In this document: positions 1 through 47,574 of the stretch, piece by piece | Layout of the letters: every line of letters starts with the position of its first letter | How positions within the stretch are numbered: the first letter of the stretch is position 1 | Virus record (IMG/VR): IMGVR_UViG_3300025319_000035 | Direction: 5' to 3' (one strand) | Source: a virus | Length of the DNA: 47,574 nt | Program-made: the position numbers and the translations under genes | Notes under the pieces: model-generated | Database searches by the model: none | Seen by the model: the letters and a program-made list of their open reading frames with translations, nothing else | What the model was told of the DNA's origin: nothing

Positions 1-2
1 AA

Positions 3-218
3 AAACTGGTTGGCAAGTGGTTAAAGCCGATAGCAATAGTCTTTGTGACAATTGGAACTGTAGAATACGTTAACATGATCATGGAAGGATTTGTGTTTGA
101 CTTTTACTTAAAGTGGGGAAGTTCAGTGAACGGATTCTTGTTCTTGATACTACCTGTAGTTATGATCATTAAGACATCACCAAGAATAAAACGAGAAACG
201 GAGAATAAAAATGCCTAG
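3..218 (+). CDS. Partial (5' truncated) membrane protein
   Basis: Open frame from the window edge (KLVGKWLKPIAIVFVTIG...FLFLILPVVMII) ending at TAG 216-218, with two hydrophobic segments. Confidence 0.55.
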   Translation, partial: KLVGKWLKPIAIVFVTIGTVEYVNMIMEGFVFDFYLKWGSSVNGFLFLILPVVMIIKTSPRIKRETENKNA

Positions 219-326
219 ACTATTCAAATATTCATCACAATGTAAGGATGGGGGATCTTGCGAATGTCATTCACTTGCTGGTGGTGCATGTGATGTATGT
301 GCAGAATTGGGGTGTGAGAGTGACGA

Positions 327-527
327 ATGGTAAAGAAAAAATTAAAGAAAAAATTAAACGAACCACTCAAAATAACATCTTTTGAATTAATAGGATATGA
401 TCAAGCTGGTAACAAAGTTAACCTAAGCGATTGTATTTCAAACGATGCAGATGGTTATCTTAATCAAGATATTGAAGAATTCATTGAAGGTATAAAATTC
501 AAAAGTAATGGGGGGTATAACCTATGA
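327..527 (+). CDS. Hypothetical protein
   Basis: ORF track; 4-nt overlap with next gene. Confidence 0.55.
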   Translation: MVKKKLKKKLNEPLKITSFELIGYDQAGNKVNLSDCISNDADGYLNQDIEEFIEGIKFKSNGGYNL

Positions 528-859
528 AAGCCAAACTAAGAGTTAAAAAATCTGAATATTGCGAGTGCGAAAAAGAAGAATTAAAAGATTATGAATGTCA
601 TTATTGTCATGATGGGCGAGATGTAGATTCAGACTTTCATGATGATTGGAAGATAGTTCACTTAAATGATACTGGTCTTCTTCGTGAAGAAAACTGGATG
701 TTTCAATGTCCAGAATGTGATGTTGAATATTACAATTATTCAAAGGTTGGTGATGGTGGAGCTGGTGGAGAAGAATATAAAATCTTACCAGATGATACAA
801 GAATTGAAAAATATAAACCAAGAAAAGATTACAATGAACCATTGAGGTGTAATTACTAA
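524..859 (+). CDS. Cys-rich putative Zn-ribbon protein
   Basis: CEC, CHYCH and CPEC motifs; coupled on both sides. Confidence 0.65.
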   Translation: MKAKLRVKKSEYCECEKEELKDYECHYCHDGRDVDSDFHDDWKIVHLNDTGLLREENWMFQCPECDVEYYNYSKVGDGGAGGEEYKILPDDTRIEKYKPRKDYNEPLRCNY

Positions 860-959
860 TGAATTTTAGTATTCTAAAAGATAAGAGTGTATTATTGACA
901 ATAAGTTTTGTTGCTGGTTCATTCTTAATACTTTGGATTGATCAAGGAGTCATTAGGAT

Positions 960-1103
960 ATGAAAACATCTTGCAGTTTATGTGGTCAACCATTTGAGAA
1001 ATTAGATCCAGATTTAGAGAAAAGAAAACTAAGACATGAAGGACATCATTCACGTAGAAATCTTTCAAAGAACCAGATTATCGATAAGGTGAAATGGCTT
1101 TGA
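960..1103 (+). CDS. Small Zn-finger-like protein (47 aa, below ORF-track cutoff)
   Basis: MKTSCSLCGQPFEK...RHEGHH; ATGA overlap with a 34-aa upstream ORF (859-963). Confidence 0.5.
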   Translation: MKTSCSLCGQPFEKLDPDLEKRKLRHEGHHSRRNLSKNQIIDKVKWL

Positions 1104-1309
1104 AGAAATTTTATTTTGCTTTTCTTGTACTATTTTGCGTGTTTGGATATGGCTTACACACATTTTCAACTGTAGTATCATCGGTAGATTGTTTGAATAT
1201 ACCTAGTGATAAGGTAGTTCAGAACGGAGAGATTGATCCTCTAATAATAAATCCAATAGACAAAACTATTTCATTACGCGATTTATGTCTAGGAGTTAGA
1301 AATGGATAA
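1094..1309 (+). CDS. Small protein with N-terminal signal/TM segment
   Basis: KKFYFAFLVLFCVFGYGL; SD AAGGTGA upstream. Confidence 0.55.
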   Translation: MALKKFYFAFLVLFCVFGYGLHTFSTVVSSVDCLNIPSDKVVQNGEIDPLIINPIDKTISLRDLCLGVRNG

Positions 1310-1745
1310 AGCCCTGCAATTACATGGTTATATGGGATTTGGAAAAACTAAAAACACCTTTGATAATAAAACAATTAAAACAATAACTGATTATTGCCCT
1401 TTTTGTAACAGTCATGGCATCTTACGAAAAAAACAAACTCATGTAAATGGTTGGAGTTATGCCTGTAAGAAATGCTTTGATTTTTTTGGTAATCCAATAT
1501 TTAGAAAAGTTACAAAAAAACAAATGAGTAAAGCAATTGAACACAATGAATTTCCAGACTTCGGTTTCTTTAATGGATTACATTATGGTTATCCTCTATG
1601 CTGTATCATGTGGTTTATTGGAAATTGTAAGGTAAACGGAATAGGATACAAGATCCCTGAATATGCGTCATGTAAAATTGAAGAAAAAGCAGGTAGAAGA
1701 CTATGCCCAAAATGTATAATCAAGGAGTTACAGAAATGTATTTAA
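1302..1745 (+). CDS. Cys-rich protein (multiple CxxC)
   Basis: CPFC, CKKC, YGYPLCC and CPKC motifs. Confidence 0.65.
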   Translation: MDKALQLHGYMGFGKTKNTFDNKTIKTITDYCPFCNSHGILRKKQTHVNGWSYACKKCFDFFGNPIFRKVTKKQMSKAIEHNEFPDFGFFNGLHYGYPLCCIMWFIGNCKVNGIGYKIPEYASCKIEEKAGRRLCPKCIIKELQKCI

Positions 1746-1921
1746 CAGTTTGTGAAAAATGTAATTCAGTACATATAATTGAAATACTATCAAAAATTTA
1801 TTCAGATCCACAATGGATTTGTTTAACATGTAAGCACTTAGGAGAAGCAATTACAATTTATCGAAAGGGTTCTATTAAGAATTTTATTAAAAAAATAACA
1901 AAGGTGAAATCAATTGGATAA
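1736..1921 (+). CDS. Zn-ribbon protein
   Basis: CEKC...CLTC; ATG 1736 preferred over 1703 because AAGGAG precedes it. Confidence 0.6.
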   Translation: MYLTVCEKCNSVHIIEILSKIYSDPQWICLTCKHLGEAITIYRKGSIKNFIKKITKVKSIG

Positions 1922-2102
1922 AGCCCACGCATTATCACTAATCAAAACACCTGAAATTATTCCAGGAGATAAACCTCGTCAGTATAAAATTGAGATTATG
2001 ATTGATGGAATAATTTATTCATCACAAATGTATGACTTGGGCTTTATTGATCAACAGCTTCAAGTTCTAGTAAAGATTTTGGAGGCAATTAAACATGAAT
2101 GA
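1914..2102 (+). CDS. Hypothetical protein
   Basis: TTG start after AAGGTGA; coupled. Confidence 0.55.
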   Translation: MDKAHALSLIKTPEIIPGDKPRQYKIEIMIDGIIYSSQMYDLGFIDQQLQVLVKILEAIKHE

Positions 2103-2655
2103 AGATAAAATAACACCAAAAAACGAAAATATATCTTGTTTTAAATGTAGGAATTTTCAATTAGGTCTAACTATCTTTGGATTATTTGTAATCATAACTA
2201 CAATAATTGTACTTTTTCCGATTACATTTCCAGAAATCAAAGTCAACGAAGATTTTCAATTATATGCAGTAATGTATGGACTGGCAATTGGGTTATTGGC
2301 ACTTCTGGTTTTAGCTTCTCTATTACATTTTAAGTGGTACTGTGATGAAAAAGATCCAAAGGAAAGATCAAGTAGCAACTTAGTAGGAGGATTCTTACTT
2401 GGGTTTTTCGGCTTTGTTATTTTATTATCCATAGCATTTTACCTACCAGCTTCAATCGAGGAATACCCGATTAAACTAGCAGATGAAAGTTTACGTGGAC
2501 AAATGATATTGGCTTTATCATGCAGAACTTTTGAGATGTCCTTTGCTGAAAGAAGCGAAATTGGTTCAGCAAGTTATGCAATTTATCTTGGAGGCGATTG
2601 GGAATATTTCAATAGCACAGCGTATGATGCAAAGCATGAGGAGTGTAAGAAATGA
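2095..2655 (+). CDS. Membrane protein (3 TM) with C-terminal Cys-pair module
   Basis: Three hydrophobic helices followed by LSC...AYDAKHEEC. Confidence 0.65.
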   Translation: MNEDKITPKNENISCFKCRNFQLGLTIFGLFVIITTIIVLFPITFPEIKVNEDFQLYAVMYGLAIGLLALLVLASLLHFKWYCDEKDPKERSSSNLVGGFLLGFFGFVILLSIAFYLPASIEEYPIKLADESLRGQMILALSCRTFEMSFAERSEIGSASYAIYLGGDWEYFNSTAYDAKHEECKK

Positions 2656-3134
2656 ATATTTATTTCCAGAATCTAAAGAAGAATTATTTTTACACACTAA
2701 TGGTGGGCATGATAATTTCACTCCCATTGTTTATGTTTTTTGATAATCTAACAGACGAAACAATCTGTACCGAACCAGACTATAGCGGAGATGTAAATGA
2801 GTGTTTAAGAATTACTGCAAACGCAAATGAGATTGGTTGGGTTTTATTCACTTTCCCTATTGGAATGGCATTGATGTCAGGAATGTTTCATTATTTCCCT
2901 GTGATAAAACCAACAGAAGAACAAAAAGGTGGAGTATCTTTCGGCTTTATACTGGCATTTATTTTTTCAGCAATTTCCGTATTATTCATTACGGTAGCAG
3001 GCGGTGTAATAAATGACGATCAGCAAGATGTTTACTTTAAAGTAGCTGTAATAATTCCAATTGCAATATTCAATTTAGGTTATAGAAACATTAACGGACG
3101 TTGGTTTTGGCAGGAGGAAAAGAAAGAGAATTGA
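2652..3134 (+). CDS. Membrane protein (4 TM)
   Basis: Four hydrophobic segments; ATGA coupling. Confidence 0.65.
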   Translation: MNIYFQNLKKNYFYTLMVGMIISLPLFMFFDNLTDETICTEPDYSGDVNECLRITANANEIGWVLFTFPIGMALMSGMFHYFPVIKPTEEQKGGVSFGFILAFIFSAISVLFITVAGGVINDDQQDVYFKVAVIIPIAIFNLGYRNINGRWFWQEEKKEN

Positions 3135-3148
3135 TAAAGTTGTCCGTT

Positions 3149-3240
3149 CAAATGAACAAACAAAAGCACTTAAACTTAGTACACGTAAGACTTTCAATGA
3201 GTACACAAAATCAAAAGACCGTTAAACTCGGAGGAAGAAA
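3149..3240 (+). repeat. Conserved ~92-bp element, copy 1 (promoter-like)
   Basis: CAAATGAACAAACAAAAGCAC is identical to 10418-10438; similarity continues to AAAGACCG...TCGGAGGAAGAAA. Confidence 0.75.
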
Positions 3241-3310
3241 CGAAAAAGAAGATGCAAGTATACAGATGTTATGGAAGATTTCTGACTACTTGATGTCGAG
3301 GAGATTCTAA
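3197..3310 (+). CDS. Small hypothetical protein (probably leaderless)
   Basis: ATG ~28 nt after a TTAAA box in the repeat; ends 1 nt before the next gene. Confidence 0.4.
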   Translation: MSTQNQKTVKLGGRNEKEDASIQMLWKISDYLMSRRF

Positions 3311-3311
3311 A

Positions 3312-3950
3312 ATGGCTACGCAAGAAGTTAAAAAGAAAAGATGGAGCTATGACTTTTTCATTGTTGCTGGTGTAATGACCGCAATACTTTTGCCTGTAAG
3401 ATTGATATTTGTTACATACGTGTCTAATGACACATGGGGTTCACTAGGTGTGATCTCTCTCATTTCAGTCATCATGGTGGTCTTAGTCAAGAAAAAAAGA
3501 CTTGGTTCATTTGGTAGGTTGTTTGAAAAAGAAATGATTCGTCTTACAAGGGGTAAGAAACGATTGTTTGTCACTACCATGATGACAGTTATGGTTATGT
3601 ACTTTTCATTCTCGCTGTTCTTAATAGATCAGGCAAATACAATTTACTTTGATGAAAAAGAAAGAGTGAAGATTCAGGTATTGTCACATTATGGCAATCT
3701 AAACCTACAAGATCCTGAAGACGTACTCTCAGTTTTAGAACCAGAAAAAGTAATTGCAGGAGTACCTGAATATGCAGACTCGGCACTGAACGACATTAAG
3801 GCTATGATCATTACTCAGGGAATAGTGAATGATCTTTCCAATGGTTACATCTTACACTTTCATAGCGTATTCTTGGTTGAAGGCTTAGAAATACTAGGAG
3901 TATACATTTTCTATGCAGTTAGCTTAAGAAAGAGAGAGGTGAACGTATGA
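3312..3950 (+). CDS. Multi-pass membrane protein, paralog of 33556-34167
   Basis: Shares LLPxRLxFVTY...GSLGVIS...KKxxLGxFGR and GYxLHFxxVFxVExLExLG with the 33556 ORF. Confidence 0.8.
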   Translation: MATQEVKKKRWSYDFFIVAGVMTAILLPVRLIFVTYVSNDTWGSLGVISLISVIMVVLVKKKRLGSFGRLFEKEMIRLTRGKKRLFVTTMMTVMVMYFSFSLFLIDQANTIYFDEKERVKIQVLSHYGNLNLQDPEDVLSVLEPEKVIAGVPEYADSALNDIKAMIITQGIVNDLSNGYILHFHSVFLVEGLEILGVYIFYAVSLRKREVNV

Positions 3951-4234
3951 TTTTTAATGAAGCAATTTTGCTTTATGCGTTTGCCTTGGCAGTTCTTATA
4001 GCTGGACTAGTCGCCACTTTCTTTATTGTAAAGAAAATACAATCTAAGAAAGTAAAATTAGTTCAGTGTGGCGTAGTAAACTGTTACATCTGTGGAAAAT
4101 TAGTTGATGTAACTGATCCACGTACACGAAGCGGACTTGATGGAATAGGCCATGAAGCTTGTGTATTACGTGAAATAAAACAGATAGTGCCAAACGAACT
4201 CAGAAAAAGAGGAGAAGATACACTTGAATCTTAG
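3947..4234 (+). CDS. Membrane-anchored Zn-finger protein
   Basis: N-terminal TM, then CYICG...HEAC. Confidence 0.65.
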   Translation: MIFNEAILLYAFALAVLIAGLVATFFIVKKIQSKKVKLVQCGVVNCYICGKLVDVTDPRTRSGLDGIGHEACVLREIKQIVPNELRKRGEDTLES

Positions 4235-4418
4235 TGAGGCGTTTCATCTCTATTCAATCGCAATCGTACTGCTTTGTATCGGTACGATTGCTTCCTTTTT
4301 TATAATTAAAGCAATAATTCTGAAGACTGGTAAGGGTACATCATTGTTACGACCAAGCAAATTCAACAACTTCTTTGATAAAATACTTTCAATAAAAATA
4401 CGTGGCGATAAAAAATGA
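4224..4418 (+). CDS. Single-TM protein, N-terminus paralogous to 3947 ORF
   Basis: EAFHLYSIAIVLL..TIASFFIIK versus EAILLYAFALAVL..LVATFFIVK. Confidence 0.6.
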   Translation: MNLSEAFHLYSIAIVLLCIGTIASFFIIKAIILKTGKGTSLLRPSKFNNFFDKILSIKIRGDKK

Positions 4419-4573
4419 GTAGAGCATTATGTCCTAAATGTGGTTTTCCACCAACTCGCCATAACTCCCAAGAAGAATTAATCGAACATCTTGTAGAATG
4501 TCAGATGTTTATCAGTTACACAAAACATTTAACAGAAACTAGAAAAGTTCGTAAAGGAAGTAGAAGAAAATGA
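4415..4573 (+). CDS. Small C2HC-type Zn-finger protein (52 aa)
   Basis: CPKCG...ELIEHLVEC; ATGA coupling at both ends. Confidence 0.55.
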   Translation: MSRALCPKCGFPPTRHNSQEELIEHLVECQMFISYTKHLTETRKVRKGSRRK

Positions 4574-4899
4574 ATAAGAAAATTTGTTCCCAATGTGAAG
4601 AAACATTTGATATAGACGAGGCAAACTATCGGGATTATTTCTCGTCACCGCTTTGCAACAAGTGTTATGATAAAGGTTTGAAGCCTAGTGGTTGGCCTGA
4701 GCATTGGGAATGGACGCACTCATGGCCTAGAAAATATGACAAGAATAATTTCTGCATGTTCTGTGAGGAAAATGTTCCAGATGGACTTTATTATTGTGAT
4801 AACTGTAGACGTGAAATAGGTGAAACCTCAGTCTATACTATAATCGGAGATACAATAAGTGAGGATGACGTAAATCAATTAAAGGGGTTATGTTGTTGA
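4570..4899 (+). CDS. Multi-CxxC Zn-binding protein
   Basis: CSQC, CNKC, CMFC and CDNC. Confidence 0.65.
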   Translation: MNKKICSQCEETFDIDEANYRDYFSSPLCNKCYDKGLKPSGWPEHWEWTHSWPRKYDKNNFCMFCEENVPDGLYYCDNCRREIGETSVYTIIGDTISEDDVNQLKGLCC

Positions 4900-5084
4900 A
4901 TAAATCTACAATCTTGCATTTTATATTGATGTGTATATGGATACCAGCATTTCTATTCATTAGTTTAGAAAAGTTAATTGATCCAATAATACTCTTAATT
5001 TCTTATCCAATTGTGGTTATCCCACTATATTACTTTTACAAAAAGTTTGAGAAGCAAGAAAAAGAACGGAGTAAGTTAATCTAA
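4890..5084 (+). CDS. Small 2-TM protein
   Basis: Two hydrophobic segments and a basic tail. Confidence 0.55.
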   Translation: MLLNKSTILHFILMCIWIPAFLFISLEKLIDPIILLISYPIVVIPLYYFYKKFEKQEKERSKLI

Positions 5085-5085
5085 G

Positions 5086-5298
5086 ATGTATCTATCACCA
5101 AGACCAGAGAAGCCTAAACGAAAATGGACTAAGGCAAGGTTTGAAGCAAGAAAACAACAGTTGGGAATAAGTAATTACAAGTGTTGTATATGCAACAAGC
5201 CAATTCCTGAAAGTGAGATACCATTGGAAGCAAAGAAAAAGATTGGGCTACAACTGTACTGGCATAACGCATGTGCAAAAAAGGAGGAACAAAATTGA
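5086..5298 (+). CDS. Basic Zn-finger protein
   Basis: CCICNKPI...WHNAC. Confidence 0.6.
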   Translation: MYLSPRPEKPKRKWTKARFEARKQQLGISNYKCCICNKPIPESEIPLEAKKKIGLQLYWHNACAKKEEQN

Positions 5299-5759
5299 CT
5301 GAAATAGATTTAATTTCACAGCAGATACTTACACATGAAAAAGAGATTGAGAATAATATACAAGTTTGGCTACCAGCACTTCTTACATTTGGTGCTAGTG
5401 TAATAATCGCTTTGTATGTAGCATTAAGTACCCACGTTCATCGAAAACTAGCTGGATCTTTATCCATGAGTGTTGCTGGAATAGCTCTAATAATATTTAC
5501 CATTAGTACAATTGATACAAACGAAATTCGTAATGAAATTACTGATTTAGAAGAACAGAGAATTGATTTGCTAAAACTGGATATTCAAGCCATGTCATGT
5601 GAAGATATACGACTAAATATTATAAAAATAATGGAAAACAAAACTACACCAGATTACAAATTACAGGTATTTGATTATGAAAAGGATTACTATTATCATA
5701 AGTGTGAGATACCATTACGTGAAGAAGTGATCAAATTACAGAAGGATGGATTACAATGA
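5295..5759 (+). CDS. 2-TM protein with coiled coil and Cys-pair module
   Basis: TTG start after AAGGAGG; AMSCEDIR...YYYHKC. Confidence 0.65.
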   Translation: MTEIDLISQQILTHEKEIENNIQVWLPALLTFGASVIIALYVALSTHVHRKLAGSLSMSVAGIALIIFTISTIDTNEIRNEITDLEEQRIDLLKLDIQAMSCEDIRLNIIKIMENKTTPDYKLQVFDYEKDYYYHKCEIPLREEVIKLQKDGLQ

Positions 5760-6316
5760 TGACACAGGAAACAAAAAAGAAATCCCACTTTAGGCGTAAT
5801 CTATTCTTATTATTCATCGCTGTATTCTCGGCATTATTCCAAGCAGGATCAATGCAAACAGTAACCCAGCAAGAAGCAGATGAATTTATCAAAGTTGTTG
5901 GCGAGCAGATAAAGGGAATTGATGCCATTGGAATATTTTCACATAACGCTTTGTTCGCTTTGATAATGATGATTCCAGGAGGATTCATTTTTGGTGGAAT
6001 AATTGCATTTCAAACAGGATGGGCTGTTTCGGCTGCGACAGTAATTAGTCCAGAGTTGGCCCAGATGCCAGCTCTTTCACTTTTATTTATTTCCCCATTT
6101 GGATTAATGGAGATAACTGCATATGCAATTGCCATGTCAAGGAGTGTCATTTTAGTACAAACACTAGTTAATAGAACGATTAGGACTCAGTTAAAATCAA
6201 CCTTGAAAGAAATTGGTATAGTAATAGGATTGCTGTTAGCAGGAGGATTCTTGGAATATGCCATGATACAATGGGCAATTGAAAATGGTTACAACTTGGT
6301 GGAGATGATGTCATAA
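5756..6316 (+). CDS. SpoIIM-like (stage II sporulation protein M family) membrane protein
   Basis: IFSHN, PFGLMEITAY and LLLAGGFLEY motifs typical of the SpoIIM-like family; about 5 TM. Confidence 0.65.
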   Translation: MMTQETKKKSHFRRNLFLLFIAVFSALFQAGSMQTVTQQEADEFIKVVGEQIKGIDAIGIFSHNALFALIMMIPGGFIFGGIIAFQTGWAVSAATVISPELAQMPALSLLFISPFGLMEITAYAIAMSRSVILVQTLVNRTIRTQLKSTLKEIGIVIGLLLAGGFLEYAMIQWAIENGYNLVEMMS

Positions 6317-6630
6317 TGATGAGATTAAAAGAAAAACAAAGACTAGATCGTGCAGTAAAAGTAATGAAGACACTAAACAAAATGCAGAAGCAGACAAAAG
6401 AATTAAGAAAAAACCTAGACAAAAAAAGTGAAGTAATCGAAGAATACAATATCAAAGAACTTGAAACAAAGATTTTCGAGTGTTCACTAATGCCTGTAGA
6501 TGTAATTGGCGATACAGTCTATCTTGATTTTCTAAAGAAGAATAAGATAAAACCAATGGCTGAACCAAATCAATTTGGTTGGTATCACATACAAAAACCA
6601 AAACCAGTACCAAGAAAGGAGATGAAATGA
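6316..6630 (+). CDS. Hypothetical basic protein
   Basis: TAATG coupling; N-terminal coiled coil. Confidence 0.55.
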   Translation: MMRLKEKQRLDRAVKVMKTLNKMQKQTKELRKNLDKKSEVIEEYNIKELETKIFECSLMPVDVIGDTVYLDFLKKNKIKPMAEPNQFGWYHIQKPKPVPRKEMK

Positions 6631-6839
6631 TTAGAACATTTTTGGCTAAAGAGTGGGATGAAGGGGAGATAGGTGAAGGAGGAATATTTTATCGAGATGT
6701 AAATCTAAACGCATTTTTGGAATTAGTGGAAAGAACCAAAGGTAAAGTATTGGGAATTAAAATCGAAGATAATAACTTGGAGGTTTTTTTCAAACCAAAT
6801 ATTCTAAATGTTAAGGCAGGACGTGGAGGAAAAGTATAA
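6627..6839 (+). CDS. Hypothetical protein
   Basis: ATG 6627 after AAGGAGA; ATGA overlap. Confidence 0.55.
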   Translation: MIRTFLAKEWDEGEIGEGGIFYRDVNLNAFLELVERTKGKVLGIKIEDNNLEVFFKPNILNVKAGRGGKV

Positions 6840-7030
6840 TGGAAGATTATCACAGTAGAAAATCATTAAGAGAAAAGATCGCACATCCATTATATCATGT
6901 ACCAGAATTGCCAAAGCCTTTAGAAAAATTCTTGGCTCTTAAATTAATTCCATTCATTGAAGGCGAGAACCCACACTGGAAACACTTGGGTTCAAAGTGT
7001 CCATGTATGACGGAGAATAACCATGACTAA
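6839..7030 (+). CDS. Hypothetical protein
   Basis: TAATG coupling. Confidence 0.5.
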   Translation: MEDYHSRKSLREKIAHPLYHVPELPKPLEKFLALKLIPFIEGENPHWKHLGSKCPCMTENNHD

Positions 7031-7156
7031 AAAAAGATCATTAGCAATCTCTGGATCTGTACTAACAATACTTACAGGACTAGCATTTTTTACAATGCCA
7101 CAACCATTCAATTTTATTATCATGCTAGCATTGAGTGGGCCAAATAGCGTTTCAAT

Positions 7157-7387
7157 GTGGGGATTATTCAGATGACATTAAAAGGTCTAGAAGATATTGG
7201 AAGAATTCTAAACATAATGAGAGGTTTAGAATGTACCAAGATTGAAATCTTAAAAGATGAAAGTGAAACAGGAAAAGATGAAATGGAAAACTTTGTTGTA
7301 AGTGTAAGGTTTACTATGAACGATGAGGTTATTGTCTTTAAAGCCTCAGCACAAGAGTCAAAACTAATCAAGGAGAATAACTCATGA
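7157..7387 (+). CDS. Hypothetical protein
   Basis: ORF track; ATGA overlap with next gene. Confidence 0.5.
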   Translation: MGIIQMTLKGLEDIGRILNIMRGLECTKIEILKDESETGKDEMENFVVSVRFTMNDEVIVFKASAQESKLIKENNS

Positions 7388-7794
7388 CCGAAATAGTTAA
7401 GGACGAAAAGCAGTTTTCAGTTGAGGTTGTCAACAGACTAGTTACACAAAAGATGATTACATTCAACGATGAGGAAAAGAAGTACGTTATCACTAAGGAG
7501 GGTAAAAAGTTTAGAAAGTATATGCTGGAAAATTCAGGCATAGACATTGATGAAAAACTGGAATGGATCAACAAAAAGATGCAGGGTTATATTATAAATT
7601 TCATGGACGCAGAAAAGATAACTAGATTAATTAATGAAGGATTTTTCACAGAAAAACAGATTGCCCAGATAAAGTATTGCAAGGATAAAGGTCAATCAAT
7701 TAACTTAGGTTTAACAAAAATCCAGGCTGAGATACTTTTAGGTAAGCCAGTTTCAAAAGAAGAATTAGTAAACGACAACAGGGAGGGCTTTTAA
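7384..7794 (+). CDS. Putative winged-helix DNA-binding protein
   Basis: VVNRLVTQKMITFNDEEKKYVITKEGKKF matches the wHTH wing pattern (L.x.G.I...Y.IT..G). Confidence 0.5.
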   Translation: MTEIVKDEKQFSVEVVNRLVTQKMITFNDEEKKYVITKEGKKFRKYMLENSGIDIDEKLEWINKKMQGYIINFMDAEKITRLINEGFFTEKQIAQIKYCKDKGQSINLGLTKIQAEILLGKPVSKEELVNDNREGF

Positions 7795-8229
7795 TTGGAC
7801 GCAGGATGGGAAGCGTTGATAATTTTCACATCATTAATTACAATAATTATAATACTTTCATCAATCAGTTATAGTCAAAGTTATGACAAAGCTGAATTAT
7901 TAACCTGTGACGAACTAGCATTTGAGATTGCAGAAAATAATGACTATCGCGGAGGAACAGCATGGGATGTTTATCATAAGAAATGTCTTCCAGAAGAATT
8001 GAAGAAGGCTTCTCTCCTAGAAATTTCTGAATACTTTACAAAATTGGATTGTAATTCTCTTGCAGTTCATATTGTAAAACAACACTTTGAAAAAGAACAG
8101 GCAGAATTAATATACAAATTCAAGTGTGGAGATCCAGCAAACATCAACTTCACTTCGATAGTAATTGATTATGACAAATCTCCAAAGATAGAATACATCC
8201 CAAAAAATCCAAACCGAGGTAGAGGATAA
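7795..8229 (+). CDS. Membrane-anchored protein with two Cys-pair modules
   Basis: N-terminal TM; LTCDELA...YHKKC and LDCNSLA...YKFKC. Confidence 0.65.
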   Translation: MDAGWEALIIFTSLITIIIILSSISYSQSYDKAELLTCDELAFEIAENNDYRGGTAWDVYHKKCLPEELKKASLLEISEYFTKLDCNSLAVHIVKQHFEKEQAELIYKFKCGDPANINFTSIVIDYDKSPKIEYIPKNPNRGRG

Positions 8230-8359
8230 TGGAACGAGAAGAACTAAAAAATCATTACAATAAAATTTATCCACATAGCGAATTATTGATTGAGATTTTG
8301 ATAACGCTAATGGAAATTAAGGAAATATTACAATTCGATTCCTTGCAGAAGGAGATAAG

Positions 8360-8653
8360 ATGAGTAACGATCACAATGATTACATCTTCAAGAAGGAGAA
8401 AAAAACAATAAAGTTATTTGAAGAACAGATGATTCAAGGAAAGATTTTTACCGAAACATTTGAAAATGTAGACAAGTTAAACGAATCATTTTCAGACTTT
8501 TTTGATAAATTAAGCTCAGACTTTGAAAAGCCTGTGACCGTTATACCCAATACCAAGTCTAGCGAGGATGCCAAGGCCACCCCAGATAAACCTACAAAAA
8601 AGAGTAAAGTACCATCCAACAAAATTGACGAGGAGTTGTCTGATGAATTCTGA
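8360..8653 (+). CDS. Hypothetical charged protein
   Basis: ATG after AAGGAG. Confidence 0.55.
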   Translation: MSNDHNDYIFKKEKKTIKLFEEQMIQGKIFTETFENVDKLNESFSDFFDKLSSDFEKPVTVIPNTKSSEDAKATPDKPTKKSKVPSNKIDEELSDEF

Positions 8654-9419
8654 TAGCCTAGCTCTTTGGTGCATTGGTTTAGCCATAGTTATTTTCTTCT
8701 TAGGTATTTTATTAGTTGGACAATTTAAACCCGAAGCTAGTGATAAGCCAAACATAGAGATTCCAATTCAAGAAAATGCAACATTAACCAACGAAGAAAA
8801 GTTTGCCATAACTAGTGTAGGTCAGGATTCATCCTATCGTTACTTGTGGTTAAAGGACGGTACACATATTCAGACAGAATGTCCAAGTGATCTTTATCCT
8901 TTTAGCAGTAATTCAACCCATTACAAGTGTGGAGATGATGATTGGATTAGAGTAATCCCAGAGAATTTTACAGGTACAAAACTTGGACTTTCAAGAGAAC
9001 CTGATACAGAGATGACACCAGAAAAACTCGAAGCATTACGGTTAGCCTGGGATGAAAGTGATGTAAGGAGAATGGAAATTAGCAGAGTAAAACCTGACAA
9101 TTATGAGCCGATGATCATACAAGAATTTGAATCGGGTAGGCTATCCCACGTTACAACATGTGAGAATTTACACAGTTACTATCTGTTGTACTATGGACAG
9201 GTATATGCAAAACAATATGATTACTCTAAAAATAAAATGATAACTGATTATCTTAAGGAACGAATGAAATCAATCAACTGCGAGTTTAAGGAACTACCAG
9301 AGTTAAAAGAGAAGATTGATTTGGAAAAAGAACGAGTTGAAAATGCCACGCAAAAGGTCATGGAGGAACTCAAAGAAGTAAACGCAACAAGTGTGGAGGA
9401 TGTTAACGTCTATGATTAA
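8643..9419 (+). CDS. Membrane-anchored extracellular protein
   Basis: Likely start MNSDSLALW (8643); single TM, Cys pairs, NAT/NST/NFT sequons. Confidence 0.65.
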   Translation: MNSDSLALWCIGLAIVIFFLGILLVGQFKPEASDKPNIEIPIQENATLTNEEKFAITSVGQDSSYRYLWLKDGTHIQTECPSDLYPFSSNSTHYKCGDDDWIRVIPENFTGTKLGLSREPDTEMTPEKLEALRLAWDESDVRRMEISRVKPDNYEPMIIQEFESGRLSHVTTCENLHSYYLLYYGQVYAKQYDYSKNKMITDYLKERMKSINCEFKELPELKEKIDLEKERVENATQKVMEELKEVNATSVEDVNVYD

Positions 9420-9588
9420 AGAGAGTAAATCATGGGATGATCTAACAAGAATTGTTGCATATGTATGTGGAAATTACGAAGGTGGAAACCTCTATAATTA
9501 TTATCTCAGTGGAAGAAAAGACGATACGCTTGTAATTACTCATAAAGACTTAAAGAAATTTCTCCAAAAGAGGTTTAAGCGAAAGTGA
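9412..9588 (+). CDS. Hypothetical protein
   Basis: ATG 9412 after GGAGG; GTGA overlap with next gene. Confidence 0.5.
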   Translation: MIKESKSWDDLTRIVAYVCGNYEGGNLYNYYLSGRKDDTLVITHKDLKKFLQKRFKRK

Positions 9589-9938
9589 AAGAATTAACAC
9601 AGTATAGATTAATTGTTTATGGTGGTGCTTTCGGAATTTCAGCACTGGCAGGATTTATAGTATTTTTTATTTCTCCTGGATTCTACTATAACGACCTGTG
9701 TGGACCAATGGTAAGGGATCTGAGTCCACCTTTCACTATAGGATTTTTCAATGACGAACTTCAACCAAATCCTATGTATGAAAAAGAAAATGCAGAAGAA
9801 TTAATCAAGGCATGTTATACTGCCAAACAAATTGCAGAAATTAGTATGTATCCAACTGTATCAATAAGCCTGTATATTTTATTAAAAGTAATGATAGCAA
9901 AGCCTGAAACATGGAGGAGAAAAAATGAACCAGTCTAA
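9585..9938 (+). CDS. 2-TM protein with Cys-flanked loop
   Basis: TM-C...C-TM arrangement. Confidence 0.6.
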   Translation: MKELTQYRLIVYGGAFGISALAGFIVFFISPGFYYNDLCGPMVRDLSPPFTIGFFNDELQPNPMYEKENAEELIKACYTAKQIAEISMYPTVSISLYILLKVMIAKPETWRRKNEPV

Positions 9939-10103
9939 AATATGGTATGATGATTATACAAAAATTCTTCATCTAGGAAAAAATCTAAAGATTGGAATTG
10001 GAGGCTTTACAAATTGGGAATTAACATTTCACAGAGATAAAGAAATTGGATTAATTTACTTTAGACTTGGCAAGCTAGCAGTTGGATTAAAGAGGAAAAA
10101 ATA

Positions 10104-10334
10104 ATGGGGTACACAAGTGTTACAATGGAATCAATTCAAGCAGTAAAGGCTGATATAATTAAGCAAGGTGATCGACATCACTCATTACGAATGTCTAATA
10201 ATTACAATGAATTTGTAAGATTCAAAGATAATCGATCAGGTGAATACAAATGTGGCTGTGGAATAAACCCCCACCATTTTACGATTAATAAATTATGTCC
10301 TAAGCACTTTAAGATGTTAGGAGAGTTACCATGA
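10104..10334 (+). CDS. Zn-binding small protein
   Basis: CGCG...LCPKH. Confidence 0.55.
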   Translation: MGYTSVTMESIQAVKADIIKQGDRHHSLRMSNNYNEFVRFKDNRSGEYKCGCGINPHHFTINKLCPKHFKMLGELP

Positions 10335-10417
10335 GTAGCTACAGTTATTGTTTTACATGTAAAGAATTGACAATGCACTATCGAATTGGTGACGAGTTAA
10401 AGTGTGAGGTGTGCGTC

Positions 10418-10510
10418 CAAATGAACAAACAAAAGCACATTAACTTAGTCCACATGAATAAATCATGGACCAAAAAAAATCCTTAAAGACCGATCAATCG
10501 GAGGAAGAAA
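10418..10510 (+). repeat. Conserved ~92-bp element, copy 2 (promoter-like)
   Basis: See 3149-3240. Confidence 0.75.
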
Positions 10511-10644
10511 AAATCAAGATTATTGATAAAATATTTGAAAGGCATGGCCACATTTATGATGGCTTGTATTGGAGAGAACAACCAAAAGGAACACCAATGC
10601 CACAAAGTCTTCAGAATTATTTTAGGAGAGTTATAAATGCCTAA
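10465..10644 (+). CDS. Small hypothetical protein (59 aa, MDQKKSLKTDQ...)
   Basis: Starts ~26 nt after the AT box in the repeat; overlaps the next gene start by 8 nt. Confidence 0.5.
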   Translation: MDQKKSLKTDQSEEEKIKIIDKIFERHGHIYDGLYWREQPKGTPMPQSLQNYFRRVINA

Positions 10645-10897
10645 GAAAAAACTCACAAAAAAGCAGAAGGAAAAACATAAGGAAAGTTATAACAAAAAGT
10701 GGGCAAGGGAGAACGCTGATTATTTCAAAGATTATTATCAAGATCATAAACCAGATTATCGCGAGGCATTTGAGAGATACCGAGAAACAGAAAAAGGCCA
10801 GGAGGCAATTGCACGATATGAAAGTTCACCAGAACGTAGGAAAGCTAAAACAGAATGGATGAGAAAAAAGAGGGAGGCTGATAGACTTGGCAAATAG
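10637..10897 (+). CDS. Highly basic helical protein (possible nucleic-acid binding)
   Basis: K/R/Y/E-rich pattern (YNKKW..ENADYFKDYY). Confidence 0.6.
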   Translation: MPKKKLTKKQKEKHKESYNKKWARENADYFKDYYQDHKPDYREAFERYRETEKGQEAIARYESSPERRKAKTEWMRKKREADRLGK

Positions 10898-11723
10898 AAA
10901 AAAGAGAAAGGCTACTAAGAGAACTAAGAAACAAAGGAAGCCACGACAACCAAAGGAAAAATCAAAGCTAGAACAATTGAAGGAAAAACAAAGCCAACTT
11001 TATGTACGTGTAAGTGAGAACATGCAGATTATTTTAAATCAGACAGGAATTGACGAACATGAATTCAGGGATTTAGTTTCAAAATATGGCTATGAAGGAC
11101 TTGCGACATTAGAAGGATTTGATATTTCCGCACCAATTTATGATCAGATGGTAGAACAGTTCAAGACCTATGACCAGATTGCACAGACGGTAGAGAGGCT
11201 GAAGGTTTTAGAAGGAAAAATGCTGATTCATGATTCTAAACAAATGGTTCAGGAGATGGAAGAAAAAATCCAGGAGCTCGACAAGAACGAAGCCTATTAC
11301 ACAGAATTGCCTAATGCCGAAGGAATAGTTAAGATGAAAAAGAAATGGTTTGCCGAGAATGAATTCTGGTCAAATAGAAAATTAAAACTTGAAAAATTCC
11401 TCCAACAAGATCCAAATAACCAGCAACTAAAGACACAATTTGCAGACGCGGAACAACATTTACGTGAACTACAAAAGAAAAGAAATTGGGCTAGACTGAA
11501 AAATATCAATCCATCAATGGTAAAGTATTCTCAAAAGTTTGGCAAGGCAATTAATACAATCCAAGGCTCAATTCGTGAAGTTACAAAACCATTTGCAGAG
11601 GCAGGAGAAGGTTCATTTGGTTCAACCAAGAAAGACGCTAAGACAGGTAACGACTTTGAAGAATTCTTTGATGAACCAAAGTCATCAAAAAAGAAAACTG
11701 ATTGGAGTAATTACTTTGGGTAA
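10887..11723 (+). CDS. Coiled-coil protein with basic N-terminus
   Basis: Long heptad-rich K/E/Q segments. Confidence 0.7.
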   Translation: MANRKKRKATKRTKKQRKPRQPKEKSKLEQLKEKQSQLYVRVSENMQIILNQTGIDEHEFRDLVSKYGYEGLATLEGFDISAPIYDQMVEQFKTYDQIAQTVERLKVLEGKMLIHDSKQMVQEMEEKIQELDKNEAYYTELPNAEGIVKMKKKWFAENEFWSNRKLKLEKFLQQDPNNQQLKTQFADAEQHLRELQKKRNWARLKNINPSMVKYSQKFGKAINTIQGSIREVTKPFAEAGEGSFGSTKKDAKTGNDFEEFFDEPKSSKKKTDWSNYFG

Positions 11724-11906
11724 TCAACAGATTGGAACAATCCGATTGGCAAATGGCTCAAAAATTTACATGTATGATGGAAACTCTTGTTCCCATTTAG
11801 GAAGAAATAAAGGAATCTGTATTGGATGTCTTAAACATCTTCAAGTCCATCAATTGCCTTTAGAGCAAAGTTGTTTGAAATTTAGCTGGGATGGTAAAGT
11901 CAGATA

Positions 11907-12104
11907 ATGGTTTACATCCCATTTGTAATGTTCCTAATCGGCATTGGATTCTTAGGGATCTCATATCTATTGCGGTTTGGAGAAACTGTAACTGGCCAAT
12001 GGACTACTACCTTTGGTATCGTTTTTACCATAATGTCAGGCTTTGCCCACATGAAGATCAAAAAACTAAAGAGAGAAAAGATGGAGGCAGAACGCTATGA
12101 GTAG
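11907..12104 (+). CDS. Small 2-TM protein
   Basis: Hydrophobic hairpin and basic tail. Confidence 0.6.
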   Translation: MVYIPFVMFLIGIGFLGISYLLRFGETVTGQWTTTFGIVFTIMSGFAHMKIKKLKREKMEAERYE

Positions 12105-12402
12105 TAACAATTGTTCCAAGTGTCACAAGTTCAGCAAGACCAAACTTCAAATGGTAATTGTTGATGTAAAGAAATCCGATGTAATTAAGTTCGGGCTGTT
12201 ATGTCCAAAGTGCATTAGAAAAGAACAAGAAAAAATTGGAGCTACCGCGTGTTCAATAGAATTAAACGCATCAGGCGAACAGATATTTCGATGTCCTCAC
12301 TGTGGTATGGTATCAACAGACAGAGAATATTTTCTAAAACATAACTGTGTAAATTATGTGATGACAAAAGATTTTGCTAGTAGTTTAAAGGGTGGTAAAT
12401 AA
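12097..12402 (+). CDS. Zn-finger protein
   Basis: CSKC, CPKC and CPHC...HNC. Confidence 0.65.
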   Translation: MSSNNCSKCHKFSKTKLQMVIVDVKKSDVIKFGLLCPKCIRKEQEKIGATACSIELNASGEQIFRCPHCGMVSTDREYFLKHNCVNYVMTKDFASSLKGGK

Positions 12403-12551
12403 AATGAAGTGCTACGAATGTAAGAACTGGAATCACCCTGACTGTGTTTTACGAAAACCAAAATCAAAGAAAAAATGTACTTGTTGGTGTACCAAAAAAT
12501 CATCCAAATACATCAATGTGTTTCCAAGTAAAAGGATAAGAGGTATAAAAA

Positions 12552-13043
12552 TTGGCTAGAAAAAAATCAAAGAAAAAATCTAAAAAGATTGACGGTAGAG
12601 TAAATGCTAGAAAACAATCGAAGGGAAGAATAATTCATCCAACTCATATTCATTCAGATTATTTAGAATATTGGCTTGAACAGTTTACAATTGATGGAAA
12701 TGTGTTAAACGTATGCTCAGGTGATTCAAAGTTTGGTCTTGTAAGAATTGACATTGATCCAGAATCAAACAGAACGATTCATGGTGATCTTTTCAAAATA
12801 CCTGAACAGTTCAAACCAGAATCCTTCAAGTATGTTTACTGTGATCCACCTTTTCCATATTACACAAGCGGAGATAACAGGTTTAGGTGGCAGTACGATT
12901 TATTCAAACTTGTAAAGCCTGGCGGTGCATTGATAACTCGAAGACCAAAAGTTACAGTTAATTTGCCTAGCAAATGGCACGATTATATTATCGCAGAAGA
13001 TTCACGACCATCCTTTACAATATTGAGGATTGATTACAAATGA
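12552..13043 (+). CDS. Minimal amino-(N6A/N4C) DNA methyltransferase-like protein
   Basis: Motif I-like VLNVCSG..RIDID followed by motif IV YVYCDPPF. Confidence 0.7.
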   Translation: MARKKSKKKSKKIDGRVNARKQSKGRIIHPTHIHSDYLEYWLEQFTIDGNVLNVCSGDSKFGLVRIDIDPESNRTIHGDLFKIPEQFKPESFKYVYCDPPFPYYTSGDNRFRWQYDLFKLVKPGGALITRRPKVTVNLPSKWHDYIIAEDSRPSFTILRIDYK

Positions 13044-13315
13044 GTCTGACGAATCGTTATAAATTAAAAGTATGGAGAAATCCAGCAGATAAATTTACAC
13101 CAACGATTAATGAGGATGATATTAGCGAAACAAAACTGATTGCCTATTTGAATATTCTTTCCACAAATATTAAGGCACATGCTAGCGAACCTTTAGTTCA
13201 TCGTATTGAGATTCAAATTATTGAAGGTGAATTGCTAGAAAGAGAAATTAAGATAATTGAAGCAGATTTTATAACAAAGGAATTATTCAAACCAATTCCA
13301 AAGGAGGCAAAATAA
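13040..13315 (+). CDS. Hypothetical protein
   Basis: ATGA coupling. Confidence 0.55.
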   Translation: MSLTNRYKLKVWRNPADKFTPTINEDDISETKLIAYLNILSTNIKAHASEPLVHRIEIQIIEGELLEREIKIIEADFITKELFKPIPKEAK

Positions 13316-13434
13316 TGGGCTTCTTTTATTTATTATTTGGTCATAAACCCCATGTAATACTTTCAGTAGATTTCATTCCACAGATAATCAAAGTAGTATG
13401 TCTTGGCTGTGGAAAAACTTTGGGAGATAAATAA

Positions 13435-13671
13435 TTGCAAGGTTTTGATTTTAAATTATTATCAGACAAAGTAACTAGATTGCAATCTATAATTTTTAGA
13501 ATGGATGAAACATTACTAAACGAGAGGCTTGACATAGCAACTAAAGTAGCACACCTCTCAAAACAAATTGATCAGGCAAGTCAGGTTAGAGAAGAAATTT
13601 ACCTAATGATTACAAATTCAGAAGTAAAGAAAATATATGGACATATAACAGAAAAGGAGAAAAATTCCTAA
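13435..13671 (+). CDS. Coiled-coil hypothetical protein
   Basis: TTG start after GGGAGA; heptads. Confidence 0.55.
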   Translation: MQGFDFKLLSDKVTRLQSIIFRMDETLLNERLDIATKVAHLSKQIDQASQVREEIYLMITNSEVKKIYGHITEKEKNS

Positions 13672-13805
13672 TGAAAATTTTCTGTGTAATACATCAAAAG
13701 GAATTAAAACTTGATGGAGAACCTATGATTTTTTGTGGCCAATCAGTTTGGAAATGCCCAGAACGAGGTTGTCATATTCGAGTTGGAATATCGGAGATGG
13801 ACTAA

Positions 13806-14675
13806 TTGATATTACTTTTTAATATATTATTAATTATTCTTCAAATTGATAATCTTCAAGCTAGTTCCGATAATTGGTTATCAACAGAAGGTGTTATAGA
13901 TTGCCCATTTAATAATGAGGCTATTATAGTTTTTAGTGAAGATAATTCAAAATTTAATTGCGAACATTTACAAAATATCATAGATGAAAACATAAGAACA
14001 GATCCAAGAATTTTGGATGATTGTAACAAAGAAGGAAAAGAATTATGGTTTACATATTGGGAAAATGGAACATATAGAAGTACAGAATGTGTTTTCGGTG
14101 GACTGAACTGTTATTATATAAAAGATAAAGGCTACTGCGTAGCAAGATCAATCTATGATGAGAATCCGCTATCAAATTATTATAGACAGTTTCAAGATGT
14201 AGCTTCTAACCAAGTATTTCAACAGTATGGAGTAGCAGGACTGTTTATCAACGCATTATTATCTGCAACAGCAATCCCAATCCCAACTGAAATTTTAACA
14301 GCCTCACTTTTAGTTGGTGGTGAAAGTCCGATAATAATTGGAGTAGTATTACTTGCTGGAAGTAGCATAGGTGGATTTCTAAATTATCTTATTGGCTTTG
14401 GTGGGAATAAATTATTTAGCAGATTCAGAAGATCGGAACAGCTACAATTACCATCAGAAAAGGAGGAACAGAAAAAGAAAGAAGGTCACAAGTGGCTTAA
14501 AAAACTTGGCTGGTCAGGAGTATTTTTTGCACCATTCATTCCTGTTGCTGGTGATTTTATTTTAATATCGGCTGGTGCAACAAGACGCGATTTTAAGAAA
14601 TTTATGATTATAATGTTCACTGGAAAAACTGTAAAGGTAGTGATAACAGTTCTCGGTTTGGGGGTAATATTTTAA
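13806..14675 (+). CDS. DedA/VTT (SNARE-associated) family protein with N-terminal Cys-rich extracellular domain
   Basis: C-terminal half: SATAIPIPTE...AGSSIGGFLNYLIG...FAPFIPVAGD...AG...F..F......GK..K, the YqaA/DedA pattern. N-terminal signal/TM. Confidence 0.75.
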   Translation: MILLFNILLIILQIDNLQASSDNWLSTEGVIDCPFNNEAIIVFSEDNSKFNCEHLQNIIDENIRTDPRILDDCNKEGKELWFTYWENGTYRSTECVFGGLNCYYIKDKGYCVARSIYDENPLSNYYRQFQDVASNQVFQQYGVAGLFINALLSATAIPIPTEILTASLLVGGESPIIIGVVLLAGSSIGGFLNYLIGFGGNKLFSRFRRSEQLQLPSEKEEQKKKEGHKWLKKLGWSGVFFAPFIPVAGDFILISAGATRRDFKKFMIIMFTGKTVKVVITVLGLGVIF

Positions 14676-15025
14676 TGAAATGTAGAACGCCTATAATTAA
14701 AATTGGCGATGAAGTAAAAATCGTATATCGCAAAGACATAAAATTTTACAAATTAAAAGACATCGCAACTTGGCAAGTATCCAAACGGATAAAAACAATA
14801 TTCTTTGAAGAACAAGAAGATCCATACAATTACGAAACTCATAAATATATAAAAAGAAAACACAAGCCCAAATACAAAATAGTTAATCGAGATCAAATTA
14901 TGATTAAAAGCAAGACTGAATCACGAGCATACCAAGTAATTGTTTATTCAAAATACAAGGATGAATCAAAAATTGGACACGTGCATTTCAATAAATTGAT
15001 GAATTCATTTTGTAGGTGTAACTGA
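14675..15025 (+). CDS. Basic hypothetical protein
   Basis: TAATG coupling; IKIGDEVKI weakly KOW/SH3-like. Confidence 0.55.
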   Translation: MKCRTPIIKIGDEVKIVYRKDIKFYKLKDIATWQVSKRIKTIFFEEQEDPYNYETHKYIKRKHKPKYKIVNRDQIMIKSKTESRAYQVIVYSKYKDESKIGHVHFNKLMNSFCRCN

Positions 15026-15549
15026 TGACGAGAACAACAAAACAAACACTGCAAAATAATAGAGATAGCAAAGCAAGGCATAGACGAAAAAGCATTAAAA
15101 AAATGGTAAGAGAATTAAACTCAAATGGAATAAAAGCAGTGGTCACTTTAAATTTAAAAGATAATTATAATGTAGATAAAACATATGATGCAATAAGAAA
15201 GCAGTGGTCAGACCTTCGATTAAAGAAAAGAATTGCAGATAGAGAAAAGTATCGCGATCAAGTGAACAAGACCAACAAAGAACGATACAAAAAAGATCCC
15301 GATTACAAACAAAGAATGTTAGACAGGGTTGAAAAACAATATCACGAAAGAAAGAAAATACTGGAAAGAACTACAAAAATTGAGAAGAATTTACTGCGAG
15401 TAATCAAGGCATTAGAGTTTACACAAGAAGAAAAATACAGCCCAACAACAAACCTAGTGTTATCCTATTTGACTGACATTAGAGATGATCGAGTACCAGA
15501 AAAACTAATAACTGATAAGATCAAATTAAAATCAGAGGTTGAAACATGA
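15025..15549 (+). CDS. Highly basic helical protein
   Basis: K/R-rich; TGATG coupling. Confidence 0.6.
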   Translation: MTRTTKQTLQNNRDSKARHRRKSIKKMVRELNSNGIKAVVTLNLKDNYNVDKTYDAIRKQWSDLRLKKRIADREKYRDQVNKTNKERYKKDPDYKQRMLDRVEKQYHERKKILERTTKIEKNLLRVIKALEFTQEEKYSPTTNLVLSYLTDIRDDRVPEKLITDKIKLKSEVET

Positions 15550-15667
15550 GAGTATTCAAGTGGTACAAATGTCTTGATTGTAAGTTTGGAAGTGAGGATA
15601 TGGAATTATTTCTAAAAGATCATGCCAACAAAGGTCATAATACAGAAGTCGTTAAGGAGAGAGAGGA

Positions 15668-15952
15668 TTGAGAGATTTAAGTAATTCAGATACCACTTGT
15701 AAAGTTTGTGGGAAACCTATAATTAAATTTGTTTCAGAATATGGAAATGTATCATGGATGCACGCCAATTATGATGAAAAATGTGGAGATCCGATACCAA
15801 ATGATATTAAATATAAAATAGAGGAATGTTATTTCTGTAAGACTCAGTTAAATTTAAAGAATGGATGGCATGGACATCTTCTTTGTTTATCTTGTAGTGA
15901 AAAATTATCTGATTTGAATATGAGGTACACCTCAGAGGTTGCAATTGGCTAG
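15668..15952 (+). CDS. Zn-finger protein
   Basis: CKVC..WMH..C and CYFC..CLSC. Confidence 0.6.
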   Translation: MRDLSNSDTTCKVCGKPIIKFVSEYGNVSWMHANYDEKCGDPIPNDIKYKIEECYFCKTQLNLKNGWHGHLLCLSCSEKLSDLNMRYTSEVAIG

Positions 15953-16133
15953 CAGTTGTGAAGAAATCATTCGCGGTGAAAGAGTTTCATGGACTAATTA
16001 TGGTGCAATAACATTACTTTGGCATGGTACTCCATGTAAGAAGTGTAAGAATGAATGGAGATTAGAATTAGAAAGATTTCATTTTAAAGAAAAGAAAAGA
16101 AAAGTTGTCGACATATGGAGGAAGAATGAGTAA
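15939..16133 (+). CDS. Hypothetical protein
   Basis: H..PCKKC; coupled. Confidence 0.45.
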   Translation: MQLASSCEEIIRGERVSWTNYGAITLLWHGTPCKKCKNEWRLELERFHFKEKKRKVVDIWRKNE

Positions 16134-16363
16134 TGAAAATTACTTTTGATGGACAAGAAGCAACAATACAAACTTCTGAATATATACTAAAATGCAACGA
16201 TAGTGAAGAAGGAATAGTAATTTCACCCGAACATAGAACAAAAAATTTAATGGAGATATGTATGATTCATGGTGGACAAAAATTCATTGTAAGAGGAAAT
16301 ATAATGTGGATACAAGTTATAAAAGAAAAACCAGTTAAAAAGATAGGGAGAAAGAATGACTAG
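16133..16363 (+). CDS. Hypothetical beta-rich protein
   Basis: TAATG coupling. Confidence 0.55.
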   Translation: MKITFDGQEATIQTSEYILKCNDSEEGIVISPEHRTKNLMEICMIHGGQKFIVRGNIMWIQVIKEKPVKKIGRKND

Positions 16364-16607
16364 AATATCATTTAAACCAATGAAGGGTATATGGAGTAAC
16401 GCCATTATTAATAGCGTAGAATTTGTTGAGGGAAGACTTTATTTCAAAGTAGATAAAGATGATAGCAAAGAACAACTGCATTTTAATTTAAGTGAAGTCG
16501 AAGCTTATGCTTTGGCAAGAGATTTGATAGTAGAATTAAGAACGACAAACTCAAAATTTATTTCAATGTTACAAGAAAAATTTATTGAGAAGGTAGAGAA
16601 CCAATGA
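16356..16607 (+). CDS. Hypothetical protein
   Basis: Coupled ORF. Confidence 0.55.
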   Translation: MTRISFKPMKGIWSNAIINSVEFVEGRLYFKVDKDDSKEQLHFNLSEVEAYALARDLIVELRTTNSKFISMLQEKFIEKVENQ

Positions 16608-16810
16608 TGACAATAGCGATCCTTATCAATAACCGACCATTGTATTCACGTACAATTAAGAGGATAGTTAGTGAAGATGATACTGATGGAAATCGATGTT
16701 ATGAAGTTGATGATGGCACAAGAATTTGGCATGATCCAAAAGACGGAATTATTAATCTTGCAAAGAAAGTTTTAGACAAAATAGAACCAGTAGGAGGAAG
16801 ATTTGTATAA
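16604..16810 (+). CDS. Hypothetical protein
   Basis: ATGA coupling. Confidence 0.55.
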   Translation: MMTIAILINNRPLYSRTIKRIVSEDDTDGNRCYEVDDGTRIWHDPKDGIINLAKKVLDKIEPVGGRFV

Positions 16811-17189
16811 TAAGATCATAGAAAATCTTTACGTAGGTAGCATACATGATGCTATCCAATTTAGACAAGATAAACTGGATGGAGTAATACTTTGTGTATT
16901 AGAAAACCGTCCAGATGAAGAACCCTTCAAGGCGTATCATATTCCAATTATAACTGAAAGTGGCCACGTCCATATGGATCAATTAAACCATATCGCATTT
17001 TTCATTGAAACATTACTTGATAAAGAAATTGAAGTCTTGATAAATTGTGCTGCTGGGATGGAACGATCACCACTAGCAGTTGCCTATTATTTGATGTACT
17101 CAAAAGGAATTTCAATTGAAGAAGCATATGAAATTGTTAAAAAAGGAAGACCACAAACAATGGATCGAAGGGTATGGTTAAAAAAATAA
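16803..17189 (+). CDS. Dual-specificity protein phosphatase (Cys-based, CX5R)
   Basis: ENLYVGS N-terminal motif; VLINCAAGMERSPLAVAYYLM P-loop; EEAYEIVKKGRP C-terminal motif. Confidence 0.85.
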   Translation: MYNKIIENLYVGSIHDAIQFRQDKLDGVILCVLENRPDEEPFKAYHIPIITESGHVHMDQLNHIAFFIETLLDKEIEVLINCAAGMERSPLAVAYYLMYSKGISIEEAYEIVKKGRPQTMDRRVWLKK

Positions 17190-17354
17190 TGAGAATGGAA
17201 CAAAATTTTCCAGAAAAACAAACATGTAGATTATGTGATCAATCATTCTGTAATAAACAAATATTTAACAAACACCTTACGCGAATTCATCAAACTACAT
17301 TAACAGGATATGCAAAAAAAACAGGTCATGACATGAGGGATTTTTACGATTAAA

Positions 17355-17627
17355 ATGAAATCAGATTGTTGTTCCGAAGTTGATATAATGAACCACCTCT
17401 TTGAGTGGGCCGAACATCTTAAACATGAAGAAGGATTAAATGAAAAACAAATAAGAAAAACATTAAACAGTGAAATGAACGATGTCATAAGACACTTATT
17501 CACAAAAGCAAAATCTACAAAATCTAGAAATTATTATGTATGTGATTGTAGATATTGGGGATTAATTTCTCCTAAAAAATGTCCTTACTGTCATACTGAG
17601 ATAATCAAATTGAGGAAGGAAACGTAA
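17355..17627 (+). CDS. Zn-ribbon protein
   Basis: CDC...CPYC. Confidence 0.55.
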   Translation: MKSDCCSEVDIMNHLFEWAEHLKHEEGLNEKQIRKTLNSEMNDVIRHLFTKAKSTKSRNYYVCDCRYWGLISPKKCPYCHTEIIKLRKET

Positions 17628-17879
17628 ATGAAATACGATGAGATTCATAATATTGAGTTTGTAACATGTGAGAAGATAAACGATAATAACAAACACAACT
17701 CTGAACTAGTTGATGGATGTTGTAAAGAATGTATTGATCTATATGAAGAATTAAAAGATGACGTTATAGATGATTATCAATTTGAACATAAAAAAAGAGT
17801 GATATGGGATTTTATGGAAATAGAACACTTACCAGATACAGACAGACTTAGTTTTGGAGTTTGGTATGGCAAAAACTAA
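17628..17879 (+). CDS. Hypothetical acidic protein
   Basis: ATG directly after upstream stop; GAGGAAGG upstream. Confidence 0.55.
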   Translation: MKYDEIHNIEFVTCEKINDNNKHNSELVDGCCKECIDLYEELKDDVIDDYQFEHKKRVIWDFMEIEHLPDTDRLSFGVWYGKN

Positions 17880-18045
17880 TTGCATAAGTCGTTTTGGTTA
17901 TAATGAAAACATAGCAGATCAACAATCAATTAAATGTCCTTGTGGTAAAGTAGGAAGGTTTGTAATGGATAAAAGAGTTGGTGATTTAAAATTATGTTTG
18001 GATTGTATGCAATATTGGCTGAGTGAGAAAGTGAAAACTCTATGA
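17854..18045 (+). CDS. Zn-finger protein
   Basis: CPCG...CLDC. Confidence 0.5.
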   Translation: MEFGMAKTNCISRFGYNENIADQQSIKCPCGKVGRFVMDKRVGDLKLCLDCMQYWLSEKVKTL

Positions 18046-18199
18046 CAAATCCAAAATGTCAATGCAAGGCTTGTGTAAGAATAAGAAAGAGTATTAAGGA
18101 AATGACTATATTTTCAAAAGCCTGTAAAAAACAATTAAAAACTGCACCTTATCTCAACATAAACCAAATCATCAAAGAATTAAAGGAGTTAGTAAACCA

Positions 18200-18508
18200 T
18201 TGAAGACAGAAAAAGAAATTACCGACTTGTTAGGATTAATAGAACGTGAGGAAGACTTTCATCATATAATAGTTAAAGACGTAAATCTCCTGGAAGTTAA
18301 GACCGCTAAAGATATTCTAAGATGGGTATTAAATTCAAAAAAGAACTGGTCAGAGTTATGGCACATAACTTATTCACACGAGATAGCTGTCTGTGCTAGT
18401 TGCGGAACTCCATTACAGAATTTAGATATTAAGGCATGTGAAACAGGAACGTTCTATTGTTCAGATTCTTGTGCAACAGAACACGTCAAAAACTCATTGG
18501 AGAAATAA
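18200..18508 (+). CDS. Protein with C-terminal TRASH/MYM-like Zn finger
   Basis: CASCG...FYCSDSC..EH. Confidence 0.55.
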   Translation: MKTEKEITDLLGLIEREEDFHHIIVKDVNLLEVKTAKDILRWVLNSKKNWSELWHITYSHEIAVCASCGTPLQNLDIKACETGTFYCSDSCATEHVKNSLEK

Positions 18509-18510
18509 AA

Positions 18511-18852
18511 ATGGGAGAATTTAAACAAGAATTTGTCTGCGGTGTGGTCTTTGAAGAACTAAACCCATCAGACAAAAAAAGAGAATTAGATAAATTCATT
18601 AATGAAAATCAAGACTTGTTCATTAAGAAAGATCCAAAGAGAAATGGCTACGTAAGTTATGTAATGATTTGGGATGGCGGTAAAGAAGGCTGGATTGAAA
18701 GCGATCGAGCAAATAAACTTCGAGAGAAATTCATTCAATTATTACAAAAAAATGATGCTCACATTTATCATATTATAGATGATCCCTATTCTGATCATCC
18801 ATACTTATTTTCACATTATGACAAATATTCAAAGGAGATAAAAGTTGAGTAA
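18511..18852 (+). CDS. Hypothetical protein
   Basis: ATG 18511 after GGAG, 2 nt past upstream stop. Confidence 0.6.
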   Translation: MGEFKQEFVCGVVFEELNPSDKKRELDKFINENQDLFIKKDPKRNGYVSYVMIWDGGKEGWIESDRANKLREKFIQLLQKNDAHIYHIIDDPYSDHPYLFSHYDKYSKEIKVE

Positions 18853-18951
18853 TATCAAATTGAGCAATTCGCCAAACGATAAAGAAAGTCAAATTGTATT
18901 CATACGCAAAGACGGAAGTAAATTTTGTTTTATACATGGTGAAATATCTGA

Positions 18952-19284
18952 TTGACTGAAATGAGTTTTAATATACTTGTATGTGAAAATGGTTGTGGTA
19001 GTCCAACTTACGGACATGTAAAATCAACATGGATTTTTGAATCAAATAGATTTGAACTTCGTGTGATTGCTATGGGTTGTGGATGTATTCAAAGTAAAGA
19101 ATATAGTGATCATTTAATGAATGGTAAAATCAAAGAACCTATCTATACAGGTGTAGATTGGGTTTATCCAGAAGATGATAATTATCAAGAAGCAGTACAT
19201 TATTTAGAGCATGAAAAATTAATTGAGATTGTCGGATTACCAAGAAAAGAAATTAAAAATATTCCTGCGAGGCATTATAATTGA
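18952..19284 (+). CDS. Cys-containing hypothetical protein
   Basis: CENGC...GCGC. Confidence 0.55.
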   Translation: MTEMSFNILVCENGCGSPTYGHVKSTWIFESNRFELRVIAMGCGCIQSKEYSDHLMNGKIKEPIYTGVDWVYPEDDNYQEAVHYLEHEKLIEIVGLPRKEIKNIPARHYN

Positions 19285-19475
19285 GCAGTTACTTTTCAAT
19301 TGACAATAACCCCCTAATCTTAGGGATGGGTTTATTTGTATTAGTAACTGGGATAATCATGTCAATTTTTTCAGATCACATATCCAATCTTATCCCTATC
19401 TCAATTGGTGCAATAATGATATGGATTAGTTCTACCGATCCAAGATGGACAAATGGTGTTTCAAATGAAATGTAA
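19281..19475 (+). CDS. Small 2-TM protein
   Basis: Hydrophobic hairpin. Confidence 0.55.
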   Translation: MSSYFSIDNNPLILGMGLFVLVTGIIMSIFSDHISNLIPISIGAIMIWISSTDPRWTNGVSNEM

Positions 19476-19647
19476 AGTAGATGAGGATCTATGTCCTTTC
19501 TGTGGAGGTTTATTACATTGGTATATGAGAAGGGAGCTTGTGGAAGTTGATGAATCAGATTATCAAACTGACTTTGTAGATTACCAGGAATGTGAAAATT
19601 GTAATAAAGAACCAACAGAGTCAGGAAATTATGAAGGTGTCTGGTAA
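19465..19647 (+). CDS. Zn-ribbon protein
   Basis: CPFCG...CENC. Confidence 0.6.
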   Translation: MKCKVDEDLCPFCGGLLHWYMRRELVEVDESDYQTDFVDYQECENCNKEPTESGNYEGVW

Positions 19648-20065
19648 TTTGAAAACTAAACTAGCTAAAAGGCCAAACTTCTCAGATATTGAAAGACAGG
19701 AAGAACGTTTTGATTTTACCTGTGATACTTGTCAACAAGAAATTAGACAGCCATATCTTAAAGGGCTTTGGTATCATATATTTAATTTTAGGAAAGATCC
19801 TTTTGGTTGTCAAAAACTAGTTCCAAGAAAGTATAAACCCCTTGAAAAATGGGAATGTGACCACGATTTTCGGTTTACTAAAGACCTGACAAAAGCTTTG
19901 AAATGTACCAAATGTGGGTACGCATTAAGATTTGATTTAATAGATATAGAAAGTTATCTTTCAAGTAAATTTTTCTGTTATAAATGCAAAACAGAATTTA
20001 AGATAATGAGTTCTCATATCAAAAAACATAAAAAGAAACCATTTGAGTTTCAAGTAATTCGATGA
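19592..20065 (+). CDS. Multi-Zn-finger protein (true start probably downstream)
   Basis: CDTC, CDH..CTKC and CYKC. Confidence 0.6.
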   Translation: MKIVIKNQQSQEIMKVSGNLKTKLAKRPNFSDIERQEERFDFTCDTCQQEIRQPYLKGLWYHIFNFRKDPFGCQKLVPRKYKPLEKWECDHDFRFTKDLTKALKCTKCGYALRFDLIDIESYLSSKFFCYKCKTEFKIMSSHIKKHKKKPFEFQVIR

Positions 20066-20718
20066 TTATGAATAATGCTTTACAATTCAATTGTGTTATA
20101 TGTCCAGAGAAATTTGAAAGCGATGAACAACTTTATCCTCACTACTTATTCATACATGGAATTTACAAGCAGACATGTTCAACTGATATAGCGTTAAAAC
20201 AGTTTGAGAAACAGCAGGAATTATCAAGTCGTTATGAATTGCTTAGAAGTGAATTACTTAAAGTAATACGATTCATTAAACGTGGACGATACAGTCCTCA
20301 CTTTGGTAATCTTAGTGGCCAAGTCACTCAAACTTATGACGAAAGAAAACATTATTTCCTTACGGAAGAAATCAAAATACTATTAAAAGAACTTGACACT
20401 TTAAGTGCAATCTATAGAAAAATTCCACAATCATCTTTTTACATCGAATACAAAACTTTTGATTCTTCAAAGCCTTATCACTGCCAAAAGTGTTTGCGAG
20501 GAATACATGATTTAAGGAAAGACCAAACAATCAGATCATGTAAAAAGGAAATTCATATAACATATGGCGGTAAAGGATACAGATTTCATTGTGCATGTGA
20601 TTGTAATAATAGCATCCCAAAACCACAAAAGTGTCCATTCTGTGATTTACTCACACAACAAGGTCCATTAACAAGTCATCTAATTCATAGTTTTAAAAAA
20701 AATCTGAAGTGGAATTAA
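20062..20718 (+). CDS. C2H2 Zn-finger protein
   Basis: CVICPEKF....LYPHYLFIH; CQKC..H; CPFC...LTSHLIH. Confidence 0.7.
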   Translation: MIMNNALQFNCVICPEKFESDEQLYPHYLFIHGIYKQTCSTDIALKQFEKQQELSSRYELLRSELLKVIRFIKRGRYSPHFGNLSGQVTQTYDERKHYFLTEEIKILLKELDTLSAIYRKIPQSSFYIEYKTFDSSKPYHCQKCLRGIHDLRKDQTIRSCKKEIHITYGGKGYRFHCACDCNNSIPKPQKCPFCDLLTQQGPLTSHLIHSFKKNLKWN

Positions 20719-21314
20719 TCCAACTTCAATTGGGATTTCTCTAATTTTGATTTCTCTACTTTCTCAACAGCTTCATTTAATGAAGTTCTAACACTACGAA
20801 TTACATCAAGTTGTCGTACCTTGTTGTCAAAATCTTCTTTGTTCATGTCAATGAATTCCAAGTGTGGACATACTCTTGAATGGTTTGCTTTTAGATATTC
20901 AGCGACAATGGATGGTTGTTTTTTCATAACAAGTTTCGGTGGATTATAGTGTCCTGCTGGTAATATTTTATTACCAAACTTGTAGAAAAATGCACCAACT
21001 CCACCTACCATAATCATAACAATTCCACCAGGCAAACCATTAAGAACTTGAAATAATCCACCTGCAATTAATCCACCATACAATGTGTATACTACTGCCT
21101 TGGAATGTCTTTCAAGGAATTTGAACATTCCAAAATTGAATGTAGGTAGTGAGAAGTTCTGTCGTTCAATCAATTGGAATATGAGATACATCCAACTTAG
21201 AACTGAAACAGAAAGAACTGTTGCCCAGAAGTAAGGACAAAGACGTTGCGGTACATTAGAATCATAGAACCTATGATTCAATCTGTAGTGCCAAGAATTT
21301 GTGTCAATCCTCAT
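20715..21314 (-). CDS. Membrane protein, paralog of 27249-27782
   Basis: WHYRL...LCPYFWATVLS and EYLKANHSRVCPHLEF, versus WHYKL...LCTYFWSVVLS and EFIKAKKNKVCPCIEF. Confidence 0.75.
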   Translation of the reverse strand: MRIDTNSWHYRLNHRFYDSNVPQRLCPYFWATVLSVSVLSWMYLIFQLIERQNFSLPTFNFGMFKFLERHSKAVVYTLYGGLIAGGLFQVLNGLPGGIVMIMVGGVGAFFYKFGNKILPAGHYNPPKLVMKKQPSIVAEYLKANHSRVCPHLEFIDMNKEDFDNKVRQLDVIRSVRTSLNEAVEKVEKSKLEKSQLKLD

Positions 21315-21347
21315 TGGTTTTAGAATAAACCCGATTGTAATAAAGAT

Positions 21348-21947
21348 TTATTTTGATTCTTTTCTGAAGACTGTCAGGATACGCATATCAAGATTCGGAA
21401 CACTTGTAACTCCAATTCTTGCCACACATTTTACATTATGAGGTGGTCCTTGTGGCATAGTTTGGTCTAATATTCCAACAAACCCACCTACCTTAACAAC
21501 ACGAATCATCTGTCGCAACATCTTTGATTTATTAAGTAATTTTTTAGAATAATATTTTTCTGCTGCCTCATCATTATAAGGTGGATCTGCTAATGCCCAA
21601 TCAAAAGTATCTGAAGGAACAATTTTTTCGCCTTCCATTAAAGAACCATACCTCATGGTTTCTGCATTACAGAGATAATCTGGGTTATATTTTGGATCAA
21701 TATCCAAAGTCATGCCTTCTGATTTAGGTACACGTCCTGCACAAACATGAATGATTTTTGGGTTAAGAGGGATATAATTTGCAAAAGCTGTTTTCCAGTT
21801 AGATAGAAATCCTGCTGGATAAGCTCCATCAAATTTCACTCCATTCGCATCTTTAGAAGTTGGACCACAAAGCCAAAGATCAGCAATTATTTTAAATCTG
21901 GTATTAACATATTGATACTGATCTAATTTAACGTCTTCAACAAGCAT
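21348..21947 (-). CDS. Minimal amino-(N6A/N4C) DNA methyltransferase-like protein
   Basis: IIHVCAG...TLDID (motif I region) and ALADPPY (motif IV). Confidence 0.75.
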   Translation of the reverse strand: MLVEDVKLDQYQYVNTRFKIIADLWLCGPTSKDANGVKFDGAYPAGFLSNWKTAFANYIPLNPKIIHVCAGRVPKSEGMTLDIDPKYNPDYLCNAETMRYGSLMEGEKIVPSDTFDWALADPPYNDEAAEKYYSKKLLNKSKMLRQMIRVVKVGGFVGILDQTMPQGPPHNVKCVARIGVTSVPNLDMRILTVFRKESK

Positions 21948-21951
21948 TTTC

Positions 21952-21994
21952 TTATCTTAGATAATCCCATTAAAAGCTCTTTCGGTTTTAATAG
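21952..21994. promoter_or_regulatory. Divergent promoter with palindromic operator candidate
   Basis: TTATCT-T-AGATAA palindrome (21952-21964) and inverted ATTAAAA...TTTTAAT boxes between divergent genes. Confidence 0.45.
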
Positions 21995-22036
21995 ATCAAC
22001 CAAAAATCCTATAAACTTGAACATTATTCCAAAGCT

Positions 22037-22312
22037 ATGTTCTCAGCTTTTTCAGCTACAAGCTGTCCTGAGTGTCATGGACGAGGAGAAGTTGTAACAG
22101 CCTACATTTGTTTTGGTCCAAATCCACGACATGAAACAATGAAATGCTTTAGCTGTGAAGGTTCAGGAAGCTTAGAAAGTTATATTTTAAATAAATTAGA
22201 GAAGGACTGTCACTGTGTAAAACATCGTAAGTATTGGGGTAATCTATTATTTGATATTGGTATGAAGCATGTCATGACAAGAAACAGAAAAAGAATTATT
22301 GGATCTAGTTAG
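22037..22312 (+). CDS. DnaJ-type Cys-rich Zn finger protein
   Basis: CPECHGRG...CFSCEGSG (CxxCxGxG twice). Confidence 0.6.
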   Translation: MFSAFSATSCPECHGRGEVVTAYICFGPNPRHETMKCFSCEGSGSLESYILNKLEKDCHCVKHRKYWGNLLFDIGMKHVMTRNRKRIIGSS

Positions 22313-22502
22313 TTTTCGTTTGCTTTATTTTTGGACATTTCATCCATGCGATTAAATATAATATTCCAAAAATAACTCCTGTAACCACTGCATTTTCTGT
22401 ACCGATTACTTTTGTTCCATTATCGGTAACTGCATATACTGCTATAGTTTGGGCTATTACAATACAAAATATTACTGCATATTTTATTAGATTCTCATTC
22501 AT
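22305..22502 (-). CDS. Small 2-TM protein
   Basis: Hydrophobic hairpin. Confidence 0.5.
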   Translation of the reverse strand: MNENLIKYAVIFCIVIAQTIAVYAVTDNGTKVIGTENAVVTGVIFGILYLIAWMKCPKIKQTKTN

Positions 22503-22599
22503 TTCCTCAAACCTTTATTGATTCGCGGTGCAACAAATATCACAAACACAACCATCAGACCAAAACCAACTATCGGCAGAAAGTGCCAATCAAGTGTTT

Positions 22600-22983
22600 C
22601 TAATCAGACCACCTTGGGAAATTCTTTAACTCTTGCTGGTTTAATCCTTTTTCTATTATGTATTTGGTCGGCACTTTATATGCAATTCCTGTTTCATCAT
22701 CAACAACCTTCTTAAATTTTTCAAATACCTTCTCAATATCAGCAACTAGTTTATCATGACATTCATCAGAACATGTTGTCTTTTGCATATTTGTAACATC
22801 AGCATCACAACACTTACTCTTAATATCAAGCAACTTTAATTCATTTAACTTACTACCAATTTCATTTTTAATTTTATATTCACAGGGTTTTCCACATTTA
22901 GTACATACCCAAAAACTATTGGCAACCAAAGGTTTGCTACAACAGACACATAGGTATTTGAGCTGATTTTCTAATTCAACCAT
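22600..22983 (-). CDS. Zn-binding protein
   Basis: CVCC..CTKC and SKCC..CSDECH. Confidence 0.65.
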   Translation of the reverse strand: MVELENQLKYLCVCCSKPLVANSFWVCTKCGKPCEYKIKNEIGSKLNELKLLDIKSKCCDADVTNMQKTTCSDECHDKLVADIEKVFEKFKKVVDDETGIAYKVPTKYIIEKGLNQQELKNFPRWSD

Positions 22984-23203
22984 GTTTAATACTCGTAAAA
23001 TACCCTTTTATTTCTATTTCTTCTTTTCGTTCATTAATTACAGCCTCATAATTGCTAACAGCGTTTCTAATATTAGACAAACAAAATTCGGAAAAGCTTC
23101 TATAACTTTCCCATGCTACATCCTCGGTACGTATCTTTTCAAACCTTTCGGCTAGAACCTTTGGAATTTTGATACTGGTATCTTTCTTAGGAGTGTAAAA
23201 CAT
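22976..23203 (-). CDS. Ribbon-helix-helix (CopG/Arc-like) transcription regulator
   Basis: TSIKIPKVLAERFEKI....YRSFSEFCLSNIRNAV fits the RHH beta-alpha-alpha pattern. Confidence 0.7.
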   Translation of the reverse strand: MFYTPKKDTSIKIPKVLAERFEKIRTEDVAWESYRSFSEFCLSNIRNAVSNYEAVINERKEEIEIKGYFTSIKHG

Positions 23204-23396
23204 ATCCCTTTTGCTTTAATAATTTGTAGGTCTTTCTAATTCTAGCCAATCTTTTCACCTGAGTATTAGACATTTTTGTTCCACCCATTACATCTAAAAA
23301 ATGCTTTTTACAATAAATAGAATGATGATAACCATTCTTTCGATTACAAAAAGTCAGGTCATCAAATAAATGATGGCACTTGTTATCATAGTACAT
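23187..23396 (-). CDS. Small basic Cys/His protein
   Basis: CHH...C...YCKKH. Confidence 0.5.
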   Translation of the reverse strand: MYYDNKCHHLFDDLTFCNRKNGYHHSIYCKKHFLDVMGGTKMSNTQVKRLARIRKTYKLLKQKGYVLHS

Positions 23397-24701
23397 CTAC
23401 ATCATTTCTGATGATCTAGTTTTTCTTGGTGGTGCATTTGTGCTTGACGATGATGCAGTAGTTGATTTGGGGGAGGTTGTAATTACTTTTGCATCAGACT
23501 CATTAATTACCAAAGTAGGGCTGATTCCCTCTTTTGTTAAAATAATCTTTGAATTATTTTGTAATGATGCCTGTGTTACTTCCAACTGTTTTAACAGAAC
23601 TGCATTTTCAACAAAGAAAGTCTTTGCAGCAGTATTAACTAATTCAATTTGTTTTGCATTTGCTTCTGCAACAGTAATTATTGCCTTGGCCTGTCCTTCC
23701 GCTTCCAATATTTGTGATTGTTTAATTCCTTCTGATGCTTTGATTCTTGCTCTCTTTTCACCATCTGCCTTTGTTTCAACAGCAGTAGCAAAATCAATTT
23801 CAGCATCTTTTGTATTCTGTGCTTGAATAACTCGGTTCATTGTTTCTTGAACATTTCCTGGTGGCTTGATTTCTTTTAACTCAGAACGAACTATACCAAT
23901 ACCCCAACCTTCAGTTTGTTTTCCAATTATTGCTAGAATATCAGAATTAAGCTCATTTCTTTTAGAGTTTACATCTTTGAAAACCTTAGTACCAATTACG
24001 TTTCTCAGTGTTGTTCTTGCAAGCTGAACTATCTGATCGTGGTAATTATTTACACTGTATAACGCATTTTTTAAACTTAATTCATCATCCTTAACCTTAA
24101 AATAAATCTGAGCATCAACTTCCGCGTTTAAGTTATCCGAAGTAATAGTTTCTTGTTTTTCAACATCAACTAATTGTTCAGTAATGTTAATCTTGTATAA
24201 CTTTTGAATTATAGGAATAATCCAAGTAATACCAGACGCTTGAAATCTACTATATTTACCAAGTGTTTCAATTGCAGCCCTGTGAGTTGGCCTGATTATT
24301 TTGATACCAGATAAGAGAAATATTGCTACAATAATTGCCAAAAATGTGTATCCAACCCAACTCCAATCAAAACCCATTCCTTCAAATGCCAAGGGCGATT
24401 CCCCTGTGGTGTTGGTTAAAATCATTTCGTCCACTATTGGATTGTCGTATTGAAGCCAATTCCACATTGGATTTCCCATCCAGTATGATCCTACGATTAA
24501 GATAATTGCAAATGCTATAACTAAAATTCCAATTCCTACCGAGTTGCTGACATTTCCATCTCCATAATCTCCACCCTCGTCTTTCGGACGTTTCGGACGA
24601 TCTGGATAATCGGAGTTCCAAGGAACGTGTGTAGGGGGAATATTCCAATCGTTCTCCGATCGTGCAGATCGGTCTTTCATATGATAATTCCTGAATGACA
24701 T
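23397..24701 (-). CDS. SPFH/band-7 (stomatin/QmcA-like) protein with N-terminal extension
   Basis: IIRPTHRAAIETLGKY...ETITSDNLNAEVDAQIYFKV...GIGIVRSELKEIKPP; C-terminal AE-rich coiled coil; two N-terminal TM. Confidence 0.9.
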   Translation of the reverse strand: MSFRNYHMKDRSARSENDWNIPPTHVPWNSDYPDRPKRPKDEGGDYGDGNVSNSVGIGILVIAFAIILIVGSYWMGNPMWNWLQYDNPIVDEMILTNTTGESPLAFEGMGFDWSWVGYTFLAIIVAIFLLSGIKIIRPTHRAAIETLGKYSRFQASGITWIIPIIQKLYKINITEQLVDVEKQETITSDNLNAEVDAQIYFKVKDDELSLKNALYSVNNYHDQIVQLARTTLRNVIGTKVFKDVNSKRNELNSDILAIIGKQTEGWGIGIVRSELKEIKPPGNVQETMNRVIQAQNTKDAEIDFATAVETKADGEKRARIKASEGIKQSQILEAEGQAKAIITVAEANAKQIELVNTAAKTFFVENAVLLKQLEVTQASLQNNSKIILTKEGISPTLVINESDAKVITTSPKSTTASSSSTNAPPRKTRSSEMM

Positions 24702-24787
24702 TCAACCCAGCAAGTGTAATTAATCTGAATTAATAAAGTATTCTAAAACTTATAACTTTCCACAATACTTATAATACATTATTTCAA
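24702..24787. promoter_or_regulatory. Divergent promoter region
   Basis: AT-rich gap between divergent genes with ACTTATAA repeated twice. Confidence 0.4.
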
Positions 24788-25069
24788 GTGAAAGTAATGG
24801 TGAGGGCTACAAGTAAATCATCAAAAACGAAAACGATCACCTTAGAAGAAGCTCAAAGAATCGAATTTGATGAAAGAAGAAGATTTCTAGCGTACATTCA
24901 ACATCAAATTTTACAAGCAGTAGTAGAACTTTATGAGTCAGGATTAGGTAAAGGTCTTGTTGCATATGGAAGAATTACAGCTTATCGTGATCTTTTATAT
25001 CGATTGGAAGACGTAACAGGAAAAGATTTCGGAGTGACATTTGTGGTTAAAGTAAACGAAGGTGATTAA
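24788..25069 (+). CDS. Hypothetical protein
   Basis: First gene of the rightward block. Confidence 0.55.
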   Translation: MKVMVRATSKSSKTKTITLEEAQRIEFDERRRFLAYIQHQILQAVVELYESGLGKGLVAYGRITAYRDLLYRLEDVTGKDFGVTFVVKVNEGD

Positions 25070-25252
25070 ATGGAAGAACCAAAGATACCAGAAGAACCAA
25101 AATTACCAGACAAACCAGTTGACACACCTCCTCACAAATCTCAAAAACCAATGATGTCATTATTCAAAAACAAATGGGCAAGAATAACTTTACTTGGAAT
25201 GGCAGGTTTAGTTTTAATGGTTTGGGTTGCTGCTGCAATTTCAAAACCGTAG
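25070..25252 (+). CDS. Pro-rich tail-anchored membrane protein
   Basis: EEPKIPEEPKLP; C-terminal TM. Confidence 0.55.
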   Translation: MEEPKIPEEPKLPDKPVDTPPHKSQKPMMSLFKNKWARITLLGMAGLVLMVWVAAAISKP

Positions 25253-25284
25253 ATATTATAAGTATGGACTAGCAAGGACTTACG

Positions 25285-25503
25285 ATGAAGGGCTTTGGCA
25301 AAAAAATTATTTTTGGAATTGCCCTGATTATCAGCATTGATGTTGCTTTAGTTTTGATGTTCTTTTCTGAAATATCAAAAGATTTATGGATGCCCGAATT
25401 ATTTTTGTTTGCAATTAAAGGCGGAGTTATTTTGTGGTTAGTGTTAAATGTAAGAGAGTCAAAACGTAGAAAAGAAGAAAATGCAAAGAGGAAAAACAAT
25501 TGA
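25285..25503 (+). CDS. Small 2-TM protein
   Basis: Hydrophobic hairpin. Confidence 0.55.
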   Translation: MKGFGKKIIFGIALIISIDVALVLMFFSEISKDLWMPELFLFAIKGGVILWLVLNVRESKRRKEENAKRKNN

Positions 25504-25790
25504 ACCATCCATTTCTAAATAGGCATTTCTGGTCAATACTGGCATTAGCCTCAATCCCGATAGTTCTCTTTGTCCAACTTTTTACAACAATTGATCCGAT
25601 TAGTGTCATAACATACCAAGTTCCTTTATTAATTGGGTTATTGATTGCCCAGAAAATATTTTACAGGTATAGAATGGATTTATGTAAAAGATGTAACATC
25701 CAAAGGGAGTTTCATAATAAGTCAAAATATCCAGAATTACATCTAGTTTGTGATAACTTTGTAAAATTTCACCAGGAGAAGTTTAGATGA
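25500..25790 (+). CDS. 2-TM protein with C-terminal C/H Zn motif
   Basis: CKRC...H...H..C. Confidence 0.55.
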   Translation: MNHPFLNRHFWSILALASIPIVLFVQLFTTIDPISVITYQVPLLIGLLIAQKIFYRYRMDLCKRCNIQREFHNKSKYPELHLVCDNFVKFHQEKFR

Positions 25791-26329
25791 ACATTCAACA
25801 ATATGAAGAAAAAATTGCTGAATGGGATATGTATCCCGATGACATCAAACCAACAATCTATCTGCTTGGCGATTTTGGCGAGCTGGGAGAATTGATAGAA
25901 AAAATAATTGATCATTATGAGAAATTTAAAAAGATAGAAAAGCGACAGATGAAACTTGCATTGGAAATCGGAGATGTATATTGGTACATATTTCGCTTTA
26001 TGAACGCATTAGGATTTAGCTATATTGAGATCATGAAAATTAAAGTGGGAATTAAAAAAAGCAAAAACCCATTGATTACATTACTTAGAGTGGTAGTCCA
26101 AGTTGGAAAAATCTCAAATGATTTTAAAAAGATATTTCGTGATCATGGGGGAAGGCTAGATAAAAGACAGATGGAATACGCTATAAGAATTGCAAAATTA
26201 CTGAGATATTTGAATCATTTTCTAGTCCAGATCGGCTTTACATTTGACGAGGTGATCGAAATGAATTATGAAAAGTTAGAGTCACGATTTCAAAGAAATA
26301 AAATAAAGGGTGTAGGAGATGGACGCTAA
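25787..26329 (+). CDS. MazG-like NTP pyrophosphohydrolase (internally duplicated)
   Basis: GDFGELGE...LEIGDVYWY; C-terminal NYEKLESR..RNKIKGVGDGR typical of viral MazG-like proteins. Confidence 0.8.
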   Translation: MNIQQYEEKIAEWDMYPDDIKPTIYLLGDFGELGELIEKIIDHYEKFKKIEKRQMKLALEIGDVYWYIFRFMNALGFSYIEIMKIKVGIKKSKNPLITLLRVVVQVGKISNDFKKIFRDHGGRLDKRQMEYAIRIAKLLRYLNHFLVQIGFTFDEVIEMNYEKLESRFQRNKIKGVGDGR

Positions 26330-27252
26330 TGGAAACTATACTTATAGAAAAAAAATGGAAAAAAATGACAAAAAGACAAATAATTAAATCAAGAATAACA
26401 AGTCAGAATAGATATAACAGAAAAGAAAATGGGTTTAGATCCTTTTTTAAAAGAATTGAGGATGAAAGATTAGCAACTTTACCCATGTTCGATAAATTAC
26501 AAGGAATAATAATGAGTGATGGACATTTATCACCTGTAAGTATTACAGGCAAATCCTGTTTCAGATTAACACAACGTTATGATCGATATGAATTAATTCA
26601 AACAACCCGAGATTTTTTAAATAGTTTAGGATTCATAACATATGAACGAGAATTTATTATAGAAAATCTTGCAACAAAATATGTTCAATTAGCAACATAT
26701 CATTATACTTACTTTGGTAATCTTAGAAAACAGTGGTATAAAAATGGAAATGGAAAAAAGTATGTATCTGATAGATTTACCTTAAATGAAAAAAGTCTTG
26801 CATATTGGTTTATGTGTGATGGTTCGGCAAAAAGACAAGGAAATGTAACTATTATTCATTTAGCAACATATGGGTTCGATGAAAAAAGTAATAGCAATCT
26901 GCTTAGCGAATTAAAACGATTAGGTTTAAAAGCAATATTAACAAATTCAAAGAATGGATATTATATTAACATAAACCAGAAAGAATCAGTTTTTCGATTT
27001 TATGATTTAATATCACCATATATTTTAGATTGTTTCAAATACAAAATTAAAGAACCAAAAGTAATATTAACAAAAAAACAAACAATAACAAAATTCCAAA
27101 ACCAACTAAATAATTATTTAGATTACGTAAAAGGTTTTTGTTATCTGGGATATTCAAAAAGAAAGAAAAAATATGTTCTAAAAATGTCCAAAAGAACTTG
27201 GTGGATTAGAAGAACAAGAAAAAAAATGGAGCTACAGGGTAGAGCCGAATGA
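26329..27252 (+). CDS. Free-standing LAGLIDADG homing endonuclease
   Basis: Two motifs, LQGIIMSDGHL and LAYWFMCDGS (LAGLIDADG_2-type); Lys-rich flanks. Confidence 0.85.
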   Translation: METILIEKKWKKMTKRQIIKSRITSQNRYNRKENGFRSFFKRIEDERLATLPMFDKLQGIIMSDGHLSPVSITGKSCFRLTQRYDRYELIQTTRDFLNSLGFITYEREFIIENLATKYVQLATYHYTYFGNLRKQWYKNGNGKKYVSDRFTLNEKSLAYWFMCDGSAKRQGNVTIIHLATYGFDEKSNSNLLSELKRLGLKAILTNSKNGYYININQKESVFRFYDLISPYILDCFKYKIKEPKVILTKKQTITKFQNQLNNYLDYVKGFCYLGYSKRKKKYVLKMSKRTWWIRRTRKKMELQGRAE

Positions 27253-27782
27253 CAGAACAGATTGATAGTTGTCTAAAGTTTAGCAAAGGCTGGCATTACA
27301 AACTTGTTCTGTATGTTTGGGGAAGAAGTTATTTTAACGATTGGGGTGATCCAAAATATGTAAAAAGAATAAGCTTATGCACATATTTTTGGTCAGTTGT
27401 CTTAAGCATATTCATGTATCCAGTTTCAATAATTTGGCATACAAGGCTAGTTCAAAATCATGAAGACTTGTCTAAAGCAATTGGTATTTGGATTTTAATT
27501 TCAACGTTTGTTCAAATTCTTATAGTTGTTTTAGCAGGACTGTCTGAGTGGTGGTGGATAGGATTAGCAATATTCTTTGGTGGAATTGGTGCTGGTGCAG
27601 GAGTAGCTGGTGCAGTAATTGGTGCTGGATACTTGTATGATAGAATCAAATATTATCGAAGACGAAGGTATGAAGAAGTTGTAAGAAAACCCAGAAAGCC
27701 TTCATTAATAAAGGAGTTTATCAAGGCAAAGAAAAACAAGGTCTGCCCATGTATAGAATTTGTAGATGAGGATAAAGAATGA
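27249..27782 (+). CDS. Membrane protein, paralog of 20715-21314
   Basis: WHY...CxYFW and KAxxxxVCPxxEF motifs. Confidence 0.75.
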   Translation: MTEQIDSCLKFSKGWHYKLVLYVWGRSYFNDWGDPKYVKRISLCTYFWSVVLSIFMYPVSIIWHTRLVQNHEDLSKAIGIWILISTFVQILIVVLAGLSEWWWIGLAIFFGGIGAGAGVAGAVIGAGYLYDRIKYYRRRRYEEVVRKPRKPSLIKEFIKAKKNKVCPCIEFVDEDKE

Positions 27783-28180
27783 ATACAGAAATCGATGGGC
27801 CACTAGCAGTTTGGGGAGGCAGAATTATGTCAATCATAGGAGTCTTCGGAGTCTTACTTCCAGTAATATATTTTACAACAGGTATTAATTTAATTCCTGG
27901 AATTCGTGGTGATGGAATTCTAGGATTTGGTGCAATTCTTGCATCAGTATTTGGTGCGATAGGTGGAGCTTTGCTAATTAAAACAAGAGCAGAAAAGGGA
28001 TGGAAAAAGAAAAGGAAAAGTGATCCATGCAAATCTGTTCAAGAAACTGGCAAACATGATTGGACAGAGAAAAGAGAATCAATAAAACATACAACCTACG
28101 GAATGGAATTTCCAGCAAAATGTAAAACGTGTGGGTTGGATACAACAATGCAGTATACATTTGATGGAGAAAAGAAATGA
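27779..28180 (+). CDS. 2-TM protein with C-terminal Zn finger
   Basis: C..HDW...CKTCG. Confidence 0.6.
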   Translation: MNTEIDGPLAVWGGRIMSIIGVFGVLLPVIYFTTGINLIPGIRGDGILGFGAILASVFGAIGGALLIKTRAEKGWKKKRKSDPCKSVQETGKHDWTEKRESIKHTTYGMEFPAKCKTCGLDTTMQYTFDGEKK

Positions 28181-28265
28181 AGTTTGACGCAAATGTTGCA
28201 ATCTGCATTGGTGCAATAGCTATTACAATTTTAATGGTAATCATATTCAAGTTGGAGGCAGGAGT

Positions 28266-28490
28266 ATGAAACTTGGAAATTTAATCGGATTAATTATGTT
28301 AGCAATAGGATCAATCGGTGTATTATATGGTATATCATTAAACGATGACAGTTCATTTGGCGTAACTGTAATTGTTGGAGCTTGTACCTTTCCTATAGCA
28401 CTAGCCTTTTTTCACAAGACAAGGAATCCAATACTAGGTAAAGACTGGCTACAAAAGGAAATTAATCTAGGAGGTTCAATTGAATCCTGA
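28266..28490 (+). CDS. Small 2-TM protein
   Basis: Hydrophobic hairpin after GGAG. Confidence 0.55.
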   Translation: MKLGNLIGLIMLAIGSIGVLYGISLNDDSSFGVTVIVGACTFPIALAFFHKTRNPILGKDWLQKEINLGGSIES

Positions 28491-28779
28491 TATTATCGGC
28501 ATTATAATTTTCATTGGATTAGCTGTAATCCCAACATCTATAATTTTATTAACTGGCCTTATCAGTGTTACAGAGATTGCAGCATGGATTGGCTTAGCAA
28601 CAATTGTAACATTATTGAGTGTAGGAATGTGGAGAATTGCAGTAGAAGGAACGTCACAAATCTATTGTAAAGATTGCTGTAATCCTGATCATTGGTCAGT
28701 TGAAGATAGGGTAAAACTTACATCCGAACAATATGAAACCATGAAAAAAAATGTAGAGAGAGGAAAGATACTAGAATGA
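28480..28779 (+). CDS. 2-TM protein
   Basis: TTG after GGAGG; CKDCC..H. Confidence 0.55.
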   Translation: MNPDIIGIIIFIGLAVIPTSIILLTGLISVTEIAAWIGLATIVTLLSVGMWRIAVEGTSQIYCKDCCNPDHWSVEDRVKLTSEQYETMKKNVERGKILE

Positions 28780-28885
28780 TTGAATTGTATTTAATAGTAG
28801 TTGGCGGTCTGTATCTTCTAGCATTTTCAATAATGGGATTTTCCTCAAAAAGCAGACCGAGTGCATTACCAGAGAGGTATAGAAA

Positions 28886-29083
28886 ATGATCTTTTTTGTT
28901 ATGGGAATTGGTCATCTGTCAGATGCAGAATGTAATGAAGTTCTGGTAGATGTTTCAAGACGAGCAGTAAACATGAAAAAAGCACTGGCCTATTTACAAG
29001 TTGAAGTCAATCATCTTGAAATGATCAAGTTCCAGGTTTCACAACGGAAGGCACAACTGGCTGAAAAAGGAAAAAAAAGATGA
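28886..29083 (+). CDS. Small coiled-coil protein
   Basis: Heptads. Confidence 0.45.
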   Translation: MIFFVMGIGHLSDAECNEVLVDVSRRAVNMKKALAYLQVEVNHLEMIKFQVSQRKAQLAEKGKKR

Positions 29084-29203
29084 TGGATAAGACAGATTTA
29101 ATCTTCATTGAGAATGTATTGAAACAATACAAACCAATTTTTCAGGACGAGTTTAATGCAAAACAAAGAGTAATGGGCAAACTTGATGAGGAGATAAAGA
29201 AGT

Positions 29204-29482
29204 TTGAGTGATGAAACTGAATCTGAAGATTCACTTATACTAGGTTATTTAATTCAGGAAGAAGACATAGAACCTATTGATTTTCTATGTGTTAAATGTA
29301 ATCATTCATTTGAAAAACATTCAGAAGGTATCTGTAACACTGGCGTTTTCAGAAAGTGTGAATGTAAACATTTCGTTTTAAATCAAAATCAATTAAAGCA
29401 AGCAAAATATGAATTACAGACAATTGAAGACATCTTACTACAGAATTATGAGCAGGCAAAGAAATTGGAGAGCAGGCATTGA
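29204..29482 (+). CDS. Protein with CxxCxH...H...C..CxC Zn knuckle
   Basis: CVKCNHSFEKH...C...CECKHF. Confidence 0.6.
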   Translation: MSDETESEDSLILGYLIQEEDIEPIDFLCVKCNHSFEKHSEGICNTGVFRKCECKHFVLNQNQLKQAKYELQTIEDILLQNYEQAKKLESRH

Positions 29483-29642
29483 AAGTTAAAAGCCATTGTC
29501 GGTCTGGGCATGTAATGAAACGAGATGGCGATAGCTGGAAATGCACTGGAAAAATTAATGGGAAAAAGAAAGGCGAAAAAATTAATTGTCCAAACAGAAA
29601 GGCTTGGAGTCGCGTTGAACCACGACTAATGGGGGGTATATA

Positions 29643-30440
29643 ATGCCTTTAATTGAAAAGGAACTAAATGTATTTGAGGCATATACAAGAGATGTTGGAC
29701 GTAATATAGCAAGAATAGATTACGATACAATGGACGCATTACATCTCAATACAGGTACAACAATTTTGATAAAAAGTAAAAAAGGTAAAGAAGCAGTAGG
29801 AAAAGCTCTACCGCTTTATCCAGCAGACGAGAGTAAAAAAATAATTAGAATTGATGGAATAATGCGAAAGAACTTAGATGTAATTGTAAAAGAACCTGTA
29901 ATAATTCAAAAAACCGAAACCAAACATGCCGAACAGATAACTGTAAGACCATTAGAAGTAACCCCCCCAATTGAGGAAAGGTACATCGCTGAGTGTCTTG
30001 AAGGCTCACCAGTAATTAAAAACTCAGCATTTTATATTCCCTATTTTGGTAACAGGATAACATTTGTAGTAGAAGACACAAAACCCGATGGTGCTGTTTT
30101 AGTCACTCCGTTAACGACCAAAGTGATTATCAATGCTGAATCTGTACCAAAAAAATTACTGGAAATACAAAAGAAGATAATAGAAAAACAGAATTCCCTA
30201 CTGGATAAATTAAAAGGCGAGGTCGAAAACAGTCAGAATCTTTCGGATATTTTACAAGTCTTTAATACAATTCAATCTGAACTTACTCAATACACCTACT
30301 TGTATGAAACAATAAAACTCATGTATTATGATTCAAATCTAAAGCCTCCAACATCAATTAGCAAGACTCTCAAAGAGGCAATATCACAGTGGCAAAAAAC
30401 AAACGAGGAAAAAAAGAAAGGAGAAAAAAAGAATGATTGA
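29643..30440 (+). CDS. CDC48/VAT N-domain (double-psi barrel plus beta-clam) fused to a helical C-terminal region, no AAA domain
   Basis: EAYTRDVGRNIARIDYDTMD...LPLYPADESKKIIRIDGIMR...PLEVTPPIEERY...PYFGNRITF matches archaeal (recalled thaumarchaeal) CDC48 N-termini. No Walker A/B. Confidence 0.85.
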   Translation: MPLIEKELNVFEAYTRDVGRNIARIDYDTMDALHLNTGTTILIKSKKGKEAVGKALPLYPADESKKIIRIDGIMRKNLDVIVKEPVIIQKTETKHAEQITVRPLEVTPPIEERYIAECLEGSPVIKNSAFYIPYFGNRITFVVEDTKPDGAVLVTPLTTKVIINAESVPKKLLEIQKKIIEKQNSLLDKLKGEVENSQNLSDILQVFNTIQSELTQYTYLYETIKLMYYDSNLKPPTSISKTLKEAISQWQKTNEEKKKGEKKND

Positions 30441-31083
30441 CTTTATTTTAAACAGATTAAGAAAAATAAAGGAAACAAAAAAGTTTGCAATCCAGCATAA
30501 TGTCCATAACTGGTACAATCTTTTGTTGCATGGTGTGATACTAATGCTATTTGGTGGACTGTTAATTTCTCTTGGTTCAATAATACTACTGGATGATTTG
30601 GAGTCAAATTCAAATCTCAAAGGAACTGTGTTAATGAATTTATTATGGGGATCTGCTACAGGCTTTCCATTTCTTTTTGCCTTTATTCTTGCACTAATCT
30701 TTCTACCAAAAATAATAATGTTGGAGGTTCTATTATTTGAAAGAATTAACCGATATATGTTTGACCAATGGCAAAAATTGGACATGTGGTACTTTAGAAA
30801 ATATCGTAAACATTCTCCATTGACAGATGGTTACTCTAAGATAGTATCCAAGGCATCAAAATATGGTTCAAAATTAACCAGAAAACAAAAAAAGATAATT
30901 GCAATAGGTCTTGCAATATTACTAGTTGGCGTACAACTAGTATGGCGATTACCAGCAATAATTGAAGACATTACTGTAATACAAGAAACTACAGAGATTG
31001 AAAAGAACGATGAATCAAAAGTGATTAATCCAATTGAAGAAGAAAGAGAGTTAGAAATCATAATACAGGAAGGCGAAAAGTAA
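30433..31083 (+). CDS. Membrane protein (3 TM)
   Basis: Three hydrophobic segments. Confidence 0.65.
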   Translation: MIDFILNRLRKIKETKKFAIQHNVHNWYNLLLHGVILMLFGGLLISLGSIILLDDLESNSNLKGTVLMNLLWGSATGFPFLFAFILALIFLPKIIMLEVLLFERINRYMFDQWQKLDMWYFRKYRKHSPLTDGYSKIVSKASKYGSKLTRKQKKIIAIGLAILLVGVQLVWRLPAIIEDITVIQETTEIEKNDESKVINPIEEERELEIIIQEGEK

Positions 31084-31335
31084 ATGGCCTGTAGGGGAAT
31101 TCATGATAGATACAAGGCAAAAAGACAAGGACCAAACTCAAACAGAGAATGTTCATACGGAATTTACAGGGCAGGTATGAAACGATGCAAGCCATGTGAA
31201 GTTTATTATGACTTGAAAGATTTGGCGAGGCAGAATCTCAGTCTTACAAGATGTGTTTGTTGCCGAAGACCTCTAAAATCCAGGCCAAACAATCGCAGGT
31301 TTAGAGATAAGATGGAGGTAAAGGTAGTGGCATGA
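31084..31335 (+). CDS. Basic Zn-finger protein of a family seen in Nitrososphaerota
   Basis: MxCxGxxxRYKA...Y..GxKRCxxCEV...CxCCxxxLxxRP pattern (recalled; needs search). Confidence 0.6.
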   Translation: MACRGIHDRYKAKRQGPNSNRECSYGIYRAGMKRCKPCEVYYDLKDLARQNLSLTRCVCCRRPLKSRPNNRRFRDKMEVKVVA

Positions 31336-31432
31336 TGAAAGATCCAGAGCAAGTTTGTCATGTTTCAAAAAGTAAAAAACACAAATTCATTATAGTTTGT
31401 GTAAATTGCTCGTATACAAGGGAGTTTAAAAA

Positions 31433-31660
31433 ATGAGATGTAAAGGTCTAGGCTGTAAAAATTGTAGAAAAAACAAGCTAGACAAAGCAAAGTGTTGGAA
31501 AGATTGGGGATTATGTGGGCAGTGTGCAGTTAGATTACATCCCGATCAATATAACAACAAGATCGTACAGTCCTATAAAAAACGACATGAGTATAACAAA
31601 ATAACTTTTAAAGGGATGCAATTTTCAAAGATGGAGGAAATTAACCTTGGGCTTATTTAA
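31433..31660 (+). CDS. Cys-rich basic protein
   Basis: CKNC...W...LCGQCA..HPDQY. Confidence 0.6.
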   Translation: MRCKGLGCKNCRKNKLDKAKCWKDWGLCGQCAVRLHPDQYNNKIVQSYKKRHEYNKITFKGMQFSKMEEINLGLI

Positions 31661-32957
31661 AAAGAAAAAGAAAAACACAGAAGTATTTCTTCCTAAAGAC
31701 TGGCCAAAAAATAAAGAACCATCACTCTTAATTCAATTAGAAGATATTCCTTACGAAGCTGTAAATATGATCTATAGTAAAAAAATGTCAGAGTATGAAA
31801 ATGCAAGAAAGGATTCCATCGATAACGGTAAAGCAGATATGTTACAAAAAGAACTCCTAATAATTTCACGTCATTTACAAAATTCATCTGCTAGTGCTAG
31901 CATTTATTCATCAGTTGATGCTGAAACTGAAAGCATCTACAAGTATTTCATGGATTTAGTAGGAATACCAAGAAGTGATTTACTCAATGCTGATATTGAA
32001 AACCTAAAACGAATGAAGAAGGCACATGAAGAATTAAAAATAGCATTTGCTGATTTAACTAAAGTCGATGAACCTGAAACCATAAACCTCAATATAAAAA
32101 TCGACATACCTGATACAAAAATTGATGAACCTGAACCAAAAAAGAAGCAAGAGGACGACCTAAAATACTATCATGAAGAAGAAAACAAAAAGCATTGGCA
32201 AGGATTTAAAAAATTAATACATCCCGATAACGAGAAACATGATATAGATTTAGAGCAAGTTAAACAATTAAAATCAATGACAAAAAATGACGATATAAAA
32301 CAAAGACTCGAAGACCTAGAAAAAGAAAAACAAGCCTTCTTAAAGGCAACAGCAGAACCAACCCAGCCACCCAAGACATCATTTTTCAAGAAAAGAAAGC
32401 TAGTAAACAGTGACAGCCCATTACCAGATAAGAAATTAAGAAAGCAAGAAAAAGCGATTCAAAAAGAGTACCTATGTTTAGATTGTTCCCACAACATAAA
32501 AGATCATACCAATGGATGTAAATGTGGTTGCATGACTACTATTGATGAAATAAAAGAACAGCATAATATAATAAAAACTAAAATGAATTTAGACGTAATT
32601 GAGCCTGATTTACCAATTGATGAATCAGATGGGCTACATAACAAATTAACAGATGAAGAAGAAGTTGACATTGAAAAATTAATGAAACAGGTAAAACAAA
32701 CTGAATCAATGATTAAACAAAGTCCAACATCTCAATCACAGCCAGTATTACAACCATTACAACCACCTTCCCCAACATCACAATCACCAGGATTCGGACC
32801 AGCTTTACAACCTCCAAAACAACAAATTATAGCACCACAGGTAAAAGAAACACAATGCACTTGTGATCATTATCGTTCAGAACATTATGAGGGAAAGTTT
32901 TGTTTACAATGTAATTGTAGTAAATTTACACCATATCCCAATGAACAAAAGAAATAA
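31647..32957 (+). CDS. Large charged/low-complexity protein with two Zn knuckles and a P/Q-rich tract
   Basis: CLDCSH...H..CKCGC; SPTSQS..LQP twice; CTCDH...H...CLQCNCSKF. Confidence 0.75.
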   Translation: MGLFKKKKKNTEVFLPKDWPKNKEPSLLIQLEDIPYEAVNMIYSKKMSEYENARKDSIDNGKADMLQKELLIISRHLQNSSASASIYSSVDAETESIYKYFMDLVGIPRSDLLNADIENLKRMKKAHEELKIAFADLTKVDEPETINLNIKIDIPDTKIDEPEPKKKQEDDLKYYHEEENKKHWQGFKKLIHPDNEKHDIDLEQVKQLKSMTKNDDIKQRLEDLEKEKQAFLKATAEPTQPPKTSFFKKRKLVNSDSPLPDKKLRKQEKAIQKEYLCLDCSHNIKDHTNGCKCGCMTTIDEIKEQHNIIKTKMNLDVIEPDLPIDESDGLHNKLTDEEEVDIEKLMKQVKQTESMIKQSPTSQSQPVLQPLQPPSPTSQSPGFGPALQPPKQQIIAPQVKETQCTCDHYRSEHYEGKFCLQCNCSKFTPYPNEQKK

Positions 32958-33192
32958 AGAATTAATAATTTTAATCCCACTGGCTGCAATTGTAGCAGTA
33001 ACAATCACTATGATGGTACTAGATGATTCTGATCAAGCAAAACCTGAAACTTTTTCAGGTGTCATGGTTGAATATAAAGGAGAATGGATAGGTGGAAACT
33101 TGTTAGATGATGGAAGAATTATTCTATTACAAAATGGAACGGAGATGAATTATGAAGACTTTAAAAGAATTACAGGATTACGAAATCCATGA
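32941..33192 (+). CDS. Single-TM protein
   Basis: Likely start MNKRNKELIILIPLAAIVAV. Confidence 0.55.
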   Translation: MNKRNKELIILIPLAAIVAVTITMMVLDDSDQAKPETFSGVMVEYKGEWIGGNLLDDGRIILLQNGTEMNYEDFKRITGLRNP

Positions 33193-33371
33193 ATGATTAT
33201 AAAATCACAGCAATAATCTACACAAGTATTGTAATAATCATACCAGTAATTTTAACACTAACTCTTGGATATTATCAATCACATCTCTATATTTTAATAG
33301 CACTAATCTTTCCTATACTTTGGTACAAGTACAGAAAAACCGTATTCAGTAATTTACATGAAAATAATTGA
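33189..33371 (+). CDS. Small 2-TM protein
   Basis: Hydrophobic hairpin; ATGA coupling. Confidence 0.55.
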   Translation: MNDYKITAIIYTSIVIIIPVILTLTLGYYQSHLYILIALIFPILWYKYRKTVFSNLHENN

Positions 33372-33559
33372 CACCAGTTACAATAAAGTTCTTAGAAGAA
33401 GTAATAAAGCCAAAGTTATCTGAGAATGAATACAGGGAAGTCTTAAAAATGTACTACAAGAATGTTTCAAACAAACTAAAGAAGACAAATCATATTGATA
33501 GGCGTACTGGAATCGGGATGACCACATGTGGAAAAAACTGCTGGCATAATGAAAAATGA
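33368..33559 (+). CDS. Hypothetical protein
   Basis: TTGA/ATGA couplings. Confidence 0.5.
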   Translation: MTPVTIKFLEEVIKPKLSENEYREVLKMYYKNVSNKLKKTNHIDRRTGIGMTTCGKNCWHNEK

Positions 33560-34167
33560 AGTCTTTACGAGAAATAGCCGAGTCATTGTCAATAGCAGTA
33601 ATTATGATCTGCGTCTTACTTCCCATAAGACTGTTTTTTGTAACTTACATTAACACACACTGGCTTGGGAGTCTTGGAGTAATCTCCATAGTTTCATTTG
33701 CCATCTTATTTCTAGCAAAAAAGAACAAACTAGGCTGGTTTGGCAGGGCATTTATCAGGCAGACCTTTAAGATAAACAAAGGAAAAAGGAAATATTTTGT
33801 TTATACAAATCTCGCTATAACGCTAATTTACTTTGGCTCAATAATTTATGGAGTTGAATTATCTAACGAACAATTTCTAATGGAAAAAATTGAGGTAAAG
33901 GAAAAACTTGGTACAGAGTCAATTGAAGAAATAATGACAAGCGATAAGGTGGATGTAAGAGATGTTCCAAAAGCACTTTTAATGCTAGTTTACATTTTCT
34001 TCTTTCGGTTTGATATTTACGCAGTTTTGATAGGAACAATAAACGATATGACTCAAGGCTATCTACTTCATTTTTCAATTGTATTTACTGTCGAGGTCTT
34101 GGAATTGCTTGGCATACTGATCTTTTCAAGGTTCTATCTTAAAAAAGAGGACATTTCTTTTAAATAA
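33556..34167 (+). CDS. Multi-pass membrane protein, paralog of 3312-3950
   Basis: See 3312-3950. Confidence 0.8.
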   Translation: MKSLREIAESLSIAVIMICVLLPIRLFFVTYINTHWLGSLGVISIVSFAILFLAKKNKLGWFGRAFIRQTFKINKGKRKYFVYTNLAITLIYFGSIIYGVELSNEQFLMEKIEVKEKLGTESIEEIMTSDKVDVRDVPKALLMLVYIFFFRFDIYAVLIGTINDMTQGYLLHFSIVFTVEVLELLGILIFSRFYLKKEDISFK

Positions 34168-34173
34168 GTCAAC
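34155..34173 (+). promoter_or_regulatory. Putative late promoter, copy 1
   Basis: TTCTTTTAAATAAGTCAAC (archaeal TATA box TTTAAATA). Confidence 0.7.
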
Positions 34174-34186
34174 AGTTTATTGACAT

Positions 34187-34250
34187 CTAGCGTTCAACCT
34201 CATTTACGCTTGTCAGTCTTGGTCATGTAGATCGAGGCTGGCAATTCTTT
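34187..34250 (+). ncRNA. Candidate ~60-nt small structured RNA
   Basis: Begins 29 nt after TATA copy 1 with no start codon; CCTC-ATTTAC/GTAGAT-C-GAGG stem; ends in TTCTTTTT. Confidence 0.3.
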
Positions 34251-34263
34251 TTAATAAGTCCAC
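34245..34263 (+). promoter_or_regulatory. Putative late promoter, copy 2
   Basis: TTCTTTTTAATAAGTCCAC; leaderless GTG 29 nt downstream of the box start. Confidence 0.7.
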
Positions 34264-34277
34264 TTTTCATACTAATC

Positions 34278-35360
34278 GTGGCAAGTTCATCACTGACAAA
34301 CGTACTGATCATAGGAACAGTAATCTTTGCAATCGCGATGATCATTCCGATCTTCTTTGATGTTGACTTTCCCCAAAGAGGGGATACAATAACATTTGTA
34401 GACAAAGCGATTTGTACCATAATTCCAAACGGAGGGGGAAACTATACTTGTTTAACACCAGATGATACAGTATTTTTCAACGGAACTGGTTTAACTATTA
34501 CAGCTAATGATACAGAAAGAACAGTATTTTTTGCAGTTGATGCAAACGGTACAATAACAACGTGTTCAAATATTGGCCCTGGTTTTGGCATTTGTTCTGG
34601 GCCAGTTTTTTCAACATTAGAATTTAAAAGCCTAGTTGCAGGCACAGATATTAACATAACAAGTGATGCAAATTCATTAACAATTGATTTTGCTGGAACT
34701 ATATCTGCTGGTGAAAATACAACCGCAACCTCATTAGGTGGAGATACAGATGTTTTTGAAAGTCAGGTAGGTGATCAGCTAAGATTTAGAGGTTTAACTG
34801 CTGGTCAAAATATTATTCTAACTCAAAACGCAAATGATATAGTAATTAACTCAACTGATACAAGTGGAGTAAAATTTGCAATCCTAACAGCAGGTGGTGC
34901 AACACTTCAAACACCAGCTTCCTCAACTCCACAGCGAGATACCCAGGCTGGAACTAACTTCGATTATCTTGCATTAGAATATGATGCTACAACTTCCGAA
35001 GAAGTGGTTTGGCAGTATCAATTTCCAACTGATGCAGATGGCACACAAAATGTTAATGTTCTGATAAGATTCCTAACTCCTACTGGCTCAGCAGGTGGAG
35101 TTTGTTTCTCAGGCCAGTTTCTAGGTAGAGCAAACACAGAACCCTATGATGTTGCTATGGGTACAACTATCACTGGTTGTGATACAACCTTGGATACAGC
35201 AGGTGACATAAACGAAATAACACTTACATTTACTACTGGACAACATGGTTTAACTGCTGGCGATACAGTAGTTTTCAAACTTGCTAGGGATACAGCAAAC
35301 GGAAGCGACACTCATGCAGGTGACGCATGGTATATCGATTCAAGGGTGACTTGGAGTTAA
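34278..35360 (+). CDS. Putative virion fibre/adhesin
   Basis: N-terminal TM; two repeats LEFKSLVAGTDINITSDANSLTI / LRFRGLTAGQNIILTQNANDIVI; T/G/D-rich beta C-terminal domain; many NxT sequons. Confidence 0.6.
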   Translation: MASSSLTNVLIIGTVIFAIAMIIPIFFDVDFPQRGDTITFVDKAICTIIPNGGGNYTCLTPDDTVFFNGTGLTITANDTERTVFFAVDANGTITTCSNIGPGFGICSGPVFSTLEFKSLVAGTDINITSDANSLTIDFAGTISAGENTTATSLGGDTDVFESQVGDQLRFRGLTAGQNIILTQNANDIVINSTDTSGVKFAILTAGGATLQTPASSTPQRDTQAGTNFDYLALEYDATTSEEVVWQYQFPTDADGTQNVNVLIRFLTPTGSAGGVCFSGQFLGRANTEPYDVAMGTTITGCDTTLDTAGDINEITLTFTTGQHGLTAGDTVVFKLARDTANGSDTHAGDAWYIDSRVTWS

Positions 35361-37351
35361 AAAAACAATTATTTCTAATTCCAATTGTATTTGCATTAAC
35401 TTTTTTTGTTAATCAAAACGTATATGGTGATCTCTTTGCAAGACCTGACTCAGATCCATCTACAAGGTGGGTAAACGGAATTGGCCCACTACCATGTTCT
35501 GACTTGCTAACATTCAACTGTGTTGATGAAGTTATAAGAAATGACGCAGATTATATTCAAACTACAGGACTAGGTAACGCTGGATCAGACTCACAGTTCT
35601 ATACGTTATCAAACATCGCAGATCCATTACAGTCAACAGGACACATCTTACGTTATACATTAAGAGAGGGAAATGAGGGAACTAATCCAGTTGGATTTAC
35701 AATTACCTTAAGACAGGGTGTAACAGTAATTGCAACTTTTACTCATGCACAGGGATCACTTCCAACTTCATTTACATTATTTCAACAAACATTAACTGCT
35801 GCACAGGCAAATTCAATTACAAACTACAATAATCTTGAGCTAACCCTAGTAGGCAGTTGTATTACTGGCTGTGGAAACAGCCCATCCCAGAGGGAAAGAG
35901 TAGCAGTTTCATGGGTAGAGTTTGCTGTAATTACAGGAGTTTCACCACCAACACTTAACGCTGTAAATGTCCTTAGCCCAACCTCCTTAAGATTAGTCTG
36001 GACACAACCACTAGATACCACGTCAGTTCTAAGTTATAACATTGAAAGAGATAACGGACTTGGTTTTACAGTAGTTGGTAACGTTCCAGTTGGAACGGTA
36101 TCATTTGATGACATTAATTTAATTCCAGATTCACTTTACAAGTATAGGCTAGTATCAGTTGGATCGTCAGGAAACAGTATACCATCAAACGAAATATCAC
36201 AAACTACAACTGTAATAATACTACCATCAAAGTTTGCAAGACCTGACTCAGATCCAAGTCTAAGATGGGTAAACGGAATAGGTACACCACCATGTTCAGA
36301 TTTACTTACATTCAATTGTGTTGATGAATTAGTAAGAGATGATAGAGATTATATCCAGTCAATCGGACTTGGAGATGCAGATCAGGACCAACAGTTCTAT
36401 ACAATGTCAGATGTTTCTGATCCATTCAAGTCAGATGGCCATATCTTACGTTATACATTAAGAGAGGCTGGTGAAGGAACTAACCAAGTTGGATTTACAA
36501 TTTCACTAAGACAGGGAGTTTCACCAATTGCAACTTTCACTCATGCTCAGGGATCACTTCCAACCGCATTTACATTATTTGAACAGGAATTAACCAACGC
36601 ACAGGCCGATTTAATTACTAACTACGGAGGTTTGGAGCTAACATTAACTGCAAGTTGCAGTGTAGGTTGCTCAAACAACCCATCATCAAGAGATAAGGTT
36701 CAGGTTTCATGGATAGAGTTTGAAATACTTTCATCAAGTCCACCAGTAATTCAAAACGTTGACACATTAAGCAGTACATCTTTAAGACTTGGTTGGGTAA
36801 ATGAAATTCAAAACCCCGATGATATTGCAGAAATTATTATCCAAAGAAATGTAGGACCAGATTTTATAACGGTAGCAACCTTGCCAAGTTTTACTGGTTC
36901 TTATGATGATACTGGATTAACCCCACAAACAATTTACAATTACAGGTTAAAAGCAAAGTTATCTGGTGGAGGATTCAGTAATCCCTCAGATATTTTTGCT
37001 GGATCAACTCCTGCAAATCCCACAACATTAACTATTCAGGGTGCTATAATTGAACCAACACCGACAAACAGTTTTTCCGAGGGAGATTCCCAGATTATTG
37101 CACAAACTATCGAGTTGTTTAATGTAAATTCACCCAGCATGGATACAATAATCAATGACATAAATGTAAACCGACTGAACGCATATCAAATTATCACAAA
37201 AATGAATGACGGTTCTTATGACAATACCCAGAAAATGAAAAACGCTGGTGCATTTTATGGAACAATTTACTTAAACTCAAACAACATTTCTGTTTTCATA
37301 AACAACGTAGTTAATACAGTCTTATCAGCAGTAAACGGAGAAGAACCTTGA
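35351..37351 (+). CDS. Secreted/virion protein with two ~163-aa duplicated modules, each followed by a fibronectin type III domain
   Basis: TTG 35351 after GGGTGA; signal peptide; FN3 hallmarks (SPTSLRLVW...YNIER...F.D..L.PDSLYKYRL; LRLGW...YDDTGLTPQTIYNYRL). Confidence 0.75.
   Translation: MELKKQLFLIPIVFALTFFVNQNVYGDLFARPDSDPSTRWVNGIGPLPCSDLLTFNCVDEVIRNDADYIQTTGLGNAGSDSQFYTLSNIADPLQSTGHILRYTLREGNEGTNPVGFTITLRQGVTVIATFTHAQGSLPTSFTLFQQTLTAAQANSITNYNNLELTLVGSCITGCGNSPSQRERVAVSWVEFAVITGVSPPTLNAVNVLSPTSLRLVWTQPLDTTSVLSYNIERDNGLGFTVVGNVPVGTVSFDDINLIPDSLYKYRLVSVGSSGNSIPSNEISQTTTVIILPSKFARPDSDPSLRWVNGIGTPPCSDLLTFNCVDELVRDDRDYIQSIGLGDADQDQQFYTMSDVSDPFKSDGHILRYTLREAGEGTNQVGFTISLRQGVSPIATFTHAQGSLPTAFTLFEQELTNAQADLITNYGGLELTLTASCSVGCSNNPSSRDKVQVSWIEFEILSSSPPVIQNVDTLSSTSLRLGWVNEIQNPDDIAEIIIQRNVGPDFITVATLPSFTGSYDDTGLTPQTIYNYRLKAKLSGGGFSNPSDIFAGSTPANPTTLTIQGAIIEPTPTNSFSEGDSQIIAQTIELFNVNSPSMDTIINDINVNRLNAYQIITKMNDGSYDNTQKMKNAGAFYGTIYLNSNNISVFINNVVNTVLSAVNGEEP
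35435..36721 (+). repeat. Intragenic direct repeat (35435-35923 and 36233-36721, 489 bp each)
   Basis: FARPDSDPS.RWVNGIG..PCSDLLTFNCVDE...GHILRYTLRE...IATFTHAQGSLPT.FTLF...VSW.EF is duplicated. Confidence 0.9.
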
Positions 37352-38655
37352 ATAAATTTATAATTTTAATTTCATTACTTCTAATTCCAATTCCACTTGC
37401 ATATGCAGATAACAGCATTTTACAGATAATAAAAGTAAGTGGCACAGCAACCATAGGAGTTCAAAACTTTGACTATACTGTATCGCCAGCAGTAACCGAC
37501 ATAACAAAAACAATGATCTTCATGTCAGTAAGACACATTGGTGATTCAAATGAGAAGGAAGTATATCGAAGCTGGGAACTGATAAATCCAACAACATTAA
37601 GGTTTTACGGAAGTAGTAATGTACCAGCAAACAATGATGCCCTGACTTTTATTGGTTATATCGTAGAGTTTACAAGTAACAGTGATATGACTTCCCAACA
37701 AGGTTTGATGACAGTTGCAGGTGGACAGGCAAACCAAGAGTTTACTGATTCATTTACTGCTGTCAACACAACATCAAGTTTCTTTCAGTTTCTAGGTCAG
37801 ACAGCTAACCACGCTGATCTTACTTGGGGTGTGGAAGAATTTGCAAGAATGAGAATAATTAGCTCAACATCTTTTGGCTATGAACCATTTGATGCACCTA
37901 ACAGTGGCCCAACAGATGTAAGATACCAAATTATTGACTTGGCAAATAACGATTTCTTTGTCCAGCGTGGAACTGCATTTATGCCTGATGGAACAGCATT
38001 ACTTACTATAACGCCACCAATTGCAATAGATAGAACAAGAACAATAGTTTTTGCAAGCCATATGTTACAAAATGGTATTCTTGATGCAGAAGCAGATGAA
38101 CACTCTTTTACATTAAGAGTTAACGCTTTAAACCAACTTGAATTTGACAGAGATGATGCTGTTTGTAATACACCAAACGTTTGTGACTTACAAATAAGAT
38201 GGGAAGCGGTATCATTTCCAGCAGACTTTGTAAATGTTCAATATCTTCAATTTGATGATACAGTTGCAACAGGTGCAAACGTACAACAAACAGGTATAGT
38301 AAATTTTGTGCCAACACCTGTTATTTTTGCAAATTCAATAGCAATAGGAACAGTCCACACACCTTTAGGACTTGGACAAGGTAGATCAGCAAGTGGGGGA
38401 AATGGTGCATGGGATCAAGAAGCTTATACAGTTGAACTAATGGATGCGGATACGGTAAATGTTGTAATAAATGACGGTCAACAATTATCAGATGTTTGGT
38501 TTCAAGTCATCGAGTTTGAACAGTTTGGAGCTGGCGATATTAATTCAGGTATTCAACAACAGCCAAGTTGTTGCTTTTTCTTCATAAAACCTCTCCTAGA
38601 TTGGCTAGGTTCGGTCTGGACTTTTCTTTTAATTAACTCCTTGGTGTTCATCTAG
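37348..38655 (+). CDS. Secreted/virion protein with about four tandem beta-rich repeats
   Basis: Signal peptide; repeats starting [AP][VI]xxxx[TS]hhh and ending YIVEF / YQIIDL / WEAVSF / FQVIEF. Confidence 0.65.
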   Translation: MNKFIILISLLLIPIPLAYADNSILQIIKVSGTATIGVQNFDYTVSPAVTDITKTMIFMSVRHIGDSNEKEVYRSWELINPTTLRFYGSSNVPANNDALTFIGYIVEFTSNSDMTSQQGLMTVAGGQANQEFTDSFTAVNTTSSFFQFLGQTANHADLTWGVEEFARMRIISSTSFGYEPFDAPNSGPTDVRYQIIDLANNDFFVQRGTAFMPDGTALLTITPPIAIDRTRTIVFASHMLQNGILDAEADEHSFTLRVNALNQLEFDRDDAVCNTPNVCDLQIRWEAVSFPADFVNVQYLQFDDTVATGANVQQTGIVNFVPTPVIFANSIAIGTVHTPLGLGQGRSASGGNGAWDQEAYTVELMDADTVNVVINDGQQLSDVWFQVIEFEQFGAGDINSGIQQQPSCCFFFIKPLLDWLGSVWTFLLINSLVFI

Positions 38656-38685
38656 TATGATAAAAGAGGTGATGGGATCTTAGTT

Positions 38686-39024
38686 TTGGTCGAGGCAGGA
38701 TTATTTGTCGGGCTTGGAGGACTAGGGTTTGTATTCCTACTACTGTCATTTAAGTTTGGAGCTCTATTAAAGGCACTATCGGCAGTAATTTTCTTCTCTC
38801 TTGCGATGATTCTTTTTGCAGGTTATGAAATAGCCTATACCAGCGAATTAACAGGTGGCCTAACCGAGTGTACTGATTCAGTACCATGTCTTGAACGAAA
38901 CTTTGTAGTAAGAGAGGACGATATTACAGGAGAAACATTTGGTTCATGGATGGCATGGGTAATGATCATGTTGGGAATTTTATCCTCAATGTTATTTATC
39001 TTGGAGATGTTTGTATGGAATTAA
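38686..39024 (+). CDS. 3-TM membrane protein with Cys pair (structural module)
   Basis: TTG after GAGGTGA; TECTDSVPC loop. Confidence 0.7.
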   Translation: MVEAGLFVGLGGLGFVFLLLSFKFGALLKALSAVIFFSLAMILFAGYEIAYTSELTGGLTECTDSVPCLERNFVVREDDITGETFGSWMAWVMIMLGILSSMLFILEMFVWN

Positions 39025-39040
39025 AGGAGAATGAAGTGTA

Positions 39041-39505
39041 ATGGTTTCAGAGGCATTTGTTAAAATTTATTTCTTCTTTCTTCTATTTAACGTTGCAGCG
39101 TTTATGATTCAGGCAACAATTGATCAAGCACAGACAGAAGGGATGCCAAACACTGACGCGGTACTAGCATTTACGACACAGCATATTAACGATACAGGTA
39201 CTAGGTTCATCAACGGTACAAGTATTCAGAACGACACAGATACGCTAGTAGGTCAGATTTACAATCCACTTAATGAAACAGGTGATCCAGGAGATATTGT
39301 AAATGAAAACAGCATACTTAACATTCTAAGTCTGGATAATGCAGTTAGGTTTATCGATGGAGGTTTCATTTTGGATGGCTTTGACAACTTTGGAAATTCA
39401 ATCGGCCTTGATTTCCCAGACGAAATTAAGATTGGATTTGCAGTAGTAATTGGGTTTCTCACATTCTTTTGGCTGCTTTATGTATTCCTTGGACGTTCAA
39501 CATGA
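39041..39505 (+). CDS. Two-helix hairpin membrane/virion protein with glycosylatable loop
   Basis: Terminal hydrophobic helices; NDT, NGT, NDT and NET sequons; C-terminus LGRST. Confidence 0.7.
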   Translation: MVSEAFVKIYFFFLLFNVAAFMIQATIDQAQTEGMPNTDAVLAFTTQHINDTGTRFINGTSIQNDTDTLVGQIYNPLNETGDPGDIVNENSILNILSLDNAVRFIDGGFILDGFDNFGNSIGLDFPDEIKIGFAVVIGFLTFFWLLYVFLGRST

Positions 39506-39613
39506 GTAATAACCGAAGCAGTAAGAACAAATATCCTCAAAATAGTCACATACTTTCCTTCTATGCAAACACATTTATCAAAGCAAATCTCGAAAAAAAG
39601 AGAACAATAGAAC

Positions 39614-40609
39614 TTACGTATTAAACTTAAAGCTACCAATCCATTTATCTAAATTGCCAACTAAAATTCCAATGAGCAAGGAAATTCCAGTGATCAACGG
39701 AACAAACCTGTATGGCCATACATCATAACTCGACATCCCAATCAAGATTGGAGATGTAAATATTATCCCATAACAAAATATAATTGCTGGAAGACCTTGA
39801 CGAATCCTTTTTGTAATCAACAACGTTGTAGCAAATATCAAAAATACAACAGTAAATTGATCGTGGGCAAATCCTTTCCAGATCCAGCTAACAAATCCCA
39901 TAAAAAACTGTTCAGAATCAAACCTATCAATCAGTAAAAGGGATTTACCAATATCATCAATTAAATAAATTCCAGTGATTCCAAGCAAAACAACAGCTAG
40001 ATATAAAATAATTATAACTAATTTGTTCAAGTTCTTATCAATTAAGATAAAGAGCAGAAGTGCAGGAAGAAATAATATTGTAATTGATTTGGCAAGGACT
40101 GATAATACAAAAAATACAGGGGAAAATACATAAAATTTAGTCCTTGTAAGGTACAAAGATAGAATAAAAAACAAAGACCAGAAGCTAGGATAGGTTACAG
40201 AAGTATCATAATTGAAGAAGATCGAGCTTTGCAAGGTAACAAGAACCGCAATAACGCTTGCAATTCTCTTTTGTGTAATAGAATAAACAAGTTTGTAAGT
40301 AACAGCAAGGATCAAAATACTTGATACAAATGGCAATACATTATAATTTCCAAATGTAATTTGACTAAGTTCGAGCAATCCCATATGGACAGAGTGCCTC
40401 CAATCATCCTTAATCCATGATAAATCCCACACATACAGCCTAGCCATCCGCCTGTCAAAATCAAAACAGTTTCTATATCCACTACACTCAGATTGAAACA
40501 ATTCAAAGCTGGTTAACACAATATATCCAGCAAAAATTACAAGCATTACATAGAAAGTCTGTCTTTTTGTAATCTCAAAACTGGCAATTTTCTGAATATC
40601 CAATTGCAA
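39614..40609 (-). CDS. GT-C fold (PMT/ArnT-like) integral membrane glycosyltransferase
   Basis: About 9 TM; YNVLPFVSSILILAVTYKLV...LVTLQSSIFF...FFILSLYL...LSVLAKSITILFLP pattern. Confidence 0.65.
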   Translation of the reverse strand: MQLDIQKIASFEITKRQTFYVMLVIFAGYIVLTSFELFQSECSGYRNCFDFDRRMARLYVWDLSWIKDDWRHSVHMGLLELSQITFGNYNVLPFVSSILILAVTYKLVYSITQKRIASVIAVLVTLQSSIFFNYDTSVTYPSFWSLFFILSLYLTRTKFYVFSPVFFVLSVLAKSITILFLPALLLFILIDKNLNKLVIIILYLAVVLLGITGIYLIDDIGKSLLLIDRFDSEQFFMGFVSWIWKGFAHDQFTVVFLIFATTLLITKRIRQGLPAIIFCYGIIFTSPILIGMSSYDVWPYRFVPLITGISLLIGILVGNLDKWIGSFKFNT

Positions 40610-40664
40610 ACCAACTTGTTTTGTGCTATAAGAGATTAGTTTTTAGGCCAAAAATACTCATTTT

Positions 40665-40705
40665 TGTCGGACATTGGGCAATAATTTTCTTTTAAATAAG
40701 TCCAC
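40665..40705 (+). promoter_or_regulatory. Putative late promoter, copy 3, with TGTCGGACA palindrome
   Basis: TGTC-N-GACA (40665-40673) 18 nt before TTTAAATA; motif TTCTTTTAAATAAGTCCAC 40687-40705. Confidence 0.75.
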
Positions 40706-40720
40706 ATTTAAGGTTCTTTA

Positions 40721-40804
40721 ATGGTACAATCACTAGGCTTACTACATAGTAGAAATAGTACGGTTAGTACCCATTTTACTTTTAAAGGAGGTGAAATGAC
40801 TTAG
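40721..40804 (+). other. Leaderless upstream ORF (MVQSLG...GGEMT, 27 aa)
   Basis: ATG 30 nt after TATA start; its TAG overlaps the TTA first codon of the hairpin gene. Confidence 0.55.
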
Positions 40805-41031
40805 TTTTATCATTAGGCTTTATTCTAGCCTTCATTGGTGCAGCAGTAGCATTACTTATTGGAATACTTATCTTCTCAGAAGTATCTGACGCAATCAACT
40901 GTCCAACTGGACAGGGTAGCACAGAGTGCCAAAACGCAAAAGATACTGCATGGACTGTTATAGGTATTCTTCCAGTAGCACTATTCTTTGCACTGTTCGC
41001 CATATTCGGTGCTTTAGGCGGAAGACAATAG
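40801..41031 (+). CDS. Putative major capsid (or pilin-like) hydrophobic hairpin protein A, 76 aa, non-canonical start (TTA)
   Basis: (L)VLSLGFILAFIGAAVALLIGILIFSEVSDAINCPTGQGSTECQNAKDTAWTVIGILPVALFFALFAIFGALGGRQ. Homologous to the array genes; SD GGAGGTGA 6 nt upstream; own promoter and terminator. Confidence 0.8.
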   Translation, partial: LVLSLGFILAFIGAAVALLIGILIFSEVSDAINCPTGQGSTECQNAKDTAWTVIGILPVALFFALFAIFGALGGRQ

Positions 41032-41037
41032 AAAAAA

Positions 41038-41074
41038 TTCGGTTGCTAATCACAACCAAATTTCTCTTTTTTTT
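41038..41074 (+). terminator. Hairpin plus T-tract terminator
   Basis: GGTTG-CTAATCA-CAACC followed by TTTCTCTTTTTTTT. Confidence 0.7.
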
Positions 41075-41111
41075 AATAAAATCATAATAAAATTTTACTA
41101 CATCCATAATT

Positions 41112-41152
41112 TGTCAGACAACAGGCAATTATTTTCTTTTAAATAAGTCCAC
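41112..41152 (+). promoter_or_regulatory. Putative late promoter, copy 4, with TGTCAGACA palindrome
   Basis: Same palindrome-to-TATA spacing (18 nt) as copy 3. Confidence 0.75.
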
Positions 41153-41167
41153 AATCAAGCTTCTTGT

Positions 41168-41200
41168 ATGGTACGATCACTCGGTGGTGAAATCTCATAG
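41168..41200 (+). other. Leaderless upstream ORF (MVRSLGGEIS)
   Basis: ATG 30 nt after TATA start; TAG overlaps the ATA first codon of hairpin gene B. Confidence 0.55.
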
Positions 41201-41427
41201 TTTTATCATTAGGCTTTATTCTCGCATTTATCGGTGCAGCAGTAGCATTGTTAATTGGAATACTTATCTTCTCAGAAGTATCTGATGCAATCAACTGTCC
41301 AACTGGACAGGGTGCTACAGAATGTGCAAACGCGAAAGACACAGCATGGACTGTTATTGGTATTCTTCCAGTAGCATTATTCTTTGCATTGTTCGCCATA
41401 TTCGGTGCATTAGGAGGACGAGAGTAG
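41197..41427 (+). CDS. Putative major capsid (or pilin-like) hydrophobic hairpin protein B, 76 aa, non-canonical start (ATA)
   Basis: Near-identical to protein A (differs at the start codon, ATECAN and the C-terminal E); SD GGTGGTGA 6 nt upstream. Confidence 0.8.
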   Translation: MVLSLGFILAFIGAAVALLIGILIFSEVSDAINCPTGQGATECANAKDTAWTVIGILPVALFFALFAIFGALGGRE

Positions 41428-41439
41428 AAAAGAATCCAG

Positions 41440-41472
41440 GGTTGGTAAAACAACCAAACTTCTCTTTTTTTT
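41440..41472 (+). terminator. Hairpin plus T-tract terminator
   Basis: GGTTG-GTAAAA-CAACC then CTTCTCTTTTTTTT; same stem as 41038. Confidence 0.7.
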
Positions 41473-41493
41473 ATTACCCACAAAAACAAGTTT

Positions 41494-41512
41494 TTCTTTT
41501 AAATAAGTCAAC
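41494..41512 (+). promoter_or_regulatory. Putative late promoter, copy 5
   Basis: TTCTTTTAAATAAGTCAAC; ATG of a 7-aa uORF (41527-41550) 29 nt downstream. Confidence 0.7.
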
Positions 41513-41540
41513 AAAAAATCATTCTTATGGTGTTTCTACT

Positions 41541-41828
41541 ATTGCTGTAGCTATAATTATCATCGCCACTTTATCTATCATCGCAACTGTAATGGCAGTT
41601 TTAGCTTTAGCTCCTATGATTGATCAGCTTGGTAGCTCAAATGATCCAGAAGGACATTGGAGTGAAACTCAGGCAAAGGCAGATGGTGGTGACATTTATG
41701 CTCAACATGCAATAGAATCTCGTGACAGAACATTTCAAGCAATTCTTGTTTTACCAATATTTTTAATCGGTGCTATTGTAGCTTGGGCATTTTTGGCCGT
41801 TACGAGGAGGGATTTTGGCGAGGTATGA
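41541..41828 (+). CDS. Divergent two-helix hairpin protein C (start uncertain: ATT 41541, GTA 41547 or ATG 41592)
   Basis: IAVAIIIIATLSIIATVMAVLALAPMIDQL...AILVLPIFLIGAIVAWAFLAVTRRD. The ORF-track start at 41322 lies upstream of a terminator and promoter and is unlikely. Confidence 0.65.
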   Translation: MAVAIIIIATLSIIATVMAVLALAPMIDQLGSSNDPEGHWSETQAKADGGDIYAQHAIESRDRTFQAILVLPIFLIGAIVAWAFLAVTRRDFGEV

Positions 41829-42667
41829 TTAAATTTGTCAGTATTAATAAAAAAAATATGATATTAAGAAATAAAAAAGGACAATTCAAAAAAGGAAACC
41901 AAAAAGGAATTCCATTATCTAAAAAAACAAAAAGAAAAATCGGTCTAGCCAATAAAGGAAAACCAAATTGGAAGAAAGGAACAAAAGGATTACAACTTCA
42001 CTCAGAAAAAACAAAAAGACTCATCTCCCTTCATAATAAAGCAGGCACAAAAGCAGTAAGAGAAAAAAATCGTAAATGGCATTTAGGAAGAAAATTAAAT
42101 TCAAAACATAAATTAAAAATAGCAAAAGCAATAAAAATAAAATGGAAGGATTCACAATATAGAAAAAATCATCATGAAGGAATGTTAGGATTACAAAATA
42201 CTTTAGGAACAAAACAATCCAAACAAACAATTGCAAAACGAATGAAAACAATGAAGCCGATCTTCAGTTCAGAAAAATATAAATCCAAACAGAGAAAAAA
42301 CAGACTTCACCAAGTTTTTCCAACAAAAGATTCAAAACCAGAAAGAATGGTTCAACAAATGCTAAAAGCCAATGATATTGAATATCAGACTCATTATCCA
42401 ATTATCGGCCAGCCTGATCTTTTTGTAAAACCTTCAGTTTGTATCTTTGTTGATGGATGTTATTGGCATGGTTGTAAGAGATGTCATCCTAAGATATGGG
42501 AAAAATACAGACAAATCTACGAGCAGATAATGTACGATAATGAGATCACTCATACATTAACAGTACGCGGTTACTATGTGATCAGAATTTGGGAACATGA
42601 AATTACTCCTAACAATGTAGAAGTTGCCAAAAATGTAATAAAAATAATCGGGATGGCTCGTAGTTAA
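41825..42667 (+). CDS. Free-standing homing-type endonuclease: NUMOD3-like basic repeats plus Vsr/DUF559 nuclease domain
   Basis: PLSKKTKRKIG, HSEKTKRLIS and QSKQTIAKR repeats; SKPE...GQPDLF...IFVDGCYWHGC...GYYVIRIWEHE. ATGA/TAATG coupled. Confidence 0.8.
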   Translation: MIKFVSINKKNMILRNKKGQFKKGNQKGIPLSKKTKRKIGLANKGKPNWKKGTKGLQLHSEKTKRLISLHNKAGTKAVREKNRKWHLGRKLNSKHKLKIAKAIKIKWKDSQYRKNHHEGMLGLQNTLGTKQSKQTIAKRMKTMKPIFSSEKYKSKQRKNRLHQVFPTKDSKPERMVQQMLKANDIEYQTHYPIIGQPDLFVKPSVCIFVDGCYWHGCKRCHPKIWEKYRQIYEQIMYDNEITHTLTVRGYYVIRIWEHEITPNNVEVAKNVIKIIGMARS

Positions 42668-43446
42668 TGGTTCTTAGTCTTCCTTTCATACTTGCTTTCA
42701 TCGGTAGTGCAGTTGCATTAATAGTTGGCATGGTAATTTATGGTGACATTTCAGAGGCAATCGAATGTCCTGCTTCTGGTGGAGGTGGTGCTGGTGGTGA
42801 TCTATTCAATACTTTAGGGTTACTACCTGATGGTGATGGTGTAGATATGGAAGTACACCGCATCTCAGGACAATTAATAACATTATCAAACCAACAAATA
42901 GAATCTGTCACAGTAAATAATATAGATTCGGCTTCTAACAGTAATGGTATTTTAAATGCAGTAATCTATTCAGGAGTATCTAATAATACAGCATTTGGTT
43001 CTACAACATTAGAAGCAACATCCGACTCTATTGATCTGTCTGATGGTGCATATGCTTTCAACAGTGATTTTGATATTACATTTAACTTTACATCTGCACC
43101 AACATTATCAGGTTCAGATATTGTAATTGCTTTAGAAGTAGTTGGTGAAGATGATCAATTATTTCTAGAAGCTGTTGATACTGATATTGGTGGAAATGAA
43201 GGTATTGCTATTACAAAAGAAAATACTGAATTTTGGGTATTAAATCCAATCATCGAAAATCATCCAAATCTAGCAGAGGATATTTTAATGCAAGTCACAT
43301 TAGCTGGTGGTGGCCCAGCCGAAACTGGTTCAGAACAGTGCCAACAGGCAAAAGATATTTCTTGGACTGTAATAGGAATAATTCCAGTCGCATTATTCTT
43401 TTCCCTATTTGCAATATTTTCTGCACTAGGTACAGGAAGGCAGTAA
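42667..43446 (+). CDS. Hairpin-scaffold protein with ~190-aa passenger (module X), array member 1
   Basis: Conserved N-terminus MVLSLPFILAFIGSAVALIVGMVIYGDISEAIECP and C-terminus GSEQCQQAKDISWTVIGIIPVALFFSLFAIFSALGTGRQ. Confidence 0.9.
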   Translation: MVLSLPFILAFIGSAVALIVGMVIYGDISEAIECPASGGGGAGGDLFNTLGLLPDGDGVDMEVHRISGQLITLSNQQIESVTVNNIDSASNSNGILNAVIYSGVSNNTAFGSTTLEATSDSIDLSDGAYAFNSDFDITFNFTSAPTLSGSDIVIALEVVGEDDQLFLEAVDTDIGGNEGIAITKENTEFWVLNPIIENHPNLAEDILMQVTLAGGGPAETGSEQCQQAKDISWTVIGIIPVALFFSLFAIFSALGTGRQ

Positions 43447-43449
43447 CAA

Positions 43450-44634
43450 TTGGTTCTAAGTTTACCATTCATACTTGCTTTCATTGGTAGTGCAGTTGCA
43501 TTAATAATTGGCATGGTAATTTATGGCGATATTTCAGAGGCAATCGAATGTCCTGCTTCTGGTGGTGGAGGACAGATGACATCATCTGCACCAAACACAG
43601 GATCATTTTCTAATGCTGATGGAGAATATTTTGAAAATGGAATACAAACTAACTTTAATGTAGTAAGTGGAATATTAAACAACGGAGTTTTGCAGGAAGG
43701 TACTGCAAGCTTGGAGGATCAAGGCGAGATAAGATTTGGAACAAACTCACAATGGGATTTTCTTCATACAGTTGATAGTGTAAATAGCAACAAGACAAGT
43801 ATTAATTTTTGGATAAAGGGAGATGTAGATGCTGCCTCAACAGAAGTTCCACTATTATCAACAATGAATAAAAATGCTGGTGATAATGACGGATTCATTT
43901 TTTACGCATTTAACGACACATCCCTTGGTGCTGGTAGTGCAGATTTATGGATTGAAATAGATGAGGCTGGTATAAACATAGTTAATCGTTCAACTGGTGG
44001 AGGACAATTTGGTATGGGAATACCAGCAAATGATGGTCAGTGGCATATGATTACATTGATTATGTATAAGGGGTGTGGACCAGGATTCGTGAATCAATTT
44101 AATAATCCTACTTGTTCAAACGCAACTGAAAGTGAAACTTTCGGTAACTTTGCTCACTTATGTATTGATGGTAATGGATTTGGATGTGGTCAGATGGGAT
44201 TTCAACCAGGATTTCCAAATCCCTTTACAGGTTTAGGTGGCACATCAGGTAAAACACTAACAGTCGGTGGCAATCATTTTATTAACGGTATATCAGAAAA
44301 AAGTTTTCAAATTGATGACTTGACAATTTGGCATGGTTACATCTTAAAGAGTGGAATATCTGATCCAAACGGTAATGATGTTACTAATTTATACAATGCA
44401 GGTGTTGGTTCTTCTGCTGGTGCAACAGGATTAAACATAGCACCACAATTTCAGGTTCTTCATGTTAACTTTGATGCAGTTGTAGAAGGAGGTGGAGGAG
44501 GATCACCAGAAATAGGTTCAGAACAGTGCCAGCAAGCAAAAGATATTTCATGGACTGTGATAGGAATTATTCCAGTCGCATTATTTTTCAGTCTATTTGC
44601 AATCTTTTCTGCACTAGGTACAGGAAGGCAGTAA
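43450..44634 (+). CDS. Hairpin-scaffold protein with LamG/ConA-like passenger (~325 aa), array member 2
   Basis: Same termini; SINFWIKG, GQWHMITL, LCIDG, LTVGG, IDDLTIW and NLYNAG. Confidence 0.9.
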   Translation: MVLSLPFILAFIGSAVALIIGMVIYGDISEAIECPASGGGGQMTSSAPNTGSFSNADGEYFENGIQTNFNVVSGILNNGVLQEGTASLEDQGEIRFGTNSQWDFLHTVDSVNSNKTSINFWIKGDVDAASTEVPLLSTMNKNAGDNDGFIFYAFNDTSLGAGSADLWIEIDEAGINIVNRSTGGGQFGMGIPANDGQWHMITLIMYKGCGPGFVNQFNNPTCSNATESETFGNFAHLCIDGNGFGCGQMGFQPGFPNPFTGLGGTSGKTLTVGGNHFINGISEKSFQIDDLTIWHGYILKSGISDPNGNDVTNLYNAGVGSSAGATGLNIAPQFQVLHVNFDAVVEGGGGGSPEIGSEQCQQAKDISWTVIGIIPVALFFSLFAIFSALGTGRQ

Positions 44635-46371
44635 ATGGTTCTTAGTCTTCCTTTCATACTTGCTTTCATCGGTAGTGCAGTTGCATTAATAGTTGGCATG
44701 GTAATTTATGGAGATATTTCAGAAGCTATTGAATGTCCTGTTGATGAGATAATTGGTGGTGGAGGGGATTCTGATGCAAGAGTTTCTTTAATCTCACAAA
44801 CATTTGATGAAGAACCAATCGATGTAGCTGGTGATTTTAGTGGCGATGTTGGATATATTGGTCATCTTTTATCTGGTGGACAAGATATTTATTCAAACAG
44901 TTTTAAGGTAAGTGGAATTTTTGCACACTTTAGAGCAGGCAGTACACCAACAAACGGAACAATGAGTGCAGTTGTTCTTTCAAACGTAATAGAGGGTGGA
45001 TTATTTGGAAGTGAAGTTGTTGAAACAACAAGTAGCAATTCATTAGACCTTACTACATTACCACTAGCATCAAACATTCAACCTTTAAGAAATGCTACCC
45101 CAAAGTGGAATAGTTTTTTATTTACATTCACCAACCCACCAACACTTAATGATTCTACGGATATGCTATTTGGATTTAAAATTGATGGATTATCTAGTGG
45201 TGCATTTGAATTTGCTTCTTTTGGATCTGGTGAAACAGGAGGTGGAACTTGTTATTTCAATACAGCAGGAAGTGATAGTTGGAATACTTGCAGTGTTACT
45301 GCATTAGGACTTGAAATTCAATTATTAGTAGAGGATGTAACAGATTTTGAAACAACAGGAGGTATTAATCCAAGTGCATTATTAATCCATCATACTTTTG
45401 ATTCAAACACAAGATTTGATAGTGCGATTGATGATACATTATATGTAAATGCTGGAACATTAGGACATGATGGAGATATTTCAGTATTAAACTATGAGAA
45501 GCATCAAGACGATTTTAGTACATGGGTTACTGCTGGAAAAGTTGGTGACGGTGCAGTATTTGTTGGTGATGTAGGTGCAGATGCTAATGCAGAATTAGAA
45601 ATTGGATTTTCTGAAAATGCAGTAACAGAGGAATGGACATTTTTGCATAGTGAATTAGGTAATTTTGGTGCTGTTGATGGCTATTCAATTAACTTATGGT
45701 TAAAAGGTCAATGGACTGATCTATTTGGAACAAATTTTGTACCAATTTTATCTGATCTAGATACAGAACCATTATTTGCTACAGATGGAATGGTATTGGG
45801 AATTAATGGTACAGGTGAAATATTTTATAAATTAGCTACTGATATTGATTCACCGTTTAATGAAGTAACATCAACTCTTGGTGGATTAACAGATAACACA
45901 TGGAGTATGGTTACAATTGTTGTTAATCAAGAACCACAACCACCATTTACTAATTCTGAATTAACTATGTGTATTGATGCTACTTGTCAAATCGTAAATA
46001 ATACAGGTGCATTTGATAAACAATTTTTCATTCCTAACAGATTAACAATTGGTAATGGATTATACATGGATGACTTTATTTCACTTAATGTATTTGCCGA
46101 AAAAATAGACTTTAATATAGACCAACTTTGTATTTGGAAAGATCATCAACTAATCCAATCAGAAATAAATACACTGTATAATTCTGGTGCTGGTACAACT
46201 TGTGGAACTGTTAGCGGATCTGGTGGTGGAGGAGGAAGCGAAGCTCAAGTAGGTTCAGAACAATGCCAACAGGCAAAGGATATTTCTTGGACTGTAATAG
46301 GAATTATTCCAGTCGCATTATTTTTCAGTCTATTTGCAATATTTTCAGCACTAGGTACAGGTAGACAATAA
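44635..46371 (+). CDS. Hairpin-scaffold protein with module X plus LamG passenger (~509 aa), array member 3
   Basis: Same termini; first half resembles the member 1 passenger, second half is LamG-like (SINLWLKG, WSMVTI, MCIDA, IDQLCIW). Confidence 0.9.
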   Translation: MVLSLPFILAFIGSAVALIVGMVIYGDISEAIECPVDEIIGGGGDSDARVSLISQTFDEEPIDVAGDFSGDVGYIGHLLSGGQDIYSNSFKVSGIFAHFRAGSTPTNGTMSAVVLSNVIEGGLFGSEVVETTSSNSLDLTTLPLASNIQPLRNATPKWNSFLFTFTNPPTLNDSTDMLFGFKIDGLSSGAFEFASFGSGETGGGTCYFNTAGSDSWNTCSVTALGLEIQLLVEDVTDFETTGGINPSALLIHHTFDSNTRFDSAIDDTLYVNAGTLGHDGDISVLNYEKHQDDFSTWVTAGKVGDGAVFVGDVGADANAELEIGFSENAVTEEWTFLHSELGNFGAVDGYSINLWLKGQWTDLFGTNFVPILSDLDTEPLFATDGMVLGINGTGEIFYKLATDIDSPFNEVTSTLGGLTDNTWSMVTIVVNQEPQPPFTNSELTMCIDATCQIVNNTGAFDKQFFIPNRLTIGNGLYMDDFISLNVFAEKIDFNIDQLCIWKDHQLIQSEINTLYNSGAGTTCGTVSGSGGGGGSEAQVGSEQCQQAKDISWTVIGIIPVALFFSLFAIFSALGTGRQ

Positions 46372-47489
46372 TGGTTCTTAGTCTTCCTTTCATACTTGCT
46401 TTCATCGGTAGTGCAGTTGGGTTAATAGTCGGTATGGTAATTTATGGCGACATCTCAGAAGCTATCGAATGTCCTGTTGATGGAGGTGTAGGTGGGGGAG
46501 GTCTGACAAATGTAACAAGTTACGATAACTTGGGAACATTAGGATCTATTGCAGATGCTACATATGCTGAATTTGAAGTTGTAGCAGAGTTTCTACCACC
46601 CATCACAGGAAGAATAAATGAAGGGGTAAGACAAGAAGGAACGGATAGTGGAGATTCAAACGGAGAAATTTATTTAGGATCAACACCTTCAACTTGGGAT
46701 TTCTTACATAATAGTGATATTGGTTCAGAAAAAATCAGCATAAACTTATGGGTACGTGGTAACCTTAATACAAGTAGTGCTAGCATAATTGTTCCAATAC
46801 TTACTAACACTTGTGGTGTATTTTTTGAAGGTATAGAACAATGTTCTAATCCGATTTCAGGTGGTGAAAATGGAGTTTACTTACACACAAGAGGATCACC
46901 TGAAATCCCTTTCAGTGAAACAACAGAACTAACAGTAATAGTAAACAATAGCACACAGATGTCACAAGAGGTAGATGATGTTCCATCAGATGATGACTGG
47001 CATATGATAACAGTATTATATAATAAAACAATTGGATTCGGTAAGATTTGTATCGATGGTTCATCAAACTGTGGTGTTGATGGAACAGCAGGTTGGGATA
47101 GTGCTGGTTCAGCAATACATAGATTAACAATAGGTAGTGACAATGATGTTACACAATCAACAGATCATCTTGAACTTACATTCGAAATTGATGATCTGAC
47201 ATTTTGGCATGGGTACACTTTAACAGATACCGATATAGATAATTTATTCAATGGGGGTGCTGGTGCATCTGCTGGTTCGTCAGGTTTAGCAATTTCGGTT
47301 GCAACCCAAAAAGGTCACTGGAATTTTGATAACCCAACTGCAAATGGAGTTAGTGGTGGAGCTCAAGTAGGCTCAGAACAGTGCCAGCAAGCAAAAGATA
47401 TTTCTTGGACTGTAATCGGAATTATTCCAGTAGCATTATTTTTCTCATTGTTTGCAATCTTTTCAGCACTAGGTACAGGCAGACAATAA
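46371..47489 (+). CDS. Hairpin-scaffold protein with LamG/ConA-like passenger (~303 aa), array member 4
   Basis: Same termini; SINLWVRG, DWHMITV, ICIDG, LTIGS and IDDLTFW. Confidence 0.9.
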   Translation: MVLSLPFILAFIGSAVGLIVGMVIYGDISEAIECPVDGGVGGGGLTNVTSYDNLGTLGSIADATYAEFEVVAEFLPPITGRINEGVRQEGTDSGDSNGEIYLGSTPSTWDFLHNSDIGSEKISINLWVRGNLNTSSASIIVPILTNTCGVFFEGIEQCSNPISGGENGVYLHTRGSPEIPFSETTELTVIVNNSTQMSQEVDDVPSDDDWHMITVLYNKTIGFGKICIDGSSNCGVDGTAGWDSAGSAIHRLTIGSDNDVTQSTDHLELTFEIDDLTFWHGYTLTDTDIDNLFNGGAGASAGSSGLAISVATQKGHWNFDNPTANGVSGGAQVGSEQCQQAKDISWTVIGIIPVALFFSLFAIFSALGTGRQ

Positions 47490-47491
47490 CA

Positions 47492-47574
47492 ATGGTTCTG
47501 AGTCTTCCGTTCATACTTGCTTTCATCGGCAGTGCAGTTGCATTAATAGTTGGCATGGTAATTTATGGTGACAT
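47492..47574 (+). CDS. Array member 5 (3' truncated by window edge)
   Basis: ATG GTT CTG AGT CTT CCG... encodes MVLSLPFILAFIGSAVALIVGMVIYGD. Confidence 0.9.
   Translation, partial: MVLSLPFILAFIGSAVALIVGMVIYGD

Follow-up and report, generated by a model that had tools for sequence, protein, structure and literature searches.

Viral genes without a canonical start codon behind leaderless upstream ORFs, and their possible translation by Shine-Dalgarno-tethered termination-reinitiation

The genes for two 76-codon hairpin proteins, MCP1 and MCP2, in the viral DNA of IMG/VR record IMGVR_UViG_3300025319_000035 have TTA and ATA, respectively, at the position where their homologs carry the initiator ATG, and each lies directly behind a short upstream ORF (uORF) that opens at a leaderless ATG and whose stop codon overlaps this non-canonical first codon. 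The observed arrangement is real and goes beyond assembly error or chance. From the sequence comparisons described below we propose that these two genes, together with a neighboring gene 3, may be translated by Shine-Dalgarno (SD)-tethered termination-reinitiation that would be independent of the restart codon, a reading that we regard as evenly poised between right and wrong. The features involved, within the window (the whole stretch of 47,574 nucleotides that was analyzed), are as follows.

40690..40700, + strand: MCP1 late-promoter box TTTTAAATAAG with the TATA box inside it, present in four copies in the window
40721..40804, + strand: uORF1, 27 codons, ATG at the ancestral leaderless start position
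40772..40798, + strand: predicted 12-bp hairpin (minimum-free-energy fold) within uORF1, sequestering the MCP1 SD
40786..40794, + strand: MCP1 SD element AGGAGGTGA, 6 nt before TTA, the end of its GGAGG 9 nt before codon 1
40801..41031, + strand: MCP1, two-helix hairpin protein, 76 codons, codon 1 TTA
41137..41147, + strand: MCP2 promoter box, a copy of TTTTAAATAAG
41168..41200, + strand: uORF2, 10 codons, from a leaderless ATG
41183..41190, + strand: MCP2 SD element GGTGGTGA, 6 nt before ATA, the end of its GGTGG 9 nt before codon 1
41197..41427, + strand: MCP2, paralog of MCP1, 76 codons, codon 1 ATA
41497..41507, + strand: gene 3 promoter box, a copy of TTTTAAATAAG
41527..41550, + strand: uORF3, 7 codons, from leaderless ATG 41527, with a 14-nt insertion
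41541..41828, + strand: gene 3, two-transmembrane protein, 95 codons, codon 1 ATT

A motif search located the four copies of TTTTAAATAAG at 34158, 40690, 41137 and 41497, and the ATGs of uORF1 (40721) and uORF2 (41168) each lie 31 nt after their own copy. Measured from the start of the TATA box, the ATGs of uORF1, uORF2 and uORF3 are found at 29, 29 and 28 nt, and the true starts of 25 canonical relatives at 28-32 nt; by this spacing, with the transcription start predicted from position, all three uORF ATGs are placed as leaderless starts. The TAG of uORF1 (40802-40804) overlaps codon 1 of MCP1 (TTA, 40801-40803) as TTAG and that of uORF2 (41198-41200) overlaps codon 1 of MCP2 (ATA, 41197-41199) as ATAG. 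Three codons 5' of codon 1 the main frame is closed by a TGA in both genes (40792 and 41188). There is no in-frame ATG, GTG or TTG across the whole MCP1 ORF, and the first canonical in-frame start codon of MCP2 is a TTG at codon 18. The distance from the uORF ATG to the NTA codon is 80 nt for MCP1 and 29 nt for MCP2, the difference being a 51-nt in-frame, stop-free stretch, and the insertion duplicates the first six codons of the gene into a copy A within the uORF and a copy B (VLSLGF). The original prediction had described these ORFs, upstream TGAs, SDs, uORFs, overlaps and the 51-nt insertion, and every one of them was found where it had been placed. Chance is an insufficient account because GGAGGTGA has its single occurrence in the 47.5-kb window at the MCP1 SD, 6 nt before TTA, because MCP1 has no canonical in-frame start codon at all and because the uORF ATGs stand at leaderless spacing.

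Assembly error, a concern that accompanied the original prediction, is countered by contigs from four independent DNA runs, which are identical to the window with 0 differences over 40400-40887 and 40888-41283. Word depth was approximately 37-150 in three of these runs and approximately 20-70 in X15, which also contains a diverged strain. The same arrangement is present in ten further public contigs, and the virus occurs in samples from aquifer, sediment or soil. A search of IMG/VR for further members of the lineage recovered one weak locus by protein scan and none by the exact 25-nt pattern, and a search of 40500-41700 against Rfam returned only two chance-level rows with E values of 4-7. It had also been anticipated that standard gene callers would miss the MCP genes, and this is indeed the case, as the public annotations miss both and call antisense ORFs across MCP1 and MCP2.

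Gene 3, which lies outside the two genes of the original prediction, has the same anatomy. Its homologs start MAVAIIIIATLS from a leaderless ATG, and the first canonical start within gene 3 itself is an internal ATG at 41592. A GGTG lies inside uORF3, 10 nt before codon 1, with the uORF3 ATG overlapping this SD (AUGGUG). The TAG of uORF3 is 7 nt downstream of the first base of gene 3 codon 1 in the window and likewise in the X15 strain, and the L065 haplotype has an MCP1-like TTAG overlap. Among the natural haplotypes, codon 1 of gene 3 is ATT, TTA, TTT or TCG, and the uORF ATG, its length and the nearby TAG are all retained. Variant B instead has, as its upstream ORF, a 238-aa HNH endonuclease gene that has been inserted there and that ends in the stop context TAA-C-TCG. 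This HNH gene was found in L059-L064/L068, and a Vsr-like gene is located at 41783-42667 of the window. Such a nuclease gene between a promoter and a structural gene is present or absent among near-identical genomes.

The arrangement is derived in this lineage from plain leaderless genes, as judged from sequence comparison, because the relatives have canonical leaderless starts and no uORF. Specifically, approximately 50 related loci (L002-L058 plus 42 metagenome loci) have a plain leaderless ATG with no insertion, and this ATG is preceded by the same promoter box. MCP1 shares 95-96% identity with canonical 76-aa homologs starting MVLSLGF, and the first 20 nt of uORF1 are similar to the ATGGTACTGTCACTAGGCTT start of relatives. 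Relative to these genes each of the three carries an insertion of 3n+2 nt, amounting to 80 nt in MCP1, 29 nt in MCP2 and 14 nt in gene 3. Homologs with canonical starts and no uORF had been named beforehand as an observation that would count against the original prediction; such homologs do exist, but the finding itself survives them. Three apparently N-terminally truncated homologs, P0086, P0088 and P0092, were rejected as gene-caller choices, with canonical starts located upstream.

The pattern of substitutions indicates that MCP1, MCP2 and gene 3 are functional, evolve under strong purifying selection and have clearly been kept working. MCP1 and MCP2 differ with a dN of 0.037 and a dS of 0.473 (dN/dS of approximately 0.08), and MCP1 retains the ancestral residue at all three sites that vary between them. 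Codons 9-12 of the two genes have synonymous differences only, indicating that translation of MCP2 begins upstream of codon 9. For gene 3, the haplotypes exhibit 7-9 synonymous and 0 nonsynonymous changes over codons 2-17, 19-20 synonymous and 0 nonsynonymous changes over codons 18-95, and 0 synonymous and 4 nonsynonymous changes over codons -3 to 1. Thus, constraint holds from codon 2 on, which places the N-terminus at codon 1 and leaves codon 1 free to vary, as would be expected if the initiator tRNA supplies Met. The start of the MCP genes is likewise confined to the 9-nt stretch between the TGA and codon 2, where AUG, GUG and UUG are all absent. All of this comparative evidence fits the non-canonical initiation that the original prediction proposed, the part of it that fares poorly being the splice or bypass offered as an alternative. 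The suggestion of an SD-driven or reinitiating start also holds up well, with SDs at the spacing typical of the window and an upstream stop that always overlaps or adjoins codon 1.

We propose the following sequence of events for these three genes, which sit side by side and are late or structural. The mRNA would start at the ancestral leaderless AUG, where ribosomes would load and translate an out-of-frame uORF of 27, 10 or 7 codons or, in the natural variant, the inserted 238-aa HNH endonuclease gene in place of the uORF. Termination would then take place at a stop that shares bases with, or lies next to, the Met1-equivalent codon (TTAG, ATAG, TAA-C-TCG or a TAG 7 nt downstream), the SD 9-10 nt upstream would keep the small subunit in place, and translation would restart at this fixed position regardless of the codon, TTA, ATA, ATT, TTT and TCG all being observed there. 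Use of the 5' AUG, dependence of the downstream gene on upstream termination and a first residue of Met from initiator tRNA are the inferred parts of this scheme.

Several features are consistent with this proposal. For AGGAGGTGA, GGTGGTGA and GGTGGGGA, which precede MCP1, MCP2 and variant-B gene 3, respectively, the distance from the end of GGWGG to codon 1 is 9 nt, and in other genes of the window the GGAGG-to-start distance is 4-11 nt and most often approximately 9. An upstream ORF, either a uORF of 5-27 codons or the HNH gene, stops 0-7 nt from codon 1 in six of six contexts, with TTAG in MCP1, L065 MCP2 and L065 gene 3, ATAG in MCP2 and TAA-C-TCG in variant-B gene 3. The frame offset of this upstream ORF is +2 in five of the six contexts and +1 in the remaining one, so that it is proximity of the stop rather than frame that is conserved. 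In L065, codon 1 of MCP2 is TTA instead of ATA and the TAG is retained. The MCP1 leader adds a structural element, as the minimum-free-energy fold of 40721-40840 reaches -30.4 kcal/mol (z = -2.74, with 3 of 200 shuffles as good), and translation of uORF1 would open the predicted hairpin that buries the MCP1 SD. Folding is significant for MCP1 alone; the corresponding 5' regions of MCP2, of variant B and of gene 3, the last in both its window and its L065 form, fold no better than shuffles. A precedent for codon-tolerant restarting is found in the rRNA-tethered systems of influenza B BM2, murine norovirus and feline calicivirus, which accept non-AUG codons (PMC3035654, PMC2793014).

There are also observations that weigh against such a restart. 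In TTA, TTT and TCG only one position matches the initiator anticodon, and we know of no natural prokaryotic or archaeal system that starts on codons of this kind. Reviews list AUG, GUG and UUG as the only archaeal start codons (PMC7531240). In addition, the precise overlap of stop and start carries less weight than it might seem to, because ATGG becomes ATAG by a single G-to-A change. A UAAUG overlap would have kept an AUG reachable in the same frame, and loss of the AUG is left unexplained by this reading. The restriction of significant RNA folding to MCP1 likewise counts against it.

An unlikely alternative is that initiation is led de novo by the SD at a non-canonical codon with no need of the uORF, such that the insertion turned a leaderless gene into a leadered one with a very strong SD and left the uORF as a relic or mild competitor. 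The SD matches perfectly along 9 nt and is optimally spaced, genes led by an SD are frequent across the window, where 17 of 75 ORFs carry one that is 5 nt or longer, and a free codon 1 followed by constraint from codon 2 would fit any start that is defined by position. However, an AUG at the 5' end, in the conserved leaderless position, should capture ribosomes, and that of gene 3 even shares bases with its SD, while in MCP1 the SD is sequestered in the predicted hairpin. The uORF also keeps its ATG, its length and its stop beside codon 1 across haplotypes where the adjacent spacer varies and has indels, as is evident for uORF2, whose 29 nt are near-invariant across three haplotypes with a variable TATA-to-ATG spacer. 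Start-codon proofreading by aIF1 is moreover expected to be strictest in de novo initiation (PMC8211752).

Joining of the uORF to the gene, either by a -1/+2 shift or hop at a 'shifty stop' of the uORF, by a bypass like that of gene 60 or by removal of the insertion at the RNA level (for example as a bulge-helix-bulge, or BHB, intron), is in our estimation quite improbable. In its favor, all three insertions are 3n+2 nt long, excision of 80 or 29 nt from MCP1 or MCP2 would restore MV-SLGF, and MCP2 has a UCA-UAG followed by an in-frame UCA 11 nt later. T4 gene 60 also has an SD upstream of its landing site, and fusellovirus VP1 is synthesized with an N-terminal leader that is then cleaved, such that an N-terminal extension might be tolerated. 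However, the stretch from the main-frame TGA to codon 1 contains no slippery heptamer of the form X XXY YYZ, the 6 nt from SD to codon 1 vary among copies (GAC, CTC, CAC, AAC) unlike a conserved shift site, and take-off and landing codons, compared by eye, match in MCP2 alone and are unmatched in MCP1 (ACU) and gene 3 (CUG). Exact excision has no need of a 3n+2 length, and it is copy B (VLSLGF) that is the conserved copy, copy A having Q or R at a family-invariant L. A constrained BHB scan of all in-frame junction pairs, for which the motif is a 4-bp helix between two 3-nt bulges at the junctions plus flanking helices, found weak, chance-like AU/GU helices only, which were unshared among the three genes and which need 5' sequence upstream of the leaderless start. 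Finally, the upstream ORF of variant B is a whole nuclease gene, read in the +1 frame, that offers no duplicated N-terminus for joining. The splicing or bypass across direct repeats that accompanied the original prediction thus finds no support, given the lack of a consistent BHB motif, the lack of consistent take-off and landing codons and an HNH variant that has nothing to join.

We consider it very improbable that the three genes were recently inactivated and that coat function comes from the canonical-start array genes at 42667-47489, which encode the same two helices. Such a scenario would account for the lack of a canonical start in MCP1, MCP2 and gene 3, and the array genes, with ATG or TTG starts, do have the same N- and C-terminal helices. 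It is countered by the MCP1-MCP2 dS of 0.47 at a dN/dS of approximately 0.08 with the insertion common to both, by the gene 3 haplotypes, all of them startless, that have 26-29 synonymous and 0 nonsynonymous codon changes, and by ORFs that are all intact in each strain encountered, across many samples and at high depth. That the sequencing or the assembly went wrong, or that an alternative genetic code is in use, has a negligible probability, given the identity among four runs and the ten further contigs and a TAG that terminates MCP1, MCP2 and their homologs at one common residue. If TGA were read as sense, the frame would run into a TAA after another three codons upstream without passing a start, and a search for virus-encoded tRNAs that might serve the odd starts found no tRNA genes in the window.

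Returning to SD-tethered termination-reinitiation, its arrangement likely originated, although this is a weaker part of our proposal, when homing endonuclease genes inserted between the leaderless start and the ORF and later decayed. That the short uORFs are remnants of nuclease genes has as its sole support an alignment in which 18 of 21 nt of the MCP1 cassette match the 3' end of the HNH gene, a score reached by 5 of 300 shuffles. Free-standing homing endonuclease genes of phages are the comparison system for the HNH and Vsr-like genes found here; like the HNH gene, they are located between promoter and structural gene, are translationally coupled and are variable in presence or absence. More broadly, and with rather more doubt than confidence, we suggest that the start may be defined by position and not by codon, such that an SD-held archaeal small subunit would, after termination, begin 9-10 nt downstream on any triplet as a natural counterpart of the calicivirus TURBS mechanism, with the uORFs being homing-endonuclease scars that may block re-cleavage.

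Among known systems, the termination-reinitiation (TeRe) gene pairs share an upstream ORF on the same strand that ends within the downstream start, the overlap being 4 nt (NTAG has the geometry of ATGA), an SD upstream of the restart site and an occurrence in lineages dominated by leaderless mRNAs (PMC6728339). Judged as a TeRe pair, the arrangement described here has the stop-start overlap or adjacency and the upstream SD, which is frequent but not obligatory in TeRe, and lacks the canonical restart codon of ATGA or TGATG. The restart codon here is never AUG, GUG or UUG (it is TTA, ATA, ATT, TTT or TCG), the upstream ORF is usually a leaderless uORF of 5-27 codons rather than a full gene, and a plain leaderless gene is the ancestral state. 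TURBS of caliciviruses and of influenza B BM2 resemble our model in that mRNA-rRNA pairing tethers the post-termination small subunit before an overlapping stop/start, and in that the tether sets the restart position and mutants accept non-AUG codons (PMC3035654, PMC2793014). These elements are, however, eukaryotic, approximately 70 nt long, pair with helix 26 of 18S rRNA and naturally restart at AUG, whereas in our model the tethering role would fall to a classical SD and the natural codon is non-AUG. Ribosome shunting in plant pararetroviruses likewise combines a short 5' uORF, a structured element and a non-AUG restart, as for ORF I of rice tungro bacilliform virus, which starts at AUU, and MCP1 similarly has a uORF and hairpins. 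Shunting depends on eukaryotic cap-dependent scanning with no SD, and significant structure is limited here to MCP1. T4 gene 60 and the mitochondrial 'byp' elements share with our genes a gap of tens of nt, a stop following the would-be take-off codon and, ahead of the point of resumption, an SD-like element; they differ in that the genes here have no consistent take-off/landing match, a gap directly after initiation and one variant with a whole upstream gene.

MCP1 and MCP2 are coat-like and probably the major coat proteins of widespread viruses of ammonia-oxidising archaea. An AlphaFold2 model of MCP1 built from 31 sequences is an alpha-hairpin with helices at 5-31 and 40-75 and a mean pLDDT of 86, so that the predicted protein has the size (approximately 70-80 aa) and the two hydrophobic helices with a short loop of SSV1 VP1 and the SSV19-like capsid protein. 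Searches of Pfam and PHROG gave no match for the hairpin protein. In a Foldseek search against the PDB, SSV19 7xdi_A ranked fourth with an E value of 2.8 and a TM of 0.48-0.52, which for a fold this simple is not significant.

If the proposed mechanism is confirmed, archaeal ribosomes would start efficiently on non-cognate codons when delivered by termination and tethered by an SD, which would widen the archaeal start rules of AUG, GUG and UUG and provide a mechanistic link to the rRNA-tethered reinitiation of eukaryotic RNA viruses. The haplotype series, which runs from canonical relatives through three uORF lengths to an intact HNH gene, constitutes a set of natural constructs with which to test the mechanism and suggests how mobile nuclease genes can rewire expression of essential genes. 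As the probable coat genes are invisible to gene callers, virus classification that relies on capsid markers would miss this lineage. Gene 3 is also affected by public calls, which shorten it to 78 aa, and the truncated product recurs in at least 71 blocks of the collection.

Rereading the region confirmed exactly the anatomy described in the original prediction, in which two genes without a canonical start, MCP1 and MCP2, coding for near-identical two-helix proteins, lie behind short upstream reading frames (uORFs). A third gene, gene 3, which codes for a two-transmembrane protein, exhibits the same anatomy:

40721, plus strand: ATG of the MCP1 uORF, 27 codons, 31 nt after a TTTTAAATAAG box
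40786-40794, plus strand: Shine-Dalgarno (SD) of MCP1, AGGAGGTGA, ending 6 nt before the TTA codon
40801-41031, plus strand: MCP1, 76 codons, codon 1 TTA
41168, plus strand: ATG of the MCP2 uORF, 10 codons, 31 nt after a TTTTAAATAAG box
41183-41190, plus strand: SD of MCP2, GGTGGTGA, ending 6 nt before the ATA codon
41197-41427, plus strand: MCP2, 76 codons, codon 1 ATA
41497, plus strand: gene 3 promoter box, followed by ATG at 41527
From 41527, plus strand: gene 3 uORF, 7 codons, with the long transmembrane ORF in the +2 frame

Both MCP genes have an in-frame TGA three codons 5' of codon 1 (the position homologous to Met1 of relatives), and the TAG of each uORF overlaps the NTA codon 1, 80 nt (MCP1) or 29 nt (MCP2) from the uORF ATG. 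No in-frame ATG, GTG or TTG occurs anywhere in MCP1, and TTG at codon 18 is the only early canonical start candidate in MCP2. Gene 3 homologs begin MAVAIIIIATLS with a leaderless ATG; in the window, a 14-nt insertion precedes ATT (41541) at that position, and the three insertions (80, 29 and 14 nt) are each 3n+2. The gene 3 frame is also open for ~220 nt further 5' (41322-41541), through the MCP2 terminator and the gene 3 promoter, and gene callers therefore emit a 168-aa chimeric ORF (public protein call P0137). A palindrome, TGTCGGACA / TGTCAGACA, located 5' of the MCP promoters (40666-40680, 41116-41130) and conserved in a canonical relative (L058:2640-2655), may be a regulator binding site.

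The assembly error that the original prediction had considered is ruled out. At least half of the stretch is present in fourteen public DNA runs (no RNA runs are listed), and contigs of four independent DNA runs show 0 differences from the window across 40400-40887 and 40888-41283, with a word depth of ~37-150 in three of these four. One run also holds a diverged strain in which the arrangement is kept.

The 76-aa family is large, with members that begin MVLSLGF or MLSLGF. We read L002-L008, 42 metagenome loci, L051-L055 and the syntenic close relatives L056-L058, and every readable locus has an ATG (rarely TTG) start and lacks the insertion, so the arrangement of the window is derived. In these relatives, 28-32 nt separate the start codon from the beginning of the same TATA-like box, indicating that their genes are leaderless. 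The window uORF ATGs are 29, 29 and 28 nt from the box start (MCP1, MCP2, gene 3), which is the ancestral start position. Thus, MCP1 and MCP2 are leaderless genes that have gained 80 or 29 nt after their first codons, and this insertion carries those codons a second time, in diverged form, together with an SD.

Between MCP1 and MCP2, 27 of 231 nt differ and 18 of the codon differences are purely synonymous (dN 0.037, dS 0.473); the proteins vary at three sites, and at each of these MCP1 has the family residue. Codons 9-12 differ only synonymously, which shows that MCP2 translation begins upstream of TTG codon 18, and both MCP genes must therefore start within a stretch of 9 nt, after the TGA and before codon 2. 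Ten loci (L059-L068) represent four haplotypes of the gene 3 5' region:

Codon differences in gene 3, window versus other haplotypes
Codons -3 to 1: 0 synonymous, 4 nonsynonymous
Codons 2-17: 7-9 synonymous, 0 nonsynonymous
Codons 18-95: 19-20 synonymous, 0 nonsynonymous

This split indicates that protein-level constraint starts exactly at codon 2. Codon 1 itself is ATT in the window, TTA in L065, TCG in the L059 and L060 types and TTT in a strain in public run X15, and such freedom followed by constraint is what would be expected of a start at codon 1 with a codon-independent residue. The collection has a truncated 78-aa gene 3 call in at least 71 of its blocks. Among MCP2 haplotypes the 29-nt uORF is almost invariant while the spacer from TATA box to ATG varies with indels; in one, TTA replaces ATA and the TAG is retained. 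Judged by substitution patterns, MCP1, MCP2 and gene 3 are real and functional.

In MCP1, MCP2 and L059-type gene 3, GGWGG has its end 9 nt 5' of codon 1, and GGAGGTGA has its single occurrence in 47.5 kb at this site; other window genes have GGAGG or GGTGA 4-11 nt (mostly ~9) before their start. An upstream ORF stops at or adjoining codon 1 (TTAG, ATAG, TAA-C-TCG, or TAG 7 nt downstream). L059-type loci have no uORF here; their upstream ORF is an HNH endonuclease gene of 238 aa (phrog_144 at 1e-7; Pfam HNH 21.2 bits):

L059:532-1248: HNH gene between the gene 3 promoter and gene 3; also in L060, L061, L063, L064 and L068

It starts with a GTG in the leaderless position of the gene 3 promoter, 28 nt from the start of the box, and 1 nt separates its end from gene 3 codon 1; it is read in the +1 frame, the uORFs in the +2 frame. 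The common factor across these sequences is closeness of termination to codon 1, not frame. Genomes with and without the HNH insertion are otherwise near-identical, and the HNH-bearing type and the window haplotype are found together in samples (loose end at 41517, public run X5). Among the canonical-start array genes, the second (43450) has a TTG start 4 nt after the stop of the first and the rest have an ATG abutting or overlapping the preceding stop, indicating that canonical coupling is in use beside the non-canonical cases.

In line with the original prediction, we infer that (re)initiation at an SD-fixed position alone accounts for all six contexts. Termination-reinitiation at a codon-independent site, to which we give about an even chance, is favoured because ribosomes should load on the 5'-terminal AUG at the conserved leaderless position, because uORF start, length and stop are all conserved, and because the MCP1 SD lies inside a predicted hairpin (z = -2.74) that uORF translation would open. 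SD-supported termination-reinitiation has been demonstrated experimentally in an archaeon, where SD motifs contribute more to reinitiation than to initiation de novo (PMC6728339, PMC7531240), and non-AUG restart codons are tolerated in the rRNA-tethered reinitiation of influenza B, murine norovirus and feline calicivirus (PMC3035654, PMC2793014). For archaea, a 2021 review lists neither bypass nor natural restart at non-AUG codons (PMC8211752). De novo SD-led initiation at a non-AUG codon is a serious rival, albeit an unlikely one. Recoding or joining of frames, including the splice or bypass of the original prediction, is more doubtful still: there is no slippery heptamer, the stretch from SD to codon 1 is variable, only MCP2 has take-off and landing codons that match, and the L059-type variant offers nothing to splice or hop between. 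Searches found no consistent bulge-helix-bulge motif, no tRNA genes in the window and no Rfam family in the region. That the genes are dead is very improbable, as pseudogenisation is contradicted by the substitution patterns.

In regards to origin, the 21 nt 5' of MCP1 codon 1 share 18 of 21 positions with the HNH gene 3' end, both being placed alike with respect to codon 1; 5 of 300 shuffled sequences did equally well. Nuclease genes once located between promoter and ORF may have left the short uORFs as remnants. What looks like a second mobile nuclease gene of the same cluster is found downstream:

41783-42667: Vsr/NUMOD3/DUF559 nuclease gene between gene 3 and the first array gene

L062, L065 and L066 carry it too; L059-type genomes lack it and have an array gene (TTG start) directly 3' of gene 3.

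As predicted, gene callers miss both MCP genes, and in related locus L062 antisense ORFs that are almost certainly spurious are called instead:

L062:492-713 and 849-1190, minus strand: calls over MCP1 and MCP2, 73 and 113 aa
Window 40782-41003 and 41139-41489, minus strand: antisense ORFs over MCP1 and MCP2, 73 and 113-116 aa

The MCP model is a confident alpha-hairpin (pLDDT 86), a predicted fold compatible with spindle-virus coat proteins; sequence and fold searches with the MCP protein gave no significant match, and 'capsid-like' is therefore plausible, not proven. Finally, in the stretch 34158-34245, a late-promoter box copy lacks a start codon where a leaderless gene would begin, and 90 nt downstream of the copy at 34158 lies a second box, with its leaderless GTG at 34278. 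The copy could be a dead promoter or serve a small non-coding transcript.

Follow-up and report, generated by a model that had tools for sequence, protein, structure and literature searches.

Helical hairpin proteins with domains inserted in the loop, encoded by a gene array in a virus-like element of ammonia-oxidising archaea

Introduction

Ammonia-oxidising archaea are the drivers of nitrification in oceans and in soils, yet little is known of their viruses. The described proteins closest to those of the present locus come from spindle-shaped archaeal viruses. [quoted passage not shown] For the Nipumfusiviridae a major capsid protein has been assigned computationally; its authors remarked on an unusually long turn, and no domain-bearing paralogues were described (PMC10866085). 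For PAV1 and TPV1, which are also spindle-shaped, LamG proteins have been proposed to act as adhesins (PMC3603647).

The DNA stretch analysed here (47,574 nt, termed the window) carries an array of genes for which a preliminary description proposed a capsid- or pilin-like hairpin that displays interchangeable adhesin domains. No published description of such a hairpin-with-loop-insert array was found in the literature.

Results

The array of hairpin genes

The head-to-tail array that had been reported is present, with four complete genes and the start of a fifth in the window:

42667..43446, plus strand: array gene 1, 259 aa; hairpin arms and one copy of module X
43450..44634, plus strand: array gene 2, 394 aa, TTG start; hairpin arms and a LamG/ConA-like domain (AlphaFold, Foldseek)
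44635..46371, plus strand: array gene 3, 578 aa; arms, an N-terminal module without family, and LamG
46371..47489, plus strand: array gene 4, 372 aa; arms and LamG
47492..47574, plus strand: array gene 5, first 27 codons; the window end cuts the gene

The array is longer than first noted. It goes on in an ENA contig, L003, which is 99.9% identical to the window and supplies the complete fifth gene (L003 4966–6072; 368 aa, arms and LamG) and a sixth of 524 aa, located beyond one minus-strand membrane-protein gene. This gives at least six members.

All array genes have in common two hydrophobic arms, a 35-aa N-terminus ending ECP and a 39-aa C-terminus (GSEQC...GTGRQ). The passengers of the four complete genes, counted from Cys to Cys, are 190, 325, 509 and 303 aa long and have Gly runs on both flanks. 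In two 76-aa proteins encoded nearby (at 40801 and 41197), these arms enclose a loop of 8 aa. Judged from sequence, the six array proteins are the hairpin of these 76-aa neighbours with domains inserted exactly in the loop. Arm-specific HMMs place both arms at the extreme N- and C-termini in 122 of 134 long homologues, and thus the design is not a chance one. It recurs in at least 116 protein clusters elsewhere; inserts are 95–501 aa in 116 of the 122 two-arm homologues, and across the wider family they sort into at least 12 families that are unrelated to each other, LamG and BNR/sialidase-like domains among them.

The short hairpin genes

40801..41031, plus strand: short hairpin gene 1, 76 codons; hairpin in the AlphaFold model
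41197..41427, plus strand: short hairpin gene 2, 76 codons; matches gene 1 at 204 of 231 nt

As had been proposed, the scaffold is a hydrophobic hairpin of two helices. The AlphaFold model (pLDDT 86.6) shows helices at positions 5–31 and 40–72 and an 8-aa loop, and an alignment of 38 short homologues agrees with this layout. The modelled protein has the size and form of an SSV VP1-type coat protein (70–95 aa, two long hydrophobic helices, short loop). Among the 38 homologues the helices are nearly invariant and the Cys–Cys loop is 8 to 24 aa long; this variation in length between near-invariant helices marks the loop as a permissive site.

Short gene 1 has TTA where homologues have ATG, 6 nt after GGAGGTGA, and in short gene 2 the codon that corresponds to Met is ATA, 6 nt after GGTGGTGA. 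Since the canonical start codon is absent, the level at which the short genes are expressed is uncertain, and this weighs against a role in the shell.

Conservation of the arms

The arms of the six array paralogues show 0–2 amino acid changes over 69 codons, yet 9–16% of their bases differ (dS 0.35–1.3). In a second genome, L031, the arms of four paralogues display no amino acid changes and 21–37 nucleotide differences over 204 nt. Near-identity of the protein at dS 0.35–1.3 indicates that purifying selection, and not recent copying alone, holds the arms identical.

Insert domains

Two kinds of beta-rich module, a ConA/LamG-like jelly roll and module X, make up the inserts in different combinations; those of the array genes are only 24–43% identical to each other. 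The LamG assignment of the preliminary description is based on homologues and on a modelled fold. The window proteins fall below the Pfam threshold; however, PF13385 is recorded for several homologues and for array gene 6. In addition, the AlphaFold model of the 394-aa protein gives Foldseek E-values of 6e-8 to 1e-6 with ConA-like jelly-roll proteins, a match at the level of fold only. The matches include lectin-like binding domains of clostridial neurotoxins and CBM40 of NanA, and the insert displays the jelly-roll beta-sandwich of the ConA type.

In this lineage a conserved Cys is found on each side of the insert, and the number of Cys is even in every insert. The two conserved Cys may form a disulfide staple. 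The pair is absent from about half of the wider hairpin family.

Strain variation and phylogenetic spread

Cassettes vary between near-identical strains, in accordance with the earlier expectation. The strains are 99.97%–100% identical up to codon 43 of array gene 4, i.e. to a breakpoint just past the N-arm linker, and then carry a different cassette. The alternative at this position is a 440-aa gene with two X modules.

The hairpin is present in 2 of 401 Nitrososphaeria genomes searched. Relatives occur on a contig of a Nitrosotalea MAG and within a 1.61-Mb Nitrososphaeria chromosome (G033), where a syntenic module lies within an island of ~32 kb composed of genes without family and two DNA methyltransferases. 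The element is virus-like and tied to ammonia-oxidising archaea. Scans of IMG/VR yielded no relatives; if the hairpin is a coat protein, current viral-detection pipelines would appear to miss the group.

Neighbouring genes and promoter motifs

The region upstream of the array contains the following:

38686..39024, plus strand: 112-aa multi-pass membrane protein; a homologue has the same order by the hairpin gene in G033 (tblastn)
39041..39505, plus strand: 154-aa protein with hydrophobic N- and C-termini; conserved module partner, its G033 homologue directly upstream of the hairpin gene
39614..40609, minus strand: polytopic membrane protein, weakly like GT-C/EpsG-type glycopolymer enzymes
40687..40706, plus strand: copy of a TATA-like promoter motif of 20 nt, preceding short gene 1
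41041..41057, plus strand: terminator-like stem-loop followed by a T run, 3′ of short gene 1
41134..41153, plus strand: copy of the 20-nt promoter motif ahead of short gene 2
41494..41513, plus strand: copy of the 20-nt promoter motif ahead of the operon holding the array
41532..41828, plus strand: small protein with two hydrophobic stretches, ending RRD; start codon uncertain
41783..42667, plus strand: Vsr-type endonuclease with NUMOD3 motif; stop codon overlapping array gene 1 at its start

The 112-aa protein has no family match and is part of a conserved structural module. For the polytopic membrane protein, Pfam EpsG (E 4.7e-4), Pfam PMT_2 (E 9.6e-4) and an NCBIfam surface-glycopolymer family (E 2.4e-5) all lie below cut-off. 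The 20-nt motif occurs in five copies in the window (0.01 expected by chance), and the genes downstream of the copy at 41494..41513 abut or overlap. A homologue of the small protein at 41532..41828 follows the hairpin gene in G033, and an open reading frame resembling it by eye is located at L003 9230–9460. The endonuclease assignment is based on Pfam Vsr (E 9.2e-11), NUMOD3 (E 8e-5) and a PHROG endonuclease.

The window as a whole is rich in small ORFan genes that run in one direction, together with homing endonucleases. Viral hallmark genes (another capsid protein, a packaging or replication ATPase, a polymerase, an integrase) were not found in the 47.5 kb.

Relation to spindle-virus coat proteins and to pilins

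The preliminary description had pointed to the small capsid proteins of spindle-shaped viruses. The hairpin shape agrees with this; homology is only suggestive. The profile of the short family aligned with the putative Nipumfusiviridae capsid protein using hhalign gives 37% probability (P 3.6e-4), a weak match with both Cys in register. The AlphaFold hairpin superimposes on SSV19 VP1 (7xdi_A) with a VIA-align Z of 6.7 and an rmsd of 2.8 Å over 67 of 69 residues, a score that unrelated hairpins tie. Neither match is diagnostic. Foldseek gives E 3.2 against the solved capsid hairpin; helical hairpins are hard to tell apart by fold. A structure search of BFVD yielded nothing significant, and the hairpin has no match in Pfam, PHROG, NCBIfam or PDB sequences; the PDB sequence search gave zero matches at E up to 10, pilins included.

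A tblastn search of the window open reading frames against the NYM1 and NTT2 genomes gave one weak match (29% over 99 aa) and zero ATPase. Membership in the Nipumfusiviridae, judged by the ICTV criteria of 2025 (PMC12451623), was rejected; almost no genes are in common with NYM1 and NTT2.

The pilin alternative raised earlier gained no support, in that a transfer ATPase was not found and no pilin is among the Foldseek and VIA-align rows. Pfam scans of the larger open reading frames and a Walker A search showed no VirB4/CedB-type ATPase in the window or the L003 extension of this incomplete element; the window has just one Walker A motif, which belongs to a protein of 147 aa. In a class III signal peptide, the hydrophobic helix is preceded by a short leader that is charged and carries a Lys/Arg-Gly cleavage motif. 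An archaeal type IV pilin or archaellin was rejected as a candidate; the hydrophobic helix here starts at residue 2, with neither a charged leader nor a class III cleavage motif.

Discussion

Proposed role of the hairpin and of the long forms

The window is proposed to be part of a virus-like element of ammonia-oxidising archaea of at least 60 kb, in which the 76-aa alpha-hairpin of the short genes would most likely be the main subunit from which the particle shell is built. Its role would be that of VP1 in fuselloviruses, with the termini inward and the loop outward. The array proteins, which have the same two helices but a loop carrying one or two beta-rich domains between Gly-rich linkers, may enter the membrane and the shell by their arms. 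Their domains would then be held on the outer surface; as the SSV19 VP1 loop is at the outer capsid surface (PMC9351363), a loop insertion would point outward. The displayed domains are presumed to bind host surface glycans, and the long forms would constitute a repertoire of minor, receptor-binding coat subunits present in virions, which may change as modules are shuffled and as cassettes are exchanged at the arm/linker boundaries.

The chances that the hairpin is the shell protein of such an element and the long forms its receptor-binding coat subunits appear about even. This reading is favoured by the dimensions of the short protein, which are close to those of SSV19 VP1, and by the 20-nt motif common to the short genes and the array operon. 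Against it weigh the lack of hallmark genes in the window, the tied fold matches, the lack of family matches, the near-absence of genes in common with Nipumfusiviridae genomes, the IMG/VR scans that yielded no relatives, and a hairpin that has no Arg-rich N-terminus. Of the earlier interpretation, the hairpin, the loop insertion, the lectin folds, the archaeal element and the cassette variation hold, and the capsid homology is no more than suggestive. A wider proposal falls slightly short of an even chance: the element may represent an undescribed lineage of ammonia-oxidising archaeal viruses of about 50–95 kb, in which the coat loop is an insertion hot spot and arrays of paralogues with identical helices carry varied glycan-binding or glycan-cleaving domains as a host-recognition repertoire reshuffled at the arms.

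Alternative explanations

The hairpin and the long forms could instead be host cell membrane proteins, with the arms as a two-pass anchor and the lectin-like domains shown on infected cells, e.g. to bring cells into contact, to exclude a second infection or to remodel the surface. This is unlikely. Each arm is long enough to span a membrane, the neighbours encode membrane proteins and a GT-C-like enzyme, capsid homology is never significant, and hallmark virion genes were not found in the window. However, an anchor would not need near-absolute conservation of 69 residues at dS up to 1.3, which fits helix–helix packing in an ordered assembly. The free 76-aa version, in two tandem copies with their own promoter motif and terminator, is also hard to explain in this way. 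It should be noted that an anchor role partly overlaps with the proposed shell role, as spindle-virus coat proteins are membrane proteins before budding.

It is likewise improbable that the long forms are structural but, through lineage-specific arms of their own, assemble mutually into a distinct part of the particle, for instance a terminal tuft, a collar or a fibre base at one pole, with the short hairpin forming the body. In this genome the arms of the six long paralogues are identical to each other but depart from those of the short forms at about 18 of 69 positions, and a similar difference (about a quarter of positions) is seen in the Nitrosotalea contig. Simple interchangeability in one lattice is therefore not self-evident, and the long forms may assemble with each other and not among short subunits. 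LamG is much wider than the footprint of two helices, so that dense packing in the body would be unlikely. Spindle viruses are also known to gather adhesion proteins at one pole (PMC9351363). In L031, L011 and L032, however, the long forms have arms nearly identical to the canonical short-form sequence, and this fits direct substitution into a short-form lattice.

In pili of the F type, the loop between the two helices lines the lumen. It is very improbable that the hairpin is a pilin of the VirB2/TrbC or archaeal CedA1/TedC type, from a pilus for conjugation or DNA uptake, and that the long forms serve a conjugative element as pilins bearing adhesins: such pilins are also small hydrophobic helical hairpins, and the element is a mobile one that can reside in a chromosome (G033), but no solved pilin or other chain is matched in the PDB sequence search, Pfam scans of the larger open reading frames in the window found no VirB4/CedB/HerA-type ATPase, and a loop insert of 190–800 aa would block the channel if the loop lines the lumen.

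Comparison with known systems

The putative major capsid protein of the Nipumfusiviridae (NYM1 ORF10, NTT2 ORF60; PMC10866085) resembles the window hairpin in its order of helix, Cys, variable and often sequon-bearing loop, Cys and helix, and in a predicted host among the Nitrosopumilaceae and relatives. Their genomes are 27–38 kb, in contrast to at least 60 kb for the present element. The PAV1 and TPV1 proteins (PAV1-676/678) have a LamG jelly-roll in one or two copies and a proposed role in host adhesion; unlike the array proteins, they are described as separate large proteins and not as coat hairpins with an insert (PMC3603647).

The fusellovirus coat proteins VP1 and VP3 (SSV1, SSV19; 7XDI chain A) are small hydrophobic alpha-hairpins of almost the same dimensions. 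As here, a genome encodes at least two paralogues (VP1 as the major and VP3 as the minor one). Adhesion on the particle is glycan-directed. The VP1 loop is outward in the solved capsid, as is proposed for the window hairpin. However, the two show no significant sequence or Foldseek similarity, and the window hairpin is without a pro-peptide and without the Arg-rich N-terminus by which SSV19 VP1 contacts DNA. VP3 is a plain hairpin, and adhesion in SSV19 is by a separate tailspike, VP4; the papers examined describe no coat paralogue of a fusellovirus that bears a loop domain.

The I-domain of P22, the hexon towers of adenovirus, T4 Hoc and pIII/pVIII display demonstrate that an exposed coat site tolerates an outward folded passenger. 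To our knowledge, these P22, adenovirus, T4 and filamentous-phage systems have unrelated folds and one fixed insertion per capsid protein. The present locus differs from them in being a multigene array of otherwise identical subunits with different passengers.

If the hairpin is a coat protein, spindle-type coat proteins can bear folded domains in the surface loop, and host recognition would be varied by many coat paralogues and not by one tail fibre, which would be new for an archaeal virus. The invariant arms would then also serve as a sequence tag for finding this virus group. The arms represent a natural display scaffold, one in which at least 12 unrelated passenger families have already been tolerated through evolution.

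Organization of the array

The array begins at 42667 and continues to the end of the window. It contains four complete genes of 259, 394, 578 and 372 codons (genes 1–4) and the first 27 codons of a fifth, arranged head to tail and adjacent or overlapping by a few bases. All array genes have in common an N-terminal segment of 35 hydrophobic residues ending in ECP and a C-terminal segment of 39 residues (GSEQC to GTGRQ). Two frames of 76 codons, located ~1.3–1.9 kb upstream, consist of the same two arms with an 8-residue loop between two Cys. These are termed the short forms; the array genes are the long forms, in which a domain is inserted between the arms.

L003, an ENA contig with 99.9% identity to the window, extends beyond the window end. 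The fifth gene is complete there (368 aa) and is followed by one minus-strand membrane-protein gene, a sixth array member (524 aa), and a gene for a 1609-aa protein. The hairpin-scaffold array proposed in the preliminary description is borne out, and with the full gene 5 and gene 6 it is larger than first noted.

Features in and around the array (window coordinates; strand given where minus)
34278–38655, series of large secreted proteins of 360 aa, 674 aa (with fibronectin-III) and 435 aa
39614–40609 (−), polytopic membrane protein, weakly EpsG/PMT_2-like (GT-C type), located after the large secreted proteins and ahead of the hairpin genes
40801–41031, short gene 1
41197–41427, short gene 2
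41532–41828, small membrane protein ending in RRD
41783–42667, free-standing homing-type endonuclease (Vsr/NUMOD3), translationally coupled to array gene 1
42667 to window end, array genes 1–4 and the start of gene 5

The visible part of the 1609-aa protein (L003 9457–12108) appears, from its sequence, to resemble LamG and fibronectin-III domains. This protein and the upstream secreted-protein run are candidates for tail or fibre components. The 39614–40609 product is a candidate enzyme for glycosylation of structural proteins.

Regulatory signals and start codons

A 20-nt TATA-like motif is present in five copies in the window, against 0.01 expected.

Positions of the TATA-like motif
two copies, ahead of the 360-aa gene (34278) with which the large secreted-protein series begins
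one copy each, before short gene 1 and short gene 2
one copy at 41494, before the operon of the small membrane protein, the Vsr/NUMOD3 endonuclease and the array

The motif is common to the short genes and the array operon, and therefore the short and long forms appear to be co-regulated. Downstream of short gene 1 there is a stem-loop with a T run that resembles a terminator, and a T-rich stretch of similar kind, read from the sequence, follows short gene 2. Each short gene seems to be a unit of its own, and the long genes form one operon.

Neither short gene has a canonical start codon. TTA or ATA stands at the position of the ATG in homologues (window 40787–40803 and 41184–41199), 6 nt past a strong Shine-Dalgarno sequence (GGAGGTGA or GGTGGTGA) and two codons past an in-frame TGA. 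The element in the Nitrosotalea MAG (contig L010) displays the same ATA arrangement after GGGGGTGA (18690–18709). Non-canonical initiation at the short genes thus looks conserved, which argues that these genes are functional, with expression being predicted.

A mini-ORF of 7 codons, starting with ATG and in a different frame, comes after the fifth promoter motif at 41527–41550. In the RRD-ending protein, use of the first canonical start (ATG at 41592) would remove the first hydrophobic helix. A look-alike of this open reading frame lies ahead of the 1609-aa gene (L003 9230–9460), and a homologue follows the hairpin gene in G033, a Nitrososphaeria chromosome.

The short hairpin

Public metagenomes yielded 96 clusters of short homologues (74–132 aa), one of which comes, by its annotation, from a Nitrosopumilaceae MAG. 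When 38 of these sequences are aligned, both helices are almost invariant. The two Cys are invariant and are separated by 8 to 24 residues; an N-x-S/T sequon is found in this stretch in 16 of the 38. AlphaFold gives a confident hairpin for the short protein (pLDDT 86.6), with helices at positions 5–31 and 40–72.

Other architectures built on the same hairpin (P0178, P0250 and P0243) display a complete short hairpin with a C-terminal extension of ~100–370 aa, or ~140 aa ahead of the hairpin. Thus the scaffold is extended at its termini as well as in the loop.

Loop insertion among homologues

An exhaustive profile search gave 194 representatives at 50% identity, about half of which are split by a loop insertion. 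Of 134 long homologues, 122 have both arms by HMMs of the N arm and C arm. Among these 122, 119 have the N arm at the N terminus and 116 have the C arm at the C terminus. Inter-arm material amounts to 95–501 aa in 116 of the two-armed proteins; one additional member has ~800 aa separating the arms. At least 12 insert groups can be told apart, between which no similarity is detected; they include LamG, a BNR/sialidase-like propeller (PF13088) and several families without assignment. Judged from these sequences, the long forms are hairpins with an insertion in the loop, a design that is widespread. Arrays occur elsewhere, e.g. four genes in L031 (an NCBI metagenome contig) and three genes with three different insert families in contig L033.

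Of 116 long homologues, 53 have the Cys pair and 55 lack it; a disulfide staple would therefore be a lineage feature and not a requirement. P0293, a 3818-aa protein with 12 matching stretches, was considered as a fused array and rejected, as it is an unrelated repeat protein.

Inserted modules and cassette exchange

A LamG-like module makes up the whole insert in genes 2, 4 and 5; in gene 3 it occupies the C-terminal half and in gene 6 the N-terminal half. A second beta-rich module, termed X, forms the gene 1 insert and the other, C-terminal half of the gene 6 insert. The remaining N-terminal half in gene 3 is a module without assignment.

The AlphaFold model of the 394-aa protein (gene 2; pLDDT 74, pTM 0.71) displays a beta sandwich between terminal helices 5–31 and 355–390. 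Foldseek places the sandwich among ConA-like lectin jelly rolls (E-values 6e-8 to 1e-6), with matches to the lectin-like binding domains of clostridial neurotoxins and the sialic-acid-binding CBM40 of NanA. On the basis of the model, this resemblance is at the level of the fold only and does not suggest toxicity. LamG/ConA passengers had been proposed previously. The fold supports this, as does PF13385, which is found on several homologues and on gene 6, but the proteins encoded in the window itself score under the Pfam cut-offs.

The number of Cys is even in all of the inserts; this agrees weakly with a location that is external and oxidised. N-glycosylation sequons in the inserts show no enrichment over the level predicted from composition.

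Three ENA contigs match the window with 99.97%–100% identity up to position 46501, which is codon 43 of gene 4, just past the Gly linker. Beyond this point, a 440-aa gene with two X modules replaces the LamG cassette in all three. Thus cassette replacement at the arm/linker boundary is directly visible in the population.

Conservation of the arms

Over 69 arm codons, the six paralogues show 0–2 amino acid differences vs. 18–34 nucleotide differences (dS 0.35–1.3). The four paralogues of L031 show zero amino acid differences in the arms and 21–37 nucleotide differences in 204 nt. This is in contrast to the inserts, with only 24%–43% identity. The scarcity of protein changes beside many nucleotide changes indicates strong purifying selection on the protein; given the high synonymous divergence, recent gene conversion is rejected as the only source of the identity between arms. 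Such constraint fits helices packing in an ordered assembly better than a simple membrane anchor.

Possible relation to capsid proteins

[quoted passage not shown] The hairpin geometry agrees with that of the short protein, and an insertion in the loop would therefore point outward. Of the capsid scaffold claimed in the preliminary description the geometry stands, but superposition does not set it apart: the model fits 7xdi_A with an rmsd of 2.8 Å over 67 of 69 residues (Z 6.7), and unrelated hairpins score equally. Foldseek with the hairpin gave no significant match. A BFVD fold search likewise gave nothing significant, an uncharacterised Nitrosopumilus spindle-shaped virus protein ranking 8th (E-value = 2.5). 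In the PDB, a profile search with the hairpin gave zero matches, and a single-protein sequence search gave one, the designed protein 7q58, with no supporting stretch.

The nearest sequence relative among named viruses is the capsid protein of Nipumfusiviridae, a computational assignment (PMC10866085), which has the helix, Cys, loop, Cys, helix layout in common with the hairpin. Profile-profile comparison aligned both Cys, with a probability of only 37% (P = 3.6e-4). The window and two Nipumfusiviridae genomes have essentially no other gene in common, so by ICTV criteria the window does not belong to this family. A capsid protein, by analogy, is the best-supported reading of the hairpin, and a virion role is proposed.

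The long forms may be structural and yet assemble apart from the short hairpin, e.g. at one pole. In this genome and the Nitrosotalea contig, long-form arms are identical among themselves and differ from short-form arms at ~1/4 of positions; a long-form sub-assembly may therefore exist in some lineages. In the related contigs L031, L011 and L032 the arms of the long forms correspond to the canonical sequence of the short forms. A complex prediction of the short hairpin with the 259-aa long form scored 0.00 without controls and is evidence neither way.

Element content and probable host

The window is rich in ORFans, and its genes are small and mostly in one direction. Identifiable products include LAGLIDADG and Vsr endonucleases, MazG, an SPFH protein, a DedA/VTT protein and many zinc ribbons; no cellular core genes or classical virus hallmarks were found in the window. 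Related contigs of 49–93 kb are similar in appearance and have the SPFH gene and others in common.

Further genes of the window and SPFH/Band 7 genes of related contigs
16803–17189, dual-specificity protein phosphatase (DSPc, E-value 8e-16)
23397–24701 (−), SPFH/Band 7 protein conserved across related elements, 55% identity to L011
26329–27252, free-standing homing-type endonuclease (LAGLIDADG), further upstream of the array than the Vsr/NUMOD3 gene
29643–30440, two CDC48 N-terminal domains (E-values 5.7e-20 and 4.3e-9) without AAA ATPase rings
L011 11961–13148, L031 13538–14737 and L032 11218–12423, SPFH/Band 7 genes, a few kb from long-form genes

The relatives include a 61.9-kb contig from the bin of a Nitrosotalea MAG, with one short, one divergent short and two long genes. 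The hairpin was found in 2 of 401 Nitrososphaeria species genomes searched. The second of these is G033, a 1.61-Mb single-contig chromosome, where the hairpin gene is accompanied by homologues of window 38686–39024, 39041–39505 and 41532–41828 in conserved order. A STAND/AAA-type NTPase and a DUF2341-LamG protein adjoin this module. The G033 hairpin has an 18-residue loop with a sequon and is part of a ~32-kb island (G033:C1 ~1132000–1164400, L028–L030) of genes without assignment, together with D12 and MT-A70 DNA methyltransferases and a CAP-domain protein, between housekeeping genes and tRNA-Phe. A search around the island for an attachment site, as a direct repeat of the tRNA-Phe end, found none, and the borders given are approximate. 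Two protein-pattern scans and one degenerate DNA pattern yielded no relatives in IMG/VR. The patchy distribution, with the chromosomal island, suggests that the element is mobile, probably viral, and belongs to ammonia-oxidising archaea.

Comparison with known systems

Hairpin coat proteins with major and minor paralogues are known in spindle viruses, and insertion domains are known in unrelated capsid folds. A literature search found no hairpin coat-type protein in which folded domains occupy the turn, and no array of such paralogues in which strains exchange cassettes. Proposed LamG adhesins are present in PAV1 and TPV1 (PMC3603647). The group of elements described here is one not previously described.
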